From Longimicrobiales bacterium (lineage in GTDB: Bacteria; Gemmatimonadota; Gemmatimonadetes; Longimicrobiales; Gaopeijiaceae), in NCBI GenBank assembly GCA_041690395.1, contig JAWLHJ010000002.1, forward strand, positions 721,199-775,842: a stretch of 54,644 bases of DNA. The letters are read 5' to 3'. Numbering within the stretch: the first letter of the stretch is position 1; the number at the start of each line of letters is the position of its first letter. Both the position numbers and the translations under genes were made by a program. The notes under the pieces are model-generated. The model had not been told where the DNA came from, ran no database searches, and was given only the letters and a program-made list of their open reading frames with translations. Of the stretch, positions 1-54,644 are shown one piece after another.

Positions 1-8
1 CCGCCGCC

Positions 9-1244
9 TCAACCCCGCCCCGACGCCTCGGCCCGCCGCACCGCCACCGGGTCGGTCACGCGGGTGAGCAGCACCAGCCCGATGACGAACAGCGCGGTGA
101 GCGCCAGGAAGCCCGGTCGCTGATTGCCGCCCGCCGCCAACGTCACGTAGCCGAACATGGCGGGCCCGACGATCGACGAGGCCCGGCCGCAGAGCGCGTA
201 GAAGCCGAACATCTCGGCCTCCTTCCCGTCGGGCACGAGGGACGCCATGAAGGCGCGGCTCGCCGATTGGAGCGATCCGAGCCCCAGACCGGCGACAACG
301 GCCAGCGCCCAGAACACGTTCGGGTCCTCGACGAAGTAGGCCGAGATCCCGACCGTGATCCAGAGGACGATGACCCCGAGGAGCACCTTCTTCGGCCCGA
401 GCAGATCGGTGGGGCGGGAGAGCGCGAACGCCCCGACGAGGGCCGAGAACTGGACCACCAGGAAGAGCACGATGACAGCGTCGCGTTCGAAGCCGAACGT
501 CCGCGACGCCACGAGGCCCGCCATGGCGATGATGGTGAGCACTCCGTCGATATAGAAGAAGAAGGCGAAGAGGAACTTCCGTAGCTCCTTGTTCTCCCAC
601 ACCTCGGACAGGATCACGCGAAAGTTGGTGAACCCCCACCGCGCCGCTTCACCCAGTCCGACACCCGTCGGCTCGTCCTTCGGCAGGAAGAAGAACGCCG
701 GCAGCGAGAAGAGCAGGAAGAAGCCCGCCACGAGCAGCCACATGACGGGCGGCTGGTCGACGAACGGCAGCACCATGATGAGGCCCACCGCCGAGCCGAG
801 GTACCCGACGCCGAAGCCCAGCCCCGAGACCGAGCCCCTGCGGTCCGGCGGCGCGATGTCCGGCAGGTACGAGTTGTAGAAGACGTTGGCGCCCTCGAAG
901 CCGACGTTCGCGACGACGAAGAGGATGAAGCCCCAGAGCGCCATCCCGGACTGAAGCGTCGTCATGAGCGCGACCGCCCCGACGCACGCGGCCACGTAGC
1001 CGAACATGAAGCGCTTGCGCGCCCCGCTCCGGTCCGCGATCGCCCCGAGCAGCGGCGACGTCGTCGCGACGATCAGCGCCGAGAGGGACAGGGCGTTCCC
1101 CCACCACGAGGCGCCGGCGCCACCCGTCCCGCCGACTACGACGTCGGCGTAGAAGATCGGAAACACCGCCGTCGTCATGACGGCCGGAAAGACGGAATTG
1201 GCGAAATCGTAGAGCGCCCAGGCTCCGACCTGCTTCCTGTCCAC
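9..1244 (-). CDS. MFS transporter, UMF1/ATG22-like
   Basis: N-terminal WALYDFANS motif, about 12 hydrophobic segments, QSASRA motif; GTG start at 1244 behind a GAGGAG RBS (ORF track extends to 1346). Confidence 0.85.
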   Translation of the reverse strand: MDRKQVGAWALYDFANSVFPAVMTTAVFPIFYADVVVGGTGGAGASWWGNALSLSALIVATTSPLLGAIADRSGARKRFMFGYVAACVGAVALMTTLQSGMALWGFILFVVANVGFEGANVFYNSYLPDIAPPDRRGSVSGLGFGVGYLGSAVGLIMVLPFVDQPPVMWLLVAGFFLLFSLPAFFFLPKDEPTGVGLGEAARWGFTNFRVILSEVWENKELRKFLFAFFFYIDGVLTIIAMAGLVASRTFGFERDAVIVLFLVVQFSALVGAFALSRPTDLLGPKKVLLGVIVLWITVGISAYFVEDPNVFWALAVVAGLGLGSLQSASRAFMASLVPDGKEAEMFGFYALCGRASSIVGPAMFGYVTLAAGGNQRPGFLALTALFVIGLVLLTRVTDPVAVRRAEASGRG

Positions 1245-1471
1245 CTCGTCTCCTCTGCGCGGTCTCGTGCGGGCTCGGTATCGTGAACCGCGGCACGGTA
1301 GCGGCTCCGGGCGCCGACGGCCACCGCCCCGGGATACGTACGGCATGGCCCGCGGGCACGCCCCGGGCGTCGCGTGGGCCCCGGCGTCCGGGTCCCCGCG
1401 GTTGCGCCCGGCCGGGACCCTCGCGAATCTCGACTCCCTCCCCCATCCCCGACCGAACCCCCGACACGACG

Positions 1472-2248
1472 ATGAATCGACTGATCGGAAAACGCGTCCT
1501 GATCACCGGCGCGAGCGCCGGCATCGGCGAGGCATGCGCCCGCCGCTTCGCCGAGCAGGGAGCGCATCTCCTCCTGTCCGCGCGGCGCCTCGAGCGGGTG
1601 CAGGCGCTCGCAGAAGAGCTCCGCGAGGAGCACGGCATCGAGGCCCATGCCCACGCGGTCGACGTCACGGACCGCGACCGGGTCGCCGAGTACCGGAAGA
1701 CGCTGGAGCGGCTCGACCTCCTGCCGGACATCCTCGTGAACAACGCCGGCAAGGCGGTCGGCCTCGACAAGCTCCACGAGGGATCGCTGGACGACTGGGA
1801 CGACATGATCGACACCAACCTCAAGGGTGTCCTCCACATGTCCCGCGCCTTCCTTCCGCACATGGTCGAGCGGAACGCGGGACACGTCATCCACATCGGG
1901 AGCATCGCCGGCCGCTGGGCCTACCCGAAGGGCGCGGTCTACAACGCGACGAAGTTCGGGCTGCGGGCCATCGCCGAAGGCATGAACATGGACCTGCTCG
2001 GCACGAAGGTGCGTGTCTCCAGCGTGGACCCCGGCCTGACCGAGACCGAGTTCAGCGAGGTCCGCTTCCACGGCGACACCGAGCGGGCGAAGAGCGTCTA
2101 CGCCGACACGAAGCCGCTCACCGGTGACGATGTGGCCGACGCGGTCATCTACGTGGCGAACGTCCCCGAGCACGTGGACGTCTTCCAGCTCGTGCTCATG
2201 CCCACGGCGCAGCGCTCGGCCGGGTTGGTGGACCGGAACGGGGGTTGA
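1472..2248 (+). CDS. NADP-dependent short-chain dehydrogenase (YdfG-like)
   Basis: TGASAGIG, NNAG, YNATK catalytic motif, VDPGLTETEFS. Confidence 0.9.
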   Translation: MNRLIGKRVLITGASAGIGEACARRFAEQGAHLLLSARRLERVQALAEELREEHGIEAHAHAVDVTDRDRVAEYRKTLERLDLLPDILVNNAGKAVGLDKLHEGSLDDWDDMIDTNLKGVLHMSRAFLPHMVERNAGHVIHIGSIAGRWAYPKGAVYNATKFGLRAIAEGMNMDLLGTKVRVSSVDPGLTETEFSEVRFHGDTERAKSVYADTKPLTGDDVADAVIYVANVPEHVDVFQLVLMPTAQRSAGLVDRNGG

Positions 2249-3450
2249 GCCGGACGGACCCACGCGAGGGGGCCTCCCCTGTCCTCATCGTCTTCACGCT
2301 CTGGCTGCTGGTCTTCTCGTCCGCCAGCCAGATCATGATCATCTCGCCGATCCTCCCCATGATCGGCGACGAGCTGGGCATCCGCGACGCCGCCCTCGGC
2401 ACCCTCGTGTCGGCCTACTCCATCATGGTCGGCATCTTCGCGATCATCTCGGGGCCGATCTCCGACAAGATCGGACGACGGCGCATCCTCATGATCGGCG
2501 CAGGCACCATGACGGTGGCGCTTTCGCTGCACGGCTTCGTGACCGGGTACGTGTCGTTCCTCGCCGTCCGGGTGTTCGCGGGGATGGGCGGCGGGGTGCT
2601 GAGCGGCGCGGCGGTGTCGTACATCGGCGACTATTTCCCCTACGAGCGCCGGGGCTGGGCGACCGGATGGGTCATGAGCGGCGCGGCGTTCGGCCAGATC
2701 ATCGGGATCCCCCTGGGGATCGTCATCGCCGAGCGTCTCGGCTTCCGCGCCCCGTTCTACGTGTTCGCGGTGACCATGTCGGCGACCTGGCTGCTGCTCT
2801 TCCTCCGGGTTCCCCAGCCCGACGTCGTGCGGAGCCAGCACCGTCTCTCCATCGGCAAGGCCATCGAGGACTACGTGGCCATGCTCAAGCGCCCGGAGAT
2901 CGCCTGGGCCGCGACGGCGTTCTTCATGATGTTCCTGGGCGTCTCCGTGTTCGTCGTCTACCTCCCGACGTGGCTCGAGCGGGACCTGGGCGCGACCGGC
3001 GACCAGATCGCGGCGATGTTCTTCATCGGGGGCATCGCCAACGTCGTCACGGGCCCGCAGGTCGGGAAGCTGTCCGACCGCATCGGCCGCAAAGGCATCA
3101 TCCTGATGGCGTGCGTGGGACTCTCCATCGTCATGCTCCTCACGGTCCCGCTGGTGACGAACCTCGTGTGGGCCTACGTCATGTTCTTCCTGACCATGAT
3201 CCTGGTGGCCATGCGCATCAGCCCGTTCTCGGCCCTGCTCACCGCGTTGGTGAAGGACGACCGCCGGGGTTCGCTCATGAGCCTGACCGTCGCGCTGGGC
3301 CAGGTGGGCTTCGCGCTGGGAGGCGCCGTCGCCGGTCCGCTGTTCGCCGGGGTCGGATACCGATCGAACACGATTCTCGGTGCGGTGATGGTGCTCGGCA
3401 TGGGGCTCATCGTCTGGTTCCTGATCCCGGAGCCGACGCGCGACGGCTGA
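2245..3450 (+). CDS. MFS transporter (DHA1-like)
   Basis: Motif A GPISDKIGRR and GKLSDRIGRK; about 12 TM segments; overlaps the upstream stop codon. Confidence 0.88.
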   Translation: MSRTDPREGASPVLIVFTLWLLVFSSASQIMIISPILPMIGDELGIRDAALGTLVSAYSIMVGIFAIISGPISDKIGRRRILMIGAGTMTVALSLHGFVTGYVSFLAVRVFAGMGGGVLSGAAVSYIGDYFPYERRGWATGWVMSGAAFGQIIGIPLGIVIAERLGFRAPFYVFAVTMSATWLLLFLRVPQPDVVRSQHRLSIGKAIEDYVAMLKRPEIAWAATAFFMMFLGVSVFVVYLPTWLERDLGATGDQIAAMFFIGGIANVVTGPQVGKLSDRIGRKGIILMACVGLSIVMLLTVPLVTNLVWAYVMFFLTMILVAMRISPFSALLTALVKDDRRGSLMSLTVALGQVGFALGGAVAGPLFAGVGYRSNTILGAVMVLGMGLIVWFLIPEPTRDG

Positions 3451-3570
3451 GGCGAGCCGCTACGTGCCGGGCGGCCCGGCCGGCGGGACGGGTGGGCCGG
3501 GACCGCCGGGCCTGTATATTCGTGGCGTGTCCGGTGTCGGCGCCGGGCGCCCACCCCCCGCAGAGGAGCC

Positions 3571-4581
3571 GTGTTGACCCCCTCCACGACCGACAAGCTC
3601 AAGGTCCTCTTCGTGGAGGACGAGGTCGATCACGCGCTCCTCGTGCAGACGTTCTTCGCGGGGCTCCCCGACTTCGCGGTGACGCACTCGCAGGACGGAG
3701 ACCACGCCCTCCGACTTCTCGCCGAGCGGGAGTGGGACCTGATCGTCGCAGACCTCAACCTGCCGGGGGCGGACGGCTTCCAGGTCATCCGCGAGGCCAA
3801 GAGGAAGAACCGGCACGTCCCCATCCTGGCGACGACGGGCTATACGCAGGAGCACTACTGGGACCAGGCGTTCCGGGCCGGGGCGGACCAGGTGATGGTG
3901 AAGCCGCTCGACCGGGACGACTTCGTCGGCCGGGTCCGGTCGATGATGGGGTCGCGCACCCGGACCCGGGCGATGGCGGCGACCGGCCGGAGCACGGTGC
4001 TCGTGGTCGAGGGGCTGCTCGGCGACGGGATCATGGGGTGCGCCGGTGCCTGCGCGACGGCCATCGCGGCGGGCGCCCAGGTGGTGGTGCTTCCGATTCC
4101 CGTCGACCCACCGCGGGTGGATCCGGGGGAGTACGCGGCCGCCAAGGCCGCGGCGCGCACCCTCGGCTTGACGCTCCGGCTCGCCGAGTCGCTGGTCGGC
4201 GACTCCGACGCGATGGCGATGATGCTCGAGCGCGCCGTCGGCGAGCTGCGCCCGTCGGTGGTGTACGCTCCCGCCCGGGGCGACCGGCATCCATCGAGGG
4301 CGGCCGCATCGCGCATCGCGGCGGCGGCCGCGGGGGGACGGGTTCCGGTCTACGGGTACCAGACCGCCACGTCGCCCTCATCGTTCTCGCCGCAGAAGGT
4401 GCTCGATGTCTCCGGACACATGGAGGCGAAGACCGCCGCGCTGGCGGAGTTCGGTGAGGTCGGCACCACACGCAGGGACCTCGACCCCGGCCTGGCGCGC
4501 GCGTACGCTCGCTACTGGGGCAGACTGAAGGACTTCGGCGAGGTCGAGGTCTTCGAGATCATCCAGGAGAAGGACGCATGA
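3571..4581 (+). CDS. Response regulator receiver fused to a degenerate PIG-L/LmbE-like domain
   Basis: REC motifs VEDE, DLNLPGADG, T, KP; C-terminal half resembles the PIG-L fold (RPSVVYAP..GDRHP, DVSGHMEAK..AL, ARYWG..EVF). Confidence 0.7.
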   Translation: MLTPSTTDKLKVLFVEDEVDHALLVQTFFAGLPDFAVTHSQDGDHALRLLAEREWDLIVADLNLPGADGFQVIREAKRKNRHVPILATTGYTQEHYWDQAFRAGADQVMVKPLDRDDFVGRVRSMMGSRTRTRAMAATGRSTVLVVEGLLGDGIMGCAGACATAIAAGAQVVVLPIPVDPPRVDPGEYAAAKAAARTLGLTLRLAESLVGDSDAMAMMLERAVGELRPSVVYAPARGDRHPSRAAASRIAAAAAGGRVPVYGYQTATSPSSFSPQKVLDVSGHMEAKTAALAEFGEVGTTRRDLDPGLARAYARYWGRLKDFGEVEVFEIIQEKDA

Positions 4582-6281
4582 TGCCGTTCCGTATACCGCT
4601 CGTCGTCGTGACCGCGTGGGCCCTGCTCGCCACCGGGACCGCGTCGCTGCACGCCCAGGAGCCGGTCCCCATCCAGGCCGGCGTGGCCCCCGCGCCCGGG
4701 CCCTACGCCCCCGGCGTGGACGTGCGCCACTACGAGGTCGAGATCGCGCTCACGGCCGGTTCCGACCGGATCGAGGCGCGTGCCGAGCTCCAGGTCGCGG
4801 TGGAAGCCCACCGGGCGACGCTGCCGCTCGACTTCACGGGCCTCGAGATCACGGGCCTCACGGTGGACGGCGCCACGGTCCCGTACCTGCACGAGGAGGG
4901 TGTCGTCCGGATCCCGCTCGGAGGGGCAGTGCCCGGTGACGTCGTGACGGTCGCGATCGACTACCGGGGCGTCCCCGACGACGGCCTCATCCTGCGCGAC
5001 AACGTGCACGGCGACCCCGCCGCCTTCGTGGACAACTGGCCCAACCGGACCCGCTTCTGGCTCCCCACTGTCGATCATCCCGCCGACAAGGCGACCGTGC
5101 GCTACACGGTGCACGCGCCCGCGGCCTGGAAGGTGATCGCCAACGGGCACCTGGTCACCGAGGCGGGCCCGACACCGGCCGACGCGCTCGGGTCGGGCGC
5201 CGACCGCCGCACCTGGGTGTGGGAGGTCGGTGTGCCGATCTCGACCTACAACATGGTCATCGGCGCCGCGGACATGGAGATCACCACCGTGGGGCTCGCG
5301 GCGTGCGGCCGGGCTCCGGCGAGCCGGCGCGACGACGGCTGCGTGGAGGTCACCACCTGGATCTTCCCCCAGGACGTCGCCAACGCCGAGCCGTCGTTCC
5401 GGCGCGCCGCCCAGATGACCGACTACTTCACCGAGCTGGTCGGCGACTTCCCCTTCGAGAAGCTCGCCAACGTCCAGTCGGCCACCCGCTTCGGCGGCAT
5501 GGAGAACGCCTCGGCCATCTTCTACTCGGAGCAGGCGATCGCCGCCGGACGCGACATCGAGGGCACCGTCTCCCACGAGATCGCGCACCAGTGGTTCGGC
5601 GACGCCGTGACCGAGTCGAGCTGGAGCCACCTCTGGCTCTCGGAGGGCTTCGCGACCTACTTCGGAGCGCTCTTCTTCGAGGCCGCCGACGGCGTAGAGG
5701 ACTTCCGTGAGCGGATGGAGGGGAGCCGGGCCCGGGTCGTCGCCTCCGCGGATTCGGACAAGCCGGTCATCGATCCCGACGAGACGGACCTGTTCGCGCT
5801 CCTGAACGACAACAACTACCCGAAGGGCGGGTGGGTTCTGCACATGCTGCGCGGTCTGCTCGGCGACGAGGTGTTCTTCGAGGGGATCCGGGCGTACTAC
5901 CGGCGCCACCTGCACAGCGCGGTTCTCACCGAGGACTTCCAGGCGGTCATGGAGGAGGTCTCGCGCCGCGACCTCGACTGGTTCTTCACGCAGTGGCTCT
6001 ACCGGCCCGGACACCCGGTGTTCGAGGTGGAGGAACGCTGGATCCCAGGCGACGCCGGGAGGGGGGTCGCGGAAGTCGTCGTGCGCCAGGTCCAGAAGGA
6101 GGCCTGGCCACGGTTCCGCGTGCCGCTGGAGCTCTGCTGGGGCGAGGGCGCTGAGCGGGTCTGCCGCGAGGCGGTGTCGGGCTCCGCGAGCGACGTCTTC
6201 CGCTTCGAGATGGGCGCCGAGCCGAGCAGTCCGGTCGCGCTCGACCCGGACGGATGGGTCCTCAAGGAGTTGCGCCCCTGA
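4578..6281 (+). CDS. Secreted M1 family aminopeptidase
   Basis: Signal peptide, GGMEN, HEIAH-x18-E, YPKG. Confidence 0.92.
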   Translation: MMPFRIPLVVVTAWALLATGTASLHAQEPVPIQAGVAPAPGPYAPGVDVRHYEVEIALTAGSDRIEARAELQVAVEAHRATLPLDFTGLEITGLTVDGATVPYLHEEGVVRIPLGGAVPGDVVTVAIDYRGVPDDGLILRDNVHGDPAAFVDNWPNRTRFWLPTVDHPADKATVRYTVHAPAAWKVIANGHLVTEAGPTPADALGSGADRRTWVWEVGVPISTYNMVIGAADMEITTVGLAACGRAPASRRDDGCVEVTTWIFPQDVANAEPSFRRAAQMTDYFTELVGDFPFEKLANVQSATRFGGMENASAIFYSEQAIAAGRDIEGTVSHEIAHQWFGDAVTESSWSHLWLSEGFATYFGALFFEAADGVEDFRERMEGSRARVVASADSDKPVIDPDETDLFALLNDNNYPKGGWVLHMLRGLLGDEVFFEGIRAYYRRHLHSAVLTEDFQAVMEEVSRRDLDWFFTQWLYRPGHPVFEVEERWIPGDAGRGVAEVVVRQVQKEAWPRFRVPLELCWGEGAERVCREAVSGSASDVFRFEMGAEPSSPVALDPDGWVLKELRP

Positions 6282-6405
6282 CGGGAATCGCCCGCCGACC
6301 GCGAGACGTGACCCGCGCCGCCGGCGGCCCGCGCCGGTTGCGGACCCGGGGCGCGTCCGGCGAGTTTGAGGGTTCCCAAAGTCGCTCCCCGACCCCCACA
6401 GGACC

Positions 6406-7356
6406 GTGCACCTAGACTTCGAGCGAGACATCGTCGAGATCCAGACGCAGATCGACAAGCTGCTCGACCTCGCGGACCGTAAAGGCATCGACGTCTCGGA
6501 CGAGGTCTCCGTGCTGAGGAGCAAGTTGAACGACCTCAAGCGCGACACCTACGACAATCTGGCCCCGATCGAGCAGGTGCAGGTGGCCCGCCATCCGCAG
6601 CGGCCGTACACGCTCGACTACATCGAGCGGATCTTCACCGACTGGGTGGAGTTGGCCGGGGACCGCAACTACCGGGACGACGAAGCGATCGTGGCGGGCT
6701 GGGGCCGCCTCAACGGGCGCTCGGTCATGATCGTGGGCCAGCAGAAGGGCCGCGACATGAAGGAGAACCTGCGCCGCAACTTCGGCATGCCGCATCCCGA
6801 GGGATACCGGAAGGCCCTCCGCCTCATGCGCCAGGCCGAGAAGTTCGGACGCCCGGTCATCACGTTCATCGACACCCCCGGTGCGTACCCCGGCATCGGC
6901 TCGGAGGAGCGCGGCATCGGCGAGGCCATCGCCTTCAATCTCCGGGAGATGGCGCGGCTGCGCGTCCCCGTGGTGTCGGCGGTGATCGGCGAGGGGATGT
7001 CGGGCGGGGCGCTCGGTATCGGGGTGACCGACAAGATCCTCATGCTCGAGCACGCGATCTACTCGGTCATCTCGCCCGAGGGGTGCGCCGCGATCCTGTG
7101 GCGCTCGGCCGAGCACAAGGAAAAGGCCGCCACGGCGCTCAAGCTGACCGCCCGCGACCTGAAGCGTCTGGGCGTCTGCGACGAGATCGTGCCCGAGCCC
7201 GAAGGCGGAGCCCATACCGACTGGGACGGCGCCGCCGACCGGCTCGCAAGCAGCCTCGAGCGGGTGATCGGTGAGCTGGAGAAGCTCCCGGTGGACGATC
7301 TCCGCGAGCGCCGGTGGGAGAAGTACGAAGCCATCGGCGCCTGGCAAGAAGCGTAG
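6406..7356 (+). CDS. accA: Acetyl-CoA carboxylase carboxyltransferase alpha subunit
   Basis: LDFE, ARHPQRP, NFGMPHPEGYRKA, DTPGAYPG, SVISPEGCA. Confidence 0.96.
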   Translation: MHLDFERDIVEIQTQIDKLLDLADRKGIDVSDEVSVLRSKLNDLKRDTYDNLAPIEQVQVARHPQRPYTLDYIERIFTDWVELAGDRNYRDDEAIVAGWGRLNGRSVMIVGQQKGRDMKENLRRNFGMPHPEGYRKALRLMRQAEKFGRPVITFIDTPGAYPGIGSEERGIGEAIAFNLREMARLRVPVVSAVIGEGMSGGALGIGVTDKILMLEHAIYSVISPEGCAAILWRSAEHKEKAATALKLTARDLKRLGVCDEIVPEPEGGAHTDWDGAADRLASSLERVIGELEKLPVDDLRERRWEKYEAIGAWQEA

Positions 7357-7365
7357 CCCCGGGCC

Positions 7366-8205
7366 ATGGCCGGTTTCGCAGAAGTTCGGTTCAAGGGCAC
7401 CCGCAAGGAGTACTACTCGTACTCCGGGCTCGACGTGCGCACCGGCCAGCACGTGATCGTCGAAGCCGACCGGGGCCAGGACCTCGGTCTCGTCTCCGCG
7501 ATCGGCGTCGTGGCGGAGCGGAAGTGCTCCTCGTCGGGCGGCTGCTCCACGCCCACACCCGAGAACCGCATCGTCCGGGCCGCCGAGGCGACCGAGGTGG
7601 AACGCATCGAGTCGCTCCGGTCCGACGAGGACCGGGTCCGGGCCGAGACGAAGAAGCTGGTCGCAAAGCACGGCCTCCGCATGAAGGTCACCGAGGCCGA
7701 GTGGCAGTTCGACCGCAACAAGCTGATCATCTACTTCACGGCCGAGAAGCGGGTGGACTTCCGTGAGCTCGTCCGGGACCTGGCGAGGACGTTCCGCACC
7801 CGCATCGAGCTGAAGCAGATCGGCGTTCGCGACGAGGCCGCGCTGCTCGGCGGGGTGGGCCGCTGCGGCCGCGAGCTCTGCTGCTCGACCTGGCTGCCGG
7901 AGCTCAAGCCGGTCTCGCTCCAGCTCGCCAAGGACCAGCGCCTGTCGCTCAACCCCGCCCAGATCAGCGGGTGCTGCGGCCGCCTCATGTGCTGCCTCAT
8001 GTACGAACACCGCACCTACGTCGAAGCGCGCCGCCGCTTCCCCCGCGAGGGGCGGAAGATCAGGACCGCCCGCGGCGAGGAGAGGGTGGTGGCGGTGGAC
8101 ATCTGGGCGGATACCGTCAGCTTGCGGGACGCCGAGGGCGAGCGCAGGACCGTGCCGCTCGCCGATCTGAAAGTGGAAGTGAGCAAGGCGCCGGAGCGGG
8201 ACTGA
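7366..8205 (+). CDS. ricT: PSP1-domain protein RicT/YaaT
   Basis: RVDFRELV, RIELKQIGVRDEA, CGRELCC, GCCGRLMCCL; located upstream of metG. Confidence 0.9.
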   Translation: MAGFAEVRFKGTRKEYYSYSGLDVRTGQHVIVEADRGQDLGLVSAIGVVAERKCSSSGGCSTPTPENRIVRAAEATEVERIESLRSDEDRVRAETKKLVAKHGLRMKVTEAEWQFDRNKLIIYFTAEKRVDFRELVRDLARTFRTRIELKQIGVRDEAALLGGVGRCGRELCCSTWLPELKPVSLQLAKDQRLSLNPAQISGCCGRLMCCLMYEHRTYVEARRRFPREGRKIRTARGEERVVAVDIWADTVSLRDAEGERRTVPLADLKVEVSKAPERD

Positions 8206-8265
8206 GACCCGCCCCCCGGCGCCCACGAGCCCATCCGTCGAAGCCCGGAACCGAGACACGCGATC

Positions 8266-9819
8266 GTGCAGCGCCGCACCTACCTCACCACGCCGATCTA
8301 CTACGCCTCCGGCGAGCCGCACCTCGGCCACGCCTACACCACGATCCTGGCCGACGTGCTCGCGCGCTTCGACCGCCAGGACGGCGCCGACGTCTTTTTC
8401 CTGACGGGCACGGACGAACACGGCCAGAAGATCCAGGACGAGGCGAAGAAGCGCGGCATGGAGCCCCTCGAGCTGTGCGACCTCATGGCCGAGCGCTTCC
8501 GCGCCGCCTGGGACACCCTCGGCATCTCCCACGACCGCTTCATCCGCACGACCGAGAAGGAGCATGTCGACGTCGTCCGGGCCTTCCTCGAGCGCCTCTG
8601 GGATCGTGGGGAGATCTACGAGGGGAGCTACTCGGGGTGGTACTGCGTCCACGAGGAGCGCTACTGGACCGACAAGGACCTCGGACCCGACCAGACCTGC
8701 CCCGACTGCGGCCGCCCCGTCCAGCGCGTGGAGGAGAAGAACTACTTCTTCCGCATGAGCGCCTACCAGGAGCGGCTCGTCCGGCACATCGAGGAGCATC
8801 CCGAGTGGATCGTCCCCGAGGAGCGTCGCAACGAGATCCTCGGCTTCCTCCGGCAACCGCTCGGCGACCTGTCGATCTCGCGGCCGAAGAGCCGGCTCAC
8901 CTGGGGGATCGAGCTCCCGTTCGACGACGAGCACGTGGCCTACGTCTGGGTCGACGCGCTCATCAACTACCTGACCGCGTCGGGCGCGATCACGCCGGAG
9001 GCCGAGCCCGGCGCCCAGGGTTTCGACGACGTCTCCGGCTCCTGGTGGCCCGCCGACCTGCACATCGTGGGCAAGGACATCATCACCACGCACGCGGTCT
9101 ACTGGCCGACGCTGTTGATGGCGGTCGGGCTCCCCGTGCCGCGGCGCATCCTCGCGCACGGCTGGTGGGTGGTCGGCGAGACCAAGATGAGCAAGTCGCT
9201 CGGCAACGTCGTCGACCCGCTGGCGCTCCGCGAGGAATTCGGGACGGACGCGGTGCGGTGGTACCTGCTCCGCGAGATGCCGACGGGCGGCGATGCGTCG
9301 TATACCCCCGAGCGCTTCCTGACGCGCTACGACGAGCTCGCGAACATCCTGGGCAACCTGGCGAGCCGGGCCCTGTCGATGATCGGCAAGTACCGGGGCG
9401 GCGTGGTGCCGGCCGGACCGGACGACGGGCTCGCCGAGCCGGTCGCGACGGCCCTCGAGGACGCCCGCGCCGCCATGGCCGAGTACCGCGTGCACGAGGC
9501 GCTCGCGGCCGCCATGGACCTCGCCCGGGTCGCGAACGGCTACGTCGAGGAGCGCCAGCCCTGGGCCCAGGCCAAGGACGAAGGTGCCCCCGAAGCCCTC
9601 GACGAGACCCTCGCCACGCTGGCCAGGGTGCTCACGGTCCTGTGCTCGCTCTTCGAGCCGGTTACGCCCGAGAAGATGGCAATCCTTGCAGAACGCCTCG
9701 GTCTCGACGCAGTCCCCACCCTCCGCGAAGCCCGCGAGATCACCCTCGCCGGACGCGAAACGACCAAGGGAGACGGGCTTTTTCCCAAGGTGGAGCCATC
9801 CTGGGCCCGCGAGAGCTGA
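8266..9819 (+). CDS. metG: Methionine--tRNA ligase (short form without C-terminal dimerisation domain)
   Basis: TTPIYY, HLGH, TGTDEHG, YVWVDAL, KMSKS. Confidence 0.96.
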   Translation: MQRRTYLTTPIYYASGEPHLGHAYTTILADVLARFDRQDGADVFFLTGTDEHGQKIQDEAKKRGMEPLELCDLMAERFRAAWDTLGISHDRFIRTTEKEHVDVVRAFLERLWDRGEIYEGSYSGWYCVHEERYWTDKDLGPDQTCPDCGRPVQRVEEKNYFFRMSAYQERLVRHIEEHPEWIVPEERRNEILGFLRQPLGDLSISRPKSRLTWGIELPFDDEHVAYVWVDALINYLTASGAITPEAEPGAQGFDDVSGSWWPADLHIVGKDIITTHAVYWPTLLMAVGLPVPRRILAHGWWVVGETKMSKSLGNVVDPLALREEFGTDAVRWYLLREMPTGGDASYTPERFLTRYDELANILGNLASRALSMIGKYRGGVVPAGPDDGLAEPVATALEDARAAMAEYRVHEALAAAMDLARVANGYVEERQPWAQAKDEGAPEALDETLATLARVLTVLCSLFEPVTPEKMAILAERLGLDAVPTLREAREITLAGRETTKGDGLFPKVEPSWARES

Positions 9820-10031
9820 TCCGCGCCCGAACTCGGTACGTCCCTTGCACCCGACTTGCCCGCAGGCGGAGCCGGTCCTCTCGATCCGGCCCGTCGTGCT
9901 TGGTTGACACATGGTTCCGAGGCGGCCTAGCTTTCCGGCTGCCGCGAAGGTCCAGACTCCGGCTCTGCCGGCCGGACGGTGGGTTGGGCGGGGACGTGTG
10001 GAAAGGGGCTCACCAGCACCGAGGCTGATTT

Positions 10032-10964
10032 ATGAAGGGAGACAGATGGACCTTTCTCGTCCTGCGAGGTGAGGACGGACCGGTTCGCCAATACTCCGTC
10101 TCGGCGCGGGCCGTCCATGCGAGCGCATGGGTCGGTGGATTCGTGCTCCTGGCCGTCCTGGCGTTCAGCTTCGGGATCGGTTTGGACGGCGCGGGTCAGA
10201 TCAAGGCGGCGGTGCTCGAAGCCCGGAACGATGCTCTCGAGACCGAGCTGCAGGAGTTCCAGCAGCGGATCGCGGGGCTCGAGTCGACGCTCGACCGGGT
10301 GGCCGCGAACGACGCCCAGTTCCGGACCATCGCCGGGCTCGAGGCCATCGAGCCCGAGGTGCTGCAGGCCGGAGTAGGTGGTCCGGGGCTCGGCACGCCC
10401 GAGTCTTCGTCCCTCCACCCGACCGACCCGGACCTCGCCAGGTCCCTCTTCGCGGTCTCCTACGACCTGAGCGCTCTCGAGCGCCGCGCCCGGCTGCTCT
10501 CCGAGAGCCTGGAGACGGTGACGGACTCGGTACGCGCGCATCGCGACCTCCTCGAGTCCACGCCGTCCATCCTCCCGACGTCGGGGTGGCTGTCGAGCCG
10601 CTACTCGCGGTCCCGCATGCACCCGATCCACAACCGTCCGATGGCCCACACCGGCCTGGACATCTCGGCTCCCACCGGTACGCCGATCTACGCGGCCGCC
10701 AAGGGCCGGGTAACGCGGGCGGGCTTCGTGGTCGGCTACGGTCTGACCGTCGAGATCGACCACGGCTACGGGTACTCCACCCTGTACGCCCACGCCTCCA
10801 AGCTCATCGCGCAGGTAGGCCAGGAAGTGCAGCGCGGCGAGATGATCGCGCAGGTCGGCAGCACCGGGATCGCCACCGCCCCCAACCTCCACTACGAGGT
10901 GCGGGTGGACGGGCGCGCAGAGGATCCGGCGCGTTACATCCTGCCCGAGACGCTTCGTTATTGA
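10032..10964 (+). CDS. M23 family metallopeptidase with coiled coil
   Basis: HTGLD, YAH, STG..TAPNLHYE; N-terminal TM segment and coiled coil. Confidence 0.9.
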   Translation: MKGDRWTFLVLRGEDGPVRQYSVSARAVHASAWVGGFVLLAVLAFSFGIGLDGAGQIKAAVLEARNDALETELQEFQQRIAGLESTLDRVAANDAQFRTIAGLEAIEPEVLQAGVGGPGLGTPESSSLHPTDPDLARSLFAVSYDLSALERRARLLSESLETVTDSVRAHRDLLESTPSILPTSGWLSSRYSRSRMHPIHNRPMAHTGLDISAPTGTPIYAAAKGRVTRAGFVVGYGLTVEIDHGYGYSTLYAHASKLIAQVGQEVQRGEMIAQVGSTGIATAPNLHYEVRVDGRAEDPARYILPETLRY

Positions 10965-11104
10965 GGCGTCGGCGACCGGCCGGACAGAGCCCCGACCCTG
11001 GCGTGTCGCCTCCCAGGCTGTAGATTGCCCCGGCTTGATGTGGGTCCGACCCCGCACTAGCTTCGCTTTTCATTCCCCCAAGCAACCGACGGACGGAGAT
11101 CAAC

Positions 11105-11887
11105 ATGAGGCGTAGGACACTCCCGTTCGCCATGGGCCTCCTCCTCGCAGCGACGGCCTGTGGCCCCGCCGAGGTGGTGGTGACGATGGAGATCGAGACC
11201 CCGGACCCCGAGGGGGAGGGCACCACCACGCGCGCTCTCTCCGACATCGAGGTGCAACTGCTCCCGTACGACCGCGACCAGATCTTCGACTCGCTCACTC
11301 AGGCGTTCGGCACGCCGGAGCCCGAGATTCCGGCCGATCTGGAGGCCGCCCGCGAGGAGGTTCAGGAGGCGCAGCAGGAGTGGGATGAGCACCAGCGCCG
11401 CTGGAACACCCTCCGCGACACCCTGCAGACGCTGACCAGCGAGATGGAGCAGTTCTCGCGGGGCGAAGCGCGCTACGTGGCGCTCTTCCGGGAGTGGCAG
11501 GACTTCGACACCGAGCTCGGCCAGGTCGAGCGCGAGATGAACGCCGCGTTCGAGCGCTTCGACTCGCTTCAGCGCGGGACCATCCGCGCATCGGACTCGA
11601 TCCGGATCCTGCAGAACAACTGGGCGGACGAGGCTTTCGAGGGCGTCGGCCAGATCTTCCTCGCCAAGCAGCGTGAGTCGGGACTCGACCTCGCGGTCGA
11701 CACGACCGACGCGAACGGCGTCGCTCGGGGCAACCTGCGCGTAGCACCGGGCCAGTACTGGGTCCACGCGCGGTACGACCTCGTGTACACGGAGCTCTAC
11801 TGGAACGTCCCGGTGACGGTCGAGCGCGGCGAGCCCGTGGTCGTCGAGCTGACCCGCCAGAACGCCCAGGAGCGGCCGAAGCTCTGA
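11105..11887 (+). CDS. Hypothetical lipoprotein with coiled-coil insert
   Basis: Lipobox-like ATAC after a hydrophobic stretch; GGAGA RBS; host-like codon usage. Confidence 0.7.
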   Translation: MRRRTLPFAMGLLLAATACGPAEVVVTMEIETPDPEGEGTTTRALSDIEVQLLPYDRDQIFDSLTQAFGTPEPEIPADLEAAREEVQEAQQEWDEHQRRWNTLRDTLQTLTSEMEQFSRGEARYVALFREWQDFDTELGQVEREMNAAFERFDSLQRGTIRASDSIRILQNNWADEAFEGVGQIFLAKQRESGLDLAVDTTDANGVARGNLRVAPGQYWVHARYDLVYTELYWNVPVTVERGEPVVVELTRQNAQERPKL

Positions 11888-11920
11888 CGCCGGCTCGGGT
11901 CGACGACCCGACGGAGCGTG

Positions 11921-11968
11921 AAAGCCGCCGGGGCTCCCTGATCGTGGAGCCCCGGCGGCTTTCCTTTT
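11921..11968 (+). terminator. Rho-independent terminator
   Basis: aaagccgccggggctcc/ggagccccggcggcttt stem followed by cctttt. Confidence 0.85.
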
Positions 11969-12026
11969 GCGGGGACCACGGTATTGTGTGAGGACCCCAT
12001 CGACCCGCTTCAACACCCCGCGAGCC

Positions 12027-14312
12027 ATGCCCCACGACCCGACGAGCGACGAGCCCACGGATCCGGCCGGGGCCCGGACGGCCACGAGTCCCGCGTTCGA
12101 GATCGACGGCGACGGCATCGGCTGGATCACCTTCGACGACGCGGAGCGCTCACAGAATGTCCTGACCGAAGCCGTCATGCGACGGCTCGGCGGCGCGCTC
12201 GACGAGGCCCGCGCCGCGGGCCGTGAGGGGCGCGTCCGGGTCGTCGTGATCCGGAGCGGGAAGGAGGCCGGCTTCATCGCGGGGGCGGACGTGGAGGCCA
12301 TCGCCGGCATCGAAGACCCCGGCGACGCCGAGACGAAGGTCAAGATGGGGCAGGCGGTATTCTCGGACGTCACCACCCTACCCGTGCCGTCGGTCTCGGC
12401 GATCCACGGTGTGTGCCTCGGCGGCGGGCTCGAGTTGTCGCTCGCCTGCACCCACCGGGTCGCCTCCGACGCCCCGCGCACCAAGCTGGGGCTTCCCGAA
12501 GTCATGCTGGGGATCCTTCCGGCCTGGGGGGGCACCACCCGGCTCCCGCGCCTCGTCGGGCTCCAGGCCGCGCTCGACCTCCTCCTGACCGGCAAGCAGA
12601 TCGACGCCGCGAAGGCGCGCCGGATCGGGCTCGTGGACGAGGTCTTCCCGGTAGAGCTTTTCCCGGATCTCGTGCGGGACTTCGCGATCGACGTGGCCCG
12701 TGGCGGCCGTCGCCGGAAGGCTCCCTCGCGGAAGCTCCTGCAGCGGGTCCTCGACGACACCGGGATCGGGCGGCGCATCGTGCTGCGCCAGGCACGCAAG
12801 AAGGTCATGGACTCCACGGGCGGACACTACCCGGCGCCGCTCCGGATGCTCGAGCTCCTGGAGGAGCGCCTCGGCGGCAGCGTCGAGGAGAGCCTCGCCG
12901 CGGAAGCCCGCGCGGCGGGCGAGCTGATCGTCTCCCCGGAGTGCAAGAACCTCATCCACGTCTTCCGGATGCGCGAGGCCGCCCGCAAAGGGGCCGGCGT
13001 CGCCGACGGCGAGGACATGGGACGGAAGATCGAGCGCATCGGCGTGCTCGGCGCGGGGGTGATGGGCGGAGGCATCGCCCAGCTGGCGGCCTACAACGGC
13101 ATCGACGTCTACATGAAGGACATCCGCCACGACGCCGTCGGTAGTGGGCTCCGCCACGCGCGGCAGCTCTTCGACAAGTCGGTGAAGCGCCGGAAGATGA
13201 GCCGGCGGGACGCCGACCGCGCCATGGAGCGCATCGCCGGCGGTCTCGACGATCACGGCCTGCGTGGCTCCGGACTCGTGGTCGAGGCGGTGGTGGAGCG
13301 GATGGACGTGAAGCGCGAGGTGCTCGCGGCCGCGGAGCGCGAGGTCGACGCCCGCTGCGTCCTCGCGACCAACACGTCGTCGCTCTCGGTGGATGAGATG
13401 GCTTCGGCACTCGAGCGCCCGGATCGGTTCTGCGGCATGCACTTCTTCAACCCCGTCCACAAGATGCCGCTCGTGGAGGTCGTACGGGGACGCGAAACGT
13501 CGGACGGCACCGTCGCCACCGTCCACCGGCTGGCCGTCGACCTCGGAAAGGTGCCGGTCGTGGTGCGGGACGGGCCGGGGTTCCTGGTCAACCGTATCCT
13601 GGGCCCGTACCTGAACGAAGGGGGGTTCCTGATGGCCGAGGGAGCCGCGATCGAGGCGATCGACGAGGCGGCCACCGAGTTCGGCATGCCGATGGGCCCG
13701 GTCCGGCTCATCGACGAGGTGGGGATCGACGTGTCACGGCACGCCGGTGCCGCGCTCCACGAGGCGCTCGGCGACCGCATGGCCCCGTCGCCCGTGCTCG
13801 CGCGCATCGGCGAGACCGAGCGGCTCGGCAAGAAGGGCGGGCGTGGGTTCTACCTGTACGAGGGCGGCAAGGAGAAGGGGGTCGACGACTCGGTCTACGC
13901 GGAGATCGGGCTGGCCACGCCCGCGTCCGTCCCTGCCCCCTCCGCCGAGAACCCGCCCGCCCACGCGCCCCCGACCGACAGGGCGGCTTCGACGCTCGAC
14001 GAGACCGCGATCCGGTGGCGCCTGGTGCTCCCGATGATCAACGAGGCGGCGCGGATTCTCGACGAGGGGATCGCACCGGACGCCGCGTCCGTCGACCTCG
14101 CCATGATCATGGGGACGGGCTTCCCCCCGTTCCGGGGTGGCCTCCTCCGCTTCGCGGACACCGTTCACCCACGCTCGGTGCTGGACCGGCTCCGCACGCT
14201 CGAGGCACGGCACGGAAGCCGTTTCGAGCCGGCACCCCTCCTCGTGCGGCTCGCGGACCAGGACCGCACGTTCTACGAGGCGTTCCCGGGACCGGACCGC
14301 GCGAACGCATGA
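12027..14312 (+). CDS. fadJ: Fatty acid oxidation multifunctional enzyme (enoyl-CoA hydratase/3-hydroxyacyl-CoA dehydrogenase), FadJ-like
   Basis: FIAGAD, CLGGGLE, GLPEV, GAGVMGGG, TNTSSL, GMHFFNP, GFPPFRGG. Confidence 0.9.
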   Translation: MPHDPTSDEPTDPAGARTATSPAFEIDGDGIGWITFDDAERSQNVLTEAVMRRLGGALDEARAAGREGRVRVVVIRSGKEAGFIAGADVEAIAGIEDPGDAETKVKMGQAVFSDVTTLPVPSVSAIHGVCLGGGLELSLACTHRVASDAPRTKLGLPEVMLGILPAWGGTTRLPRLVGLQAALDLLLTGKQIDAAKARRIGLVDEVFPVELFPDLVRDFAIDVARGGRRRKAPSRKLLQRVLDDTGIGRRIVLRQARKKVMDSTGGHYPAPLRMLELLEERLGGSVEESLAAEARAAGELIVSPECKNLIHVFRMREAARKGAGVADGEDMGRKIERIGVLGAGVMGGGIAQLAAYNGIDVYMKDIRHDAVGSGLRHARQLFDKSVKRRKMSRRDADRAMERIAGGLDDHGLRGSGLVVEAVVERMDVKREVLAAAEREVDARCVLATNTSSLSVDEMASALERPDRFCGMHFFNPVHKMPLVEVVRGRETSDGTVATVHRLAVDLGKVPVVVRDGPGFLVNRILGPYLNEGGFLMAEGAAIEAIDEAATEFGMPMGPVRLIDEVGIDVSRHAGAALHEALGDRMAPSPVLARIGETERLGKKGGRGFYLYEGGKEKGVDDSVYAEIGLATPASVPAPSAENPPAHAPPTDRAASTLDETAIRWRLVLPMINEAARILDEGIAPDAASVDLAMIMGTGFPPFRGGLLRFADTVHPRSVLDRLRTLEARHGSRFEPAPLLVRLADQDRTFYEAFPGPDRANA

Positions 14313-15037
14313 CCCCGAGCGAGCGAGCGTCGGACCCCACGGGCGCATCCGGCGTCGTGGGCGTCGTACCCGCGTCCGGATCCTCGTCCCGCATGGGCAC
14401 GCCGAAGGGGCTGCTCAGCCTGGACGGGCGGACGTTCACACGCCGTGTCGTCGAGACGCTCGTGGACGGAGGGTGTGGGCGTGTGCTGGTCGTGGTACGG
14501 GCCGGCGACGACGCCACGGCCGAGGAGGGTCGGGCGGCCGGTGCCGAGGTCCTCGAGAACCCGGACCCGGGCGACGGACCGATCTCTTCGCTGCGGCTCG
14601 CCCTGGCCCACCTTTCGGGCAGCGCGCGTTGGGTCGTCTGGCTTCCGCTGGATCACCCCAAGGTGCGGGCCGGAACCGTGCGGGCGCTGGTCGACGCGAT
14701 GCGCGGGCAGGGAGCGGGGGCCGCCACGCGGGGGGGCACGGGGAGCGGGACGCGGGAAGCTGCGGGCCAGCCGGCCGGGAAGGTGGGCGACGCGGCGGAA
14801 GCTCCCGTGCTCGCGCTGCCCATACACCGGGGCGAGCGGGGTCATCCGGCGGTGTTCGGGCGGGCCGTCTTCGCCGAGCTGCTCGACCCGAGCGTCGCCG
14901 GGGGCGCCCGCACGGTCGTGCACCGCCATCTCGAGGCCGGCACCGCGCTCCTCCTGGCGACCGACGACCCGGGGGTGCTCGTGGACGTCGACACCCCCGA
15001 AGAGTACGACGCGCTCGTCCGCGAAGGTGCCAGGTGA
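14309..15037 (+). CDS. MocA/MobA-like nucleotidyltransferase
   Basis: PASGSSSRMGTPKGLL, GHPAVF, DVDTPEEY. Confidence 0.85.
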   Translation: MTPSERASDPTGASGVVGVVPASGSSSRMGTPKGLLSLDGRTFTRRVVETLVDGGCGRVLVVVRAGDDATAEEGRAAGAEVLENPDPGDGPISSLRLALAHLSGSARWVVWLPLDHPKVRAGTVRALVDAMRGQGAGAATRGGTGSGTREAAGQPAGKVGDAAEAPVLALPIHRGERGHPAVFGRAVFAELLDPSVAGGARTVVHRHLEAGTALLLATDDPGVLVDVDTPEEYDALVREGAR

Positions 15038-15981
15038 GCGGCGCGGACCGGACGAGTGGGGCCGACCCGATGAGCGACGCGGGCGGTGCGGGCGGGGCCA
15101 GCCGGGCGGGTCGGCTCGACGCGGCAGAGGCAGCCCGACTCCTGATCGACACCTCCGAGGCCGGCGGCAGCGCGGCGGTGGCCCTCGTGGTGGGCGCACC
15201 CGACGGTCACCCGATGCTGGGGCGGCGCGTGGGGCTGACCCGCATCGGTGGCGAGGAGAAGACGCACGGCGCGTCCGACACGGAGACCGGGGCCGCTAAG
15301 GCGCTGATCGGCCTCCTTCGGGGGGCGCTCGACGATCCGCGGGCCGGGGACGGGCTCCACGCGCTGGAGCTGCCGGCCGAGCCGGCGTCCGGGCCGGACG
15401 CCCGCCGCTCGCCGGTCACGCTCGAGGTCTACCTGGAGCTCCGGCGCCCCGTGCTCGAGCTGGTCATCGTCGGGGCCGGCCACATCGCGCGGCCGCTCGC
15501 CCGGACCGCCGCTTCGCTCGGCTTCCGGGTCTCGGTGCTCGACGACCGTCCGGACTTCGCCACTCGCGAACGCTTCCCCGAGGCGGAGCGGCTGCTGCGC
15601 GCCGACTTCGACGACCCGTTCCGGGACGTGCCCATGCACGAGCGTACCCACATCGTGCTCGTCACGCGGGGCCATAAGTACGACTACGCGTGCCTGGTGC
15701 GCGCGTTACGCATGGACCCCCCCCCCGCCTACATCGGTATGATCGGGAGTCGGCGACGGGTGCGCGCGACCTACGTGCAGCTACTCGACGACGGCGTCGA
15801 CCGGTCGCTGCTGGGGCGTATCCATGCCCCCGTGGGCCTCGACATCGGTGCCGAGACCCCGGAGGAGATCGCCGTCGCCGTGGCCGCGGAGCTCGTGCTC
15901 GTGCGACGGCGCGGCTCCGGCCGGCCCCTGAAGGACGTGGAGCGCATCGACGAGCGCTTCTTCAAGGAGGAGCGGGAATGA
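15034..15981 (+). CDS. XdhC family protein (C-terminal Rossmann domain)
   Basis: IVGAGH, DDRP, TRGHKYD, YIGMIGSRRR, PVGLDIGAETPEEIA. Confidence 0.88.
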   Translation: MSGADRTSGADPMSDAGGAGGASRAGRLDAAEAARLLIDTSEAGGSAAVALVVGAPDGHPMLGRRVGLTRIGGEEKTHGASDTETGAAKALIGLLRGALDDPRAGDGLHALELPAEPASGPDARRSPVTLEVYLELRRPVLELVIVGAGHIARPLARTAASLGFRVSVLDDRPDFATRERFPEAERLLRADFDDPFRDVPMHERTHIVLVTRGHKYDYACLVRALRMDPPPAYIGMIGSRRRVRATYVQLLDDGVDRSLLGRIHAPVGLDIGAETPEEIAVAVAAELVLVRRRGSGRPLKDVERIDERFFKEERE

Positions 15982-16012
15982 CGGAGCGGAGACACCACGC
16001 GGAGCGGCACGC

Positions 16013-16429
16013 ATGACCCATCAGGACGACCGGGCCCTCGCGGACGCGCTCGCCTCGGCCAGCGCCGAAAGACGGCCGTGCGCGCTGGCCACGATCGTGG
16101 CGACGCGCGGCTCCACGCCGAGGAAGGTCGGCGCCCGCATGTTGGTGGACCCCGACCGGGGGCTGGTCGGCACGGTCGGCGGCGGATGCGGGGAGGCCGA
16201 GGTCATCGAAGCCGCGGGCCGCGTCCTCACGTCGGGTGTTCCGGAGCGTGTCCGGGTCGACCTGACGGACGACCTGCTCTCGTGGAGTCCCGCCGTCTGC
16301 GGCGGCATCATGGACGTCTTCGTCGAGGCTGTACTTGCGGAACGCCGTGAGGAGTCCGAACGCGGAGGCGAGGGCACCGGCGGAGCGCCCGCGACGACCG
16401 ACGCCGCGGAACGGGCCGGTTCGTCTTGA
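16013..16429 (+). CDS. Stand-alone XdhC/CoxI N-terminal domain protein
   Basis: ATIVATRGSTPRKVGARM, GTVGGGCGE, CGGIMDVFVE. Confidence 0.85.
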   Translation: MTHQDDRALADALASASAERRPCALATIVATRGSTPRKVGARMLVDPDRGLVGTVGGGCGEAEVIEAAGRVLTSGVPERVRVDLTDDLLSWSPAVCGGIMDVFVEAVLAERREESERGGEGTGGAPATTDAAERAGSS

Positions 16430-16980
16430 CCGAGCCCGGCGGGCGCGTCCGTATCCACTACCGCCGCATTCCCGACCGCGAGCAGATCTTCGACCAGCGG
16501 GTCGTGGCCGTGGAGCCCGACGGCGCGGTGGTCACGCTCGCCGAAGCCGCGCCTCTCCCCCGCCCGGTCCGGGCGAACGGCGAGGTCATCCTCGATCCCG
16601 GCGCCCCCGCGGTCTGGCTGACCTTCCCGGGCGGCTGGCACGACATTGGCCGGTTCCACCGCGCCGACGGCACCATGACCGGCTTCTACGCCAACATTCT
16701 CACGCCGCCCGAGATGGCCGCGGGGGTCTGGCGCACGACGGACCTGTTTCTCGACGTCTGGCAGCCGGTCGCCGGCCCACCGGCGCTCCTCGACGAGGAC
16801 GAGTTCGAGGAGGCGCGCGCCCGGGGGCTCCTGGACGCCCCGACGGCCGACCGTGCCCGCGCCGAAGCCGAGAGCCTCATCGCCGCGGCCCGGGACGGCT
16901 CGTGGCCCCCCGATCCGGTTCGCCGCTGGACGCTGGAAGCCTGCCGCGACCGCCTCGCCGAGGTGGACGGTCGCGGCTGA
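16426..16980 (+). CDS. DUF402 domain protein
   Basis: FYANI, DLFLDV, LDEDEF motifs. Confidence 0.75.
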   Translation: MTEPGGRVRIHYRRIPDREQIFDQRVVAVEPDGAVVTLAEAAPLPRPVRANGEVILDPGAPAVWLTFPGGWHDIGRFHRADGTMTGFYANILTPPEMAAGVWRTTDLFLDVWQPVAGPPALLDEDEFEEARARGLLDAPTADRARAEAESLIAAARDGSWPPDPVRRWTLEACRDRLAEVDGRG

Positions 16981-16983
16981 GGG

Positions 16984-17193
16984 TCAGTCCTCGACGCGGT
17001 ACGCCGCGCAGAGCCGGTCCATGTCGACGTGCAGGTGCTTCAACACCGCCGGATCCTCACGGATGAAGTCCAGCAGCCGCTCGTAGTCGTCGATACCCCC
17101 GGCCGGCACCACCACGTTCTCGTCGTGATAGTCGCCGTCGTCCACGAACAGGAGACGAAGCTTCACGGACGCGGCCTTCGCCTTTCCGGCCAT
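16984..17193 (-). CDS. Small hypothetical protein (69 aa)
   Basis: MAGKAKAASVKLRLLF...; start overlaps the stop of the dsbA-like gene. Confidence 0.65.
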   Translation of the reverse strand: MAGKAKAASVKLRLLFVDDGDYHDENVVVPAGGIDDYERLLDFIREDPAVLKHLHVDMDRLCAAYRVED

Positions 17194-17942
17194 CAGCTCC
17201 CCGCTCCGGGCGTGAGGTCCTCGACGGCCTCCACGATCGACCCGAAATCGCCGTTGACGCGCCGCACCTGACCGCCGGCGTTCACCATCACGGTCGGGGT
17301 TCCGCTCACGCCGAGCTGCGCGCCGAGCTCCATGTTCGCCGTGACGACGTCCGCGTAACGGTCGCTCTGCAGGCACGCCTCGAAGGCGCCCTCGTCGAGC
17401 TCCACCGAGGCCGCATAGTCCATGAACGACCCGATCGCGTTCGCCTGGCCCGACCAACGGGGCTGCATCCGGAAGAGGAGGTCGTGATAGTCCCAGTAGC
17501 GGTCCTGCTCACCAGCGCAACGCGCGGCCCTCGCCGCCAGGAAGGCGTGCGGGTGGATCTGCACCAGCGGGAAGTCGTAGAAGACGAACTTCGCACGTCC
17601 CTGCTCGACGAGCTGGAGCTGGATCTGCGGCTTCACGCTCGCCGCGAAGCTGCCGCACCCCGGGCACTGATAGTCGCCGAACTCGACGATGGTCACCGGC
17701 GCGTTCTCGTCGCCGAGCGTGACCCCCTGGGCGAGCTCCACGAGCCGCTCGCTGTTCTCGAGCCCCTCGACCTCGACCGGCGCGGTGACCGCGTCGCTCA
17801 GCGCGCTGCTCCCTACCGAGTAGACGGCCACGCCGACGCCGATGACGGCGACTGCACCGAGCACGAAGTAGAGCTTCTTCATCCCCGAATCACTACCCTG
17901 GTCACGGGCCTGCCTGCGCTGTTCGCTTCTGGACACGGTCAT
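17193..17942 (-). CDS. DsbA/BdbD-family thioredoxin-fold protein
   Basis: EFGDYQCPGC, DFPL, GVSGTPT; N-terminal TM segment. Confidence 0.9.
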   Translation of the reverse strand: MTVSRSEQRRQARDQGSDSGMKKLYFVLGAVAVIGVGVAVYSVGSSALSDAVTAPVEVEGLENSERLVELAQGVTLGDENAPVTIVEFGDYQCPGCGSFAASVKPQIQLQLVEQGRAKFVFYDFPLVQIHPHAFLAARAARCAGEQDRYWDYHDLLFRMQPRWSGQANAIGSFMDYAASVELDEGAFEACLQSDRYADVVTANMELGAQLGVSGTPTVMVNAGGQVRRVNGDFGSIVEAVEDLTPGAGS

Positions 17943-18073
17943 CCCCTGTTGCGGTCCGACCCGGAACCGAGCCGGTGAGCGACACGCCCGACGGACCGGG
18001 CGCCTCTGGATTCGATCGAGCCTGGAAGATGCCGCCCGTCGAGGCGCCGATCAAGCAACCCGCGCGGCGGCGA

Positions 18074-18766
18074 TCAGCCGAGCAGCCAGTCGAGCACGCC
18101 GTCGGTGTCGGTCAGGTCGGCAAGGACCCGGTCGGCGCCGGTCTCCTCGAGCGCGTCCACGGCGTAGCTTCCCGTCGCGACGGCGAGCGTGCGGGCGCCC
18201 CCCTTCTGGCCGCAGACGACGTCCCGCGGCGTGTCGCCGATCACGACCGCCTCGGTGGGCGGCACGTCCCGCCCCCATACGTCGCGGGCGCGCCGCAGCG
18301 CGATGGCGGGCAGGGCGTCGCGCTCCTCGTGGTCCGAGCCGTAGCTGCCGACCCGGAAGCGGCCCCACAGGCGGGCGGAGCCGAGCTTCAGCCGTGCCCC
18401 GCCCTCGATGTTGCCGGTGAGCAGGCCGACACCGACCTCCGCCTCGTGCGGATCGAGGGCGTCGAGCAGCTCGGGGACGCCCGGCAGGACCTCCATCGGC
18501 CGCTCGACCAGTCGCTCCTCCAGGTGCCCGAGGTAGCGGCCCCAGAGTGCCTCGAAGCCCGCTTCGATCTCGGCCGGGTCGAATCCCGCGCCCGCGAGGA
18601 GCTCCCTCGCGATCTGCGGGTCGGTCTTGCCGGCGAAGCTCACGCCCACCGTGTTACCCGCGGTGCCGAAGGTCTCGACCATGGCCAGCTCGAAGGCGCC
18701 CTTGGCGGGCCCGCCCTGGACCAGCGTTCCGTCGATGTCGAAGAGGATCAGTCGGCGAATGGACAT
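18074..18766 (-). CDS. HAD family hydrolase
   Basis: LFDIDGTL, LTGN, IGDTPRD. Confidence 0.9.
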   Translation of the reverse strand: MSIRRLILFDIDGTLVQGGPAKGAFELAMVETFGTAGNTVGVSFAGKTDPQIARELLAGAGFDPAEIEAGFEALWGRYLGHLEERLVERPMEVLPGVPELLDALDPHEAEVGVGLLTGNIEGGARLKLGSARLWGRFRVGSYGSDHEERDALPAIALRRARDVWGRDVPPTEAVVIGDTPRDVVCGQKGGARTLAVATGSYAVDALEETGADRVLADLTDTDGVLDWLLG

Positions 18767-18788
18767 GGGCGTGCGGGCAGCGGCGAGC

Positions 18789-19766
18789 TCAGAACAGCTC
18801 GGACAGGAGGGACGGATCGAGGTTGCCCCCGCTGATCACCACGGCGACGGAGAGGCCTTCCGCGTCCACCTTCCCCGACAGGAGCGCCGCGGTCGTGGCC
18901 GCGCCGCTGTACTCCACGATCAGCTTCTGGCGGCCGACCAGCAGGCTCGTCGCCTCGCGGATCGCGTCGTCCGTGACGGTCACCACGTCGTCCATGAGGT
19001 CCCGGGCGTGCTCGAAGGTGAGCTGCCCGGCGATGACCGGCGCCAACCCGTCCGCGATCGTGTCGATCCGGTCGAGCTTCACCGGCCTGCCCGCGTCGAG
19101 CGCCGCCCGCATGGACGCCGCCCCCTCGGGCTCGACCCCGATCACGCGGGCTTTGGGGATCATGCGCTTCACCGACGCGGCCACCCCGCTCGCCAGGCCG
19201 CCACCGCCGATGGGCGCGAGCACCAGGTCGACGTCGGACCAAGCCCGTGCGATCTCGTACCCGACCGTTCCCTGGCCGGCGATGATGTGCCGGTGGTCGA
19301 ACGGCGGCACGATCACGAGTCCTTCCTCCGCCGCGATCTCTTCCGCGCGCGCCTTCCGCTCCACGGACGTGGTCCCCTCGAAGTGCACCTCGGCGCCGAG
19401 CGCTTCCGCACCCCGCACCTTCACCTTCGGCGCCGTGGTCGGCATGACCACGACCGCGCGCACGCCGCGCAGCTTGCCCGCCAACGCCACCGCCTGCGCG
19501 TGGTTACCGGACGAGTACGTGATGATGCCGCCACGCACCTGATCGTCCGAGAGCTGTGAGACGAAGTTGAACGCACCCCGCAGCTTGAACGACCCGGCGC
19601 GCTGCAGGCTCTCACACTTGAGCCGAACCGTGGCGCCCACCGCCTCGGAGACGGACTCCGACGGCAGCAGCGGGGTCGGCACGGCGACGCCCTGCAGCCT
19701 ACGCGCCGCCGCCTCGATCTCCGGGAGGCCGACCAGGCCCTCCCCCTGCACCACGTCGGGCGTCAC
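18789..19766 (-). CDS. Threonine/serine dehydratase (PLP-dependent, no ACT domain)
   Basis: KCESLQRAGSFKLRGA, SSGNHAQ, GGGGL, SGGN; GTG start inferred. Confidence 0.9.
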   Translation of the reverse strand: MTPDVVQGEGLVGLPEIEAAARRLQGVAVPTPLLPSESVSEAVGATVRLKCESLQRAGSFKLRGAFNFVSQLSDDQVRGGIITYSSGNHAQAVALAGKLRGVRAVVVMPTTAPKVKVRGAEALGAEVHFEGTTSVERKARAEEIAAEEGLVIVPPFDHRHIIAGQGTVGYEIARAWSDVDLVLAPIGGGGLASGVAASVKRMIPKARVIGVEPEGAASMRAALDAGRPVKLDRIDTIADGLAPVIAGQLTFEHARDLMDDVVTVTDDAIREATSLLVGRQKLIVEYSGAATTAALLSGKVDAEGLSVAVVISGGNLDPSLLSELF

Positions 19767-19776
19767 GTGCGGGCCC

Positions 19777-22464
<2,688 letters not shown>

Positions 22465-22750
22465 ACCGGATTCTTCCTGATCTGAGATACGCGCCGGGCC
22501 GCACCTTCACGCGGCCCGCGCCGGGCATGCGAAGCCACGGAACCCACGCCCGCGGGCCTGTGCGACGCGCTCGTCACCGGCCGATCTCGATCGACTGGGG
22601 GACGGTCGCGGATGGGAGCATCCCGAGCGGGTCGGGACGCCCTCGCGGAGGCGGGGCGGAAACGGTTCCGAAGACCTGGAAAAATAACCTTCCGGACGCC
22701 GTCGCGGCAACCCCGAAAGCGGCCCGGAAACGCCTATCTCACAAGGCGTT

Positions 22751-25654
22751 TCAGACTTTTTCCACAGCGGCCTCGAGCGCCTCGGCCAGATACCGCGCCG
22801 TGGCGCTCCCGGGGACCCCCGCCACCGTCGCCGGCGGACCCATCGCGACGACCTCGCCGCCGCGCGCGCCGGCCCCGGGCCCCATGTCGATGATCCAGTC
22901 CGCGACCTTGGCCACCTCCATGTCGTGCTCGATGACCAGGACGGTGTTTCCGGCGTCCACCAGCCGCTCCAGCACCCCCACCAGCTTGCCGACGTCCTCG
23001 CCCGAGAGACCCGTGGTGGGCTCGTCCAGGATGTAGAGCTTCCGGCCCTGCTTGCCGGCCGCCCCCGAGAGCTCCCGGGCGATTTTCAGGCGCTGCGCCT
23101 CACCCCCGGACAGCGTGGGCGCCGGCTGGCCCAGCCTCAGGTACCCGAGTCCCACCTGCTGCAGGTGCCAGAGCGCCTTGCCGAGCCTGCGCTCGCGGAT
23201 GAAGAAGCGGATCGCCTCGTCGACGGTGAGCTCGAGCACGTCGGAGATGTTCTTCCCCTTCACCTTCACGTCGAGGATCTCGCGGCCGTACCGCTTCCCG
23301 CCGCAGGCGTCGCAGGGGACGTAGACGTCGGCCATGAAGATCATCTCGATCTCCACGTAGCCGGCCCCCTTGCACTCCTCGCAGCGCCCACCCGCGGTAT
23401 TGAAGCTGAAGTGACCCGGCTCGTAGCCACGTTCCCGGGCGATCTGCTGGTCGGCGAAGATCTTCCGGATGTGGTCCCACGCCTTCACGTAGGTCACCGG
23501 GTTGGAGCGCGGCGTCCGGCCGATCGGCGACTGGTCGACCAGCACCACCTCGTCGATGGCGCTCGCCCCCTCAAGCGCGTCGTACGCGCCCACCGCCTCG
23601 CCGAGGTACTCCTTGGCGGACGTCTCGCCGCTCAGCGCGCGCTCCAGCGCGTGGTAGAGGATGTCGTGCACCAGCGTCGACTTGCCGGAGCCGGACACGC
23701 CGGTGACTACCGTGAGCGTCCCGAGGGGGATCTCGATGTCGGCGTCGCGCACGTTGTGGAGGCGGGCGCCCCGGAGGACGAGCGAGCGGCCGCGCGTGTC
23801 ACGCTTGCGCTCGGGAAGCGGCACGCCCGAACGTCCGGACAGATACCGGCCCGTGGCCGTGTCCTGGTCCTCGATCCCTTCCGGAGGACCCTCGTACATC
23901 ACCTGCCCGCCCTGCTCGCCCGAGGCCGGACCCAGCTCGAGCACGTGGTCCGCGGTGCGGATGGCCTGCGGATCGTGCTCGACCACCACCACGGTGTTGC
24001 CCGCCGCGCTCAGCTTGCGGAGGAGGCCCAGGAGCGCGCCGGTGTCCCGCGGATGGAGCCCCACCGTCGGCTCGTCGAGCACGTAGAGCGTGTCGACCAG
24101 GGACGACCCCAGGGAGTTCGCCAGGTTGATGCGCTGCGCCTCGCCGCCCGAGAGCGTACGGGTCTGGCGGTCGAGAGTCAGGTAGCCGAGCCCGACCTCG
24201 ACCAGGAAGCCGACGCGGGCGCGGAGCTCCCGGAGGATGGTCTCGGCGATGCGGGCCTCCATCTCGGTGAGGGCGGTGGGCGCCGCGTCCGACTCTCCCC
24301 CCAGCGCCGCGACCCACGGCGCCAGCTCCTCCATCGGCAGCGCGCTCACCTCCGCGATGTCACGCCCGCCGACCCGCACCCGACGCGCCTCCTTCCGGAT
24401 CCGGCCGCCTCCGCACTCCCGGCAGGTGCGCGGCGTCTGGTACTGCCGGAGGAAGACGCGGATGTACTGCTTGTACTTCTTCTTTTCGCGCGACACGAGG
24501 AAGGGCACCGCCCCCTTGAAACCCTTCGTCCCCCGCAGCACGTCCTCGCGAAATTCCTCGGGCAGCTCCTTCCAGGGCTTCTTGGTCGATACCCCACGGT
24601 CCTTCGCGAACGCCTCGAGCTTGGCCCGCTCCTTCTTGTAGCGGGGCTTCGACCAGGGGTCGACCGCGCCGTCCGCGAGCGTGCGGTCCGCGTCCGGGAC
24701 GATGAGCCCGTCGTCGTACTCCAGCGTCGCGCCGAACCCCGTGCACGTCGGGCAGGTGCCGTAGGGGTTGTTGAAGCTGAAGAGCTGGGGCGAGGGGCGC
24801 TTGAAGGCGATCTCCGGGTGGTCCGGGCAGCGGAATCGCTCGGTGAAGAGGAGACGGGCTTCGCCGGACCGCCCACCCGCGCCGTCCGCCCCCGACGTCG
24901 CTCCCTGCCCCGACACGAGCACGACGGCCTCCCCTTCCCCTTCCACGAAGCACGTCCCGAGCGAGTCGGCCAGCCGCTCCCGGTCGTCCGGATCGACCTT
25001 CAACCGGTCCACGAGCACCAGCAGCTCCTCGGCGTCCGTCAGGTCGTGCCCGAGCCCCTCCACGGTCGTGGCATCCGGCCCGCCCAGGTCGGCCAGCTCG
25101 CCGTCGGCCAGCACCCGCACGAAGCCCATGGCGCGGAGGTTCTCGACGATCGCCTCGTGCGTGAGCTTCTCGCCCCGCGGGAGGGGGAAGGTCACCTGGA
25201 TCTTCGTCCCCGGGTCGAGCGCCAGGACGTCGTCCGTGGCCGACCCCACCGTGTCGGGCACGACCCGCCGGTCGCACTCGGGGCAATGCGTCCGGCCCAC
25301 CCGCGCCCACAGGAGCCGCAGGTAGTCGTACACCTCGGTGGCCGTTCCCACCGTCGAGCGGCTCGTCTTGGTCGGGTTCTTCTGCTCGATCGCGACCGCC
25401 GGGCTGATCCCCTCGATGGAGTCGACGAGCGGCTTCTCCATGCGCTCCAGGAACTGCTTCGCGTAGGTGGAGAGCGACTCGACGTAACGGCGCTGCCCCT
25501 CGGCGAACAGCGTGTCGAGCGCCAGCGAGCTCTTCCCCGACCCCGACGGGCCGGTGATCACGGTGAACGCGCGCCGGGGCAGGTCGACGTCGATGTTCTT
25601 GAGGTTGTGCTGGCGGGCGCCGCGGATGCGGATCGGGGGGAGCGTCTCGGACAT
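22751..25654 (-). CDS. uvrA: Excinuclease ABC subunit A
   Basis: Two Walker A motifs (GPSGSGKS, GVSGSGKS), LSGGEAQR twice, Zn fingers, FSFNNPYG. Confidence 0.94.
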   Translation of the reverse strand: MSETLPPIRIRGARQHNLKNIDVDLPRRAFTVITGPSGSGKSSLALDTLFAEGQRRYVESLSTYAKQFLERMEKPLVDSIEGISPAVAIEQKNPTKTSRSTVGTATEVYDYLRLLWARVGRTHCPECDRRVVPDTVGSATDDVLALDPGTKIQVTFPLPRGEKLTHEAIVENLRAMGFVRVLADGELADLGGPDATTVEGLGHDLTDAEELLVLVDRLKVDPDDRERLADSLGTCFVEGEGEAVVLVSGQGATSGADGAGGRSGEARLLFTERFRCPDHPEIAFKRPSPQLFSFNNPYGTCPTCTGFGATLEYDDGLIVPDADRTLADGAVDPWSKPRYKKERAKLEAFAKDRGVSTKKPWKELPEEFREDVLRGTKGFKGAVPFLVSREKKKYKQYIRVFLRQYQTPRTCRECGGGRIRKEARRVRVGGRDIAEVSALPMEELAPWVAALGGESDAAPTALTEMEARIAETILRELRARVGFLVEVGLGYLTLDRQTRTLSGGEAQRINLANSLGSSLVDTLYVLDEPTVGLHPRDTGALLGLLRKLSAAGNTVVVVEHDPQAIRTADHVLELGPASGEQGGQVMYEGPPEGIEDQDTATGRYLSGRSGVPLPERKRDTRGRSLVLRGARLHNVRDADIEIPLGTLTVVTGVSGSGKSTLVHDILYHALERALSGETSAKEYLGEAVGAYDALEGASAIDEVVLVDQSPIGRTPRSNPVTYVKAWDHIRKIFADQQIARERGYEPGHFSFNTAGGRCEECKGAGYVEIEMIFMADVYVPCDACGGKRYGREILDVKVKGKNISDVLELTVDEAIRFFIRERRLGKALWHLQQVGLGYLRLGQPAPTLSGGEAQRLKIARELSGAAGKQGRKLYILDEPTTGLSGEDVGKLVGVLERLVDAGNTVLVIEHDMEVAKVADWIIDMGPGAGARGGEVVAMGPPATVAGVPGSATARYLAEALEAAVEKV

Positions 25655-25717
25655 GACATCATGATACAACGCCCGGGGCCGGAGACGGACCCGCCCTCGT
25701 TTCCCGCCGCTACGGGG

Positions 25718-25746
25718 TTGACGCCTCCCGGGCGCCGCATCAGCTT
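25718..25746 (+). promoter_or_regulatory. Putative sigma70 promoter of the his operon
   Basis: TTGACG-17bp-CAGCTT, ending 7 nt before the leader ATG. Confidence 0.55.
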
Positions 25747-25753
25747 CCGCCCC

Positions 25754-25834
25754 ATGAACGACATGCTCCATACTCCGCACCATCATCACCATCGCGCGGC
25801 CCGGACGGGCGGCGGGAGGTCGGTGCGCGCCTAG
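25754..25834 (+). CDS. hisL: his operon leader peptide MNDMLHTPHHHHHRAARTGGGRSVRA
   Basis: 26 aa ORF with 6 His codons (5 consecutive) upstream of hisG and of a terminator. Confidence 0.85.
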   Translation: MNDMLHTPHHHHHRAARTGGGRSVRA

Positions 25835-25861
25835 AACGTGCGTTCCAGCGAGACACCCCAC

Positions 25862-25899
25862 CGCGATCCGTCAGAGAGACGGGTCGCGTTTTTTGTTTT
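25862..25899 (+). terminator. his attenuator terminator
   Basis: cgcgatccgtc-agaga-gacgggtcgcg stem followed by ttttttgtttt. Confidence 0.85.
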
Positions 25900-25997
25900 C
25901 GGGCGATACCGGGCCGACGTCCGGGCGCCCTGACCGACACAACATCATCCCAGGGTCCGCTGAGCGGCGGACGCGGAGAGCCCCGAGAGGCGACGAC

Positions 25998-26873
25998 ATG
26001 AGAGAGAGACGGATCCGGATCGCGATCCCCAACAAGGGACGGCTGAGCGAGCAAACCCTCGAGCTCTTCGAGCAGGCCGGCCTGAAAGCCGCCTTCCGCG
26101 CCGACCGCGCGCTGGTCGCGTCGTTGGGCGAGCAGTTTCAGGCCATCTTCGTGCGCGCCCAGGACATCCCCGAATACGTGGCCGACGGCGCGGCCGAGCT
26201 CGGGGTGACCGGCTCCGACCTCGTGGCCGAGAGCGGCCGTGACGTCGAGGAGATCCTGCACCTCGGCTTCGGCAAGTGCCGGCTGATCGTGGCCGTGAAG
26301 GACGAGTCGCCCGTGCGCTCGGCGAAGGACCTCCCCCCGGGAACGCGCGTGGCGACGTCGTTTCCGCGCTCGGCCAAGGCGTACTTCGAGTCTCTCGGGA
26401 TTCCCATCCAGATCGCGCCGGTGAGCGGAGCCGCCGAGATCGCACCGCACCTCGGCGTGGCCGACGTCATCGTCGACCTCACCTCGACGGGCTCCACGCT
26501 GCGGGTGAACGGTCTCCGGGAGGTCGACACCATCCTGAACTCCTCGGCCACCCTGATCGCGAGCCCGGACGCGCTCGCGGACGACGACGTGCGCGGCGAG
26601 ATCGAGATCCTGTCCACCGCGCTGGAGTCGGTGCTGCGGGCCGAGGCCAAGCGGTACCTCATGACCAACGTGCCCCGGTCGAAGATCGACGAGGTCCGCG
26701 AGGTTCTTCCGGGGATCTCCGGCCCGACCATCGTCGAGATCGCGGACGACGGAGCGTGGGTCGCGGCGCACGCCGTTGTGGACGCCGACCAGGTCTACCA
26801 GACCATCGCCAAGCTGAAGGAGCTGGGCGCGGAGGGGATCCTGGTCACGCGGATCGAGAGGCTGATGCCGTGA
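25998..26873 (+). CDS. hisG: ATP phosphoribosyltransferase (long form)
   Basis: IAIPNKGRL, RAQDIP, DLTSTGSTL, C-terminal PGISGPT regulatory domain. Confidence 0.95.
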   Translation: MRERRIRIAIPNKGRLSEQTLELFEQAGLKAAFRADRALVASLGEQFQAIFVRAQDIPEYVADGAAELGVTGSDLVAESGRDVEEILHLGFGKCRLIVAVKDESPVRSAKDLPPGTRVATSFPRSAKAYFESLGIPIQIAPVSGAAEIAPHLGVADVIVDLTSTGSTLRVNGLREVDTILNSSATLIASPDALADDDVRGEIEILSTALESVLRAEAKRYLMTNVPRSKIDEVREVLPGISGPTIVEIADDGAWVAAHAVVDADQVYQTIAKLKELGAEGILVTRIERLMP

Positions 26874-28294
26874 GCGACAGGACGACCTCCGCGGCCGGCG
26901 GCAGCGCGGCGGGCGCGGGGCCCGACCGCTCGACCGCCGCCCACCCGACCGGCTCGGTCGACCTCTTCGCCCGCGGCCCCCTCTCCGGTCTTGGGCCCAC
27001 CGCGGTAACGCACCTCCTGGAGCGTGACCTTGGTGACGAGGGACGGGTGGGCAACCTCGTCGCCGGGCTCATCGACGAGGTGCGCGCCCGTGGCGACGAT
27101 GCGCTCCTGGACATGGCCGAGCGCTTCGACGGCGTGAAGCTCGACGCCCTCGAGGTGCCGCGCGAGGCGTGGGACGAGGCGCTCGCCGGCCTCGCCGACC
27201 CGGTACGGGCCGCGCTCGAGCGGGCCGCACGCAACATCCGCGTGTTCCACGAGGCGCAGGTGCCCGGCGAGGTGAGCGTCGAGGTCGAGCCGGGCGTGCG
27301 GGTCACCCGCGTGTCGGTGCCGGTCGAGCGGGCCGGCGTGTACGCGCCCGGCGGCCGTGCCGCCTATCCGAGCTCGGTGCTCATGGGCGTGGTGCCCGCC
27401 CGGGCCGCGGGGGTCCGTGAGGTCATCGTCTGCTCCCCGCCGGGACCCGACGCCCGCCCGCCCGCCGAGGTGCTGGCCGCATGCGCCATCGGCGGCGCAG
27501 ACCGACTCTTCGCCATCGGAGGCGCGGGAGCCGTGGCTGCGCTCGCCTTCGGGACCGGAAGCGTCCCGAGGGTCGACGCGATCGTCGGGCCCGGCAACCG
27601 CTGGGTGACCGAAGCCAAGGCGCAGGTGGCTGGCGACGTGGTCATCGACAGTCCGGCCGGACCCTCAGAGGTCCTGGTGCTCGCCGACGACGGCGCCGAT
27701 CCGTGGCTCGTCGCCACCGAGATGATGGCCCAGGCCGAGCACGACCCGGACGCCGCCTGCGTCCTGGTCACCACGTCAGAGCGGATCGCCCGGGAGACCG
27801 AGGCGGCCCTCGCCCGTCAGCTCGCTGACGCCCCGCGCGCCGGGATCTGCCGGCAGGCGCTCGCCGCGGCCGGCGCCATCCTGACCGCGGACTCGCTCGA
27901 CGAGGCCATCGACTTCACCGTGCGCTGGGCTCCCGAGCACCTGTCCGTGATGACCGCCGACGCCGCCGCGGTCGCCCGCCGTGTTCCGACCGCCGGCACC
28001 ACGTTCGTGGGCGGCTGGGCCTCGGTGGCCTATGGCGACTACCTGACGGGCGGCAACCACGTCCTCCCCACCGCGGGCCGCGCGCGTAGCTTCTCCGGCC
28101 TGTCGACCGCGCACTTCCTGCGCTCGTACACGATCCAGGAGATCGACGAGAGAGGCGCCGCCTCGCTCGCCGGCGACGTCGCCGTACTCGCCGAGGCCGA
28201 GGGGCTGCCGGCGCATGCGGCGGCCGCGCTGGCGCGCACCCCGGAGGCGCGGGCCGCTCGGGCGTCGGGCGACACCGGGAGGGCCGACGCATGA
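26870..28294 (+). CDS. hisD: Histidinol dehydrogenase
   Basis: [40 protein letters not shown]. Confidence 0.95.
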
Positions 28295-29397
28295 CCCCGT
28301 TCCCGCGTGACGACTATCGCGCGCTGAAGCGCTACGACCCCGACCGCGAGCCGGTCGCGCTCGACCTGAGCGACAACACCAACCTCTGGGGCACGCACCC
28401 CGGGGCGCTGGCCCGCATCCGGGCCGCCGCCACCGACGATCTGGCCCGCTACCCTGAGTTGTACGCCGATGTCCTCCGCGAAGCGGTGGCCGAGCGGTTC
28501 GGGGTGCCCGTCGGCTGCGTCACCACCGGGGCGGGCTCCGACGACGTCCTCGACTCGGCGTTCCGCGCGGCGTCGGGCCCCGGCGCGTTCGTCGCGTACG
28601 CCAGCCCGACGTTCTCCATGGTCGAGCCGCTCGCCCGCATGAACGGAATGGACGCACGGGCGGTGCCATGGGCGGACGCGTTCGCCGACCCCGGCGCGCT
28701 GCTCGAGGGTGGCCCTGCGCTGGTCTACGTCTGCCGGCCGAACAACCCGACGGGGGAGGCCGCATCGCGGGCCTGGTTCGAGGAACTGCTGGAACGGGCG
28801 GGCCGCGGGCCTTCCACCTCGCGCCCGCTCGTGATCCTCGACGAGGCCTACGCCGACTTCGCCGAAGACACGTGGATCACCCTCGGAGCGGAAGTCCCCG
28901 GGCTCCTCGTGGCGCGCACCGCCTCCAAGGCGTACGGCCTGGCCGGGCTCCGGTGCGGCTTCGGAGTCGCGACCCCCGAGACCGCGCTCGAGATCGAGAA
29001 GTCGCGCGGGCCCTACAAGGTCGCGCGACTCACCGCCGAGGCGGTCGCCGCGGCGGTCCGCGACGAAGAGGCCTGGCTGGCCGACATCGTCGACGAAGTG
29101 CGCCGCAACCGCGCCTGGCTGTTCGACGCGCTCGACCAGCGAGGACTGGACCCGATCCCCTCTCAGGCGAACTTCATCCTGTTCCGGACGCCCAGCGGAT
29201 CGGCCCACGAGGACATGCGGGCCCTGCGTGCGCGCGGCGTCGGCGTCCGCCCGTTCAAGGGGATCGCCGGCATGGGCGAGGGGCTGCGCGTGACGGTCGG
29301 CCCCATGGATGCCATGGAGCGCTTCCTCGACGCCCTCGACGGGACGCTCGAGGAGCTACGCGCGAGCAACACATCATCGACGGACACCACTTCATGA
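28291..29397 (+). CDS. hisC: Histidinol-phosphate aminotransferase
   Basis: PNNPTG, DEAY, RTASKAYGLAGLR. Confidence 0.93.
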   Translation: MTPFPRDDYRALKRYDPDREPVALDLSDNTNLWGTHPGALARIRAAATDDLARYPELYADVLREAVAERFGVPVGCVTTGAGSDDVLDSAFRAASGPGAFVAYASPTFSMVEPLARMNGMDARAVPWADAFADPGALLEGGPALVYVCRPNNPTGEAASRAWFEELLERAGRGPSTSRPLVILDEAYADFAEDTWITLGAEVPGLLVARTASKAYGLAGLRCGFGVATPETALEIEKSRGPYKVARLTAEAVAAAVRDEEAWLADIVDEVRRNRAWLFDALDQRGLDPIPSQANFILFRTPSGSAHEDMRALRARGVGVRPFKGIAGMGEGLRVTVGPMDAMERFLDALDGTLEELRASNTSSTDTTS

Positions 29398-30017
29398 AGA
29401 TCGCTCTGTTCGACTACGGCGCGGGGAACATGCACTCGCTCGGCAAGGCCCTCGAGGGTGCGAACGCCGAAGTCGTCGTCACCGCCGACTGGGACGAGGC
29501 GCTCGCGCTCGACGCGCTCGTGATGCCCGGCGTGGGCGCGTTCGGGCACGCCGCCGCCGCGCTTCCCGACGACCGGGAGCCCATCCGCAAGGCGCTCGAA
29601 GACGGGCTCCCCTGCCTCGGCATCTGCCTCGGCATGCAGCTCCTGTTCGAGTCCTCCGACGAATCCGAGGGTGACGGCATCGGGCTCATCCCCGGCCGGG
29701 TCGCCCGCCTCCAGGCGCCGATCGTCCCGCAGATGGGGTGGAACGACGTCGAGACCTCGCGCGACCCGATCTTCCAGGGCGTCGGTCCGCTCGTCGCCTA
29801 CTACGCGAACTCGTACGTGTGCGTCCCGCGCGATCCGGGCGACGCCATCGCCTGGTCGGAGTACGGCGGTGCCCGCTTCGCGGCCGGCGTGCGGAAAGGG
29901 AACACGTGGGGGCTGCAGTTCCACCCCGAGAAGAGCTCGCACGCCGGACGGCGTATCATCTGGAACTTCGTCGCGCAGGTCGAGCTGCGCGTCGCCGGCG
30001 CCGGAGCAGGCTCATGA
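29394..30017 (+). CDS. hisH: Imidazole glycerol phosphate synthase glutaminase subunit
   Basis: DYGAGN, PGVGAF, GICLGMQ, QFHPEKS. Confidence 0.95.
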   Translation: MKIALFDYGAGNMHSLGKALEGANAEVVVTADWDEALALDALVMPGVGAFGHAAAALPDDREPIRKALEDGLPCLGICLGMQLLFESSDESEGDGIGLIPGRVARLQAPIVPQMGWNDVETSRDPIFQGVGPLVAYYANSYVCVPRDPGDAIAWSEYGGARFAAGVRKGNTWGLQFHPEKSSHAGRRIIWNFVAQVELRVAGAGAGS

Positions 30018-30781
30018 TCGCCGCCCCCGCGGTCGACCTACGGGGCGGCCGCTGCGTGCAACTCGTGGGCGGCCGGCCCGAGGACGAGCGCGTCTCGCTC
30101 CCCGACCCCGTCGCGGTCGCCGAACGCTGGTGGGCGCTGGGCTTCGGCACGCTCCACCTCGTCGATCTCGACGCCGCGCTCGGCCATGGTGACAACCTGG
30201 CCGTGCTCGAGAAGCTGCTGGGCGCGACGCCCGCCCAGACCCAGGTCGGTGGGGGCGTGCGGGACGGCGAGCGCATCGACGCCCTCCTCGCAGCGGGCGC
30301 CGACCGGATCATCGTCGGCACCAAGGGCATCGACGACCCCGACTGGCTGGCCCTCCAGGCCGGGCGCAACCCCGGCCGCCTCATGCTCGCGTTGGATACC
30401 CGCGAAGGTCGGGTGCTCCGGAAGGGATGGACGGAAGACACGGGCATCGCCGTGGAGCAGCTCCTCTCGGACATCGCCGAGCTCCCGCTCGCGGGCGTTC
30501 TCTCGACGGACGTCGGCCGGGAGGGGAAGATGGAGGGCATCGACCGTGACTCGGTGGCCCGCGTCGTCGCCGCGTGTCCGCATCCCGCCTGGATCTCCGG
30601 TGGCCTCACGACACCGGACGAGCTGGCGTTCCTCGACGAGCAGGGCGCGGCCGGAGCCGTGCTCGGCATGGCGCTCTACACCGAGACGCTCGACCCGCAG
30701 GAAGTCGCGCCGCGCTGGGGCGGACGCGCCGCCCCGGAGCGCGCGCCGAGCGCCTCCGCATCCCCCAAGGAGATCCGATGA
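30014..30781 (+). CDS. hisA: ProFAR isomerase
   Basis: PAVDLRGGRCVQL, HLVDLD, QVGGGVR, TDVGREG. Confidence 0.93.
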   Translation: MIAAPAVDLRGGRCVQLVGGRPEDERVSLPDPVAVAERWWALGFGTLHLVDLDAALGHGDNLAVLEKLLGATPAQTQVGGGVRDGERIDALLAAGADRIIVGTKGIDDPDWLALQAGRNPGRLMLALDTREGRVLRKGWTEDTGIAVEQLLSDIAELPLAGVLSTDVGREGKMEGIDRDSVARVVAACPHPAWISGGLTTPDELAFLDEQGAAGAVLGMALYTETLDPQEVAPRWGGRAAPERAPSASASPKEIR

Positions 30782-31317
30782 GCAAGCTGAAGCGGGAGAC
30801 CCGCGAGACCCACATCCTCATCGACGTGAAGCGCGGCACCGGCGAGGCCCGCGTGCGCGTCGAGGACCGCTTCCTCGGCCACATGGTGGAGACGCTCGCC
30901 CGCTACTCCGGCGTCGACATCGACCTCGAGGCCACGGGCGACATGCGGCACCACCTCGTGGAGGACGTCGCCATCACGCTCGGGCAGGCGCTCCGGGACG
31001 AGGTGCCCGAGCGCGCGACCCGCTACGGATGGGCCCAGGTGCCCATGGACGAGGCCCTCGTGGAGGCCGCCATCGACGTCGGCGGACGCCCCTACTACGT
31101 CGGCCCGCTCCCGTCGCGCCTCTACGAGCACTTCCTCCAGTCGCTGGCGGTGAACCTCGGCGCCACGCTCCACGTGCGCGTCATCCGCGGGAAGGACAAG
31201 CACCACATGGTCGAGGCCGCCATCAAGGCGACCGGCCTCGCGCTCCGGCAGGCGCTGATCGAGGGCGACCGGGTGTTCAGCACCAAAGGCGCCGTCGCCG
31301 TGGAGAGGATGGACTGA
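30778..31317 (+). CDS. hisB: Imidazoleglycerol-phosphate dehydratase
   Basis: RETRET, HHLVED, PMDE, HHMVEA, STKG. Confidence 0.92.
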
Positions 31318-32084
31318 TGCTCCGACCCCGCGTCATCGTGTGCCTCGACGTGAAGGACGGCCGCGTCGTGAAGGGCACGAAGTTCAAGAACCTACGCGAC
31401 GTCGGCGACCCCGTCGAGCTGGCGCAGCGGTACGAGATGGAGGGGGCCGACGAGATCGTCTTCCTCGACGTCAGTGCCTCCAAGGAGGACCGGGGCACCC
31501 TACTCGACGTCGTGCGCCGGACCGCCGAGCGCCTCTTCATTCCGCTCACGGTCGGGGGCGGCGTACGCTCCGCCGACGACATCGGGCCGCTGCTCAGGGC
31601 CGGCGCGGACAAGATCAGCGTGAACAGCGCCGCCGTGCGCGACCCGGACCTCGTCAGCGTCGGGGCCGAGCGCTTCGGCAGCCAATGCGTCGTGGCGAGC
31701 ATCGACGCCGCCAAGGAAGACGATGGCGGGTGGCGGTGCTACACGCATGGCGGGTCGAAGCCCACCGAGCTGGAGGCGGTGGCGTGGGCCGCGGAGTTGG
31801 AGGAGCGGGGTGCCGGCGAGATCCTGCTGACCTCCATCGACCAGGACGGCGCGCGCACGGGCTACGCGCTCGAGCTCACCCGGGCCGTGGCCGACAGCGT
31901 GCCCGTGCCGGTCATCGCGTCGGGCGGAGCCGGAAAGGCCGAGCACCTGCGCGACGCCTTCACCGAGGGTCATGCCTCCGCGGCGCTCGTCGCCGGGATC
32001 CTGCACGACGGGCTCACCACCGTCGGCGAGCTCAAGGCCTCGCTGACGCAATGGAAGGTCAACGTGCGGCCGGCGGTGCGATGA
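31317..32084 (+). CDS. hisF: Imidazole glycerol phosphate synthase cyclase subunit
   Basis: [34 protein letters not shown]. Confidence 0.95.
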
Positions 32085-32710
32085 TGACCGACCGCACCCT
32101 CCGCACCCCCGCCGATCTGGACGCCCTCGACTTCGAGAAGCTCGACGGCCTCATGCCCGTGGTCGCGCAGGAAGCCGATAGCGGCGTCGTCCTGATGGTC
32201 GCGTTCGCCAACCGCGACGCCCTCGAGCGTTCGCTCGAGTCCGGCCGCATGCACTACTGGTCGCGGTCCCGCGGCGAGCTCTGGCGGAAAGGTGACACGT
32301 CCGGCCACGTCCAGCACGTGGTGAGTCTGCACGCCGACTGCGACGCGGATACCGTGCTGGCCATCGTGCGGCAGGAGGGCGCCGCGTGCCATACGGGTGA
32401 GGCGACCTGCTTCGGGGAGGGCGTCGAGCGCCACGGATCCGTTCTCGACCGTCTCGACGCCGTCCTCGCCGCCCGCGCCGCCGAGCGCCCGGAGGGCAGC
32501 TACACCACCAAGCTCCTGGCCGACGAGAACCTCCGGCTCAAGAAGCTGGGAGAGGAGTGCGCCGAGCTCGTCACCGCCCTCGCGAAGGGCGAGGCCGACC
32601 GCATCCCCGAGGAAGCGGCCGACCTCGTGTACCACGTGCTCGTCGCGGCCCGCGCGGCGGGCGTCGGCCTCGACGCCATCACTGCGGTGCTGGAGGACCG
32701 GGCGCGGTAG
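32081..32710 (+). CDS. hisIE: Bifunctional phosphoribosyl-AMP cyclohydrolase/phosphoribosyl-ATP pyrophosphatase
   Basis: WRKGDTSG, DCDAD, ACHTG..TCF, SYT, KKLGEE, ADLVYH. Confidence 0.94.
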   Translation: MMTDRTLRTPADLDALDFEKLDGLMPVVAQEADSGVVLMVAFANRDALERSLESGRMHYWSRSRGELWRKGDTSGHVQHVVSLHADCDADTVLAIVRQEGAACHTGEATCFGEGVERHGSVLDRLDAVLAARAAERPEGSYTTKLLADENLRLKKLGEECAELVTALAKGEADRIPEEAADLVYHVLVAARAAGVGLDAITAVLEDRAR

Positions 32711-32774
32711 TCCGCCTCCTTGCGACCGGCCGAGCCACCCCTCAACCTGAGGAGGGATCGGCAAAGGAGGACCC

Positions 32775-33578
32775 ATGTCCGACCGAGCGTCAGCGGCCGC
32801 CGTCGCCGCAGCCGCCGCATACGAGTCGCTGCACGTGCCCGCGCTCTTCGGAGAGTGGGTCGGTCCCGTGCTCGACGCCGCGAAGGTCGCCGGCGGCCAG
32901 CGCGTCGCCGACGTCGCCTGCGGCACGGGCATCCTCGCGCGGAGTGCGCGGGAACGCGTGGGGGAGGACGGGTCGGTCGTGGGCGTGGACCCGGATGCGG
33001 GCATGCTCGCCGTAGCGGCGCGCGAGGCCCCCGACGTCGAGTGGCGCATCGGCACGGCGGAGGCCCTTCCCCTCGACGACGGATCCCAGGACGCCGTCGT
33101 CAGCCAGTTCGGCATGATGTTCTTCAGGGACCCAGACCGCGCCGCGGCGGAGATGCTGCGCGTGCTGGCCGAAGGTGGTCACGTGGCCGTCGCCGTCTGG
33201 GATGCCCTCGAGCGGTCGCCAGCGTATTCCACACTCGTCGCCCTCCTGGAAGACCTCGCCGGCTCCGACGCCGCCGACGCGCTGCGGGCGCCCTTCGCCC
33301 TCGGGGACGCTCACGAGTTCGCGCTACCGTTTCGGCGAGCCGGGGTGGAGGGGCTGAAGCTCGTCACCCGCTCCGGGACCGCCCGCTTCCCCGACGTGCG
33401 CACCATGGTCGAGGCGGACCTCCGTGGATGGCTGCCCGTGCTCGGCGTAGTGCTCGAAGACGAGCGCATCGAGGAGATCCTGGCCGAGGCCGAGCACGCC
33501 CTCGGGAGGTTCGTCGACGCTCAGGGTCGCATGGTCTTCCCGTCCTCCGCGCATATCCTCTCGGGTTTCAGGGCCTAG
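32775..33578 (+). CDS. Class I SAM-dependent methyltransferase
   Basis: DVACGTG, AEALP, QFGMMFF; GGAGG RBS. Confidence 0.88.
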   Translation: MSDRASAAAVAAAAAYESLHVPALFGEWVGPVLDAAKVAGGQRVADVACGTGILARSARERVGEDGSVVGVDPDAGMLAVAAREAPDVEWRIGTAEALPLDDGSQDAVVSQFGMMFFRDPDRAAAEMLRVLAEGGHVAVAVWDALERSPAYSTLVALLEDLAGSDAADALRAPFALGDAHEFALPFRRAGVEGLKLVTRSGTARFPDVRTMVEADLRGWLPVLGVVLEDERIEEILAEAEHALGRFVDAQGRMVFPSSAHILSGFRA

Positions 33579-33797
33579 CGGCGCCGAGCCCGCCACCAGC
33601 ACTCCGATTCCGGCCAACACGCCGAGCCCCGCGAAGATGATGCCGTAGGCCGCCCCCTGCTCCTCCCGGGTGAGGCGGAAGAAGTCCACGCCGTCGTCCC
33701 CCAGCACTCGACCCGCGATCGTGCCCGCGATCCACCCGCATGTCGCCGGCACGATCAGGATCAGGACGAAGCCAGTGACGCCGTCGACGTCCGGCAC
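33324..33797 (-). CDS. Small membrane protein, paralog of the upstream gene; 3' end runs antisense into the methyltransferase
   Basis: GGAGG RBS then GTG at 33797; two TM segments around GDD..D.F.L.R.E, shared with the neighbouring gene. Confidence 0.4.
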   Translation of the reverse strand: MPDVDGVTGFVLILIVPATCGWIAGTIAGRVLGDDGVDFFRLTREEQGAAYGIIFAGLGVLAGIGVLVAGSAPLGPETREDMRGGREDHATLSVDEPPEGVLGLGQDLLDALVFEHYAEHGQPSTEVRLDHGAHVGEAGGPGAGDELQPLHPGSPKR

Positions 33798-33804
33798 GAG
33801 CCCG

Positions 33805-34263
33805 TCACCTCCCGCCCACCGGCACCGAGGCGCCGAGGCGGAGCCCCCCACCATCCACATCGGTGAGTGGCCTCACGAACAGGGTCGCTCCGCCGGCGGG
33901 ACGAGGACCTCGAACGCCCCCCCATCGTGCCGCCGCGACCCCGAGCACGGCACCCGCGGCAGCGCCGACGACACCCATGACGGCAATCTTCTCGCCTCGG
34001 TCGAGTGAGAAGAGGTCCGGGCTGTCGTCGCCCGACAGGTGTCCGATCAGCGCGCCGGTCGCGCCGCCGAGGAGTCCCCCCACGATCATGAACTCGACCC
34101 ACCGATCCGGTTCGGAGCCTGGGCCTGATTCACGGGGATCCCGCTCCGGGGCACCCTGGGCCGGCTCGGCCGACGGGTCGGAGCGTACCTGTGCCTGGAG
34201 CGCGGCCGGAGTCACGCTCGAGAGGAGCATCGTGGCCGGGAGGATCCAGGACAGAATGCGCAT
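33805..34263 (-). CDS. Hypothetical exported glycine-zipper membrane protein
   Basis: Signal peptide ending LQA-Q, Gly-rich TM hairpin; start uncertain (ORF track extends to 34344). Confidence 0.55.
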   Translation of the reverse strand: MRILSWILPATMLLSSVTPAALQAQVRSDPSAEPAQGAPERDPRESGPGSEPDRWVEFMIVGGLLGGATGALIGHLSGDDSPDLFSLDRGEKIAVMGVVGAAAGAVLGVAAARWGGVRGPRPAGGATLFVRPLTDVDGGGLRLGASVPVGGR

Positions 34264-34659
34264 CCGGATCACCGGTCTGGTCGGGGCACTCCCGGCAGCG
34301 CGGCAGCTGCCGCCGAGGTGCGGGTCCGTAGCGTTCGACATCATGCCTCCTGGTCGTGGGGATGAACCTCACGACCACGATGCGCCCCGCTTCTCCCACG
34401 ATCCTTACGTGACCCTACGTACGCCGTGTTCCGCGGCTACGCACACGCGTTCGGGGCGCCACCAAGCGCCGTCCACGCCGGTACTTCGGCGCACGCCCCC
34501 CGGCCGCTCCTCCTTCGCCCAGGCATGCGTAGCGGCCGAGGGGCTCCCCTACGAGATCGTGCCCGCCCTCGTACGTAGGACCTCCGACGGATCGGAGGGC
34601 GCCCGGACGGCATCGTTCGCCCGTGACACCACACGCCCTTCCCGATCACGGAGGATCCC

Positions 34660-35283
34660 ATGAGCACCATGTCTCCGACCGCCGTCCACGCCTTCGTTCG
34701 CGCCGTCCGCACCCTCCCCACCGTTCCATCCCTCGTGCTCGCCACCGTGGTGGCCACGAGCGCGCTCCTCACGGAGGGCATCGACCGTCCCGTCGAAGCC
34801 CAGATCCACGAGATCCCCGAATCGATGAGGGCCCGCACGCCTCCGCGGCAGACGCTTTCCGGACCCCGCTTCGGGATGACCGCGTTCACCGGTCAGATCG
34901 CGGAGCTTCGGGACCAGGCCGGCCACGGCCCCTTCATGAGCCAGTTCGGCTGGCAGTTCGAGAACCAGATCGTCTCGACCGAGACCGGCAATCAGGCGCT
35001 CATGGAATTCGTGCTCCTGTTCGGCGGCTTCGAGCAGGAGATGCGCAACCTGTCGCTGTCGTGGCTCGCCGGATATCGCCTTCCCAACGGCTTCGAGCTC
35101 GGTGTGGGTCCCAACTTCGGCGTCCAGCTCAGCTCCGACGGGGGGACCACCACGTCCATGGTGACCGCCGTGGGCGCCACCATGCCCTTCGGCGACATCT
35201 ACGTCCCAGCCAACCTCGCGGTCGCGTGGGCCAGGGGCGGACCGAGGATCACGACGCTGATCGGGTGGATCATCGGCGGGTAG
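34660..35283 (+). CDS. Hypothetical exported protein, possibly a beta-barrel
   Basis: GGAGG RBS, signal-like N-terminus, alternating beta-strand pattern. Confidence 0.6.
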   Translation: MSTMSPTAVHAFVRAVRTLPTVPSLVLATVVATSALLTEGIDRPVEAQIHEIPESMRARTPPRQTLSGPRFGMTAFTGQIAELRDQAGHGPFMSQFGWQFENQIVSTETGNQALMEFVLLFGGFEQEMRNLSLSWLAGYRLPNGFELGVGPNFGVQLSSDGGTTTSMVTAVGATMPFGDIYVPANLAVAWARGGPRITTLIGWIIGG

Positions 35284-35433
35284 CTCCGAGAAGGATCCGT
35301 GCGCCGGGCGGGTCGCGTCCCGCGGACCAGGCTTCTACTCTGTGTCCGTCGGCGCGCCCCACCCGACGCGCCGTACCCACGACCGACCCGTCGCCATGGA
35401 CGTCACGGTCAGAGCCCGTCCACCCAGAGACCC

Positions 35434-35862
35434 TTGCCGCGCACCTCCGTCCATTCGTCCGACCCCGGCCCTTCGGCCCCACCGCCCCGTCGCACGACCC
35501 GATGGTTGTGGATCGCCTGCGGTTGGCTGGCCCTCGGCCTCGGCGCGGTCGGCGCGTTCCTCCCCGTCATCCCCACCACGCCCCTCGTGCTCGTCGCAGC
35601 CTGGTGCTTCTCGAAGGGGTCGGAGCGCCTGCATCGATCGCTCCTGGAGGATCGCCGCTTCGGTCCGCTCATCCACGACTGGGAGCGACACCGCGTCATC
35701 CGCACACGGGCGAAAGTGCTCGCCACCACGATGATCGTGCCCCTGGTCGGCTGGATGGTGCTCGCCACCGACGCGCCCGGATGGGCCAAGGTCGTCACGC
35801 TCGCGCTCGTCCTCTGGGGGCTCGTCTTCATCTGGTCGAAGCCCGGGGCACCGGTAGCATAG
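35434..35862 (+). CDS. YbaN/DUF454 family membrane protein
   Basis: GAFLPVIPTTPLVL.AAWCFSKGS.RLH..L...FGP; start uncertain. Confidence 0.85.
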   Translation: MPRTSVHSSDPGPSAPPPRRTTRWLWIACGWLALGLGAVGAFLPVIPTTPLVLVAAWCFSKGSERLHRSLLEDRRFGPLIHDWERHRVIRTRAKVLATTMIVPLVGWMVLATDAPGWAKVVTLALVLWGLVFIWSKPGAPVA

Positions 35863-35877
35863 CCCGACATAGAGCAG

Positions 35878-37200
35878 TTAATCCGCCTCGGCGCGCGCCT
35901 GGACCTCTTCGAGGCCGTGCGCGAGCACTGCGGCCCCCACGCACATCACCGCGAACAGCGCCAGCACCGCCGCCTCCCCCGCTGCCTGCGCGAGCACGCC
36001 GAACACGCTGCCCGCCAGCAGGAGCACGCCCACCGCCGTGTTCGAGATCGCCACGTAGGCCGCGCGATCTTCCGCGGTCGCCATGTCGACGACGTGCGTC
36101 GAGCGACCGATCCGGACGCCCTGGTAGGCCACCATCGTTACGAAGAGGAGGACCGGGAGCACCACCGGAGCCCTCACCAGCTCGGGGACCGTCCAGGCCG
36201 CCACCGCCGTCGTCCCGATGGCGCCGGCCGCCACCAGCGCCGCGGACCGGAGCACCCGTCGGCTCGAAGTGTCGGCCAACCGTCCCCAGACGTACGCGCT
36301 CACCACCGCTGCCCCGGAGCTGGCGATCACGAACGCGCCCAGGTCACCGAGGTCGCGGCCCCCGTCACGGCCCGAGAGGAGCAGGTAGTAGGGCGGAGCC
36401 AGCGCGGTCGCGAGCAGGAGTCCCCGCGCGCCGATGAAGCGCGCGAGCTGCGGCCGGCGCTTCAGGAGTCCGATCTGGCGTATCGCCACCTTCAGGGGAT
36501 CGCCCCCTCCCTCCGTGGCCCCCGCTTCCTCGGCGAGCGTCGCGAACACGCCTGCCGCCACGAGCCAGAGCATCCCGGCCACCACCAGCGCAACCGTCAC
36601 CATCGACGCCGTGAGTGGAAGAAGCCCGAAGCTGATCGCCGCGCCGAACAGCAGCACGAGGGTCGACGCGATCGAGCCCGCCGCCCCCGTCGCCGTGCCC
36701 CGCGTGGACTTCGAGACCGTCTTGCCCAGCACGTCCTTGTAGCTCACCGACGCCCCGCTCCGGAAGAGCGCGAAGCTCGCGAGGAAAGCGAGGATCGCCC
36801 CGCCGGCCACCACCCCATCCAGCGCCCAGGCCGCCCAAGCCATCCCCAGAACCGAAACCCCCTGCCCTACCGACGCCGCCGCCCAGACCCACTTTCGCCT
36901 CGGCCGTCCCCGGATCCAGGCGGAGGTCGCCAACTGCGGCAGAAGCGATCCCGCCTCCCGGATCGGTACCAGCAGGCCGACCTGCCATGCTGGAGCACCC
37001 AATGTCTCGAGGAGCCACGACAGGACCAGCTTGGGATCGGCCAGGCCGTCGCCCGTCTTGGTCGCCGACAGGCTCGCCACGTGCTTCACGAAGTTGCCCG
37101 GCTGCTCCCGGCAGGCCGCCTCGGGGATGTCCCGGCAGACCCGCCCCTCGTCCTCGTCCGCCAGGATCTCGTAGGCCGCGCGCGTGACCGAGCCGCTCAC
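35878..37200 (-). CDS. MFS-type transporter
   Basis: Multiple TM segments, LVPIREAGSLLPQL, WGRLAD; GTGA overlap with the globin stop. Confidence 0.8.
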   Translation of the reverse strand: MSGSVTRAAYEILADEDEGRVCRDIPEAACREQPGNFVKHVASLSATKTGDGLADPKLVLSWLLETLGAPAWQVGLLVPIREAGSLLPQLATSAWIRGRPRRKWVWAAASVGQGVSVLGMAWAAWALDGVVAGGAILAFLASFALFRSGASVSYKDVLGKTVSKSTRGTATGAAGSIASTLVLLFGAAISFGLLPLTASMVTVALVVAGMLWLVAAGVFATLAEEAGATEGGGDPLKVAIRQIGLLKRRPQLARFIGARGLLLATALAPPYYLLLSGRDGGRDLGDLGAFVIASSGAAVVSAYVWGRLADTSSRRVLRSAALVAAGAIGTTAVAAWTVPELVRAPVVLPVLLFVTMVAYQGVRIGRSTHVVDMATAEDRAAYVAISNTAVGVLLLAGSVFGVLAQAAGEAAVLALFAVMCVGAAVLAHGLEEVQARAEAD

Positions 37201-37652
37201 GACCCGGGCTGCTCCGGCCCACCCGCGCCCTCCGGCCCGCCCGAACCCCTCGGCGCCTGGTTGCGCATATGATCCGCGACGCCACGGAAGCGGTGGCTCA
37301 GGAACTCGCGCACCATCTCCGGCATCTCCTGCTCCTCGAGCGCCTGGTCCATGCACCGAACCCAAGCATCGCGCTCCTCCTCCCCGATCGGGAACGGAAG
37401 GTGACGCGCCCGCAGCCGCGGGTGCCCGTACTTCTCCACGTAGAGCTGCGGCCCGCCCAGCCATCCCGTCAGGAAGAGACGGAGCTTCTCCCGCGACGAG
37501 TCCAGGGTCGGGGGATGCAGGGCCCGGATACCAGCGGCCTCCGGCTGCGTGTCCATCAGATCGTAGAATCGGTCGACCAGCTGCCGGACGGCACTCTCGC
37601 CGCCGATCAGCTCGTAGGGCGTGCGGGCCGTCCCGCTCTCGGATTCAGTCAT
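37197..37652 (-). CDS. Group II truncated hemoglobin (GlbO-like)
   Basis: YELIGG, LVDRFY, GWLGGP..Y...GHPRLRARH.PF.I. Confidence 0.92.
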   Translation of the reverse strand: MTESESGTARTPYELIGGESAVRQLVDRFYDLMDTQPEAAGIRALHPPTLDSSREKLRLFLTGWLGGPQLYVEKYGHPRLRARHLPFPIGEEERDAWVRCMDQALEEQEMPEMVREFLSHRFRGVADHMRNQAPRGSGGPEGAGGPEQPGS

Positions 37653-38003
37653 CGACGCACGCTTCCTCGGCTCGATTCCCATTCGTCACTCCACGACCCC
37701 CTCCACCCGGCCACCCCGATCACGTTCGCTCGTTCGCGGCCCCGACCCAAGGGGCCGGCCGTGCCCTTCTTCGGGCCTCCCGTGCCGGAGCTCATCGCGC
37801 ATGGAGCGGCATTCCACCAACGGCGGCTACTACCAGCGCGCTGCAGCCACGAAGCGGTAACGGCTGCGTCGCAGCGGGCCCGGGCCGGTTGCCCGGGGCT
37901 CGGCGGCGCCCGAACGTCATGCATTGGAAGCCGCCGCACCGTCAGGAACCCGCTACCCGGACCGCTGTCGCCCCGCTTCGAGCCCCCTCCAGGACCGACG
38001 CCC

Positions 38004-39545
38004 ATGGACCGCCGCACCTTCCTCGCCGACCTGCCGCGCTGGGCCTTCCTGTGCGCCGGCGTCCCCATCGGCTGGCGGGTGACCTCGCGGCCGCGCCTGG
38101 TCGATGACCCCTTCGCCCTCGGCGTCGCATCGGGCGATCCCCTTCCGGACCGTTGCGTCGTCTGGACCCGCCTCGCCCCCCAGCCCCTCGAGCCGCTCGG
38201 AGGCATGGACGGCGCGCGCGTGGTCGTCGACTGGGAGGTGGCTCAGGACGAAGGCTTCGGACGCGTCGTCCGCGAAGGGCGCCACACCGCCGCGCCGGAG
38301 CTCGGCTACTCCGTGCACGTCGACGTCGACGGCCTCGAGCCCGACCGGTGGTACTTCTATCGCTTCCACCTCGCCAACGGCACCAGCCCCGTGGGACGGC
38401 TCCGCACCGCCCCCGCGCCGGGCGCGGATACGCCACTCGAGATGGCCGTCGCCTCGTGCCAGCACTACGAGCAGGGCCTCTTCACCGCGTACGAGCATAT
38501 GGCCCGAGAAGAGATCGACCTCGTCGCGCACCTCGGCGACTACATCTACGAGACCGCTTCCAACGCCGACCGGGTCCGCGCCCACCACGGACGCGAGATC
38601 CAGACCGTCGACGAATACCGCACACGATACGCGCAGTACAAGTGGGACCCCGCCCTCCAGGCCGCCCACGCCCGTTGCCCGTGGATCGTCACCTGGGACG
38701 ATCACGAGGTGGACAACAACTACGCCGGCCTCGTGGGCGAGAACGACCGGGAGAGCGAGGAGCAGATGCGCCAGCGCCGCGCCGCCGCCTACCAGGCCTG
38801 GTGGGAGAACCAGCCCGTGCGCATACCCCGCGCCCGGTCCTGGGCCGACCTCGACATCCGGAGATCGTTCGCCTGGGGTCGCACCGCCGCCATGAACGTG
38901 CTCGACACCCGTCAGTACAGGAGCGACCAGGCATGCGGCGACGGCACCCGCGACGTCCCCTGCGGAGACTGGGACGATCCCGAGCGCACCATGCTCGGCG
39001 ACGCGCAGGAGCGTTGGCTCCTGGACCGGCTCGGGCGTGACGAGGCGCGCTGGCAGGTCCTCGCGCAGCAGGTCATGATGGCCCCGCTCGACTGGGATGC
39101 CGGGCAGGGCATCCGCACCTCCATGGACCAGTGGAGCGGATACCCAGCGGCACGAGATCGTCTCCTCCAGGCGATCGCCGAGCGGACTCCGAACCGGACC
39201 GTGGTGCTCACGGGAGACATCCACTCCAACTGGGTCAACGACCTCCGGGCCGGCTCCGACCGCCCCGACCGACCGGTGGTGGGCACCGAGTTCGTCGGCA
39301 CCTCCATCAGCTCGAGCGGCGACGGAGCGGACACGAACGACGCCGTCCAGGGCGCGCTCCGCCACAACCCGCACCTGAAGTGGCACAACAGCCGCCGCGG
39401 GTACGTCCGCTGCAGCGTCGGCCCGGACGCGTGGACGACCGACTACCGGACGATCGACTACGTCAGCCGCCCCGGAGCGCCGATCCGGACGGAGTCGCGT
39501 TGGCGGGTGGAAGCGGGCAGGCCGGGCGCGATACGGATCGGCTGA
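38004..39545 (+). CDS. phoD: PhoD-family alkaline phosphatase, Tat-exported
   Basis: MDRRTFL, FALGVASGDP, HLGDYIYE, WDDHEVDNN, LDTRQYR, TGDIH. Confidence 0.92.
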   Translation: MDRRTFLADLPRWAFLCAGVPIGWRVTSRPRLVDDPFALGVASGDPLPDRCVVWTRLAPQPLEPLGGMDGARVVVDWEVAQDEGFGRVVREGRHTAAPELGYSVHVDVDGLEPDRWYFYRFHLANGTSPVGRLRTAPAPGADTPLEMAVASCQHYEQGLFTAYEHMAREEIDLVAHLGDYIYETASNADRVRAHHGREIQTVDEYRTRYAQYKWDPALQAAHARCPWIVTWDDHEVDNNYAGLVGENDRESEEQMRQRRAAAYQAWWENQPVRIPRARSWADLDIRRSFAWGRTAAMNVLDTRQYRSDQACGDGTRDVPCGDWDDPERTMLGDAQERWLLDRLGRDEARWQVLAQQVMMAPLDWDAGQGIRTSMDQWSGYPAARDRLLQAIAERTPNRTVVLTGDIHSNWVNDLRAGSDRPDRPVVGTEFVGTSISSSGDGADTNDAVQGALRHNPHLKWHNSRRGYVRCSVGPDAWTTDYRTIDYVSRPGAPIRTESRWRVEAGRPGAIRIG

Positions 39546-39633
39546 AGGGTGGCGCGCGGGTCGGCCGACCGGTGGCGCAGATCGGCTGACGGGTGGCGGG
39601 ACGCGGCGGCGCTCCCTTAGGCTTCACCACGGG

Positions 39634-41547
39634 ATGCGCCCTCCAGCGGTTCGCATCCCGCCCTCGCCTCCGGAGCCGTCCCGCTTGACCCACTCCGAGC
39701 TCCTCATCGGCATCGCCGCCATCTTCGTCCTCGGCATCGGCGCGCAGTGGATCGCCGCCAAGCTCAACACTCCGTCCATCCTGCCGCTCCTGATCCTCGG
39801 CTTCATCGCCGGCCCCGTCACCGGGCTCGTGCGGCCGGACGAGATGTTCGGGGATCTCCTCTTCGTGATCGTGCCCCTGGCCGTCGGCGTCGTGCTCTTC
39901 GAGGGAGGCATGACGCTGTCCATCTCCGAGATCCGGAGCCATCACGGCGTCGTGCGCCGCCTCATCACCACCGGCATGCTCGTCACGTGGGGCATCGCCG
40001 CCGGCGCGGCCATCGTCATCCTGAACCTCTCTTCGGGGATCGCGGTCCTGTTCGGCGCCGTGATCGTCGTGTCCGGCCCCACGGTCGTCGGCCCGCTGCT
40101 CCGCTCCGTCCGCCCGCGCCCGCGCATGCGCACGATCCTGAACTGGGAGGGGATCCTCATCGATCCCATCGGCGCGACCCTCGCCGTGATCGTGTTCGGC
40201 ATCCTGATCGCCGGCGGCGGCTCGCTCACCGGCGGGCTCGGCGGCGTCCTTTCGACCCTGGCGGCGGGCGCGATCGTCGGCCTGATCGGGGCCGGCGCGA
40301 TGGTCCTGCTTCTCAAGGGATACCTGATCCCCGATCGCATGCAGGCTTCGGTCACGCTGGCGGCCATCGTGACCGCGTTCGTCGTCTCCGATCTCATACG
40401 GCCCGAATCCGGGCTGCTCGCCGTCACCCTCATGGGGATCGCCCTCGCGAACCAGCCCTTCGTGCCCGTCGGTCGTATCGTGGCCTTCAAGGAGACCCTC
40501 CGGGACCTCCTCATCGCCGCGCTCTTCATCGTGCTCGCCGCCCGGCTCGAGATGGAGGACGTGCTGTCCGTCGGCTTCGCAGAGGTTCTCTTCCTTTCGG
40601 TGATGGTGCTTCTGGCACGGCCGCTCACCGTGTTCATCTCCACCCTCGGCTCCGATCTCAGCCAGCGCGAGCGACTGTTCCTGGCATGGGTCGCCCCACG
40701 CGGCATCGTCGCCGCCGCCGTGGCCTCCGTCTTCGCGATCCCGCTGGAGGCGCAGGAGATCGTCGACGCCGACCGGCTCGTGCCGCTCACCTTCTTCGTC
40801 ATCGTCGGAACCGTCGCGCTCTACTCGCTGACCGCCAAGGTCGTGGGACGCCTGCTCGGCGTCGTCGACGAGCGCCCCGGCGGGCTCACCATCGTGGGCG
40901 CCAACCCCGTCGCGCGTGAGCTCGCCAAGTCCCTGGCCGATGCCGGGGTCGAAGTCCAGCTCATCGCCACGAACCATTCGGAGCTCACCAAGGCCCGGAT
41001 CGAAGGTCTAGACGCCGTGCGGGCCAGCGTGCTGGACCAGGTCTCCGAGGAGACCAGCGGCATCCTGCTGATCGCCACGCCCAACGACGAGTTCAACACC
41101 CTCGCCGCCATCCGCGCCGTCGAGTCGCGGGACCGGGCCCACGTCTATCAGCTCGCGCCGTCGGGCGGGAGCGACACCGCGGCCGCCCGGCCGCGCGCCC
41201 GCCTCTTCGTGTCCCCCGAGCTCACCTTCATCATGGCCTCGGAAGCGATGCTCGCGGGGGGCACCTTCCGCGGCACCGCGCTCACCGAGCAGTTCACCTT
41301 CCATGATTACCGGAAGCGCTATGGGGACCGGGCGATCCCCACCTTCCTCGTGGAGCGGAAGCGCCTCGTCGGGGTCTTCAGCGCGGACTCGTCGCTCACG
41401 CCCTCGCCCGGACAGATCGTCGTGTCCTTGATCACGCCCGAGGTCCCCGCGCCCGCGACGGTCGACGAGGAGGAGGTCATCGAGGCCATGGAGCGGAGCG
41501 GGCCCACGGGCCCGGAGGGGACGGGGCCGACCGGCTCGGGGACGTAG
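39634..41547 (+). CDS. CPA1 cation/H+ antiporter with C-terminal RCK-like domain
   Basis: LFEGG, SGPTVV.PLL, WEGILIDP.GA, APRGIVAA; start may be TTG at 39685. Confidence 0.88.
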   Translation: MRPPAVRIPPSPPEPSRLTHSELLIGIAAIFVLGIGAQWIAAKLNTPSILPLLILGFIAGPVTGLVRPDEMFGDLLFVIVPLAVGVVLFEGGMTLSISEIRSHHGVVRRLITTGMLVTWGIAAGAAIVILNLSSGIAVLFGAVIVVSGPTVVGPLLRSVRPRPRMRTILNWEGILIDPIGATLAVIVFGILIAGGGSLTGGLGGVLSTLAAGAIVGLIGAGAMVLLLKGYLIPDRMQASVTLAAIVTAFVVSDLIRPESGLLAVTLMGIALANQPFVPVGRIVAFKETLRDLLIAALFIVLAARLEMEDVLSVGFAEVLFLSVMVLLARPLTVFISTLGSDLSQRERLFLAWVAPRGIVAAAVASVFAIPLEAQEIVDADRLVPLTFFVIVGTVALYSLTAKVVGRLLGVVDERPGGLTIVGANPVARELAKSLADAGVEVQLIATNHSELTKARIEGLDAVRASVLDQVSEETSGILLIATPNDEFNTLAAIRAVESRDRAHVYQLAPSGGSDTAAARPRARLFVSPELTFIMASEAMLAGGTFRGTALTEQFTFHDYRKRYGDRAIPTFLVERKRLVGVFSADSSLTPSPGQIVVSLITPEVPAPATVDEEEVIEAMERSGPTGPEGTGPTGSGT

Positions 41548-41820
41548 GCTTCGCGCCGGAGGCCGCAGCGCCCCGCGTGTCCGTCCTTCCGGCCCAACAG
41601 GTCCGTGAGCCGCGGAGCCCCGGCGGAGCCCCGAACGCATCGTCTTCCCGCGCCGTGGGGTCCGTAGGCCCCAGCCCCCGAGGCATCCCCTTCCCACGCC
41701 GCGACGTCCGCAGACCCAGCCCCCGAGACATCGCCTTCCCCAGCCACGACCCACAACGAGGTGCCCACGGCCGTCCCGTTCCGGCATTCCCTCGCCCCGC
41801 GTCTCCGTGCTCCTTGCACC

Positions 41821-43101
41821 ATGCGCAGAGAGCCCGCCGTGACTGTTCGCGTCCACCCCCAGGAGGACCGCATCCTCATCCGATTCGGATGGCGTCGCTT
41901 CGCCGCCGTGCTCGACGCCGTGAAGGCACTCGCCGGGCGCCGCTACCTCCCGGAGCGGGCGCTCTGGAGCGCCCCCGCCCCCGATGCCGCCATCCGATCT
42001 CTCCAGCAGGCGTTGGGGAGGGATGAAGTGTGGATCATCGACGACCGTCCGTTGCTCGGGCCCGAGCTGCCGGCGGGGTGGACCAAGCCGGACGATCGGA
42101 ACCGGCCGGAGGGTCGACATCGGCGCACCACGGCGCAGGCGACCCGACCGGAACGCCCCACGGAAGCGCACCCGGCACGCCCCACCCGCGCCGATGCCCG
42201 AGACCCGGCGCGTCTCGAGCCATCCGACGCCCCAGCCCCCTCGCGGCTCGACCCGACGGGCGACGAGCTCCTGGCGCGCGTCCACGCTGCACTCGACCTC
42301 AGGGGATACAGTCCGCGCACGCGGAAGGTCTATCTAGGCCACCTCCGCCGATTCTTCGAGTGGTGCGGGGGCGGCACCCCGAAGCTGCCGGAAGATCCCG
42401 CGCGGAGTGCGCAAGCGTACCTCCTCGAGCTCGTACGTGGGCCCGGTATCTCGAAGAGCTACCATAACCAGATCGTGAGCGCCCTCCGGTTCCTGTGCGA
42501 GACCGTGCTCGGGCAGCCCCGGCTCGCGCTCCGGATCCCGAGGCCCCGGAAGGAGCGGAAGCTCCCCGCGGTGCTAAGCCCCGGCGAAGTCGCCCGCATA
42601 CTCGGCAAGACCCGGAACCTCAAGCACCGAGCGCTGCTCATGCTCCTCTACAGCGCCGGCCTCAGGGTGGGCGAGGTGGTCCGGCTCACACCCGCCGATC
42701 TCGACATGGATCGCGGGCTCGTGCGTGTGCGCGGCGGCAAAGGCGGAAAGGATCGGTACACATTGCTGGCCCAACGAGCCATCGAAGCCGTGCGTCTCTA
42801 CCGGGACGCCTATCCCGCACGCCCGTGGCTGTTTCCCGGTGGTATGAAGGAGACCCACCTGACGACGCGATCTGTCCAACGCATCGTCCAGGAAGCTGCC
42901 GAAGCCGCCGGCATCGAGAAGCACGTCACGGCCCACACCCTCCGTCACAGCTTCGCCACCCATCTCCTGGAGGGCGGCACGAACCTCCGCGTCATCCAGG
43001 AGCTCCTCGGCCACCAGAGCGCGAGGACGACCCAGGTGTACACCCACGTGGCCCGGTCCACCCTGGAAACCGTGAGGAGCCCGCTGGACAACCTGGAGTG
43101 A
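41821..43101 (+). CDS. Tyrosine recombinase of an integron-like element (SAM-like plus catalytic domains, extra N-terminal domain, no IntI-specific insertion)
   Basis: YSPRTRKVY, LPAVLS, YSAGLRVGE, GKGGKDR, HTLRHSFATHLLE, LGH, TQVY, terminal RSPLD; start uncertain (41761/41821/41839). Confidence 0.92.
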   Translation: MRREPAVTVRVHPQEDRILIRFGWRRFAAVLDAVKALAGRRYLPERALWSAPAPDAAIRSLQQALGRDEVWIIDDRPLLGPELPAGWTKPDDRNRPEGRHRRTTAQATRPERPTEAHPARPTRADARDPARLEPSDAPAPSRLDPTGDELLARVHAALDLRGYSPRTRKVYLGHLRRFFEWCGGGTPKLPEDPARSAQAYLLELVRGPGISKSYHNQIVSALRFLCETVLGQPRLALRIPRPRKERKLPAVLSPGEVARILGKTRNLKHRALLMLLYSAGLRVGEVVRLTPADLDMDRGLVRVRGGKGGKDRYTLLAQRAIEAVRLYRDAYPARPWLFPGGMKETHLTTRSVQRIVQEAAEAAGIEKHVTAHTLRHSFATHLLEGGTNLRVIQELLGHQSARTTQVYTHVARSTLETVRSPLDNLE

Positions 43102-43189
43102 AGCGGACCGGATCTTCGGGCCAGATCGGGTCGATGGGCGGTGGGCCACAGGCGGGGCGACCGGAGGCCGGGCCCCCGACGCGATTACC

Positions 43190-43218
43190 TTGCGCCTTAT
43201 CGACAGCCGGTGAACAAT
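43190..43218 (+). promoter_or_regulatory. Candidate cassette promoter (Pc-like)
   Basis: TTGCGC-17bp-AACAAT about 110 bp upstream of the putative attI, pointing into the array. Confidence 0.3.
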
Positions 43219-43318
43219 GCCAGGGTCGGAGCCAAGCCGTCAGGCGCCTCTAATATCGGGACTCTCGACGTCGGAAATCCCCCCGAGAAAGAGCGTAAAG
43301 CGACACTTTGCTTCGGCA

Positions 43319-43332
43319 ATAACCAGTTATGG
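43319..43332 (+). other. Putative attI-type primary recombination site (crossover near G43326/TT)
   Basis: ATAAC-CA-GTTAT palindrome; gttatggaacattggc pairs with gccaacgtcccataac before the first attC; downstream sequence matches the start of the last cassette (54569). Confidence 0.75.
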
Positions 43333-43740
43333 AACATTGGCCGAGCGGTTCGGTTTCTTGCGTCGGCTCCCTATGACGGAGGGCTTGCACGGTCGCGGCG
43401 CGGGGCTCCCCTCTGCCCCCTTTGGGGGCTCTGTAGTTTCCCGTCCGCGCCTGAGCTGGAGCCGACGCTAGACCCGCAGCTTCATCGTCATCTTCCTTGC
43501 TCAGAGGACCCGGCTACCCGATCGCCAGTGGCTCCCTGCGTCGGCGGGGCGAGTGCCTCGAAGGAGGCGCGGCTCCCTTCGTCGCGATCCCGAGAGACCA
43601 GCGCTGTAACTGAGCTCAGGTTCTTGAAGTGAAGTTCTCTCGGAGCCGCGCTTTCTCCGGGGGTAGGCCCGCCGACGCCAGGCGGAGTGCTTGGTCTCAT
43701 CGGGCGGGCTCACGTGGACATCGTGGAAGCCAACGTCCCA

Positions 43741-43891
43741 TAACAAGTATGTTTCTGGGTCCGCTCACTTCGTTCGCTCCCCCTACATGGCCTTACGATC
43801 GAACGTGGCCCGGGAGCGGATCGCAGTGTATTCTCCGGCAGGTAAGCGTGGGCCGGCTGATGGGGGCCACGTCAGAAACATCTGAACGTTA
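43741..43891 (+). repeat. attC-like site 1 (core type B)
   Basis: TAAC-aagt-ATGTTTCTG...ACATGGCC...GGCCACGT-CAGAAACAT-ctgaac-GTTA. Confidence 0.9.
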
Positions 43892-43948
43892 TCGGTCATT
43901 GCAGGCCGGGCATGAGGGCAGGCGGGTCGCGAACGGGCCTCCACTGGA

Positions 43949-44335
43949 GTGAGCGTGCATATTCCGGGACTTGAGATTAGGGAGCCACTGGAGCATCGCC
44001 CCATTCGTGGAACAATCCATGGTGGTTCCGTGGGGATCCTGTTCGGCGTTCTGGCTGTCGTCGGTGGAGCAGATGGTGGCACTCTGTTCGGCGGATACAC
44101 CGCCGGCTGCGCGGCGGCAGGTCTCGTTATTGGGTCTGCCCTGCCATTGTTCCGGTCGAGGGTGCTGGCTGGAGTAGTCGTGGCCGTTGCTTGGTCAGTC
44201 GGCCACGGGATTGCGACTCAACTCTGGGGCCAAGAGATGGGATTCCCGCTTGTGGCCTCGGTCGGGATGGCGATGGGATTCGCCTACGCCGTCTTGCTGT
44301 GGGACTACAAGTCAACAGGAGTAGCGCCGCATTAG
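43949..44335 (+). CDS. Cassette 1: hypothetical 4-TM membrane protein
   Basis: Single hydrophobic ORF inside the cassette; duplicated in cassette 2. Confidence 0.6.
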   Translation: MSVHIPGLEIREPLEHRPIRGTIHGGSVGILFGVLAVVGGADGGTLFGGYTAGCAAAGLVIGSALPLFRSRVLAGVVVAVAWSVGHGIATQLWGQEMGFPLVASVGMAMGFAYAVLLWDYKSTGVAPH

Positions 44336-44513
44336 TGGTGCGCTAAGGTTTCGACCTTAGGGGCACTGCCAGCGTGAGTCAGCCGACATGCCGTCTTGGT
44401 AGTGCCTCGTGGCCTGTGACTAGGCGACGCGTCCTTCAACTCTAGCTCGCGAGGGGACGAAGGTCGGTTTCACCGCCCGGACTGGTGTTGTCCGGCAAGC
44501 CTGCAACGACCGA

Positions 44514-44669
44514 TAACAAGAATGTTTCCGGCTCCGCTCACTGCGTTCGCTCCGACCTACATGGCCTCGAGCGTTTCAGGTCCGTAGACTGGGTGCAGTG
44601 ACGTAGGTTCCGCTTCTGTTCGCATGTAAGCAGTGCGGCGGTGGCCACGTCGGAAACATCTGAACGTTA
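44514..44669 (+). repeat. attC-like site 2 (type A)
   Basis: TAAC..ATGTTTCCG...CGGAAACATCTGAACGTTA. Confidence 0.9.
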
Positions 44670-44727
44670 TCGGTCATTGCAGGCCGGGCATGAGGGTCAG
44701 GCGGGTCGCGAACGGGCCTCCACTGGA

Positions 44728-45114
44728 GTGAGCGTGCATATTCCGGGACTTGAGATTAGGGAGCCACTGGAGCATCGCCCCATTCGTGGAACAATCCATG
44801 GTGGTTCCGTGGGGATCCTGTTCGGCGTTCTGGCTGTCGTCGGTGGAGCAGATGGTGGCACTCTGTTCGGCGGATACACCGCCGGCTGCGCGGCGGCAGG
44901 TCTCGTTATTGGGTCTGCCCTGCCATTGTTCCGGTCGAGGGTGCTGGCTGGAGTAGTCGTGGCCGTTGCTTGGTCAGTCGGCCACGGGATCGCGACTCAA
45001 CTCTGGGGCCAAGAGATGGGATTCCCGCTTGTGGCCTCGGTCGGGATGGCGATGGGATTCGCCTACGCTGTCTTGCTGTGGGACTACAAGTCAACAGGAG
45101 TAACGCCGCATTAG
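44728..45114 (+). CDS. Cassette 2: near-identical copy of the cassette 1 membrane protein
   Basis: Same protein except GVAPH versus GVTPH. Confidence 0.6.
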   Translation: MSVHIPGLEIREPLEHRPIRGTIHGGSVGILFGVLAVVGGADGGTLFGGYTAGCAAAGLVIGSALPLFRSRVLAGVVVAVAWSVGHGIATQLWGQEMGFPLVASVGMAMGFAYAVLLWDYKSTGVTPH

Positions 45115-45298
45115 TGGTGCGCTGAGGTTTCGAGCTTAGGGTCCGAAGAGCACTGCCAGCGTGAGTCAGCCGACATCCCGTCTTGGTAGTGCCTCGTGGT
45201 CTGACTAGGCGACGCGTCCTTCAACTCTAGCTCGCGAGGGGACGAAGGTCGGTTTCACCACCCGGACTGGTGTTGCCCGGCAAGCCTGCAACGACCGA

Positions 45299-45453
45299 TA
45301 ACAGGAATGTTTCCGGTTACGCGGGCTGCGCCCGCTCCACCTACATGGCCTCGAGCGCTTCGGGTCCGTATGCTGGGTGCAGTGACGTGGGTTCCGCTTC
45401 TGTTCGCATGTAAGCTGTGCGGCGGTGGCCACGTCGGAAACATCTGAACGTTA
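45299..45453 (+). repeat. attC-like site 3 (type A)
   Basis: Same consensus as the other repeats. Confidence 0.9.
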
Positions 45454-45598
45454 TATGACATCGCCTGAGGGGTTCTGAGGGGTCGAGGCGACCCTTTGAG
45501 GGGAGTTGAATAGGATTTAACGGAGCCCTTGCGTTAAAAATTTTGGCGCACGATTTTAATGTCCTCACGCCCCATTAAAGCCTCCTTCCCCCACTCGA

Positions 45599-46744
45599 AT
45601 GGACACTTCGGCTTTTGGCCCGAAGTCCCCTGGCAAGCTGGTTCCCGTATCGGGTGTTCGGGACGTTACGCACGCCTTTTGCCCGGAGCCTCTGCCTCCG
45701 AACTGGACGTTTCCGGCGGCCTTATGGCCGCTCCTCACGGACGCCCGAGTCGCTTTGGCGGACCTGAACGGGGTTGGTCGATATCTGCCTAATCCCGACC
45801 TGTTACTGCGCCCGCTCCAGAATCGAGAGGCACAAAAATCCTCGAGTCTTGAGGGGACGTACACGGAGCCCGAAGAGCAGATGCTGTTTGAGCTCGAGCC
45901 CGAGTTGCCCCGAGACGTGGCAGATCCCCGAAATGCTCGCAGGGAGGTCTCAAACTACGCTCGGGCTCTGCGGATCCGGCGCGAGAAGGATGAACTACCC
46001 CTCTCCTGGAGGCTGACCAAGACGCTTCACGAGGTCTTGATGGATGGGGTCCGTGGGTCGGATCGCGCCCCGGGGGAATTTCGGCGGCTCCAGAATCAAA
46101 TCGGTCGGCCGCCCAGATTTGTCCCCCCGCCAGCACATCTCGTCCCAGACCTACTCGACAACTTCGAGAAGTACTTGCATGCTGACGACGGGTTGGACCC
46201 TCTCGTACGTGCTTTTGTAGCGCACTATCAATTCGAAACCATCCATCCGTTCATGGACGGAAATGGCCGCGTCGGAAGACTGCTCCTCGCGATATCGATT
46301 GAGGAGTGGTGCGGACTATCGGCACCTTGGCTCTACATGAGCGACTTCTTCGATAGGAACAAAGACGACTACATCGACCTCATGTTTGCCGTGAGTTCCC
46401 GCGGAGACTGGGAGAGTTGGATCCGTTTCTGCCTCGAGGGAGTCGTGATTCAAGCCAAGGACACTGCCGCACGTTGCGGAGCACTGATTCAATTGAATAG
46501 GGACTTCCACGAGCGGGTCAACCAAATGGGTGCCAGCATCAGGCTCTCGGCTCTGGTCGACGACCTCTTCTTGAATCCCATGGTACGCGTGACGGACGCG
46601 CGAGATCGCCTCAGTGTAACCTACCCCACGGCCCGCAGTGATCTCCAAAAGCTTGAGCGAGCCGGAATCGTCCGGCTCCTGAAAGGAGCGCCACAGCTGA
46701 CTTACTTCTCCGGCCCGATCCTGAACACTATTTACGGCGATTGA
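45599..46744 (+). CDS. Cassette 3: Fic family protein with N-terminal domain and C-terminal wHTH
   Basis: HPFMDGNGRVGR Fic motif; EAQKSSSLEGT inhibitory-like motif; VTYPTARSDLQKL HTH. Confidence 0.92.
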   Translation: MDTSAFGPKSPGKLVPVSGVRDVTHAFCPEPLPPNWTFPAALWPLLTDARVALADLNGVGRYLPNPDLLLRPLQNREAQKSSSLEGTYTEPEEQMLFELEPELPRDVADPRNARREVSNYARALRIRREKDELPLSWRLTKTLHEVLMDGVRGSDRAPGEFRRLQNQIGRPPRFVPPPAHLVPDLLDNFEKYLHADDGLDPLVRAFVAHYQFETIHPFMDGNGRVGRLLLAISIEEWCGLSAPWLYMSDFFDRNKDDYIDLMFAVSSRGDWESWIRFCLEGVVIQAKDTAARCGALIQLNRDFHERVNQMGASIRLSALVDDLFLNPMVRVTDARDRLSVTYPTARSDLQKLERAGIVRLLKGAPQLTYFSGPILNTIYGD

Positions 46745-46781
46745 TGGGTTGCTCCAGACGGTTCGGTGGGGCGACGTCATA

Positions 46782-46930
46782 TAACAAGAATGTTTCCGGG
46801 TCCGCTCGCTGCGCTCGCTCCCCCTACATGGCCTTCAGGCTGTCGTGGCGCTGGAGCAGATCGCAGCGTATTCTCGGGCAGATGGTTCAGACGGTCCGGT
46901 GGTGGCCACGTCGGAAACATCTGAACGTTA
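46782..46930 (+). repeat. attC-like site 4 (type B)
   Basis: Same consensus as the other repeats. Confidence 0.9.
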
Positions 46931-46978
46931 TGTGAAACTGGCCTCGGATTGAGGCCGATCGTGTGGACCCTCCCGAGC

Positions 46979-47007
46979 TTGCTACTGTACCACGTTTGTG
47001 GTACTAT
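46979..47007 (+). promoter_or_regulatory. TA cassette promoter with overlapping palindromic operator
   Basis: TTGCTA-17bp-TACTAT; GTACCAC-gttt-GTGGTAC at 46987-47004. Confidence 0.75.
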
Positions 47008-47013
47008 GTGCCC

Positions 47014-47319
47014 ATGGGTTTCTCCTCCGCGAAGCGAGCGCTCCTGGCCGCCCTCGAGGTTGGCAACTTCCAGCACGAGGCCCGGGAGGTTCTCAGCGAG
47101 AAGAACCTGCTGGCCGTCGGGGACATCTCCGTGGACGAGGTCATCGGCATCGTGAAGCGGGCTCGCGGCCCGGACTATTCGGCGTCGCCTCATCACTGGG
47201 ATCCGGGCACCGAGGTACACGTGTTCCGGCCGACGGTCGAAGGGACCCGATGGTATGTGAAGGCCTACTTCCTTGAAGAACCCGAAGGAACTGCGGTCTT
47301 CATCAGCATTCACCGGTAG
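47014..47319 (+). CDS. Cassette 4: putative MqsR/RelE-superfamily toxin
   Basis: 101 aa, C-terminal WYVKAYF...VFISIH as in MqsR-like RNases; toxin-first gene order. Confidence 0.65.
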   Translation: MGFSSAKRALLAALEVGNFQHEAREVLSEKNLLAVGDISVDEVIGIVKRARGPDYSASPHHWDPGTEVHVFRPTVEGTRWYVKAYFLEEPEGTAVFISIHR

Positions 47320-47325
47320 GACGAC

Positions 47326-47916
47326 ATGAAGATCATCGAAGAAGGTACGAGGGGTGTTGCTCTAGCTCCGGAGCGCGGGAAGGTCCCCGTGGTATTCGAA
47401 TACCGTGACCTGACCCTGGACTCTGGAGTCGTGGTCAAGGACGTCCTCGTTGGGGTGGCTGAGGACACGGGAGAGGTCCTCACCGTTCCGGCCCAGTCCA
47501 CGCCTCGGATCAAGCTGGCCAGGCTGGCGGCGAAAGATGAGACGTTCTCGGTCCGCATCCCATTCGAGCTGAACGATATCCTGTGGGGTGTGTCTCACGA
47601 GCTCGGAGCGAATCCGACGAAGTTCAACTCTGCGTTGATCCGGTTTTATCTACATGAAGCGACCGACAGCCGGACCATGGCCCGGAGGTTGAAGAGGCTC
47701 TCGACTTCCGACCTAGCCGCGAAGTCCTCGAAGACCAAGCTCACCCTCCGGTCCGACTCGGATCTTCTTGAACGGGTCAAGCAGGTCGAAGAGAGAGAGG
47801 GGGTCTCTCGGAGTGAGCTGGTGAGAGGGGCCGTGATCGCAATGAAGGAAGATGTTTTCGACCGGCCGAGGAAGGGTCGCTTGGGTCAGCTAAGAGCCAT
47901 TGCTGAGGCGGTCTGA
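47326..47916 (+). CDS. Cassette 4: putative antitoxin (MqsA-like N-terminus, RHH-like C-terminus)
   Basis: V.DVLVGVAEDTGE resembles the MqsA C..CGE motif; two RHH-like segments. Confidence 0.6.
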   Translation: MKIIEEGTRGVALAPERGKVPVVFEYRDLTLDSGVVVKDVLVGVAEDTGEVLTVPAQSTPRIKLARLAAKDETFSVRIPFELNDILWGVSHELGANPTKFNSALIRFYLHEATDSRTMARRLKRLSTSDLAAKSSKTKLTLRSDSDLLERVKQVEEREGVSRSELVRGAVIAMKEDVFDRPRKGRLGQLRAIAEAV

Positions 47917-47941
47917 TTTGGCCGACCAGGCCAGCATCACA

Positions 47942-48092
47942 TAACAAGTATGTTTCCGGCTTCGCTCACTTCGTTCGCTCCGACCTACATGGCCTCGAGC
48001 GAATGTGGTCCGGGAACCAAGTGCAGCGTATTCTCGAAGTGAAGGTCCGACCACAGTTCGTGGTGGGCCACGTCGGAAACATCTGAACGTTA
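47942..48092 (+). repeat. attC-like site 5 (type B)
   Basis: Same consensus as the other repeats. Confidence 0.9.
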
Positions 48093-48341
48093 GCCGACAC
48101 CCTCAGACAGGTGCGGTAGGCGGGGTGGCCGCAACGAGCTTCTTGGGTTTCGGTCTCTTGGGCGGCTCCTGCGGGGTCGCCGGGTGGCTCAGCGAACCGT
48201 CTCTCTGAAATTCTCCCCTTCCCCGCCCAGGAGCTCAGGCCCCAGCAACCCACAACGCAACGCGACAAGCGCCAAGAGTTCAAAGTCTCGGGTCTAGGGT
48301 CGCGCGCTGAAACGTTCCTTGGTCTGAGGGCATCGGCTAAC
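48089..48341. other. Cassette 5: ORF-less cassette body (253 bp)
   Basis: Homologous to 51811-52065 and 52213-52466. Confidence 0.75.
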
Positions 48342-48493
48342 AAGAATGTTTCCGGCTCCGCGGGCTTCGCCCGCTCCGACCTACATGGCCTCGAGCGTCT
48401 CAGGTCCGTAGACTGGGTGCAGTGACGTGGGTTCCGCTTCTGTTCGTCTGTAAGCCGCGCGGCGGTGGCCACGTCGGAAACATCTGAACGTTA
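48338..48493 (+). repeat. attC-like site 6 (type A)
   Basis: Same consensus as the other repeats. Confidence 0.9.
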
Positions 48494-48581
48494 TGTGTAA
48501 TTGCCCTGGTGCCGGGGGATTGGGTTCAGATGGATGTCGCGAGGCTGATGCGTTCGCGTTGACCCAGGCGGTGATGAGCGA

Positions 48582-49784
48582 ATGAAGGGACTCGGAGTTC
48601 TTCTAATCCTGGGCATGTTCGCATGTGATCGTGCGGACCCACCTGAGGCCAGTGGGATTCCGACTACGACGTCGTCTCCACCGTACCCGGAGTGGTCACT
48701 GAGCTCCGAGCCTGACGTCCGCATCGGGGCGGTGGACGGGCCGCCGGAGTACCAGCTTACCCGCATCGGACTTGCCGGACGTCTAACCGACGGAAGGATC
48801 GTCGTGTTCGATAACGGCTCGTCTGAGCTGCGTTGGTTTGGTCCCGACGGAGGATTCCAGGCGCGAGCGGGAGGTCCCGGCGAGGGTCCAGGCGAGTTCC
48901 GGAGCGTGGTCAGCGCAGCCGTGACTCCACAGGACTCGGTCGTTCTGTATGACTTCAGGAATCAGCGGCTGACCTGGCACGGACCGGACGGAGTTCTCGG
49001 TCGCACCCTGCGGGCCGAGCTACATCCTTCCATGAGGCTCGTTTCCCGCCAAGACGAGCGCATCGTCATTGCGGAGGAACGGCCGGCGTTGAATCTAGGC
49101 GGTGCTGAGTACAACTACGCCCGGGACTCGGTCCTGATCATGTTAACCGGCAGCACGACACAGCCTCTCGACACCTTGGTGCACCGTGCCGGTCGAGAGG
49201 CGGCGACCTGGGTCGAGTACGCGGACGGAAGACCAATCGGCACTCGACAGCTCGGTCTGCCCTTCAGTCATCCGACACTCGTCGGAGCCGCAGCAGAAGG
49301 GATCGTGCTCCTGGAGAGCGGACGGTCTGAACTGGCTTTCCTGGATGATGAGGGCCAGGTGGTTCGGATGGCACACCGTACGGACGTGGATTCCCCTGCT
49401 CTTTCAGCTGTTCTGCGCCAAGAGTACGTGAGGAACGCCGTGCAGTCGGCGAGAGAGAGAGACGTTCCGGAACAGCCCGCTCGAGCTGCGGCCGAAGGTC
49501 TCCTCGCGGTGATCCCGGAAGGACATAGAGTGTCGCCCTTCGACCGCATGCTGACAGACCCTGTCTCGGGAAGGATCTGGGTCCGTGACTATCTGTTCGA
49601 TTGGAATGCCGGGGGAGCTCAGTATTGGACGGTGCATGATTCGCTCGGCCACGTCTTAGGGCGAGTCGCAACTCCGCCGGGACTTGAAGTCATGCAGGTG
49701 GGCTCCGATTTCGTGGTCGGAGTCGAGCGAGACCAGTTGGGGGTGGAGTATGTTGTCGCGTACTCGCTGGAGGGCTCCGACTAG
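48582..49784 (+). CDS. Cassette 6: lipoprotein, probable 6-bladed beta-propeller
   Basis: Lipobox MFAC; GGPGEGPGEF NHL-like motif; GRIWVRDY. Confidence 0.75.
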   Translation: MKGLGVLLILGMFACDRADPPEASGIPTTTSSPPYPEWSLSSEPDVRIGAVDGPPEYQLTRIGLAGRLTDGRIVVFDNGSSELRWFGPDGGFQARAGGPGEGPGEFRSVVSAAVTPQDSVVLYDFRNQRLTWHGPDGVLGRTLRAELHPSMRLVSRQDERIVIAEERPALNLGGAEYNYARDSVLIMLTGSTTQPLDTLVHRAGREAATWVEYADGRPIGTRQLGLPFSHPTLVGAAAEGIVLLESGRSELAFLDDEGQVVRMAHRTDVDSPALSAVLRQEYVRNAVQSARERDVPEQPARAAAEGLLAVIPEGHRVSPFDRMLTDPVSGRIWVRDYLFDWNAGGAQYWTVHDSLGHVLGRVATPPGLEVMQVGSDFVVGVERDQLGVEYVVAYSLEGSD

Positions 49785-49877
49785 ATGCGGATCGCGCGCG
49801 AAGAAGATCTTTGGGTTCTCCTCTCGGCGGCACCGCCGGTAACCGCATCGGTTTAGGTTGAGCCGGGCAACTACACA

Positions 49878-50027
49878 TAACAAGAATGTTTCCGGGTCCG
49901 CTCGCTGCGCTCGCTCCCCCTACATGGCCTCGAGCTGTCGGACATCGTAAGCTGTCAGTTGAACTCGGTGCGTTTCAGCAGAGAAAAGCGCATATGCTGG
50001 GGCCACGTCGGAAACATCTGAACGTTA
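49878..50027 (+). repeat. attC-like site 7 (type C)
   Basis: Same consensus as the other repeats. Confidence 0.9.
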
Positions 50028-50058
50028 TGTGAAACAGCTCCCCGCCTGAGGGAACGCG

Positions 50059-50628
50059 GTGGCATCGGAAGCAGGAGAATTGAACAGGGACACCCTGCCC
50101 GAGGTTATCGAGACGGAACGACTCGTCCTTCGACCGTTCCAACTCGGTGACGTGGAAGATGTCCTGGCCTATGCTCAGGATCCTGAATGGGCCCGCTTCT
50201 TGAGGGACCTCCCTCAGCCCTATGGACGGGCCGAGGCTGAGCAGGCTGTCGCCAAGCAGCTCCTGATGGACCGGGTTCGAGAGCCGAACTGGGCCTTGGT
50301 CTTTGAAGGCCAAGTCATCGGAGGCGTGATCCTATTGTTGGATTTCTCGAACAGGTCCGCCGAGGTCGGCTACTCCGTGGGCCGCAAGCAATGGAATAAG
50401 GGGTTGGCTACGGAAGCCGTCCGCGCCGTCATCGATGCGGCATTCTCCACACATGAAGATCTCAACCGGGTGTGGGCGAGGACGGATCCGGACAACGTGG
50501 CTTCCCAGCGGGTGCTCGAGAAGGTGGGAATGACGAAGGAAGGCGTTCTGCGTCTGAGTCGGGTGTACAACGGAGAGGCGTTCGACGAAGCGTACTTCTC
50601 TTTGCTTCGGACAGAACGGGGAGCGTGA
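50059..50628 (+). CDS. Cassette 7: RimJ/RimL-family GNAT acetyltransferase
   Basis: IETERLVLRPF, AEVGY, WNKGLATEA, NVASQRVLEKVGM..EG. Confidence 0.92.
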   Translation: MASEAGELNRDTLPEVIETERLVLRPFQLGDVEDVLAYAQDPEWARFLRDLPQPYGRAEAEQAVAKQLLMDRVREPNWALVFEGQVIGGVILLLDFSNRSAEVGYSVGRKQWNKGLATEAVRAVIDAAFSTHEDLNRVWARTDPDNVASQRVLEKVGMTKEGVLRLSRVYNGEAFDEAYFSLLRTERGA

Positions 50629-50659
50629 TCGACGGGGTACGGCGGGGAGCTGCATCACA

Positions 50660-50814
50660 TAACAAGAATGTTTCCGGTTACGCGGGCTGCGCCCGCTCCA
50701 CCTACATGGCCTCGAGCGCTTCGGGTCCGTATGCTGGGTGCAGTGACGTGGGTTCCGCTTCTGTTCGATTGTAAGCAGCGCGGTGGTGGCCACGTCGGAA
50801 ACATCTGAACGTTA
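50660..50814 (+). repeat. attC-like site 8 (type A)
   Basis: Same consensus as the other repeats. Confidence 0.9.
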
Positions 50815-50826
50815 TCGGTCATTGAA

Positions 50827-51060
50827 TCACGACCATGGTGCAGAGACTTCTCCGTCTAGCTCGTCGAGCTTCCGCTGCATGAAGGCTCGGGCATCTTGCA
50901 CTGCTTGGTTGTAAACGTGGGGCCCGACCTCATCGAGGCAGAAGTCAAGTAACTGGGACGCGCGGAACGAGCTCAAGGTCTCGTCGAACTCCTCCAGATA
51001 GAACCCCTGGATACGGAGAATCAGCTGCTCGCGTCGCTCGTCTGAGAGCCTCAGAGTCAT
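50827..51060 (-). CDS. Cassette 8: DUF2164 family protein
   Basis: IQGFY.EE...LLDF...EVGP.VYNQAVQDA. Confidence 0.8.
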   Translation of the reverse strand: MTLRLSDERREQLILRIQGFYLEEFDETLSSFRASQLLDFCLDEVGPHVYNQAVQDARAFMQRKLDELDGEVSAPWS

Positions 51061-51118
51061 CGGGTTTGTCCGTCCATTTCTTGCGTTAGAGAAAGAGTAC
51101 GATGGCCCACAGTGAAAG

Positions 51119-51625
51119 ATGAAGCTAACCGAGCCCAGGATCGAACGATCTCACCACATGAGGTTGGTTGGACTCAGTGCGCGGATGTCCTTTGGCGAGC
51201 CAGCCATGTCAGAGCTGTGGCGGACTTTTCGTCCGAGAGCCCGGCAGATCGGGAATCGGAGGAGCCAGGACTTCGTCTCCATGCGCGTGTTCGTTCCTCC
51301 GCTGAAGACCATGCCCCGGCTGGATTCCCCGTTCGTGCAGTGGGCGGCCGTTGAGGTCCACGACTTCGATCACGTTCCCGAAGGCCTCGACACGTGCGTG
51401 GTGCCGGAGGGTCTCTATGCAGTCTTTGTCCATCACGGTACAGCGGAGAGCTTCGGCCGAACGGCCCAGTTCATTTTTCGAGATTGGTTGCCGCAGTCTC
51501 CGTATCAGCTAGCACCCCGGGAGTTCTTCGAGATTCTTGGTCCAGACTATCGTCCGGACGATTCCGATGCATCCGAAGAGGTCTGGATACCTGTCGAACC
51601 TCGGCTACCAAGGCAGAGTGACTGA
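51119..51625 (+). CDS. Cassette 8: GyrI-like small-molecule binding protein
   Basis: LVGLS, LW..F, WAAVEV, VPEG, GLYAVFVH.G, IF.DWLPQS.Y, EEVWIPV. Confidence 0.88.
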   Translation: MKLTEPRIERSHHMRLVGLSARMSFGEPAMSELWRTFRPRARQIGNRRSQDFVSMRVFVPPLKTMPRLDSPFVQWAAVEVHDFDHVPEGLDTCVVPEGLYAVFVHHGTAESFGRTAQFIFRDWLPQSPYQLAPREFFEILGPDYRPDDSDASEEVWIPVEPRLPRQSD

Positions 51626-51664
51626 AGATGGGGCCGATCGTGTAGGTGATGATTCAACGACCGA

Positions 51665-51814
51665 TAACAAGAATGTTTCCGGCTCCGCTCACTTCGTTCG
51701 CTCCGACCTACATGGCCTCGAACGTGCAGGCATCGTATGCTGGCAGGTGAACTCGAAGGTTTCAGGTAAGATGAGCGCATATGCGGTGGCCACGTCGGAA
51801 ACATCTGAACGTTA
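51665..51814 (+). repeat. attC-like site 9 (type C)
   Basis: Same consensus as the other repeats. Confidence 0.9.
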
Positions 51815-52065
51815 GGCGACATCACTGAGCAGGTGCGGTAGGCGAGGTGCCCGCTATCAGCTTCTAAGGTTTCGGTATCTCGGGCGGCTCCTTCAGGGTA
51901 ACCGGCCGGCTCAGCGAGCGGGATCTCCACTGAGGTCCCCCTTCCCCGCCCGAGAACTGAGGTTCCATCGAACCTCGTCGCATCGCAACCAGCGCCAAGA
52001 GTTCGAAGTCTTGGGTCTAGCTTTCACCGGCTGGAACGTTCAATGGCTCAGTGACGCCGCCTAAC
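51811..52065. other. Cassette 9: ORF-less cassette body (255 bp)
   Basis: Homolog of cassette 5. Confidence 0.75.
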
Positions 52066-52216
52066 AAGAATGTTTCCGGTTGCGCGGGCTTCGCCCGCTC
52101 CACCTACATGGCCTCGAGCGCTTCGGGTCCGTAGACTGGGTGGAGTGACGTGGGTTCCGCTTCTGTTCGCATGTGAGCCGTGCGGCGGTGGCCACGTCGG
52201 AAACATCTGAACGTTA
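52062..52216 (+). repeat. attC-like site 10 (type A)
   Basis: Same consensus as the other repeats. Confidence 0.9.
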
Positions 52217-52466
52217 GCCGACATCGCGGAGCAGACGCGGGAAGCGGAGTGCCCGCGACGAACAACTGAGGTCGGTATTTCGGGCGGCTCCCTGCGGGGT
52301 CGCTGAGCGGCTCAGCGAACGGACTGAGATCAGGGGTCACCCCACTCCTCCACCCCGTTTCGGACCTGACATGGCCCACAGATCGCGGGGGAGCGCCAAG
52401 AGTTTGGAGGTCCAGGGTCTAGTTTCACCCCCAGCTACGTTCGTTGGCTCCGCGACGCCGGCTAAC
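52213..52466. other. Cassette 10: ORF-less cassette body (254 bp)
   Basis: More diverged homolog of cassettes 5 and 9. Confidence 0.7.
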
Positions 52467-52617
52467 AAGAATGTTTCCGGTTACGCGGGCTTCGCCCGCT
52501 CCACCTACATGGCCTCGAGCGCTTCGGGTCCGTATGCTGGGTGCAGTGACGTGGGTTCCGCTTCTGTTCGCATGTAAGCCACGCGGCGGTGGCCACGTCG
52601 GAAACATCTGAACGTTA
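52463..52617 (+). repeat. attC-like site 11 (type A)
   Basis: Same consensus as the other repeats. Confidence 0.9.
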
Positions 52618-52669
52618 TACGCCATTGGCCTAAGGGTTCGGTTTCACTTCCGGGTGGGGAGGCGAACAG

Positions 52670-53191
52670 ATGGGACGAACGGGAGCTTCCGCATCGCCTA
52701 CAGCTTCCCTATGCCTTTTCCTCATCGGACTCGCAGCCTGTGCCCCGGATGCTCAGCAGCACCTGGTAGAGCAGTTAGCTGAACCCGTCTCGGCCAACCC
52801 TGGATGTTACGAGGTATCTGGCACCACTGGCTTCCCCGAAGGAATTTTCGATCTGTATCTCCCCGAGGCCTTTCGGTTGCGGCCGCCCCGGCAGTCGGTC
52901 GCCGACGGGCACATCTTCAGTTATGCCGTCGAGTTCTTGAGCGTACCCGAGCGCTACCGCCCTTTCAATCGCATCGGAGAGGCGAGGAGCATACGCCCTG
53001 ACTCGCTGCTGGTCGTCTGGGACGGGGTAGTCCAGCGATTCCAGATCCGGCAAGATGGAGCGCTCACGGGGATCGTCACTCTCAGGAGACCGGAGATCGA
53101 GGTTCTCGGTGAGGTTGAGGCCCACCTGGTTGATTGTCCTACCGAGGAAGCTCCGACTGCCCCTCAAGTACCGTTCCCTGGAAGTGGCTGA
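52670..53191 (+). CDS. Cassette 11: hypothetical lipoprotein
   Basis: GGAGG RBS; lipobox LAAC. Confidence 0.6.
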   Translation: MGRTGASASPTASLCLFLIGLAACAPDAQQHLVEQLAEPVSANPGCYEVSGTTGFPEGIFDLYLPEAFRLRPPRQSVADGHIFSYAVEFLSVPERYRPFNRIGEARSIRPDSLLVVWDGVVQRFQIRQDGALTGIVTLRRPEIEVLGEVEAHLVDCPTEEAPTAPQVPFPGSG

Positions 53192-53296
53192 GGACGCAGC
53201 GAGCGACAAGTAGCTTTCTCGGGACTCGGAGGCTGAGAGCGCTTCGGCTCAAGGGTGAGGGCCAAGGACTGTAGGGAAGCGACGGCCAACGGCGTA

Positions 53297-53452
53297 TAAC
53301 AAGAATGTTTCCGGCTCCGCTCACTGCGTTCGCTCCGTCCTACATGGCCTCAAGCGTCTCAGGTCCGTATGCTGGGTGCAGTGACTTTGGCTTCGCTTCT
53401 GTTCGCATGTGAGCAGTTCGGCGGTGGCCACGTCGGAAACATCTGAACGTTA
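53297..53452 (+). repeat. attC-like site 12 (type A)
   Basis: Same consensus as the other repeats. Confidence 0.9.
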
Positions 53453-53585
53453 TACGACAAAGCGCAGGTTGTAGGGAGCAGGTCGGTAGGCCCGGACCAA
53501 GGACCTGGGTCGGTTCCGTCGGGCACGGACGTACAGATACGAGAGGCCGCCTGATCCGCTCGATCTCACGAATGGGAACCCCAGC

Positions 53586-54308
53586 TTGGAGAACGCTCAC
53601 GCCGGCCAGGTAGGAAGATCCGAGAGCGCCCGAGCCGGCGTGGCCGCCGCGGCCATCTTCCTGTTCGCAGTAGGGGCCTCCGCTGTGCTGACCTGGTCCA
53701 ACGGAAGCGTGTATAGCTTCCTATTCGGCGGGCTCAACCCCCTCCTGGTGACTGCAGCCGCCGCCCTTTTTGGAGTCGCTGCGCTTCAACGCCTTGCCCT
53801 TCTCGGGTGGTTCCAGGCTGGGGGCGCCAGTACTCGTAGCGTCGCGCTCGCCTCGGTGCTCGGTGCAGCCCTGACCGTTCCGGTCATCGTCATCGATCTC
53901 TTCGGTGGCTTTCCGGCCGAGCTGAATGTTCGGTTTCCGGAGTCCTTACTCTTCTATCCGTCCATCGCCGTGGTTGCGGAGTCGGCCTTTCATCTGGTGC
54001 CCCTGGCCCTGATGGCGATGGTGTGGAGGTGGACTTCCCTGGAGTTCTCGCGCGCTCGGCTCTTTGCGATCGGGATTGCTGCGGTAATCGAGCCGGTTCT
54101 CCAGGTGGCCTGGGGGAGTGAGATGTTACCGAGTTGGGCGAATGCCTACGTCGGCATCCATCTCTTGGTCTTCAATGTGGTCGCGCTCGAGATCTTCCGA
54201 CGCTCTGGGTTCGTTGCGCTCTATGGGTTCAGAGTCGGGTACTATCTCGTTTGGCACATCACCTGGGGCTACTTCCGACTTCCGCTGCTCTTCGAGAGCG
54301 GTACTTAG
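53586..54308 (+). CDS. Cassette 12: polytopic membrane protein, weakly CPBP/Abi-like
   Basis: About 7 TM segments; AESAFH and YYLVWH motifs; start uncertain. Confidence 0.65.
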   Translation: MENAHAGQVGRSESARAGVAAAAIFLFAVGASAVLTWSNGSVYSFLFGGLNPLLVTAAAALFGVAALQRLALLGWFQAGGASTRSVALASVLGAALTVPVIVIDLFGGFPAELNVRFPESLLFYPSIAVVAESAFHLVPLALMAMVWRWTSLEFSRARLFAIGIAAVIEPVLQVAWGSEMLPSWANAYVGIHLLVFNVVALEIFRRSGFVALYGFRVGYYLVWHITWGYFRLPLLFESGT

Positions 54309-54422
54309 GGAGGTGGCGGGCAGATTCCGGATGCGCGTGGATCTTGGACTGGAACCGGCTGGCACTTGTTTTGGGGTCAACCGCCGGTTGGGCCGGGCGT
54401 CGCGGGCCTGCGCTTCGTCGTA

Positions 54423-54572
54423 TAACAAGAATGTTTCCGGGTCCGCTCCCTGCGGTCGCTCCCCCTACATGGCCCGGAACGGGTGTGGCTCGAGAACGAA
54501 GTGCAGCGTATTCTCGATCAGGTCCGCGTGGACCGTCCGGTGGTGGGCCACGTCGGAAACATCTGAACGTTA
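54423..54572 (+). repeat. attC-like site 13 (type B)
   Basis: Same consensus; followed by a truncated cassette 13. Confidence 0.9.
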
Positions 54573-54644
54573 TAGGACATTGGCCCGAACGGTTCGGTTT
54601 GTTGCGTCGGCTCCCTCTTTCGGAGGACTTGCACGGTCGCGGCG

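Follow-up and report, generated by a model that had tools for sequence, protein, structure and literature searches.

An array of attC-like cassettes behind an insertion-less IntI relative in a Longimicrobiales bacterium: a likely second kind of integron

Integron chemistry has been attributed to two paired inventions, the I2 insertion of the integrase and the extrahelical bases (EHB) of the folded cassette sites, whose joint origin poses a chicken-and-egg problem (PMC4792948). Canonical IntI1 fails to delete cassettes if both sites lack EHBs (PMC2727003). The sedentary chromosomal integrons (VchIntIA, PDB 2a3v; TIGR02249) share with the locus studied here the cassette start G↓TT, complementary cassette ends, the AAC/GTT core and hairpin sites, as well as the single orientation, low-GC promoterless genes, duplicated and ORF-less cassettes, a cargo of toxin-antitoxin, Fic, GNAT and Cass2 genes, and a similar SPLD-type C-terminal end of the recombinase. 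Integrase genes co-oriented with their arrays have been published as an "inverted" group (PMC4889954), and that paper reports 21 insertion-less recombinases near attC, four of them between IntI and Xer (its Fig. S1). The protein subgroup to which our recombinase is related has also been published: Smyshlyaev et al. (10.1101/542381) describe an "Integron-like" subgroup of tyrosine recombinases, whose insertion-less members are associated with IS91 and IS3. These members have the same domains (PF13495 and PF00589), a K-to-H distance of 58-65 aa and 42-46% identity to the recombinase studied here; the IS91-linked ones differ in standing directly before a transposase, with cassette sites in 0/4 loci and an N-terminal HARP-like domain in 0/5. 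Our search of the freely accessible literature turned up no account of a cassette array with an integrase of this insertion-less kind.

The window, by which we mean the whole analysed stretch of 54,644 nucleotides, carries a recombinase gene free of internal stops (Table 1). As the preliminary description stated, the catalytic residues are intact and the protein ends in RSPLD: GLRVGE was located at residue 280, KGGKDR at 307, HTLRHS at 372, LGHQS at 396, TQVYTH at 404 and RSPLD at 419, and the gap between KDR and WLFP is exactly 23 aa. Both domains proposed for checking, PF00589 and PF13495, are present. The K and H motifs are 59 aa apart, compared with 100-103 aa in IntI of the same phylum, and alignment to 2a3v leaves a gap of about 42 aa between them, the I2 insertion between patches II and III being absent. 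The missing segment had thus been recognized, but its size is 41 aa relative to same-phylum IntI and not roughly 35. The region modelled by the IntegronFinder intI_Cterm profile is absent as well. The best NCBIfam match is TIGR02249, with 213 bits against a cut-off of 265 and positions 176-230 unmatched; the XerC and XerD profiles score lower (TIGR02224, 186 against 335; TIGR02225, 185 against 330), and NF040815 falls slightly below its cut-off (211 against 220). A full-length fold predicted without an alignment had a pLDDT of 44.7 and was discarded. No transposase gene adjoins the recombinase among the window ORFs; directly downstream, an attI-like site and cassettes are found instead of an IS91 transposase, and the window shows no conserved partner gene next to it. 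A canonical IntI elsewhere in the genome had been considered, but none above the cut-off was found in this 98%-complete genome (7 contigs) or in the same-genus genome G287. Separate XerC and XerD are present in this genome.

Table 1. Features of the recombinase gene and the cassette array in the window
Feature	Position	Strand	Remarks
Tyrosine recombinase	41821..43101	+	426 aa, intact R282-K307-H372xxR375-H398-Y407, without IntI insertion
HARP-like domain, about residues 5-71	41833..42033	+	homologue profile match 5e-7
Core-binding SAM-like domain (PF13495)	42268..42519	+	profile match
Catalytic domain (PF00589)	42574..43053	+	profile match
attI-like insertion point	43297..43332	+	inferred crossover between G43326 and T43327; core matches left end of site 1
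Cassette 1	43327..43888	+	562 bp, without recognisable gene; 87% copy on C1
attC-like site 1	43738..43894	+	
Cassettes 2 and 3	43889..45450	+	tandem near-copies (97%), 128-aa hydrophobic ORF each
Sites 2 and 3	44511-44672, 45296-45456	+	
Cassette 4	45451..46927	+	Fic/SoFic protein 45599-46744; site 4, 46779-46933
Cassette 5	46928..48089	+	ORFs 46963-47319 and 47326-47916; site 5, 47939-48095; 91.5% copy on C1
Cassette 6	48090..48490	+	401 bp, ORF-less family; site 6, 48335-48496
Cassette 7	48491..50024	+	400-aa ORF 48582-49784, weak beta-propeller match; site 7, 49875-50030
Cassette 8	50025..50811	+	GNAT acetyltransferase 50059-50628; site 8, 50657-50817
Cassette 9	50812..51811	+	DUF2164 50827-51060 (minus), GyrI-like/Cass2 protein 51119-51625; site 9, 51662-51817
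Cassettes 10 and 11	51812..52614	+	402 and 401 bp, ORF-less family; sites 52059-52219 and 52460-52620
Cassette 12	52615..53449	+	173-aa ORF 52670-53191, no family; site 12, 53294-53455
Cassette 13	53450..54569	+	240-aa hydrophobic ORF 53586-54308, no family; site 13, 54420-54575
Cassette 14 start	54570..54644	+	cut by contig end; identical to start of 562-bp C1 cassette

In the phylogenetic tree, the IntI sequences form a clade (12 rows, SH-aLRT 100) with the window recombinase outside, which agrees with its earlier assignment to a different subfamily. IntI, the array enzymes and the IS91-linked recombinases group together against Xer (SH-aLRT 100). XerC/XerD and archaeal XerA have the same fold and catalytic residues and also lack the insertion, but the tree separates the window recombinase from them, and there is no dif context here. 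FastTree recovered a single short-recombinase clade (0.99) as sister to IntI (0.87). However, IQ-TREE left the branching order of IntI, the short clade and the IS91-linked group unresolved, so a firm placement as sister to IntI was dropped, and the tree does not choose between ancestral lack and loss of the insertion.

The recombinase is followed by a putative attI and 13 co-directional sites of 155-162 bp, all bounded by TAAC...GTTA; the preliminary description had reported at least 13 cassettes with repeats of about 150 bp. The cassette ends are complementary in all 13 (7-10 bases perfect), and the R''/R' cores contain AAC and GTT. Read in reverse complement, the left end of site 1 gives GTTATGG, the candidate attI core at 43326. 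Relatives whose first cassettes differ have a similar motif 100-450 nt past the gene, and a same-genus contig (L172) terminates exactly at this position. An nhmmer search of the 4.3-Mb genome gave 58 site matches, of which 13 are in the window, 36 on another contig (C1) and 9 elsewhere; apart from a few degenerate clusters, the motifs are nearly confined to the window and the C1 stretch. The array likely continues on C1, to judge from these matches, and all 49 array sites have a single orientation. The GC content falls from 0.69-0.73 to 0.58-0.64 in the array. The two ORFs of cassette 5 are probably a toxin-antitoxin pair, the second having weak CopG/RHH matches. Duplicated cassettes at distant array positions indicate turnover, a metagenome contig (X4) joins a site end to cassette 1, and contigs of relatives show different cassette neighbours. 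When window cassettes were compared with the loci of eight relatives, 1 of 16 tested matched over 150 bases, too few for comparing cassette order; in a search of sequencing runs, the best share was 0.22. The repeats belong to no Rfam family (one weak match in 41000-54644, E 0.55). A scan of 41500-43900 for a cassette promoter Pc gave 0 sigma-70-like matches, with 0.1 expected; the host is GC-rich.

The architecture of the sites differs from that of canonical attC, as had been proposed. Each is a hairpin with an unpaired central spacer and an L stem, and all 13 form 9/9 L-stem pairs at offset +2. The extrahelical base in the L stem (R''-L'' arm) is absent, the best bulged model giving 6-7/9 pairs. 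Unpaired bases outside the L stem or in the spacer may be its equivalents; the spacer is asymmetric by 2 bases here and by 2-3 in relatives. Most L-stem positions show all four pair types. In canonical arrays the cassette-end stem stops near 10-11 bp, whereas here it extends to about 17 bp and shows a C/A pair at position 11 almost without exception (37/37 rows here and 71/79 in 27 other loci across phyla, against 0/19 and 1/29 in canonical arrays). This pair would form, as G-T, on the bottom strand only. However, the A is nearly invariant alone (78/79) and may therefore mark a sequence-specific contact rather than a wobble. Own cassette ends pair at 12.1/16 on average and mismatched ends at 6.2. 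In the circle form, the bottom strand is the more stable in 34/37 cases, but in the integrated form in only 113/177 sites. A home-made attC model built from 25 canonical sites gave the window sites 12 bits or less with no strand preference, compared with 16-62 for held-out canonical sites; standard models would likely miss the window sites, as the preliminary description had suggested they might.

We compared enzyme and site types across loci, using an unbroken-stem rule that was fixed after inspecting these same loci, in which kin loci are not independent: 190 unbroken-stem sites and one classical bulge were found downstream of 99 short-recombinase loci, against 2 unbroken and 30 bulged sites downstream of 20 canonical IntI loci. 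The other three strand/side segments held 0-3 sites each, and held-out canonical sites (n = 50) were classified as 39 bulged, 8 ties and 3 unbroken. At least two sites were present downstream in 31/53 short loci with at least 3 kb there, compared with 0/71 upstream; in a further count, 21/52 short loci with 3 kb downstream had fewer than two sites under the strict rule, some of them with repeats that the rule missed. Homologues with co-located arrays, which the preliminary description had suggested searching for, therefore exist. Enzyme and sites differ jointly from canonical integrons, site type tracking enzyme type in Gemmatimonadota, Bacillota, Bacteroidota, Ignavibacteriota and Spirochaetota. 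The co-oriented layout at the 3' end of the gene, earlier regarded as distinctive, is not so: it is identical for canonical IntI of the phylum. Close enzyme relatives adjoin IS91 transposases without an array, and one nests within the array clade, so the type of enzyme is not by itself a sign of cassettes.

The recombinase carries an N-terminal domain followed by a low-complexity linker of about 75 aa. The family profile of this domain matches the SMARCAL1 HARP domain 4o66 (E 1.1e-5), and Pfam HARP (PF07443) matches 23/53 family members at E ≤ 0.1, but not the window recombinase when this is searched by itself. Pfam HARP searches of the genomes found no match anywhere, and the controls were likewise silent. 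The structure model (pLDDT 89.7) resembles the UvsW N-terminal domain (residues 1-84; Z 5.7, rmsd 2.7, 60 aligned) and the XPB N-terminal damage-recognition domain (Z 5.5, rmsd 2.4, 55 aligned), which are middling matches (Z under 6); the HARP reference fold is beta-beta-alpha-beta-beta-alpha-beta. Foldseek gave nothing at E ≤ 0.001, with 4o66 ranked 12, and 4o66 was not among the 50 matches listed in a wide fold search. In the ESM Atlas, the best match to residues 1-90 was 0.88, in clusters without names. The domain was undetectable in 7/31 array loci and was found in 0/54 canonical IntI loci. HARP, UvsW and XPB domains are fused to helicases, whereas the predicted domain is fused to a recombinase. 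A role in gripping a branched or single-/double-stranded part of the folded site is conceivable, but speculative. Neither this domain nor the extension of the array past the window appeared in the preliminary description. The position-11 C/A pair in the cassette-end stem of about 17 bp and the N-terminal HARP-like domain are the new features reported here.

Judging from the sequence comparisons, we suggest that the window belongs to an array of about 50 chromosomal cassettes, which an insertion-less IntI relative likely excises and inserts by recombining the folded bottom strand at G↓TT (probability about 0.68). It would be a sister system of integrons, likely working on folded single strands. 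The bottom strand of an excised cassette circle would fold into a long stem with a G-T wobble at position 11, where the top strand would have a C-A mismatch; this wobble and the lopsided spacer would set strand choice in place of EHBs. Being out of register, the L arm would prevent a second exchange of strands; the junction would then be resolved by replication as in integrons, and insertion would take place at the double-stranded attI behind the recombinase gene.

It could instead be proposed that the recombinase works in an ancestral manner, carrying out two strand exchanges between double-stranded sites, and that the hairpins are a by-product of cassette making. The enzyme lacks the I2 insertion, a part tied to single-strand recognition, and IntI1 itself keeps double-strand activity on attI (PMC4792948). 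The site right ends, nearly identical throughout the array, would permit sequence-specific binding, and the lone conservation of A at +11 is consistent with such a contact. However, two strand exchanges by tyrosine recombinases require matching spacers, and the attI and site spacers have only a few bases in common left of the crossover. L-stem pairing is retained although its sequence varies between clades, and cassette-end stems show compensatory changes (both-side changes at 7/8 end-stem pairs among three homologous ORF-less cassettes). We consider this reading unlikely. A variant in which the recombinase acts on folded strands with an extra partner or step, either a host factor or an IS91-like strand-displacing enzyme that provides single-stranded DNA or prevents the second exchange, is less probable still. 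The coupling of the nearest insertion-less relatives to IS91 transposases (10.1101/542381), the EHB brake having no evident replacement, and the fact that HARP domains usually work for an ATPase partner (PMC4035279) speak for it; the lack of a conserved partner gene beside the recombinase in the window speaks against it.

The array might also be an orphan attC cluster whose builder, a canonical IntI, has been lost or acts remotely, with the short recombinase as a bystander of the IS91-linked type. Canonical IntI occurs in 125/301 genomes of the phylum, the assembly is in 7 contigs, and Cury et al. deemed such neighbours not IntI (PMC4889954); IntI1 continues to insert EHB-less sites at attI, if at roughly one sixth of the rate, but does not excise between two of them (PMC2727003). 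Against this proposal, site type tracks enzyme type across five phyla, the attI-like motif has a fixed place behind the gene, short-recombinase arrays always lie downstream of it, and no transposase gene stands beside the window recombinase. It is the least probable of these alternatives. We infer that the recombinase itself shuffles these cassettes, and the missing protein insert together with the missing flipped-out base makes this likely a second kind of integron overlooked by standard searches.

According to surveys (PMC9024848), complete integrons are almost absent from Firmicutes and Bacteroidetes, whereas our analysis met short-recombinase arrays in Paenibacillaceae, clostridia, Bacteroidota and spirochaetes. 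This suggests a large unseen cassette pool with defence, toxin-antitoxin and acetyltransferase cargo, for which the site rules (offset +2/+3, unbroken stem, C/A at 11) provide a detector. We hold it to be somewhat better than an even chance that these systems form a second, widespread integron class, with an I2-less, often HARP-fused integrase and folded sites that lack EHBs and owe their strand choice to the G-T wobble and the lopsided spacer, and that they are a living stand-in for the stage before I2 and EHBs. If true, this class would populate phyla described as being without integrons (Bacillota, Bacteroidota), and a cassette system without I2 and EHBs, consisting of one small enzyme and short DNA sites, would make the question of their joint origin directly testable.

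The enzyme had been described in the preliminary description as carrying only 23 aa between its KDR and WLFP motifs, and this count was borne out. Its top NCBIfam match, TIGR02249, scores 213, below the cut-off of 265, and is split, with profile positions 176-230 unmatched. The spacing from the K motif to the H motif is 58-62 aa in the homologues lacking the IntI insertion I2 (short homologues) in which both motifs were found, versus 100-103 aa in insertion-bearing (canonical) IntI of the same phylum. Its closest named relatives, with 70-81% identity, are from Gemmatimonadota. The source genome (4.33 Mb, 98% complete) yields four tyrosine recombinase matches, namely the window enzyme, XerD, XerC and a partial one on contig C6; none has an insertion-level score, and canonical IntI is absent from this assembly.

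Features of the recombinase locus and its cassette array
Feature	Position	Size or number	Remarks
Tyrosine recombinase ORF	41821-43101	426 aa	PF13495 and PF00589; all catalytic motifs present
N-terminal HARP-like domain	recombinase residues ~5-71		family profile of short-locus homologues
attC-like sites in the window		13, 155-162 bp each	same strand as the recombinase gene, 3' of it
SoFic protein cassette gene	45599-46744		PADLOC 6e-100
ORF-less cassette family	48090-48490, 51812-52213, 52214-52614	~401 bp; at least 7 related copies on contig C1	no convincing ORF

In a 59-row tree, three groups cluster to the exclusion of Xer (100): IntI (support 100), a clade of short recombinases with arrays (33 rows, 96) and an IS91-linked group (93); a single IS91-linked protein nests within the short clade. 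The proposal of a different recombinase subfamily therefore holds insofar as the enzyme falls outside the IntI clade, in a tree that sets no firm order among the three groups. A further tree of 131 rows was built with FastTree; rows were thinned by hand, and fragments were left out. An Integron-like subgroup has already been named, and the insertion was described as specific to IntI and missing from IS91- and IS3-linked members; the accessible part of that paper makes no mention of arrays for the subgroup (Smyshlyaev et al., 10.1101/542381). Insertion-less relatives coupled to IS91 transposases were seen at L111, L112 and L181:5407-7405, the last lodged inside a canonical integron array, and genome G223 carries seven near-identical copies. 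A short-clade recombinase with a HARP-like domain also occurs on a contig titled Nanohalarchaeota (L026:8001-8786), which ends 36 bases behind the gene.

The claim of at least 13 cassettes running 3' of the gene in its own direction agrees with the tabulated sites. Against the whole genome, the site profile gave 58 matches: the 13 of the window, 36 on contig C1 (33 full and 3 partial, in one run of single orientation at the contig end) and 9 scattered, mostly degenerate. The window stops where contig C2 stops, and its last 76 bases are identical to the start of a 562-bp cassette found on C1. It is therefore probable that both runs belong to a single array of about 50 cassettes, split at a repeat. 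The far end on C1 (983750-990250) is a decaying tail, in which the right end is of a variant form, three of the sites are truncated and the genes in between do not resemble those of cassettes. Degenerate copies of the site away from the array, in low-GC stretches (C5:381100-387000, four; C6:27100-28700, two; C1:93200-93330 and C7:108770-108840, one each) are possibly old off-target insertions.

The seven left-end bases of a site complement the GTTANNN closing the preceding site in 13 of 13 cases in the window and 32 of 37 overall; four of the five failures bridge a site overlooked by the search pattern. The chain of complementary ends begins at GTTATGG (43326), 225 bases past the recombinase stop codon. 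Most of the relatives inspected carry a similar, attI-like motif 100-450 nt past the recombinase gene, with a candidate in 16 of the 19 listed; other first cassettes follow it, and the contig of a same-genus relative terminates exactly at it. The window cargo (SoFic, GNAT, GyrI/Cass2, DUF2164, a probable toxin-antitoxin pair and ORF-less cassettes) is typical of integrons, and cassettes recur at distant places with 87-100% identity. The ~401-bp ORF-less cassettes are 76-100% alike with conserved internal motifs; an Rfam search of this family gave no match, and they could be RNA, promoter or spacer cassettes. The SoFic cassette was also seen on contigs of three metagenomes, in one bounded at cassette ends. 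Just upstream of the recombinase gene (41624-41750) are three GC-rich direct repeats of ~36 bp, spaced 45-46 bp apart.

The co-oriented layout had been thought distinctive. However, the canonical arrays scored are likewise downstream of intI and co-oriented with it, and this layout is already reported in the available text of PMC4889954, so it is no mark of novelty. Canonical integrons are common in the phylum (125 of 301 genomes), and every canonical array seen (L115, L117, L118, L123, L126-L130) lies at the intI 3' end, co-oriented with intI.

Co-located arrays, which the preliminary description had suggested seeking among homologues, were found: in the 80 homologous loci, the downstream side of the recombinase carries dispersed repeats and the upstream side seldom does, and a contig end falls within 1.5 kb of the gene downstream in 33 of 80 versus 5 upstream. 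Two site geometries, an unbroken L stem and one bulged by an extrahelical base as in classical attC, were scored on both strands and both sides of the gene. On the strand of the gene and downstream of it, the 99 short loci yielded 190 unbroken sites versus 1 bulged (0-3 sites in each remaining segment of similar length), whereas 20 canonical loci gave 30 bulged versus 2 unbroken, by a rule for unbroken stems fixed only after these loci had been seen and with kin that are not independent, one locus probably counted twice and L123 supplying 14 of the 30. A free-offset variant gave the same split. One array of at least 13 sites in a different register (L136; +1 or a 2-base bulge) was overlooked by the rule. 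With a covariance model built from 25 canonical sites, canonical arrays held out from it reached 16-62 bits, on the strand expected, versus at most 12 bits for the window sites on either strand and at most 19.8 bits for 11 short loci; of 50 held-out canonical sites, 39 fit the bulge, 8 tie and 3 are unbroken.

The start and end of each cassette pair across ~17 bases (12.1 of 16 positions, versus 6.2 for ends of different cassettes). The full stem can form only in the excised circle, which brings the two ends together, and three homologous ORF-less cassettes preserve it by changing on both sides at 7 of 8 pairs. At position 11 of this stem the left base is C and the right base A in all 37 rows here and in 71 of 79 from 27 other loci, giving G-T on the bottom strand and a C-A mismatch on the top; in canonical arrays the ends pair over ~10-11 bases, with this C/A in none of 19 and one of 29. 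The right-hand A, conserved alone in 78 of 79, may be a base contact.

The N-terminal family occurs at 77 of the 102 short loci (31 of the 77 had been profile seeds) and at none of the 54 canonical, 21 Xer or 5 IS91-type loci. Of 53 family members, 23 have a Pfam HARP match, and the family profile matches the HARP domain of SMARCAL1 (4o66; E 1.1e-5). The domain model, a confident one (pLDDT 89.7), has its best fold matches, of middling Z, in the N-terminal domains of UvsW and XPB. HARP proteins bind forks and ss/ds junctions, according to the portion of PMC4035279 available. Because 7 of 31 array loci have no detectable copy, the domain is not a general requirement.

Cassette anatomy, the grammar of complementary ends, the co-variation of enzyme and site and the absence of IntI are established. 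We suggest, with a probability of roughly 0.7, that the recombinase would act on the folded bottom strands of the sites at G|TT and insert the cassette at the attI-like site, with replication resolving the resulting junction. In circle form, 34 of 37 cassettes are more stable when the bottom strand is folded; among integrated sites, this strand is favoured in only 113 of 177. Recombination on double strands instead of the folded strand appears improbable. Sites without the extrahelical base are partly unpolar and cannot be excised by IntI1 (excerpt of Bouvier et al., PMC2727003), yet all 49 array sites have one polarity, so strand polarity here would need another determinant and an enzyme other than IntI1. 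That the recombinase needs a further partner we regard as quite unlikely, and that it is a bystander as more unlikely still. On the folded-strand reading, the system would work like an integron, but the recombinase lacks the defining I2 insertion and the sites the defining extrahelical base; it is therefore not classed as IntI/attC.

Our search of the non-subscription literature found no published account of cassette arrays served by insertion-less integrases, and one complete integron has been reported for Firmicutes (Neron et al., PMC9024848, in part). The joint origin of I2 and the extrahelical base has been posed as a paradox in the accessible text of Escudero et al. (PMC4792948). Insertion-less neighbours were dismissed, as far as the available text of Cury et al. 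(PMC4889954) goes, on the ground that only 21 lay beside model-detected attC; if the attC model misses sites of the short type, that test would be blind to them.

Follow-up and report, generated by a model that had tools for sequence, protein, structure and literature searches.

The closest described counterparts of the locus reported here are the IntI integrases and sedentary chromosomal integrons, in which a recombinase built of a SAM_4 domain and a catalytic core is accompanied by a single docking site beside its gene, crossover takes place at G|TT, and YAAC...GTTR hairpins that favour the bottom strand mark the limits of each cassette. All of these features recur here. As described in the literature, the I2 insertion of the integrase works through interaction with attC (PMC4792948) and is essential for integron function (PMC8138268, section 7). 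The latter text describes the insertion as incompletely conserved in an 'integron-like subgroup' akin to the present enzyme, and in its accessible part an N-terminal domain and arrays go unmentioned. Gemmatimonadota and Bacteroidota are listed in PMC8618304 among the phyla with integrons or integrase-less arrays. Lambda Int-type recombinases carry, like the enzyme here, a small N-terminal domain on a tether; DNA binding by the domain is predicted in our case, and unlike that of lambda Int it has a HARP-like fold, and its predicted target is the structure of the DNA and not a set of arm sequences. The locus encodes a conserved, HARP-related domain on a recombinase without I2, and adjoins cassettes whose ends are self-complementary, with mismatches that favour the bottom strand. 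The combination of a HARP-tethered, I2-less recombinase with an array points to an alternative mode of integron operation.

The window, by which we mean the whole stretch of DNA analysed, comprises 54,644 nt of a Longimicrobiales bacterium (GCA_041690395.1, contig JAWLHJ010000002.1, positions 721,199-775,842 of the forward strand), and the recombinase gene, docking site, array and attC-like sites described in it are on its + strand. The recombinase gene (41821..43101) encodes 426 amino acids. Pfam recognises a core-binding SAM-like domain, SAM_4 (PF13495; residues 150-233, 42268..42519), and a catalytic domain (PF00589; residues 252-411, 42574..43053), and the RKHRHY catalytic set is complete (R282, K307, H372, R375, H398 and Y407), which identifies the core as that of a tyrosine recombinase. 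The spacing from GLR to HxLRH is 95 aa, against 136 aa in IntI, so the I2 insertion is absent. The IntI model TIGR02249 scores 213 bits in two stretches, below its cut-off of 265, and NF040815, a model whose name, 'site-specific tyrosine recombinase/integron integrase', speaks of no N-terminal domain or arrays, comes near with 211 bits against a cut-off of 220. IntI forms a clade with an SH-aLRT of 100 in a quick tree, as all our trees are, and the recombinase falls outside it. Its gene differs from that of IntI further in being co-oriented with the array. A whole-genome search returned one enzyme of this type and no other, and the IntI model has no match in the genome at E<=1e-75. Pfam finds no SNF2 or helicase motor in the protein, which is thus not of the SMARCAL1-type annealing helicase architecture, and no arm-binding domain. 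No sigma-70-like match for a cassette promoter Pc was seen within 41500-43500. Three 36-nt repeats with a spacing of 45-46 nt (41624-41750) stand directly upstream of the recombinase start.

The extra N-terminal domain and its linker, proposed in a first-pass annotation of the sequence, are borne out. Residues 1-78 (41821..42054) are globular in the AlphaFold model, with a mean pLDDT of 87.9 and the element order b-b-a-b-b-a-b, and residues 79-146 (42055..42258) form a linker of 68 aa that is 51% Pro/Arg/Ala. The same annotation had allowed that the true start might lie near 42260, or that the region might not be conserved in homologs, and neither holds. There is no in-frame ATG, GTG or TTG between 42053 and 42300, which excludes a downstream alternative start, and a search with residues 1-85 found, among 841 candidates, six database homologs, all of which share the start Met, with identities of 69-85% across the domain. 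A longer start, GTG at 41761, could extend the frame, but the homologs stop short of it. The linker, which is probably flexible, varies among homologs in sequence and, several-fold, in length, while the domain stays conserved: a 61-row alignment retains K/R35 (98%), G39, R40 (97%), an aromatic residue at 42 (100%), W49 (61/61) and P52. Compared with a relative of the same genus, L006, differences at codon positions 1, 2 and 3 number 7, 8 and 19 over 80 codons of the domain, and 9, 9 and 83 over 279 codons of the core. The substitution pattern of the domain is that of coding sequence, yet laxer than that of the core, and the domain evolves faster.

The domain is very probably of HARP-type homology. 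It shares with HARP (PF07443; 4o66), the UvsW N-terminus and the XPB DRD an alpha/beta fold of about 75 residues with the same element order, and with the HARP family the motif K..P.R.Y/W......W and an N-terminal, often tandem, placement before a DNA-acting enzyme. It differs from the domains of HARP helicases in that a long linker ties it to a tyrosine recombinase, an SNF2 or helicase motor being absent, and in that it lies, as a single sequence, below Pfam detection. In the accessible literature the N-terminal domain of UvsW is itself named a HARP domain (PMC4666394), and the XPB DRD is likened to the MutS domain that recognises mismatches (PMC3353954). The case rests on the convergence of a sequence profile and a predicted structure on one small family. 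A 7-row profile of the domain, run over 1.84 billion representatives, matched 64 proteins, including 7 SNF2 helicases and 16 recombinases of this type; 32 of the 64 match Pfam HARP at E<=0.01 and 16 reach or exceed its 25-bit cut-off, these being whole-protein scores. Three matches (P0008, P0035 and P0037) are repetitive, gave no domain match on re-scoring and were dropped. Against 177,635 PDB sequences, the 61-row profile has a sole match at E<0.001, the HARP domain of SMARCAL1 (4o66, E 1.8e-4), and the alignment pairs K35, R40, Y42 and W49 with SMARCAL1 HARP residues. Pfam HARP is matched by 22 of the 61 aligned homologs at E<=0.05 (best 2.5e-6); the query is not among them and has no match to PF07443. 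The HARP-like fold suggested by the first-pass annotation is thus backed by the profile and the model, and not by the query sequence taken singly.

The predicted model has a HARP/UvsW/DRD fold. Compared with 48,161 chains, its ranks 1-4 are taken by the XPB DRD (Z 5.5 and 5.2, rmsd 2.2-2.4, 55 residues aligned) and the UvsW N-terminus (Z 5.3, rmsd 2.5, 64 aligned), at modest Z-scores of 5.2-5.5, all below 8, a level that the comparison tool calls common. Foldseek by itself gave nothing at E<=0.001, with 4o66 at rank 16; its top rows, a Prp protease at E of about 0.01, were set aside as non-significant. Searches with the domain as a single sequence gave no match in Pfam, only a weak ParB stretch in NCBIfam, one chance match in the PDB, only unnamed clusters below 0.9 in the Atlas, and none in phage genomes. 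The same small alpha/beta fold is also matched by eIF1-like and ACT-like proteins (Z 4-5), and stand-alone proteins consisting of two or three HARP-like copies occur among the profile matches. Both observations would suit a module for protein interaction or regulation, engaging a host factor, oligomerisation or auto-inhibition and not DNA. We hold this to be improbable, as the conserved basic and aromatic positions align with the substrate-recognition domain of SMARCAL1 and the best structural matches are DNA-recognition domains.

Recombinases carry the domain in one to four copies, with two, three and four in tandem seen in P0064, P0053, P0060 and P0027. Eleven proteins of 240-345 aa (P0009-P0012, P0014, P0015, P0017, P0019, P0025, P0031 and P0044) hold three HARP-like copies joined by acidic, Pro-rich linkers, and no other domain was found in them. 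A Bacteroidales recombinase, L106, has an N-terminal extension of similar size which lacks the conserved Trp and was missed by the profile; it is possibly a degenerate copy.

Downstream of the recombinase lies an array of 13 complete cassettes (43327..54644), co-oriented with the gene and reaching the contig end. A putative attI-like docking site (43310..43343) has its inferred crossover at G|TT, 43326/43327; it is marked by the beginning of cassette 1 at that point, and the end of cassette 1 can pair with the sequence from 43326 onward, to which it is complementary. L065, the nearest relative, has an equivalent attI-like site at equal distance. The window contains 13 attC-like sites of 149-156 nt each. 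The first (43741..43891) reads TAAC, 5 nt, an 8-bp stem, a loop region of about 110 nt, the stem, 7 nt and GTTA, and shows a compensatory change in its stem. Another (44514..44669) is flanked by identical cassettes and is therefore equal to the site of an excised circle; its folding energy is -47.1 kcal/mol for the bottom strand (z -6.0) and -43.7 for the top. Eleven more, spanning 45299..54572, start at 45299, 46782, 47942, 48338, 49878, 50660, 51665, 52062, 52463, 53297 and 54423. The end of contig C1 of the same genome (G000) bears 33 left-end and 28 right-end site matches, about 30 more sites, and since both runs meet contig ends, the C1 run probably continues the array of the recombinase. 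A few sites of the same type also occur far from the recombinase (G000 C5:381254-385185 and C6:27192-28680).

The ends of the cassettes are self-complementary, cassette by cassette. Over 41 cassettes, start and end of the same cassette pair at 10.2 of 12 positions; shuffled partners pair at 5.05, with a maximum of 6.15 in 2000 shuffles. Two of these cassettes show poor pairing and probably extend over a missed site. Between start and end there are 57 A·C mismatches and 3 G·T, which gives the bottom strand the better pairing. All 8 positions of the inner stem are paired in 39/39 sites, with compensatory changes in four, and the spacer measures 5 nt on the left and 7 nt on the right. The L box of canonical attC sites holds an extra-helical base, and this base is absent from all 39 sites with a perfect inner stem. 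The sites depart from attC also in the 5/7-nt spacer, with its surplus on the right arm, in an outer complementarity of about 16 nt and in an invariant A·C at position 11. The locus holds a full platform, with a recombinase, an adjoining docking site and an array with self-complementary sites. Judged by sequence, the array would follow the logic of an integron, and the recombinase presumably performs it.

Counted from the G of GTT, position 11 has A at the cassette start opposite C at the cassette end in 41 of 41 cassettes of this genome, with starts at 43327-53450 in the window and the rest at the C1 end. Behind HARP-bearing enzymes of other genomes the A·C occurs in 64 of 73 cassettes, found by a detector blind to this position, and in 2 of 26 chance matches from shuffles. 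The genomes of these HARP-bearing enzymes span Gemmatimonadota-like relatives, Bacteroidota, Spirochaetota and Bacillota; the mark is recorded at L061-L068, L072, L082-L085, L089, L098, L100, L102 and L112, of which L082 has no HARP domain. On the folded bottom strand, the A·C would correspond to a T·G wobble. HARP bears a direct likeness to MutS, and a T·G wobble would make an inviting target for a fold that resembles a mismatch sensor. The tyrosine recombinase core contacts 11-13 bp, a footprint that takes in position 11, so the core may read the mark.

In a survey of 301 genomes of the class, 28 carried the domain, at 29 places in all. At 22 of them it sits on an I2-less recombinase whose core is intact, and at one on an IntI; five fall on recombinase frames that are truncated or broken, or at the end of a contig, and one is probably spurious. 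I2 is hence absent in 22 of 23 domain-bearing relatives with an intact catalytic core. Where at least 10 kb is available downstream, I2-less HARP relatives have arrays in 6 of 7 cases; at L067 the repeats lie upstream only. In a GTDB sample of 79 recombinase loci, selected by catalytic motif from the best 80 of 603, 25 genes have an in-frame domain and another, which is frameshifted, has two copies, by a profile iterated on that same sample. Among these loci a cassette follows 8 of 26 with the domain and 1 of 53 without, and, where at least 3 kb is available downstream, 6 of 11 and 0 of 38, by detectors tuned to this site type and with canonical attC arrays outside their scope. Five of the 11 have no cassette by the strict detector, and looser ones find two of these positive. 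A contig end lies within 2 kb on the downstream side of 15 of 25 HARP-bearing genes of the sample, and on the upstream side of 2 of 25. The loci without the domain comprise 19 IS91-type, 9 Xer, 12 IntI and 13 short or other enzymes, by labels assigned from the tree and the N-termini.

Kin are not independent of one another, and only two independent pairs remain if branches must be well supported (p=1 in a sign test). The co-occurrence of domain and arrays, which the first-pass annotation had put forward as a check, stands as a raw count and does not stand as phylogenetically independent evidence. A domain that is an inherited and largely dispensable passenger, on a core that handles duplex-mimicking hairpins alone, would be compatible with this uninformative comparison and with L082, where a cassette is found without the domain. 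It also has a precedent in XerCD, which recombines the folded single-stranded site of the CTX phage without I2 (PMC4792948). We nevertheless regard the passenger explanation as highly improbable: the domain is retained in Gemmatimonadota, Bacteroidota, Spirochaetota and Bacillota as well as in an archaeon, has been amplified up to four times, and shows the coding pattern of substitution. The use of the CTX site by XerCD, taken with the action of I2 through attC, makes an I2-less route plausible.

Two loci bear on the question of whether the domain stands in for I2. At L069:8323-9792 (- strand; G333:C178), a full IntI with I2 (TIGR02249, 325 bits, cut-off 265) is fused to a HARP-like domain, and in a quick tree with more IntI rows it nests inside IntI. 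No array was found within 8 kb downstream or 14 kb upstream of it. P0032 and L041 resemble partial further cases of HARP with I2. The statement that canonical IntI lacks such a domain consequently holds as a rule, with none among the 30 best-scoring loci from 73 genomes with a match and none among a separate 12 IntI loci (best 80 of 603), and fails in the case of L069. The second locus, L082:2236-3201, encodes a short recombinase with no I2 and no HARP domain in frame or upstream, and its downstream cassette scores 13.6 of 14. This cassette carries the position-11 mark, so neither cassette nor mark needs the domain in cis. An earlier quick tree, in which L069 was unresolved at the base of IntI, had suggested HARP with I2 as an ancestral intermediate; this was abandoned once more IntI rows placed L069 inside. 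Topology tests reject the grouping of every HARP-bearing row in one clade (p-AU 4.8e-5); for a clade that unites the I2-less HARP enzymes with three short relatives they decide neither way (p-AU 0.25).

The domain could be conceived as an obligatory replacement for the I2 helix, docking on the core, reading a structural mark and blocking the second strand exchange. The lack of I2 in nearly all intact-core relatives, the absence of the domain from the sets of 30 and 12 canonical IntI loci and the missing extra-helical base of the L box all agree with such a role. It is none the less unlikely, since L069 has both elements and L082 neither, while keeping its cassette, and since a several-fold variation in linker length and one to four copies are unlike a fixed docking element. 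L069, L082, the variable linker and the copy number favour an accessory, modular role over strict replacement of I2.

In the accessory role that we prefer, and to which we give about an even chance, the tethered HARP-like domain senses non-duplex DNA and helps the I2-less recombinase to find and hold the predicted hairpin of the site. By analogy with integrons, the folded bottom strand of the attC-like site would recombine at G|TT with the attI-like site in its double-stranded form, and the resulting junction would be resolved by replication. The domain may bind the ss/ds junctions of the hairpin, at its 5/7-nt bubble and its branched loop, or else the invariant position-11 T·G wobble, and such binding would add affinity and a preference for folded over duplex sites. 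It would act as an accessory avidity module, present in one to four copies, sometimes lost and found also on a true IntI, and not as an obligatory substitute for I2. Having no ATPase, the domain would not act as an active folding motor; the earlier descriptions of it as 'ssDNA-binding' and as a help in folding are probably imprecise.

The domain might act on the product or the place of the reaction instead, holding an atypical Holliday junction or tethering the enzyme to replication forks, where hairpins form and the junction is resolved. HARP proteins work at forks and four-way junctions (PMC4035279 and PMC4666394), replication resolves integron junctions (PMC4792948), and a long tether would fit; IntI performs the same chemistry without the domain, and we consider this rather unlikely. 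A wider and tentative proposal, which we rate below the accessory role, is that of a second, widespread integron class, in which an I2-less recombinase carries a tethered HARP/MutS-like mismatch sensor that reads, in the folded bottom strand, the T·G wobble lying 11 bases away from the crossover or the asymmetric bubble, the sensor being modular, multiplied to as many as four copies or grafted onto IntI.

Models for calling integron integrases are built on the I2 insertion. If I2-less HARP enzymes run arrays of at least 40 cassettes in several phyla, such integrons would have been missed or filed as integrase-less arrays. With this system one can test directly which properties allow a tyrosine recombinase to act on folded single strands, and the position-11 mark can serve as a simple detector and singles out the one base pair to alter in an assay. 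The openly accessible literature searched yielded no description of a HARP domain on a recombinase or of I2-less cassette arrays.

Tandem cassettes 2 and 3 (43889-44666 and 44667-45450) are near-identical, 99% over 300 nt, which suggests a recent duplication, and a cassette related to cassette 1 turns up again at 54570 and on C1. Several cassettes measure only about 250 nt; they belong to a few related types and recur at scattered places in the array (48090-48340, 51812-52064 and 52214-52465), with six more copies on C1; they are too short for a typical gene and are possibly promoter or RNA cassettes. Cargo genes lie at 45599-46744, 46963-47916, 48582-49784, 50059-50628 and 51119-51625. The cargo includes a Fic-family protein, a two-gene pair whose second gene has a weak CopG antitoxin match, a beta-propeller-like protein, and further genes which we take to encode a RimJ-like acetyltransferase and a GyrI-like protein.

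Follow-up and report, generated by a model that had tools for sequence, protein, structure and literature searches.

Background

Integrons have been defined and searched for by the insertion in their integrase, IntI, and by the extrahelical bases of their recombination sites, both of which are held to be necessary for strand-specific recombination. In the classical system, a recombinase gene is followed by a simple attI site and by cassettes in tandem, delimited by hairpin sites of the type AAC...GTT; these attC sites are 57-141 nt long, each arm has 5-6 nt of central spacer, and the extrahelical bases are a G in L'' plus others along the R''-L'' arm. The start of each cassette complements its own end over a published 9-11 nt (PMC2727003), and the sites also show a bias toward bottom-strand wobbles (PMC5027507). 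The available part of PMC8138268 calls the IntI insertion essential for integron function; that part reports neither cassette arrays nor sites nor an N-terminal domain in the insertion-less members of its "integron-like" tyrosine recombinase subgroup. XerC and XerD are the other tyrosine recombinases reported on single-stranded substrates (PMC5027507), and IntegronFinder recovered almost no integrons in Bacillota (PMC9024848).

The window, a 54,644-nt stretch of a Longimicrobiales genome, shared with classical integrons the order of recombinase, attI-like simple site and tandem cassettes, the complementarity of cassette start and end with better predicted folding of the bottom strand, and a cargo of toxin-antitoxin-like, GNAT, GyrI-like, Fic and ORF-less cassettes. 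Among the closest known systems were sedentary chromosomal integrons whose integrase is oriented like the cassettes. In contrast to classical integrons, however, the recombinase was about 41 residues shorter where IntI has its insertion and carried a HARP-like N-terminal domain, which in HARP (SMARCAL1) itself is fused to a helicase; the arms paired over about 17 nt with a fixed A/C at position 11, where classical arms pair over 9-12 nt with mostly A:T; the sites were 149-156 nt long, with spacers of 4 and 6 nt and no extrahelical base; and related arrays also occurred in Bacillota. Xer/dif systems (XerC, XerD, archaeal XerA) have in common with this locus a two-domain catalytic core without the insertion and dif-like arm sequences, but their 11-bp arms flank a 6-bp centre, whereas here the arms were split over the cassette array. 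Our literature search found no description of this array design. Judged by its sequence, the system would work like an integron, yet it lies outside IntI membership.

Array organization

Thirteen complete cassettes (c0-c12, 43326-54426) were found in the window (Table 1). Sites were called from their conserved interior only, and the arms were compared afterwards. All 13 attC-like sites were bounded by AAC...GTT and contained an inner inverted repeat. In the 53 sites of this genus that were called by consensus, the inner stem consisted of nine contiguous pairs and lacked extrahelical bases; the result is confined to these sites, as the family-wide site caller demanded an unbroken inner stem. 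The central loop had two more unpaired nucleotides on the GTT side, and most family sites had 2-3 extra there.

Table 1. Features of the recombinase locus and cassette array, in coordinates of the whole window
Feature	Position	Strand	Details
Tyrosine recombinase	41761..43101	+	ORF from GTG 41761; database protein P0001 from ATG 41821, 426 aa
HARP-like N-terminal domain	41821..42054	+	78 residues; own copy without Pfam match, relatives match
Candidate attI	43310..43337	+	Left arm at 43310-43320, then a spacer of 5 nt; GTT has its G at 43326; assigned by sequence only
attC-like site, first of 13	43741..43891	-	TAAC to GTTA
Further 12 attC-like sites (starts)	44514, 45299, 46782, 47942, 48338, 49878, 50660, 51665, 52062, 52463, 53297, 54423	-	
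c0	43326..43744	+	Arms of 16 nt, with A 43336 facing C 43734 and a further A/C at +8; no ORF evident
c1	43888..44517	+	Arms 19 nt; membrane-type ORF, 128 aa, 43949-44335
c2	44666..45302	+	Arms 19 nt; 97% copy of c1
c3	45450..46785	+	Arms 16 nt; Fic protein 45599-46744 (match to PADLOC SoFic model)
c4	46927..47945	+	Arms 18 nt; A/A at +10; ORFs of 118 aa and 196 aa
c5	48089..48341	+	253 bp, ORF-less; arms 20 nt
c6	48490..49881	+	Arms 17 nt; ORF 48582-49784, 400 aa, weak beta-propeller match
c7	50024..50663	+	Arms 23 nt; A/A at +10; GNAT acetyltransferase 50059-50628
c8	50811..51668	+	Arms 19 nt; DUF2164 on the minus strand; GyrI-like/Cass2 ORF 51119-51625
c9	51811..52065	+	255 bp, ORF-less; arms 20 nt; extra A/C at +9
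c10	52213..52466	+	254 bp, ORF-less; arms 20 nt; extra A/C at +9
c11	52614..53300	+	Arms 17 nt; ORF 52670-53191, 173 aa
c12	53449..54426	+	Arms 20 nt; membrane-type ORF 53586-54308, 240 aa
14th cassette, start only (c0 family)	54569..54644	+	Cut by contig end; A at +11 too

The second ORF of c4 gave a weak CopG-type antitoxin match. Relatives of c0 were present at 54569 and on a second contig of the same genome, C1, which also carried a 92% copy of c4 among other neighbours. Comparison of paralogues within the genome showed copies of one cassette flanked by different neighbours; the downstream site was common to the closest copies and to 13 of 23 pairs overall, a mixed linkage. An Rfam scan of 41000-54644 returned one match only, at chance level, and a promoter scan of 41500-44000 returned no sigma-70-like site. 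No RNA sequencing run was listed for this DNA, and the best share among DNA runs was 0.22; comparison with four runs yielded contigs of relatives and joints inside repeats, and no clean circle junction.

Cassette arms and the mismatch at position 11

The first-pass annotation of this DNA had proposed that every cassette has a private terminal inverted repeat of 16-23 nt with A at position 11 opposite C, and that the arm sequences differ between cassettes but covary. All three proposals were upheld. The repeats extended over 16, 19, 19, 16, 18, 20, 17, 23, 19, 20, 20, 17 and 20 nt from c0 to c12, and A faced C at +11 in 13/13 cassettes, as it did in all 30 of a second array piece on contig C1, giving 43/43 across both pieces; 42 of these 43 intervals paired for 15-23 nt and one for 4 nt. 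Among the 12 distinct cassettes, positions 5-7 were paired in 36/36 cells and positions 12-20 in 93/108, against a permutation mean of 44.1 (sd 6.6) and with none of 20,000 permutations reaching the observed value. Pairing at positions 21-30 was at chance (27 vs. 22.1; 2763/20,000 permutations).

The picture of a single mismatch held only in part: A/C at +11 was fixed, but it was not the sole mismatch, as six of the 13 cassettes had another at 8, 9 or 10 (A/A in c4 and c7, A/C-type in the other four). Likewise, c1 and c2, offered as examples, did have 19-nt arms each, but they are duplicates, and their junction in the array therefore pairs no worse than that of a circle.

Homologous arrays from several phyla had the long arms and the mismatch in common. 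Across 153 distinct intervals, median pairing was 17 nt and reached at least 15 nt in 111; A/C stood at +11 in 143 and G/C at +8 in 139, and position 10 was often mismatched too (A/A in 40). Positions 1-4, 8 and 11 hardly varied within the family, so that the same bases meet whichever cassettes are neighbours, while positions 5-7 and 12-17 were private to each cassette. A 17-letter left-end pattern was found in 66/101 genomes in the family of a Paenibacillus isolate, with 2 matches in all for the reversed control.

Whether classical arms are equally long and carry a fixed mismatch was answered with a small control of 44 canonical IntI intervals, mostly from class 1 and environmental IntI loci and without a Vibrio-type superintegron. 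Pairing exceeded 7 nt there too (median 9.5, up to 13), but no interval reached 15 nt, and +11 was A/T in 24 and A/C in 3. The 20 Nitrospirota stretches in this control contributed 8 sites and 2 intervals, and 20 stretches beside IntI genes of the same phylum as our genome contained no attC array by the site caller used here. Family arm mismatches other than +11 favoured bottom-strand wobbles (68 vs. 31), a bias that canonical arms showed as well (55 vs. 38) and that could also arise from deamination of cytosines on one strand.

Predicted folding of circles and integrated sites

The stem had been expected to be longer in the excised circle than in the integrated site, and folding predictions agreed: on the bottom strand, the circle was stabler by a mean of 12.8 kcal/mol (difference -12.8, range 0 to -21.4). 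The bottom strand was predicted to fold better than the top in 13/13 circle sites and in only 8/13 integrated sites. The arm duplex was predicted to be stabler on the bottom strand in 132/153 family intervals vs. 20/44 canonical ones, by a difference that was small (family mean of 1.4 kcal/mol; 2.0 in the window). Cognate arms had a predicted advantage over non-cognate arms of 9.4 kcal/mol here vs. 4.1 in canonical arrays, where they win as well, so that the circle advantage differs in degree only. The modelled advantage of about 13 kcal/mol likely favours integration, and from this we infer a directionality of the reaction.

The suggestion that cassette ends form a second recombinase-binding hairpin was not sustained. 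The arms continue the TAAC/GTTA core unbroken, and the second half-site is the inner stem; as read from the sequence, the arms likely make up the outer (R) stem of a single attC-like hairpin and not a separate hairpin.

Recombinase, N-terminal domain and candidate attI

The recombinase lay on the cassette strand, matched PF00589 and PF13495, and had all catalytic residues (R282, K307, H372, R375, H398 and Y407). It scored 213 bits, in two stretches, against the IntI model TIGR02249 (cut-off 265), 186 against XerC (cut-off 335) and 184 against XerD (cut-off 330), and no IntI above cut-off was found in this 98% complete genome. The IntI insertion was absent, with residues 176-199 spanning residues 172-237 of VchIntIA (PDB 2a3v), and the spacing between motifs was 58-62 residues in the insertion-less group (59 in our protein) vs. 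99-101 in IntI. A tree of 50 recombinases recovered IntI as one clade (100/99), with the insertion-less proteins around it without firm placement; other tyrosine recombinases of the same genome formed a separate, strongly supported pair.

Pfam HARP (PF07443) matched weakly in 8/10 relatives, one of them over the cut-off. The best fold matches of the domain were XPB and UvsW (Z 5.3-5.6, which is middling; rmsd 2.3-2.5; 58-62 residues aligned). Foldseek gave a HARP structure at E 0.45 and nothing at E 0.001 or better, and a protein atlas search with the domain gave matches below 0.9 and no family. The HARP, UvsW, XPB and MutS folds are said to have been linked in an earlier paper. The domain may bind fork-like hairpin junctions. 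It went undetected in 17/80 loci, and intervals from such loci had A/C at +11 in 18/21 cases vs. 125/132 where the domain was detected. The domain is not needed for the mismatch to be present, and its role as an obligate mismatch reader was weakened accordingly.

A candidate attI lay behind the recombinase in 57/83 loci. Its right arm is the start of the first cassette, c0, and the crossover is inferred to fall at or within its GTTA. The left arm resembled the right inner arm of attC sites from its own locus (mean of 6.9/10 matches, against 5.1 with other groups); in 21/25 the match was offset by 3 nt. The base at the position-11 equivalent was not fixed (G20 T16 A14 C5; n=55), and thus C at 11 is not a general arm-recognition base. 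A reading of the left arm as an R-arm copy was rejected, since it scored negative against the R-arm profiles in every one of 12 registers. Taken by itself, the attI fits two 11-bp arms around a 6-bp centre, with an ambiguous register.

Proposed mechanism and alternatives

We consider it fairly probable that the arms serve as the R stem of a bottom-strand attC-like hairpin in the circle, which the insertion-less recombinase would join to the candidate attI, with the mismatch as strand selector. In the excised circle, the cassette ends would zip into the outer stem of one bottom-strand hairpin, and the adjacent recombinase would recombine it into attI. The cut strand would present T at 11 as T:A in double-stranded attI and as a T:G wobble in the folded bottom strand, whereas in a folded top strand it would offer C in an unpaired C/A. 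Pairs 12-17 would clamp the wobble within the duplex, and a central loop that exceeds the attI spacer by 3 nt on the cut strand would add further asymmetry; together, clamped wobble and asymmetric loop could stand in for the extrahelical bases and the IntI insertion. Integration would cost the site its private pairs; the circle would therefore be the better-folded form, a difference that would promote integration and hold back excision.

It is also conceivable, though unlikely, that the pairing past about 12 nt arose as a side effect, one arm having been copied from, or corrected against, the other at cassette birth or in the folded circle, so that only positions 1-12 would matter and A and C at 11 would be independent preferences. 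Mirrored, indel-like, multi-base arm changes in cassettes 80-90% identical would be fast for stepwise compensation, unrelated cassettes reused arm sequence (one hexamer in 5/41 families), and A at +11 was frequent in canonical cassette starts too (70%). However, the mismatch was kept in 143/153 intervals, where copying or repair would be expected to remove it; a family of ten ORF-less cassettes with mirrored multi-position arm changes included three single-mismatch intermediates; and phyla far apart had much the same stem length (about 17).

Action of the arms within the array appeared less probable still. Under this explanation, which comes near the "second hairpin" of the first-pass annotation, the start of a cassette in single-stranded DNA would pair with its own end, the gene would be looped out, and the inner arms of neighbouring sites would cross-pair, so that perfect sites drive excision. 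Inner arms nearly identical between sites would allow such cross-pairing, cognate arm duplexes were predicted to be strong (mean of -21.5 kcal/mol), and many cassettes were short. Nevertheless, loops of 0.25-1.5 kb would have to beat a local 150-nt fold, and canonical integrons excise from imperfect R boxes, according to the available part of PMC5371416.

There is little probability that the arms serve as double-stranded 11-bp binding arms of Xer type, used by host XerC/D or by the recombinase acting on a duplex or cruciform, with pairing unneeded. Cassette starts did resemble XerD-side dif arms, that at 43327-43337 being one in Table 1 of PMC2731167, and the recombinase scored as well against Xer as against IntI structures; but duplex arms would leave the private covariation at 5-7 and 12-17 without reason, the arms lay 143-150 nt apart and not 6, and a dedicated recombinase and attI were conserved beside related arrays. 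Terminal inverted repeats of 16-23 nt are also typical of small transposons or MITEs, an origin effectively refuted by arms that differ per unit, flanks that are constant site halves and not target duplications, no transposase match among 12 proteins scanned, and units in tandem behind a tyrosine recombinase.

Implications

The large shuffled arrays described here had neither the IntI insertion nor extrahelical bases and carried another fixed asymmetry instead. On balance, there is about an even chance that they represent a second, widespread class of integrons, common in the Gram-positive Paenibacillaceae and many other phyla and unseen by IntI-based tools, in which a clamped T:G wobble and an asymmetric loop, and not flipped-out bases, would select the strand, and a HARP-like junction-binding domain would replace the IntI insertion; this class may preserve a pre-classical state. 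The A/C rule at +11 provides a simple signature for locating such cassettes and their cargo. If functional, these arrays would be a second solution to single-strand recombination, would allow a direct test of the origin of integrons from Xer-like enzymes, and would answer the puzzle of the apparent lack of integrons in Firmicutes, given the 66 pattern-positive genomes.

Cassette arms in the window and genome

The array held 13 attC-like sites of 149-156 nt, which on the plus strand open with a conserved TAAC and close with a conserved GTTA. Defining a cassette as GTTA to the next TAAC, beginning with the first GTTA at 43326, yielded 13 cassettes. Each start was complementary to its own end over 16-23 nt with A opposite C at position 11 counted from GTTA (+11), confirming in 13/13 cassettes the private 16-23 bp terminal repeats that the first-pass annotation had described. 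A second mismatch lay at positions 8-10 in six of the 13. With one duplicate cassette excluded, 93 of 108 cells at positions 12-20 were paired, far above the permutation value of 44.1 +/- 6.6 (0/20,000), and pairing at positions 21-30 was at chance level. At array junctions, between an end and the following cassette's start, pairing ended at 4-10 nt, the near-duplicates c1/c2 being the exception. An array piece on another contig (C1) likely continues the window's array (contig C2), the two ends showing no overlap; its 30 further intervals brought A/C at +11 to 43/43 in the genome, and a same-genus genome showed it in 10/10 intervals.

Within each site, the arms ran on from the TAAC/GTTA core and were followed by an asymmetric loop and a 9-pair inner stem, in which no extrahelical base was found among 53 consensus-called sites. 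Every site interior also held a small side hairpin on the TAAC arm and a second conserved helix, the latter likewise with an A/C-type mismatch. A candidate attI lay 70-310 nt behind the recombinase in 57/83 loci, and its left arm resembled the right inner arm of its own locus, with a 3-nt shift in 21/25 loci. We infer that the second half-site is supplied by the inner stem and that folding lets the site mimic attI, the cut strand carrying 3 additional looped-out bases.

Table. Features of the array and related loci (window coordinates unless a contig or locus is named)
Feature	Coordinates	Strand	Observation
Recombinase	41761..43101	+	
Candidate attI	43310..43337		
Array	43326-54644		60.6% GC vs 70.7% for window 1-41700
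First cassette	43326-43744		~420 bp without clear ORF; further family members at 54569-54644, on C1 and in same-genus G192 (three in own genome, one in G192)
T-tailed hairpin	43415-43429		within first cassette
Site interior (example)	44530-44555		small side hairpin on TAAC arm, few alternative sequences
Fic cassette	45599-46744		matches PADLOC SoFic model
Two-gene cassette	46963-47916		layout and a weak antitoxin match suggest a toxin-antitoxin pair
ORF-less family of ten, 253-257 bp	48089-48341, 51811-52065, 52213-52466		seven further copies on C1
Degraded small site cluster	own genome (G000), C5:381269-386851	+	away from recombinase, arms eroded
Second small degraded cluster, also away from recombinase	own genome, C6, about 340971-342462 of reverse complement	-	arms eroded
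Bacteroidales array	L039:11382-20801		far longer repeats (~350 nt), similar cores at bounds; missed by site caller

Comparison with canonical cassettes and relatives

As a control, 59 intervals (44 distinct) were called at IntI loci, a small set without Vibrio-type arrays. The first-pass annotation had held that equally long pairing with a fixed mismatch, if common in canonical cassettes, would refute its reading. Extended pairing was indeed present (median 9.5 nt; at least 11 nt in 21/44), but arms of at least 15 nt (0/44) and a fixed A/C (3/44, with A/T in 24/44) were absent, and within this small control, arm length and fixed mismatch are not canonical. The median agreed with the 9-11 nt over which canonical cassettes mostly self-pair, past their 7-nt cores (PMC2727003); pairing beyond the core was therefore already known. 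IntI scored above the cut-off in 124/301 Gemmatimonadota genomes, and our own site caller found no attC array in 20 stretches beside such genes (L135-L154).

Downstream repeats occurred in many of 80 related loci. With site calling restricted to the inner stem, 226 sites were obtained from 32 of these loci together with three relatives and both array pieces of the own genome, giving 166 intervals (153 distinct); intervals spanning a missed site were retained and dilute the signal. Arms had a median of 17 nt and reached at least 15 nt in 111/153, and A/C stood at +11 in 143/153, counts that include kin and are not independent (own 36/36; other Gemmatimonadota 31/34; Paenibacillaceae 51/53; clostridia-like 7/7; Ignavibacteria 13/16; Bacteroidota 3/5; Spirochaetota 2/2). 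A 17-letter left-end pattern matched 66/101 genomes from the family of a Paenibacillus isolate, against 2 control matches. The nearly invariant arm positions (1-4, 8 and 11) were those that have to face each other whatever the neighbour order.

Folding and strand choice

The longer stem that the first-pass annotation had expected in the excised circle was supported by predicted folds, in which circle sites exceeded integrated ones in stability by a mean of 12.8 kcal/mol. The bottom strand folded better than the top in 13/13 predicted circle sites (pairing probability of the +11 T:G, 0.85-0.98) and was favoured in arm duplexes of 132/153 family intervals vs 20/44 canonical ones. In classical integrons, strand selection is assigned to an extrahelical G (PMC2727003, PMC5027507). 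Here, T at position 11 of the cut strand would be present in duplex attI and the folded bottom strand, with C in the folded top strand, and T would act as selector in the role of extrahelical G, with pairs 12-17 as a clamp. We lean towards such strand selection via the mismatch on the folded site, although the bottom/top energy gap was small, the wobble bias was also seen in canonical sites, and mismatches were frequent at position 10 as well. A link to the recombinase's HARP-like domain was weakened by retention of the mismatch in 18/21 intervals from loci without a detected domain.

The C2 plus strand was C-rich throughout (skew about -0.02), a weak signal in a fragmented genome, by which the folding bottom strand would be the lagging-strand template, an arrangement unusual for large classical arrays (PMC5371416).

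Arm evolution and possible mobility

The ten ORF-less paralogues carried three arm types with several positions changed on both sides, and three intermediates with a single mismatch. Such types may reflect selection for pairing or copying of one arm from the other, although copying would lose the mismatch. Signs of mobility were indirect: paralogous cassettes sat between different neighbours, and the closest copies had the downstream site in common, but across all pairs only 13/23 did; no cassette circle was seen in sequencing runs. The longest ATG frame of ORF-less cassettes was 11-39 codons (three tested), and they often alternated with gene cassettes; they are possibly promoter or RNA cassettes.

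The recombinase and its N-terminal domain

The tyrosine recombinase (PF13495 + PF00589) lay immediately upstream of the array on the same strand. All catalytic residues were intact, its IntI profile match was below cut-off and split into two stretches, and its catalytic domain was ~41 residues short relative to the classical reference VchIntIA. No IntI scored above the cut-off in its own genome (98% complete), and its nearest named relatives were Gemmatimonadota. In the recombinase tree, IntI formed one clade, and the insertion-less proteins branched around it in no supported order.

The N-terminal 78 residues had a confident predicted fold (pLDDT 87.7), whose top structural matches, with middling Z, were the N-termini of XPB and UvsW; weak Pfam HARP matches occurred in 8/10 relatives' domains. 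By profile search, the domain was present in 63/80 loci, fused in 58 and as a separate frame in 5. An archaeal-labelled MAG (L026, Nanohalarchaeota by title) encoded the same recombinase with the domain, its contig stopping directly after. A related 297-residue recombinase occurred in seven near-identical copies in one genome (L094, L097-L102; G141), one adjoining a partial IntI-scoring frame; these copies resemble a mobile unit more than the head of an array.

Relation to known systems

Cassette starts resembled the XerD-side dif arms tabulated in PMC2731167, but duplex Xer-type arms are disfavoured because the covariation is private to each cassette. The array would work like an integron, yet it lacked three tested defining features (the IntI insertion, extrahelical bases, and canonical spacer and site size), and it is therefore not classed as a classical integron. 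IntegronFinder surveys place integrons as almost absent from Firmicutes (PMC4889954, PMC9024848), the program depends on an IntI-specific profile (PMC9668308), and an integron-like recombinase subgroup conserves the insertion incompletely (PMC8138268). These arrays, the +11 mismatch and the domain fusion were nowhere described in the literature searched, which lay mostly outside subscription papers. The arm feature is real, family-wide and exceeds that of canonical cassettes in our small control, and the most plausible interpretation is that it marks an integron variant without the IntI insertion.

Follow-up and report, generated by a model that had tools for sequence, protein, structure and literature searches.

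Sedentary chromosomal integrons, such as that of VchIntIA (structure 2a3v), combine a recombinase gene, a primary site, and a long array of TAAC...GTTA palindromes that share one orientation. The definition of classical attC sites in PMC5027507 includes extrahelical bases, and published attC lengths range from 57 to 141 nt. The literature treats the I2 helix and hairpin recombination as inseparable and notes the missing intermediates (PMC7790495). The same paper reports that deletion of I2 kills IntI1, which counts against the reading that we favour below, and that the CTX phage integrates through recombination of a folded single strand by XerCD, an enzyme without I2. An 'Integron-like' subgroup of tyrosine recombinases, whose catalytic-domain insertion is 'not fully conserved', has members in Bacteroidia, Clostridia, Bacilli, Spirochaetia, Ignavibacteria, and Gemmatimonadetes (Smyshlyaev et al. 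2021, PMC8138268). The main text of that study does not use the word 'attC', its text supplements do not use 'HARP', and these parts give no sites or arrays for the insertion-less members, which we liken to our enzymes by description only. Our literature search, with most subscription papers outside its coverage, yielded neither an account of I2-less arrays nor one of HARP-bearing tyrosine recombinases.

We analysed a stretch of 54,644 nt from a Longimicrobiales genome (the window), which ends with its contig at 54644; contig C1 most likely carries the rest of the array. The locus has all the elements of a sedentary chromosomal integron listed above, the primary site as a candidate, as well as complementarity between the two ends of each cassette, a bottom-strand bias, and GNA/GAA mini-hairpins (Table 1). 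It differs from such integrons by an enzyme without I2 (about 41 residues fewer) that carries an extra HARP-like domain, and by sites in which the L stem has no extrahelical base and a branch of 27–28 nt stands at the distal extrahelical position. Its enzyme lacks I2 like XerC/D and archaeal XerA, for which one strand exchange on folded single strands is possible (CTX phage, IMEXs; PMC7790495). Unlike these systems, the locus has one dedicated enzyme beside an array of at least 40 sites, with variable arms and a branched site.

Table 1. Coordinates of the recombinase, sites, and cassettes in the window.
Feature	Position	Strand	Remarks
Tyrosine recombinase, 426 aa, IntI-related, without I2	41821–43101	+	PF00589 and PF13495; longer frame from GTG 41761
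HARP-like N-terminal domain, then disordered linker	41821–42045	+	Family profile; linker pLDDT under 50
Putative attI-like primary site	43310–43337	+	First cassette begins here and pairs with its own end; probable crossover G43326 / T43327
Cassette body, no convincing gene	43326–43744	+	Related bodies at the window end, on contig C1, and in G004
attC-like site 1	43741–43891	-	L stem left arm 43749–43757; bottom strand is the predicted substrate
attC-like site 1, parts	loop-out 43758–43784; side hairpin 43763–43777; inner stem left arm 43785–43792	-	
Two tandem cassettes, small membrane-protein-like ORF	43949–45114	+	ORF 43949–44335, copy ending 45114; 97% identical over full length; no Pfam match
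attC-like site 2	44514–44669	-	Side hairpin 44536–44550
attC-like site 3	45299–45453	-	Side hairpin 45321–45335
Cassette gene, Fic family	45599–46744	+	PF13784, PF02661
attC-like site 4	46782–46930	-	Side hairpin 46804–46818
Two-gene cassette, toxin-antitoxin-like	46963–47916	+	First gene presumably MqsR-like; weak CopG antitoxin match below cut-off; 92% copy on contig C1
attC-like site 5	47942–48092	-	Side hairpin 47964–47978
Gene-less cassette body, 253 nt	48089–48341	+	Multi-copy family, also 51811–52065 and 52213–52466
attC-like site 6	48338–48493	-	Side hairpin 48360–48374
Cassette gene, weak beta-propeller match	48582–49784	+	PF17170, E 1.4e-4, below cut-off
attC-like site 7	49878–50027	-	Side hairpin 49900–49914
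Cassette gene, GNAT acetyltransferase	50059–50628	+	PF13302
attC-like site 8	50660–50814	-	Side hairpin 50682–50696
Cassette: DUF2164 (minus) and GyrI-like/Cass2 (plus)	50827–51625	.	PF09932, PF06445, PF14526
attC-like site 9	51665–51814	-	Side hairpin 51687–51701
attC-like site 10	52062–52216	-	Side hairpin 52084–52098
attC-like site 11	52463–52617	-	Side hairpin 52485–52499
Two cassettes, ORFs of 173 aa (52670–53191) and 240 aa (53586–54308)	52670–54308	+	No family match
attC-like site 12	53297–53452	-	Side hairpin 53319–53333
attC-like site 13	54423–54572	-	Side hairpin 54445–54459

The absence of I2, proposed in an earlier sequence-only reading of this DNA, agrees with the alignment to 2a3v, the spacing of residues, and the profile scores. 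The recombinase matches TIGR02249 in two stretches with 213 bits (cut-off 265), and 22 residues lie between these stretches, against 64 in VchIntIA. The distance between the catalytic K and H is 58–62 residues in 29 of 30 I2-less rows and 100–101 in canonical rows (measurable in 8 of 20). The catalytic R-K-H-R-H-Y set is kept (R282, K307, H371, the R375/H376 motif, H398, Y407), at positions that are invariant or almost so in 114 homologues. The protein shares 34% identity with a canonical IntI from its own phylum and scores under the NCBIfam XerC and XerD equivalogs (186 vs 335 and 184 vs 330 bits). In a quick unrooted tree, where row L143_x duplicates an IntI, the 30 I2-less proteins are set off by a branch with support 81 and IntI by another (99), and the window enzyme groups apart from the other recombinases of its genome. 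From an unrooted tree we claim no order of events.

The gene lies 225 nt upstream of the first cassette. One might ask whether its position is incidental and host XerC/D, or a canonical IntI since lost, acts on the array, given that the genome holds three other tyrosine recombinases and that canonical IntI scores over the cut-off in 81 of 201 genomes sampled in the phylum. We find this scarcely credible. TIGR02249 has no match over the cut-off in the Longimicrobiales genome (98% complete), canonical IntI is absent from 24 sampled genomes of the same family, enzymes of the window's family lie directly upstream of such arrays in 30 other loci, and the site type differs from that of canonical sites in the same phylum.

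The 13 repeats of the window run from TAAC to GTTA over 149–156 nt, and their architecture is as the sequence-only reading had described it. In every one of them, the 9-bp L stem pairs without gaps (with a compensatory T:A pair in repeat 1 alone), 27–28 nt loop out entirely from the left arm, and an 8-bp inner stem with a bottom-strand G:T joins on to the L stem, the right arm running through both without a gap. The looped-out bases include a hairpin with a GAA or GCA loop closed by a C:G pair (13/13), in which the middle two pairs are Watson-Crick in five repeats and tandem G.A in eight, and one pair covaries (G:C in 7, A:T in 5, C:G in 1). Genome-wide, all 40 complete sites, which we found by sequence motif and which measure 148–156 nt, combine the gap-free L stem, the one-sided loop-out of 27–28 nt, and the C(GNA)G hairpin; at its constant offset, the latter occurs on the bottom strand in 40/40 sites and on the top strand in none. 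Hairpins of this 6-bp type have a background of about 2e-5 per position in the genome, the repeats counted in. TAAC and GTTA are present in 40/40 sites around an unpaired central spacer of 4/6 nt. The RYYYAAC and GTTRRRY boxes are recognizable, even if positions outside the core vary more than RRRY. The two or three extrahelical bases of classical sites (positions 16 and 23/24, 6 bp apart) are absent: nine gap-free pairs are followed by the loop-out in 40/40 sites.

We drew the support for the stems from other genomes because the L and inner stems are nearly invariant within the Longimicrobiales genome. Among 204 sites examined in 31 I2-less loci (17 of them from Paenibacillaceae, whose members are kin and not independent), the last L pair is a G:C at R-14 to R-16 in 185. 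The inner stem pairs at 7/7 positions in 139 of these 185 sites, with 41 distinct stems, whereas an arm-swap control gave a mean of 6.9 and a maximum of 14. Just one of the 139 sites misses the loop-out. The inner stem thus covaries across genomes. As control, we used 20 stretches downstream of canonical intI and 7 metagenome loci; 18 stretches upstream of canonical intI contained zero attC sites because the arrays lie downstream there, and two class 1 plasmid regions yielded no usable cassettes. Across 95 canonical sites, the pair that precedes the distal extrahelical base lies at R-16, R-15, or R-14 (58, 28, and 9 sites) and is G:C in 93. Hence, the loop-out starts after a G:C pair 14–16 nt from GTT, which is the distal extrahelical position of canonical attC in the same phylum. 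The L stem is gap-free in 199/204 I2-less sites and in 0/95 canonical ones, a contrast that is partly built in because the former were detected by requiring a gap-free stem and the latter by requiring a bulge. Locus L112 (G015), with false sites, was excluded from the counts of geometry, hairpins, attI register, covariation, HARP, and canonical register.

These results support one half of the claim that a hairpin replaces the extrahelical base: the L stem has no such base, and the branch is in register with the canonical distal one. The other half, in which the GNA hairpin is the replacement signal, is not supported in that form. This hairpin caps the apex of 22/95 canonical sites that retain their extrahelical bases, and it is found in only 6/132 I2-less sites outside Gemmatimonadota; it is therefore not a general replacement signal. 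Taken alone, it is ordinary: a bottom-strand GAA loop is described for most mobile-integron attC sites in PMC5027507. Paenibacillaceae sites have G-starting tetraloop hairpins at the branch, and those of Ignavibacteria mostly have no compact hairpin there. The conserved feature of the family is the one-sided position of the branch, and the GNA hairpin is the filling of the Gemmatimonadota lineage.

The branch itself might be dispensable: the hairpin and loop-out would only belong to a variable, branched terminal structure aiding bottom-strand folding, and the G:T pairs and the uneven spacer would choose the strand. For attC, the literature describes branched terminal structures as well as GAA loops and G:T pairs on the bottom strand, and at some sites the recombination rate does not depend on extrahelical bases (PMC5027507). 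The inserts of the relatives also vary widely in content and in length (mostly 23–63 nt, up to 91). Against this stands the position of the branch, fixed within 1 bp and always on the same arm, with the other arm ungapped, across five phyla, together with a constant hairpin offset of +24 to +26 in Gemmatimonadota. We consider a dispensable branch quite improbable.

The N-terminal domain of the enzyme opens another possibility. HARP domains bind forked or branched DNA. The family profile of this domain matches the SMARCAL1 chain 4o66 (E 6.5e-7), and PF07443 matches 19 of 37 aligned relatives (best E 1.8e-6, up to 1), with no match for the window protein itself; Pfam found nothing in the N-terminal 100 aa alone. 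A fold search pointed to UvsW/XPB with a middling Z of 5.4, within the range of common folds, and an atlas search gave a lead only (0.80). The domain is encoded upstream of 80/98 I2-less recombinases, 37 of which built the profile used for this count, and of 0/25 canonical IntI loci. It might, on its flexible linker, bind the branch and replace I2, the side hairpin being the element directly recognized, as in the strongest form of the earlier reading. A hairpin immediately follows the junction in 134/166 sites of HARP-bearing loci, against 2/19 in HARP-less ones and 15% in shuffles. However, five HARP-less loci keep arrays with loop-outs and the wobble at +11 described below, three HARP-bearing loci (L009, L011, L064) scored no compact hairpin, and the same hairpin is present in canonical sites without HARP. 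A wider look revealed hairpins close to the junction in L104, which is HARP-less, and a site at R-15 in L012, which weakens the link between HARP and geometry. There are only one or two independent contrasts because most of the HARP-less set comes from a single Ignavibacteria/Bacteroidota group, with these exceptions. Direct recognition by the HARP-like domain is, in our view, unlikely.

The strand used can be addressed from the cassette ends. The two ends of a cassette are complementary over about 17 bp, in which +11 is always a G:T on the bottom strand; pairing is 80–100% at +5 to +17 except +11, against 27–64% with other cassettes at variable positions. The G:T occurs in 41/41 Longimicrobiales cassettes, a count that keeps two cassettes containing a missed internal site. 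It occurs in 103/112 cassettes of relatives from five phyla, which are those of 147 spacers (11 of them from L112) that passed a filter of at least 4/6 pairs at +5 to +10, and in only 4/65 in canonical arrays, from 68 spacers filtered for at least 2/3 pairs at +5 to +7; both filters ignore +11. Canonical own-end pairing reaches about +10 to +12 and lacks the fixed G:T. The G:T of the inner arm is not universal (77/139 sites). The nearest-neighbour model is adverse on two points: with the DNA parameters of ViennaRNA, the inner stem has a pairing probability of just 0.00–0.33, and the eight G.A-type side hairpins do not form. The whole-strand minimum favours the bottom strand in nine repeats and the top in three, with one tie. 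The modelled fold is lower on the bottom strand by 3.2–6.3 kcal/mol in 13/13 repeats. The folded bottom-strand three-way junction of the earlier reading thus remains the predicted substrate, given the covariation across genomes and the strand-specific G:T pairs and GNA loops.

Equivalents of the attI-like site lie about 80–310 nt after the recombinase in relatives (34 loci, register compared in 25), and their left half is 3 nt nearer GTT than in the attC arm in 18/25 loci. No match to the sigma-70 consensus was found for a Pc promoter in 41500–43800 (chance expectation 0.1). The attI-like site suits a 6-bp double-stranded spacer, the protein scores similarly against archaeal XerA (4a8e) and VchIntIA, and we take the repeat arms to resemble 11-bp Xer arms. 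The enzyme could then recombine double-stranded Xer-like sites at the right ends of the repeats, the palindromes being by-products or having a role as RNA. Yet the right-end arms of attC are further apart than those of attI by the 3 nt just mentioned, and neither own-end pairing with a one-strand G:T nor covarying inner stems have a use in duplex DNA. As for RNA, the hairpin of the transcribed strand would contain tandem T.C mismatches, and Rfam had no relevant match for the repeats (one match outside them is at chance level). We hold the double-stranded scheme to be very improbable.

Related cassettes recur at different positions of the array, with homology extending from GTTA to TAAC. One pair is identical including the downstream site, with upstream sites 71% alike, and the downstream site is not always kept between related copies (e.g., A04/B10, 74%). 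Own-end complementarity and recurrence suggest that the cassettes are mobile units bounded at GTT. We saw no excision circle in metagenome contigs, though single cassettes are present. Read mapping to four metagenomes stored as contigs gave a best share of 0.28, and repeat-repeat joints are not evidence of excision.

We therefore favour, at slightly better than an even chance, the view that the repeats are the cassette recombination sites of an I2-less integron-like array, recombined as folded bottom strands by the adjacent recombinase. The fold would give two roughly symmetric 11-bp arms separated by an uneven spacer of 7/9 nt; in the Longimicrobiales genome, both arms have a G:T in matching position. 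Strands would be exchanged in the outer arm, at G^TT. The inner (L) arm is interrupted by the branch where classical sites have their distal extrahelical base. This branch would mark the strand used and block a second exchange by the L-bound subunit, as I2 and extrahelical bases do in classical integrons, and replication would then resolve the junction. The looped-out bases may be held in a compact, stable form by the GNA/tandem-G.A hairpin, on the bottom strand alone, as at the classical apex; other lineages fill the branch differently. In the excised circle, the outer stem would have lengthened from 4 bp to about 17 bp, which would promote reinsertion at the double-stranded attI-like site and its 6-bp spacer.

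The predicted branched one-strand fold and the neighbouring recombinase without I2 make a second way of shuffling cassettes likely. The locus offers a full array whose enzyme lacks I2 and whose sites are defined and differ by an exact structural swap, and the question of I2 and hairpin recombination thereby becomes directly assayable. The G:T at +11, combined with long own-end pairing, offers an easy way to tell the two systems apart within one phylum. Searches keyed on I2 or extrahelical bases would likely overlook such arrays, which occur in Gemmatimonadota, Bacillota, Ignavibacteriota, Bacteroidota, and Spirochaetota. More tentatively, and with considerable doubt, they could form a second widespread class of integrons, with a Xer-like enzyme that recombines single-stranded cassette sites, a fixed branch for extrahelical bases, and a junction-binding HARP domain for I2. 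If so, this class would be a living intermediate in, or another solution to, the step from double- to single-strand recombination.

The array studied here lies where contig C2 ends, in a 4.33-Mb genome that is 98% complete. From 43 kb onward in the window, the G+C content drops from about 70% to 58–64%, and ORFs and gene-less spacers are set apart by 13 repeats of 149–156 nt each. Contig C1 of the same genome ends with 33 more left arms and 28 more right arms, all in a single orientation, and this stretch is most likely the remainder of the array. Across the genome, 41 cassettes and 40 complete sites were extracted; elsewhere in it there are 11 further matches, partial or decayed. The unmatched left arms at the distal array end are a sign of decay with age.

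Features of the source genome and their coordinates
Feature	Contig	Position	Strand	Remark
Low-complexity repeats of 9–15 nt	window	19770–19925	minus	acidic protein tract
Recombinase ORF	window	41821–43101
Gene-less cassette family, ~420 nt	window	43326–43744; 54569–54644		second copy holds the contig break; also in C1 and in another genome, G004
First site	window	43741–43891
Two-gene toxin-antitoxin-like cassette	window	46963–47916		two array copies (92%); high depth in several metagenomes
Gene-less cassette family, ~255 nt	window	48089–48341; 51811–52065; 52213–52466		also at the end of C1
Last site	window	54423–54572
Distal array end	C1	~983900–989200		left arms without matching right arms
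Small clusters resembling orphan arrays	C5; C6	381124–386900; 27139–28680		far from recombinase
Single decayed sites	C7; C1; C1; C2	108782; 93217; 912249; 383571		far from recombinase

The recombinase ORF matches PF00589 and PF13495, and the integron-integrase model aligns to it in two pieces and under the cut-off. Its product is about 41 residues shorter than VchIntIA and canonical IntI in the region of the I2 helix, in agreement with the sequence-only reading of an enzyme lacking I2. The predicted structure (pLDDT 81.5, with a disordered linker) best matches XerA 4a8e and 2a3v. The nearest named relatives are Gemmatimonadota, Longimicrobiales among them, and the catalytic residues are kept across 114 homologues (4,799 of 7,998 scored candidates pass 1e-30). 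A recombinase 44% identical to this one occurs in seven near-identical copies on contig C1 of another genome (G015, locus L112), with no such array, and is probably a transposable element.

The sites had been described as bottom-strand folds with an L stem, a one-sided loop-out bearing a side hairpin, and an inner stem, and this architecture held in every detail. In 13/13 window repeats, both the L stem (9 bp) and the inner stem (8 bp) are fully paired, the latter always with the bottom-strand G:T; repeat 1 has the compensatory L-stem pair; and the side hairpin comes in 5 Watson-Crick and 8 tandem-G.A versions, with one covarying pair. Over the whole genome, a bottom-strand C(GNA)G hairpin, its loop centred 26 nt past AAC, is present in 40/40 sites, and a top-strand one in 0/40; such a hairpin has a background rate of about 2e-5 per position. 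In DNA, both GNA loops and sheared G.A pairs are stable. Nearest-neighbour folding favours the L stem but neither the inner stem (P 0.00–0.33) nor the G.A hairpins; its parameters omit the extra stability of these hairpins.

We surveyed the branch in 204 sites drawn from this genome and from 30 further loci that carry this enzyme family. In 185 of them the L stem closes with a G:C pair that lies 14–16 nt away from the G of GTT, and in 139 of these 185 the 7 right-arm bases that follow are fully paired with a segment farther along the left arm, although such site counts overstate independence because Paenibacillaceae account for 17 of the 31 loci. In the arm-swap control, 6.9 sites pair in this way on average (maximum 14). 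The 139 pairing sites comprise 41 distinct inner stems, and only one of these sites lacks the loop-out. Inserts at the branch are mostly 23–63 nt long. The GNA triloop hairpin occurs in 26/32 sites of other Gemmatimonadota versus 6/132 outside this phylum: Paenibacillaceae sites have one or two hairpins with tetraloops beginning with G, and those of Ignavibacteria mostly have no hairpin at the branch. Judged from these predicted folds, the junction is kept across phyla and its filling is variable.

Canonical integrons of the same phylum served as control: 95 sites with extrahelical bases, from arrays downstream of IntI. The extrahelical positions are those of PMC7439510. The distal extrahelical base follows a G:C pair in 93/95, and the pair before it lies 16, 15, or 14 nt from the G of the right-arm GTT in 58, 28, and 9 sites, respectively, which is the register of the branch in I2-less sites. 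Nothing in the sites of the source genome corresponds to the proximal extrahelical base. The contrast between gap-free and bulged stems is partly built in, since the canonical detector demanded a bulge and that for the relatives a gap-free stem. GNA/tandem-G.A hairpins also occur in 22/95 canonical sites, invariably at the apex, and according to Nivina et al. (PMC5027507) most attC sites of mobile integrons have a GAA loop on the bottom strand. The earlier proposal that the hairpin replaces the extrahelical base was therefore right about the position and wrong in singling out the hairpin itself as the signal.

Of 201 sampled Gemmatimonadota genomes, 81 have a TIGR02249 match over the cut-off, a tally that takes in one unpublished genome (G208) without such a match. 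Within the family of the source genome, the I2-less enzyme is found in 16/36 genomes and canonical IntI in 0/24 of those sampled; no canonical IntI was found in the source genome itself. The two enzymes are possibly distributed in a complementary fashion; one genome (G042) carries both. The canonical Gemmatimonadota loci L247–L266 have the array downstream of intI on the same strand, a layout matching the present locus. Locus L247, beside a canonical IntI, differs from the remaining canonical arrays in its 4/7 spacer and ambiguous bulge register.

Each cassette start pairs with the cassette's own end at 80–100% from +5 to +17, +11 excepted (41 cassettes), and pairing at variable positions with the next or any other cassette is 27–64%. 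At +11, the top strand has A opposite C and the bottom strand G:T in 41/41 cassettes of the source genome; this G:T recurs in 103/112 cassettes of relatives from five phyla (112 of 147 spacers). In canonical arrays, own-end pairing extends to about +10 to +12, and +11 is G:T in 4/65 (65 of 68). The inner arm in the source genome echoes the outer-arm motif, the same G:T included, and is split by the branch between its 8th and 9th pair; an inner-arm G:T is present in 77/139 family sites. Related cassettes recur at differing array positions, with homology spanning GTTA to TAAC, and some are common to this genome and G004. One pair is identical, downstream site included, and its upstream sites are 71% alike; the downstream sites of other related pairs differ. 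The ~255-nt gene-less family has at least 10 genome copies, 69–100% alike with one pair identical, and possibly represents promoter or small-RNA cassettes.

The first cassette begins at 43326 and is preceded by a non-palindromic attI-like site, with equivalents in 34 loci. Its left half corresponds to the attC right arm moved nearer to GTT, by 3 nt in 18 of 25 comparable loci and by 2 nt in 5. The resulting spacer is 6 bp, as in Xer sites, against 9 nt in the right arm of attC, which argues that attC does not serve as a duplex with the geometry of the attI-like site. GTTA must contain the crossover, and by analogy with classical integrons the exact exchange point may be G^TT.

According to Escudero et al. 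(PMC7790495), I2 docks extrahelical bases and prevents the second strand exchange, its deletion kills IntI1, and the CTX phage escapes that second exchange in that it activates XerC alone. Here, the recombinase would bind the folded bottom strand and exchange strands at the outer arm; the inner-arm branch would both mark the strand and stop the second exchange, and the GNA hairpin may be a stable strand-specific filler, shifted from the apex to the branch. A bolder alternative is that the branch is read directly by the compact domain formed by recombinase residues 1–75, which is HARP-like by family profile and, weakly, by fold. Such a domain precedes 80/98 I2-less recombinases versus 0/25 canonical ones, and a junction-proximal hairpin is found in 134/166 sites of loci with HARP versus 2/19 without, a contrast that comes from just one or two lineages and is not free of exceptions. 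We favour the first reading, with the branch as strand mark and stop.

Smyshlyaev et al. (PMC8138268) describe an integron-like subgroup in which the insertion is not fully conserved, and we found no description of such I2-less arrays in the literature searched. The present analysis contributes a control drawn from the same phylum, the finding that the branch shares its register with the distal extrahelical base, and the shift seen at attI. I2 and extrahelical bases are two defining features of the classical integron, and the present system has neither; yet by its sequence organisation it appears built for an integron-like way of working.

Follow-up and report, generated by a model that had tools for sequence, protein, structure and literature searches.

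The window, by which we mean the whole 54,644-nt stretch of DNA that was analysed, holds part of one chromosomal integron array in which we parsed 42 cassettes and which carries on into another contig (Table 1). The array adjoins an ORF, oriented towards it, for a tyrosine recombinase whose best family is TIGR02249, although its score falls below the cut-off of that model; its true start probably lies downstream of the ORF start at 41761. The numbering of cassettes in the preliminary description needs one amendment, as it left out the first, attI-adjacent cassette (~43327-43888). That description drew attention to three gene-less cassettes of 253, 255 and 254 bp, each followed by an attC, and we confirm them here as c5, c9 and c10, those lengths being measured from the G at the upstream crossover, with the cassette's own attC left out.

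Table 1. Features of the integron array and of the gene-less cassette family (positions in the window)
Feature	Position	Strand	Basis or remarks
IntI-like tyrosine recombinase	41761..43101	+	PF00589, PF13495; TIGR02249 integron integrase, 213 bits (cut-off 265)
Candidate attI crossover TAACCAG|TTA, ahead of first cassette	43320..43329	+	Sequence; putative role
Family copy c5	48090..48490	+	Body 48090-48341, own attC 48338-48490
Family copy c9	51812..52213	+	Body 51812-52065, own attC 52062-52213
Family copy c10, outlier subtype	52214..52614	+	Body 52214-52466, own attC 52463-52614
Terminal stem of c5, 5' arm	48089..48108	-	Pairs with 48322-48341 on bottom strand; same in c9, c10
Terminal stem of c5, 3' arm, ends in R'' box TAAC	48322..48341	-	Pairing and covariation
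Conserved blocks GGGCGGCTCC and GGCTCAGCGA	c5 48160..48195; c9 51882, 51908; c10 52282, 52309		Sequence
C-rich top-strand / G-rich bottom-strand tract	c5 48215..48228; c9 from 51938; c10 52340-52356		Sequence
6-bp inverted repeat CCAAGA-N8/9-TCTYGG	c5 48272..48291; c9 51995-52014		Sequence
Candidate -10 TAGGGT	c5 48295..48300	+	TANNNT column; tRNA-box likeness; putative function
Candidate -10 TAGCTT	c9 52018..52023	+	TANNNT column; tRNA-box likeness
Candidate -10 TAGTTT	c10 52420..52425	+	TANNNT column; tRNA-box likeness

The family proved to be larger than those three units. Ten full-length copies, gene-less units of 252-256 bp (~401 bp with attC; GC 63%), occur among the 42 parsed cassettes, and the genome has no copy outside the array. 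Each has the anatomy of a cassette, with a G|TTRRRY crossover and a 3' attC with R''/L''/L'/R' boxes, and the boundaries TAAC...GGAAACATCTGAACG|TTA are found in every copy. Their mobility is evident from copies at ten array positions, plus one in L056, with differing flanking cassettes; two copies are 100% identical and have different neighbours. Identity otherwise extends down to 62% (c5/c9 72%, c5/c10 62%, c9/c10 64%), indels among copies are all of 1-2 nt, and the spacing of conserved blocks is steady at 98-101 nt. The statement that all are followed by a type A attC holds for the three copies in the window but not for the whole family, since two of the ten genomic copies carry the other type.

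That these units do not encode protein, as had been proposed, is supported by our tests: synonymous changes did not depart from chance in any of the six frames (z -0.81 to +0.55, 159 alleles), and frames are broken by stops and frameshifts. The minus-strand AEP..TET frame reported in c5 and c9, and shifted in c10, is real; chance ORFs of 62-73 aa occur in some copies and none is conserved. The family has the properties by which paralogous non-coding cassettes are recognized, with no protein match for the frames tried, no conserved ORF >150 bp and no synonymous pattern. Could the bottom strand nevertheless encode a peptide of ~21 aa, starting at a GTG behind a purine-rich tract, or could the cassette be a decayed gene remnant? 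A GTG does follow a G/A-rich tract in the reported frame in 6/10 aligned sequences, the two sequences of c10 type carry GGAGG and, three codons earlier, an in-frame GTG, and a 72-aa top-strand frame ending in the TAA of R'' is open in two of the ten copies. However, in addition to the six-frame result, the 21-codon window itself has 10 synonymous changes of 28 relative to 8.6 expected, which is chance, the start is absent in two and the stop in five of the ten sequences, and single-base indels are present throughout. Four frames searched against Pfam gave no credible match (best E 0.22), and the 72-aa frame has no homologue among proteins of 39-126 aa. We consider this already disfavoured reading highly improbable.

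A structured non-coding RNA, also suggested in the preliminary description, is not supported. The only strongly covarying helix in the family joins the cassette ends (19 pairs, 98.9% of cells paired, eight pairs changed on both sides), and a comparable stem is present in all 42 parsed cassettes and is, therefore, part of the recombination-site anatomy; in c5 its 5' arm lengthens the R box of attC once the circle is excised. The strong covariation that was first seen is this stem and not an interior RNA fold. Within the interior, fold stability in 20 strand tests gave z from -1.74 to +1.58, the SCI values of 0.32 and 0.36 were no better than those of column shuffles, and alignment folds on both strands were negative, with the limited power of 10 sequences from two lineages. 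Inside the copies there was no Rfam match at E up to 1, and the one match in 43000-54644 (E 0.47) lies outside them. One RNA-library run, in the form of assembled contigs, had the same profile as the DNA runs and is therefore given no weight as evidence on expression.

A small and largely unstructured RNA is a different proposition, in which the cassette would make either a sense transcript with a C-rich, anti-Shine-Dalgarno-like tract or an antisense one from the CCAAGA hairpin. The C/G-rich tract is found in 10/10 aligned sequences with a G4Hunter-type score of 1.48-2.04 (a score of 1.5 is reached by 5.5% of 109 pieces from other cassettes), and its composition is retained in c10, which is elsewhere near random identity. 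The CCAAGA inverted repeat has 95% of cells paired, with one pair changed on both sides in a single sequence, and pairs better on the bottom strand, where G-U is tolerated; the bottom-strand TTGAAC-17/18-TAGACC is the best-scoring site in two of the ten sequences. There is also a precedent in the sRNA from an ORF-less Xanthomonas cassette cited in PMC6557892. Against this reading stand the interior fold and Rfam results above, as does the absence of any terminator-like site inside the copies, and we regard it as unlikely. A G-quadruplex in the same tract was set aside: the scores are raised, but the tract was chosen post hoc.

Is there, then, selection on the family at all? All five blocks listed in the preliminary description match exactly in c5, c9 and c10, conserved columns in these three cluster above chance (p ~0.001, column shuffles), and the observed runs score was reached by none of 120 uniform-rate simulations after re-alignment. 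The blocks become less sharp once all ten copies are compared, where no invariant run exceeds 8 nt, and the clustering loses significance when the eight main-clade sequences are taken by themselves (the observed score is attained in 16% of simulations). The block pattern is driven largely by the outlier lineage c10/L056 and inflated by inter-copy recombination. Site rates are uneven, 100 of 218 columns being invariant and 39 having three or four alleles, a pattern equalled by none of three uniform-rate simulations, and two sub-lineages vary at shared sites (OR 2.7-2.8, p 0.02 and 0.006); for novel alleles, the c10-versus-main comparison by itself falls short of significance (p 0.39; 0.17 minus the middle segment). 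A first Fisher constraint test (OR 6-11, p 1e-8) was discarded because shared ancestral alleles inflated it, and the corrected versions are weaker. There is, in sum, weak site-specific constraint in the family, and to that extent the proposal of selection on a non-coding function is partly supported, but not in its structured-RNA form. We also looked for an origin of the family in attC, attI or another cassette, and local alignment scores outside the family were <=30 (without a shuffle control).

The best functional clue is a candidate one, a conserved sense-strand TAGNNT near the 3' end. TANNNT stands at one sense-strand column in 9/10 aligned sequences, 42-43 nt ahead of attC; its TAG is invariant, the base that follows is free, and one copy has TAGCTC. 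By eye, it resembles the TAG[CAG]TT boxes behind TTGAC/TTGAA upstream of several host tRNA genes, and the CTAG that it contains is under-represented 3.4-fold across the genome (929 seen, 3126 expected). The motif exceeds chance by a narrow margin only: column shuffles gave a conserved TA...T in 9% (15% on either strand) and TAG..T in 1.5%, the latter pattern having been picked after seeing it. The promoter role suggested earlier is plausible in having this one conserved -10-like hexamer, but the family has no conserved -35. With a crude matrix trained on this genome, best two-box sense scores were 1.5-8.5, the level of coding DNA (median 4.8, 95th percentile 8.3), and a generic scan of 43000-54644 returned no promoter-like site, also missing what is likely a real promoter at a toxin-antitoxin-like cassette. 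The copies are not evenly spaced along the array (p ~0.19) and in 3/10 the next cassette is itself gene-less or has its longest ORF in antisense orientation, observations that count against a promoter, while the confinement of ten copies to the array, the uneven site rates, the short indels and the steady block spacing count in its favor.

Excision with replication can duplicate a cassette, and the integron integrase likely copied the gene-less family to ten copies in one array. What were the forces that kept them there? Our preferred reading, which we hold tentatively, is that the family is likely kept because a weak or activator-dependent sense-strand promoter sits near its 3' end and would switch on a promoterless cassette downstream. 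TAGNNT would be the working -10 element, an activator bound to the blocks upstream or to the CCAAGA inverted repeat would replace the -35, and transcription would start ~7 nt past TAGNNT and then read through attC.

Somewhat less probable than a promoter, but more likely than a protein or a folded RNA, is that the cassette has no payload useful to the host and owes its spread to short length and efficient recombination, its inner similarity reflecting descent and inter-copy recombination. Such amplification without benefit was not considered in the preliminary description and fits much of the data. The copies, which are not independent, are the ten shortest of the 42 parsed cassettes, the stem in each is of 20 positions relative to 18 on average in the remaining 32, strong covariation is confined to that stem, and coding and fold signals are absent. 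The copies are mosaic (of 252 triplets formed, 12 are listed at p 0.0005, the floor of the permutation test), one copy has mismatched ends, and a search of a congener that shares the attC type did not find the family. This option was named by Boucher et al. (PMC1382264), and copy-and-paste cassette duplication has been documented (PMC8024014). But the uneven site rates persist in tests that are less topology-sensitive, no deletion >2 nt is seen across a tree whose length is 1.1-1.4 substitutions per site, the C-rich tract is kept in the otherwise divergent c10, and a test of the PHI type gave no sign of recombination overall (p 0.29). The least probable of the alternatives is a DNA decoy or docking site, in which the blocks would bind a host or phage protein and the many copies titrate it. 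Short blocks at fixed spacing, an inverted repeat and ten copies would suit such a role, but its composite motifs are confined to family copies and none stands before genes (10/10 matches to GGTCTAG-N14/17-ACGYT are inside copies), none of five family motifs occurs upstream of 26 sigma-factor and two LexA-domain genes, and 50,697 phage records had no match while plasmids had one 46-nt match at chance level. We found no positive evidence for this role, or for that of a spacer. Motifs of ECF, sigma-54 or LexA type had no match upstream of the 28 sigma or LexA genes. Very unlikely, too, is a mobile two-way module in which the invariant CTAG would form back-to-back -10s, a sense start under a block-bound activator would drive the next cassette, and an antisense RNA (5' hairpin, Shine-Dalgarno tract, 21-codon frame) would read into and tune the upstream cassette; if true, the ten recombining variants would be a shuffled switch set for the array.

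The distribution of the family is narrow, with several full-length paralogues in one array. We found it only in this array, in contigs of 4/4 public runs examined and in a single metagenome contig whose attC is of the same type; the Logan contigs probably hold tens of full-length homologues, and no full-length match was found in overlapping samples of 200, 400 and 150 relatives. Pattern searches gave seven matches in metagenomes (one true, six chance), none in GTDB and none in either of two viral searches, figures to be read in the light that exact-pattern searches miss diverged members and that MAGs often lack arrays. Weak genome matches, of which eight were inspected, were 22-39 nt pieces without attC context, and the model searches gave some marginal hits as well. 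The host is a soil bacterium apparently known only from assemblies.

The family is one of paralogous non-coding integron cassettes, a kind already known from Vibrio chromosomal integrons (Boucher et al. 2006, PMC1382264), where the non-coding share of arrays is given as 6-49% and where gene conversion, selfish spread and promoter or RNA roles were all proposed. As described there, the Vibrio cassettes are likewise multi-copy per array, with full-length similarity and without a codon pattern or homologues beyond a narrow group. Our family differs in its host, which belongs to another phylum, likely Gemmatimonadota, in its 63% GC (a sequence relation is not expected), in a divergence wider than the >80% identity described for Vibrio, and in an integrase gene that points towards the array, unlike those of Vibrio as described. 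Gene-less cassettes that bear promoters are reported from Vibrionaceae (Blanco et al. 2024, PMC11014356) and Treponema (Tansirichaiya et al. 2019, PMC6557892); they too lie in large arrays far from Pc, and the role we propose is the same, although promoter activity was measured there and the promoter of our family is a predicted one. Blanco et al. report sense-strand activity in 8/10, 3/4 and 11/13 gene-less cassettes of three Vibrio species, activity that was not predictable in silico, and discuss spurious transcription in this AT-rich DNA; those cassettes are 491-666 bp long, whereas ours are shorter and GC-rich with a -10-like box only. The sRNA-Xcc1 of Xanthomonas campestris (cited in PMC6557892) likewise involves an ORF-less integron cassette for which an RNA role has been proposed, and our family differs from it in having neither an Rfam match nor a fold signal.

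We conclude that the finding extends a known kind of cassette to another phylum, without demonstrating a new mechanism. Why large integron arrays keep many gene-less copies, whether for selfish or regulatory reasons, has been an open question since 2006. Here the question can be put to natural variants that span 62% to 100% identity and to one candidate -10 open to mutation, in a GC-rich host for which spurious AT-driven transcription explains less than it does in Vibrio.

Three gene-less cassettes of the window (c5, c9 and c10), whose lengths, coordinates and five shared blocks in the preliminary description were all confirmed, belong to a larger family. They are 62-72% identical to one another, and a genome search recovered ten copies, all full length (three in the window and seven on contig C1), and none outside the array. 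The window forms the end of contig C2 and holds 13 attC sites; the same attC repeats resume at the end of C1, where they span about 35 kb. Because the C1 twin of the incomplete cassette at the end of the window precedes the attC that opens C1, C2 and C1 probably hold two parts of a single array. Our parser delimited 42 cassettes; it passed over the first, the one at the contig end and a few of those in the tail, which puts the true total at about 46-50. The family accounts for 10 of the 42 and for the ten shortest; two copies are 100% alike and two bear the other attC type. The nearest relatives of the window's recombinase are integron integrases, yet it scores under the TIGR02249 cut-off. Records sharing the attC end are mostly titled Gemmatimonadota, the likely phylum. 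The satellite clusters contain no family copies.

Features of the array and its surroundings (C1, C5 and C6, contigs of the source genome)
Feature	Location	Remarks
Family copy c5	window 48089-48341	253 bp
Family copy c9	window 51811-52065	255 bp
Family copy c10	window 52213-52466	254 bp; outlier subtype
Tyrosine recombinase	window 41761-43101	points into array; PF00589, PF13495
Second gene-less family, ~420 bp	window 43327-43744, 54570-54644; C1:1002823-1003241; L047 (G051, congener)	first position after attI; three copies here, one in congener
Tandem near-identical cassettes (97%)	window 44335-44513, 45114-45298	~180-bp non-coding 3' tail
Two-gene toxin-antitoxin-like cassettes	window 46928-47945; C1:1007254-1008270	92% identical
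Unrelated 266-bp cassette without long ORF	L049 14241-14506 (G221)	in relative's array
Terminal inverted repeat	window 43889-54569; C1 988k-1018k; L046-L056	cassette-specific, well past 7-bp R box
Satellite clusters	C5:381249-385202; C6:27175-28680	small; same attC, away from integrase
tRNA cluster	C1 919395-922598	~17 genes, dense, single strand

What do these cassettes carry? That they do not encode a protein, as the preliminary description had argued, is upheld by indels of 1-2 nt at 12 alignment columns, by synonymous changes at chance level in all six frames and by the lack of any Pfam or protein match in the frames tried. The minus-strand AEP..TET frame that it pointed out has, in six of the ten sequences, a GTG preceded by a purine-rich tract and, in five of the ten, a stop after 21 codons; a synonymous excess is absent. 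The family is not coding, and a peptide or gene relic is very improbable. As to the RNA that it had also offered, without the ends the interior folds at shuffle level (z -1.74 to +1.58; SCI 0.32 and 0.36, no higher than column shuffles), Rfam has no match inside the copies, and a 6-bp hairpin is weakly supported. The interior is not a structured RNA, and a small RNA is unlikely.

The one strong helix forms on the bottom strand, where 19 pairs join the two ends of the cassette (98.9% of cells paired); eight of these pairs are altered on both sides, but only about three end types stand behind the changes. A terminal stem of 15-24 positions occurs in 42/42 parsed cassettes, for which the parser selects, and so does an A/G wobble at stem position 11, which is not a parser requirement; stem and wobble recur in cassettes of related arrays. 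In the excised circle this stem lengthens the R box of attC; nothing about it is family-specific. The terminal inverted repeat, of which one literature search gave a general mention only, may bear on cassette making or recognition.

Among the other cassettes, the second gene-less family looks more structured than the one studied here (SCI 0.75; 7-8 pairs altered on both sides in just three sequences; z -0.85 to -2.68) and the better, if unproven, ncRNA candidate. A DUF3800-VI Rfam match at the start of the ~180-bp tail is weak (E 0.47, below cut-off). The toxin-antitoxin-like cassette has its own promoter-like TTGCTA-17-TACTAT, and both examples lie directly upstream of a family copy, those two copies being of different subtypes.

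The conserved columns behind the blocks of the preliminary description are more clustered in the three copies than in column shuffles (p about 0.001), but not significantly so in the eight main-clade sequences alone. Alignments A2 and A3 comprised nine of the ten copies (one identical twin omitted) and L056, a metagenome locus. Conserved-column clustering exceeds all 120 uniform-rate simulations with re-alignment, and gamma rates are favored over uniform by 16 log units (alpha 0.8), an advantage that recombination can mimic; a triplet test indicates mosaic copies, and a PHI-like test was null for recombination. No uniform simulation reached the allele-count distribution. Novel c10 alleles gave an odds ratio of 1.37 versus 0.5-0.6 simulated (99th percentile 1.04-1.27), with a plain Fisher test not significant; a first Fisher constraint test was dropped as inflated. 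Two sub-lineages share variable sites. In c10, columns 141-180 have kept their length but are of near-random identity, and composition is retained in the C-rich tract that immediately precedes them. We conclude that constraint is real but modest and that the block pattern stems in large part from a single outlier lineage. A protein decoy merits very little credence.

One of seven metagenome pattern matches, L056, was a true homologue (c10 type, same attC), and contigs covered inner parts of c5 or c9 in 4/4 public soil runs from four studies. Full-length matches were absent from 200 family genomes, 400 order genomes, 150 relatives (profile search), four genomes whose attC is similar (one of them a congener, 93% complete, that has 21 of these sites), a GTDB pattern scan, and phages, plasmids and viral contigs; these genome samples overlap and the assemblies often lack arrays, so absence applies to those searched.

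We tentatively favor, at somewhat less than even confidence, an internal, probably activator-dependent promoter as the payload. The GGGTCTAG block ends in the only TANNNT conserved on either strand (sense, 9/10), and this candidate box lies 42-43 nt upstream of attC, on the genome-avoided CTAG. Against it, a -35 is absent, two-box scores equal coding background, such a conserved hexamer arises in 9% of shuffles (TAG..T in 1.5%, post hoc), and the copies are unevenly spaced in the array. Several tRNA genes here have upstream promoters of TTGAC/TTGAA-17-TAG[CAG]TT or similar. A hitch-hiker free of payload is possible but doubtful, and is compatible with the promoter reading rather than exclusive of it. 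Copy-and-paste amplification by the integrase, established integron biology in the available part of PMC8024014, probably multiplied the family.

As far as the available text of PMC1382264 goes, the family agrees point for point with paralogous non-coding cassettes of Vibrio arrays. By analogy with the promoter cassettes in the portions available of PMC11014356 and PMC6557892, it may work likewise, as a candidate role. The gene-less family is thus a real feature, a new member of an already known class of paralogous non-coding cassettes.
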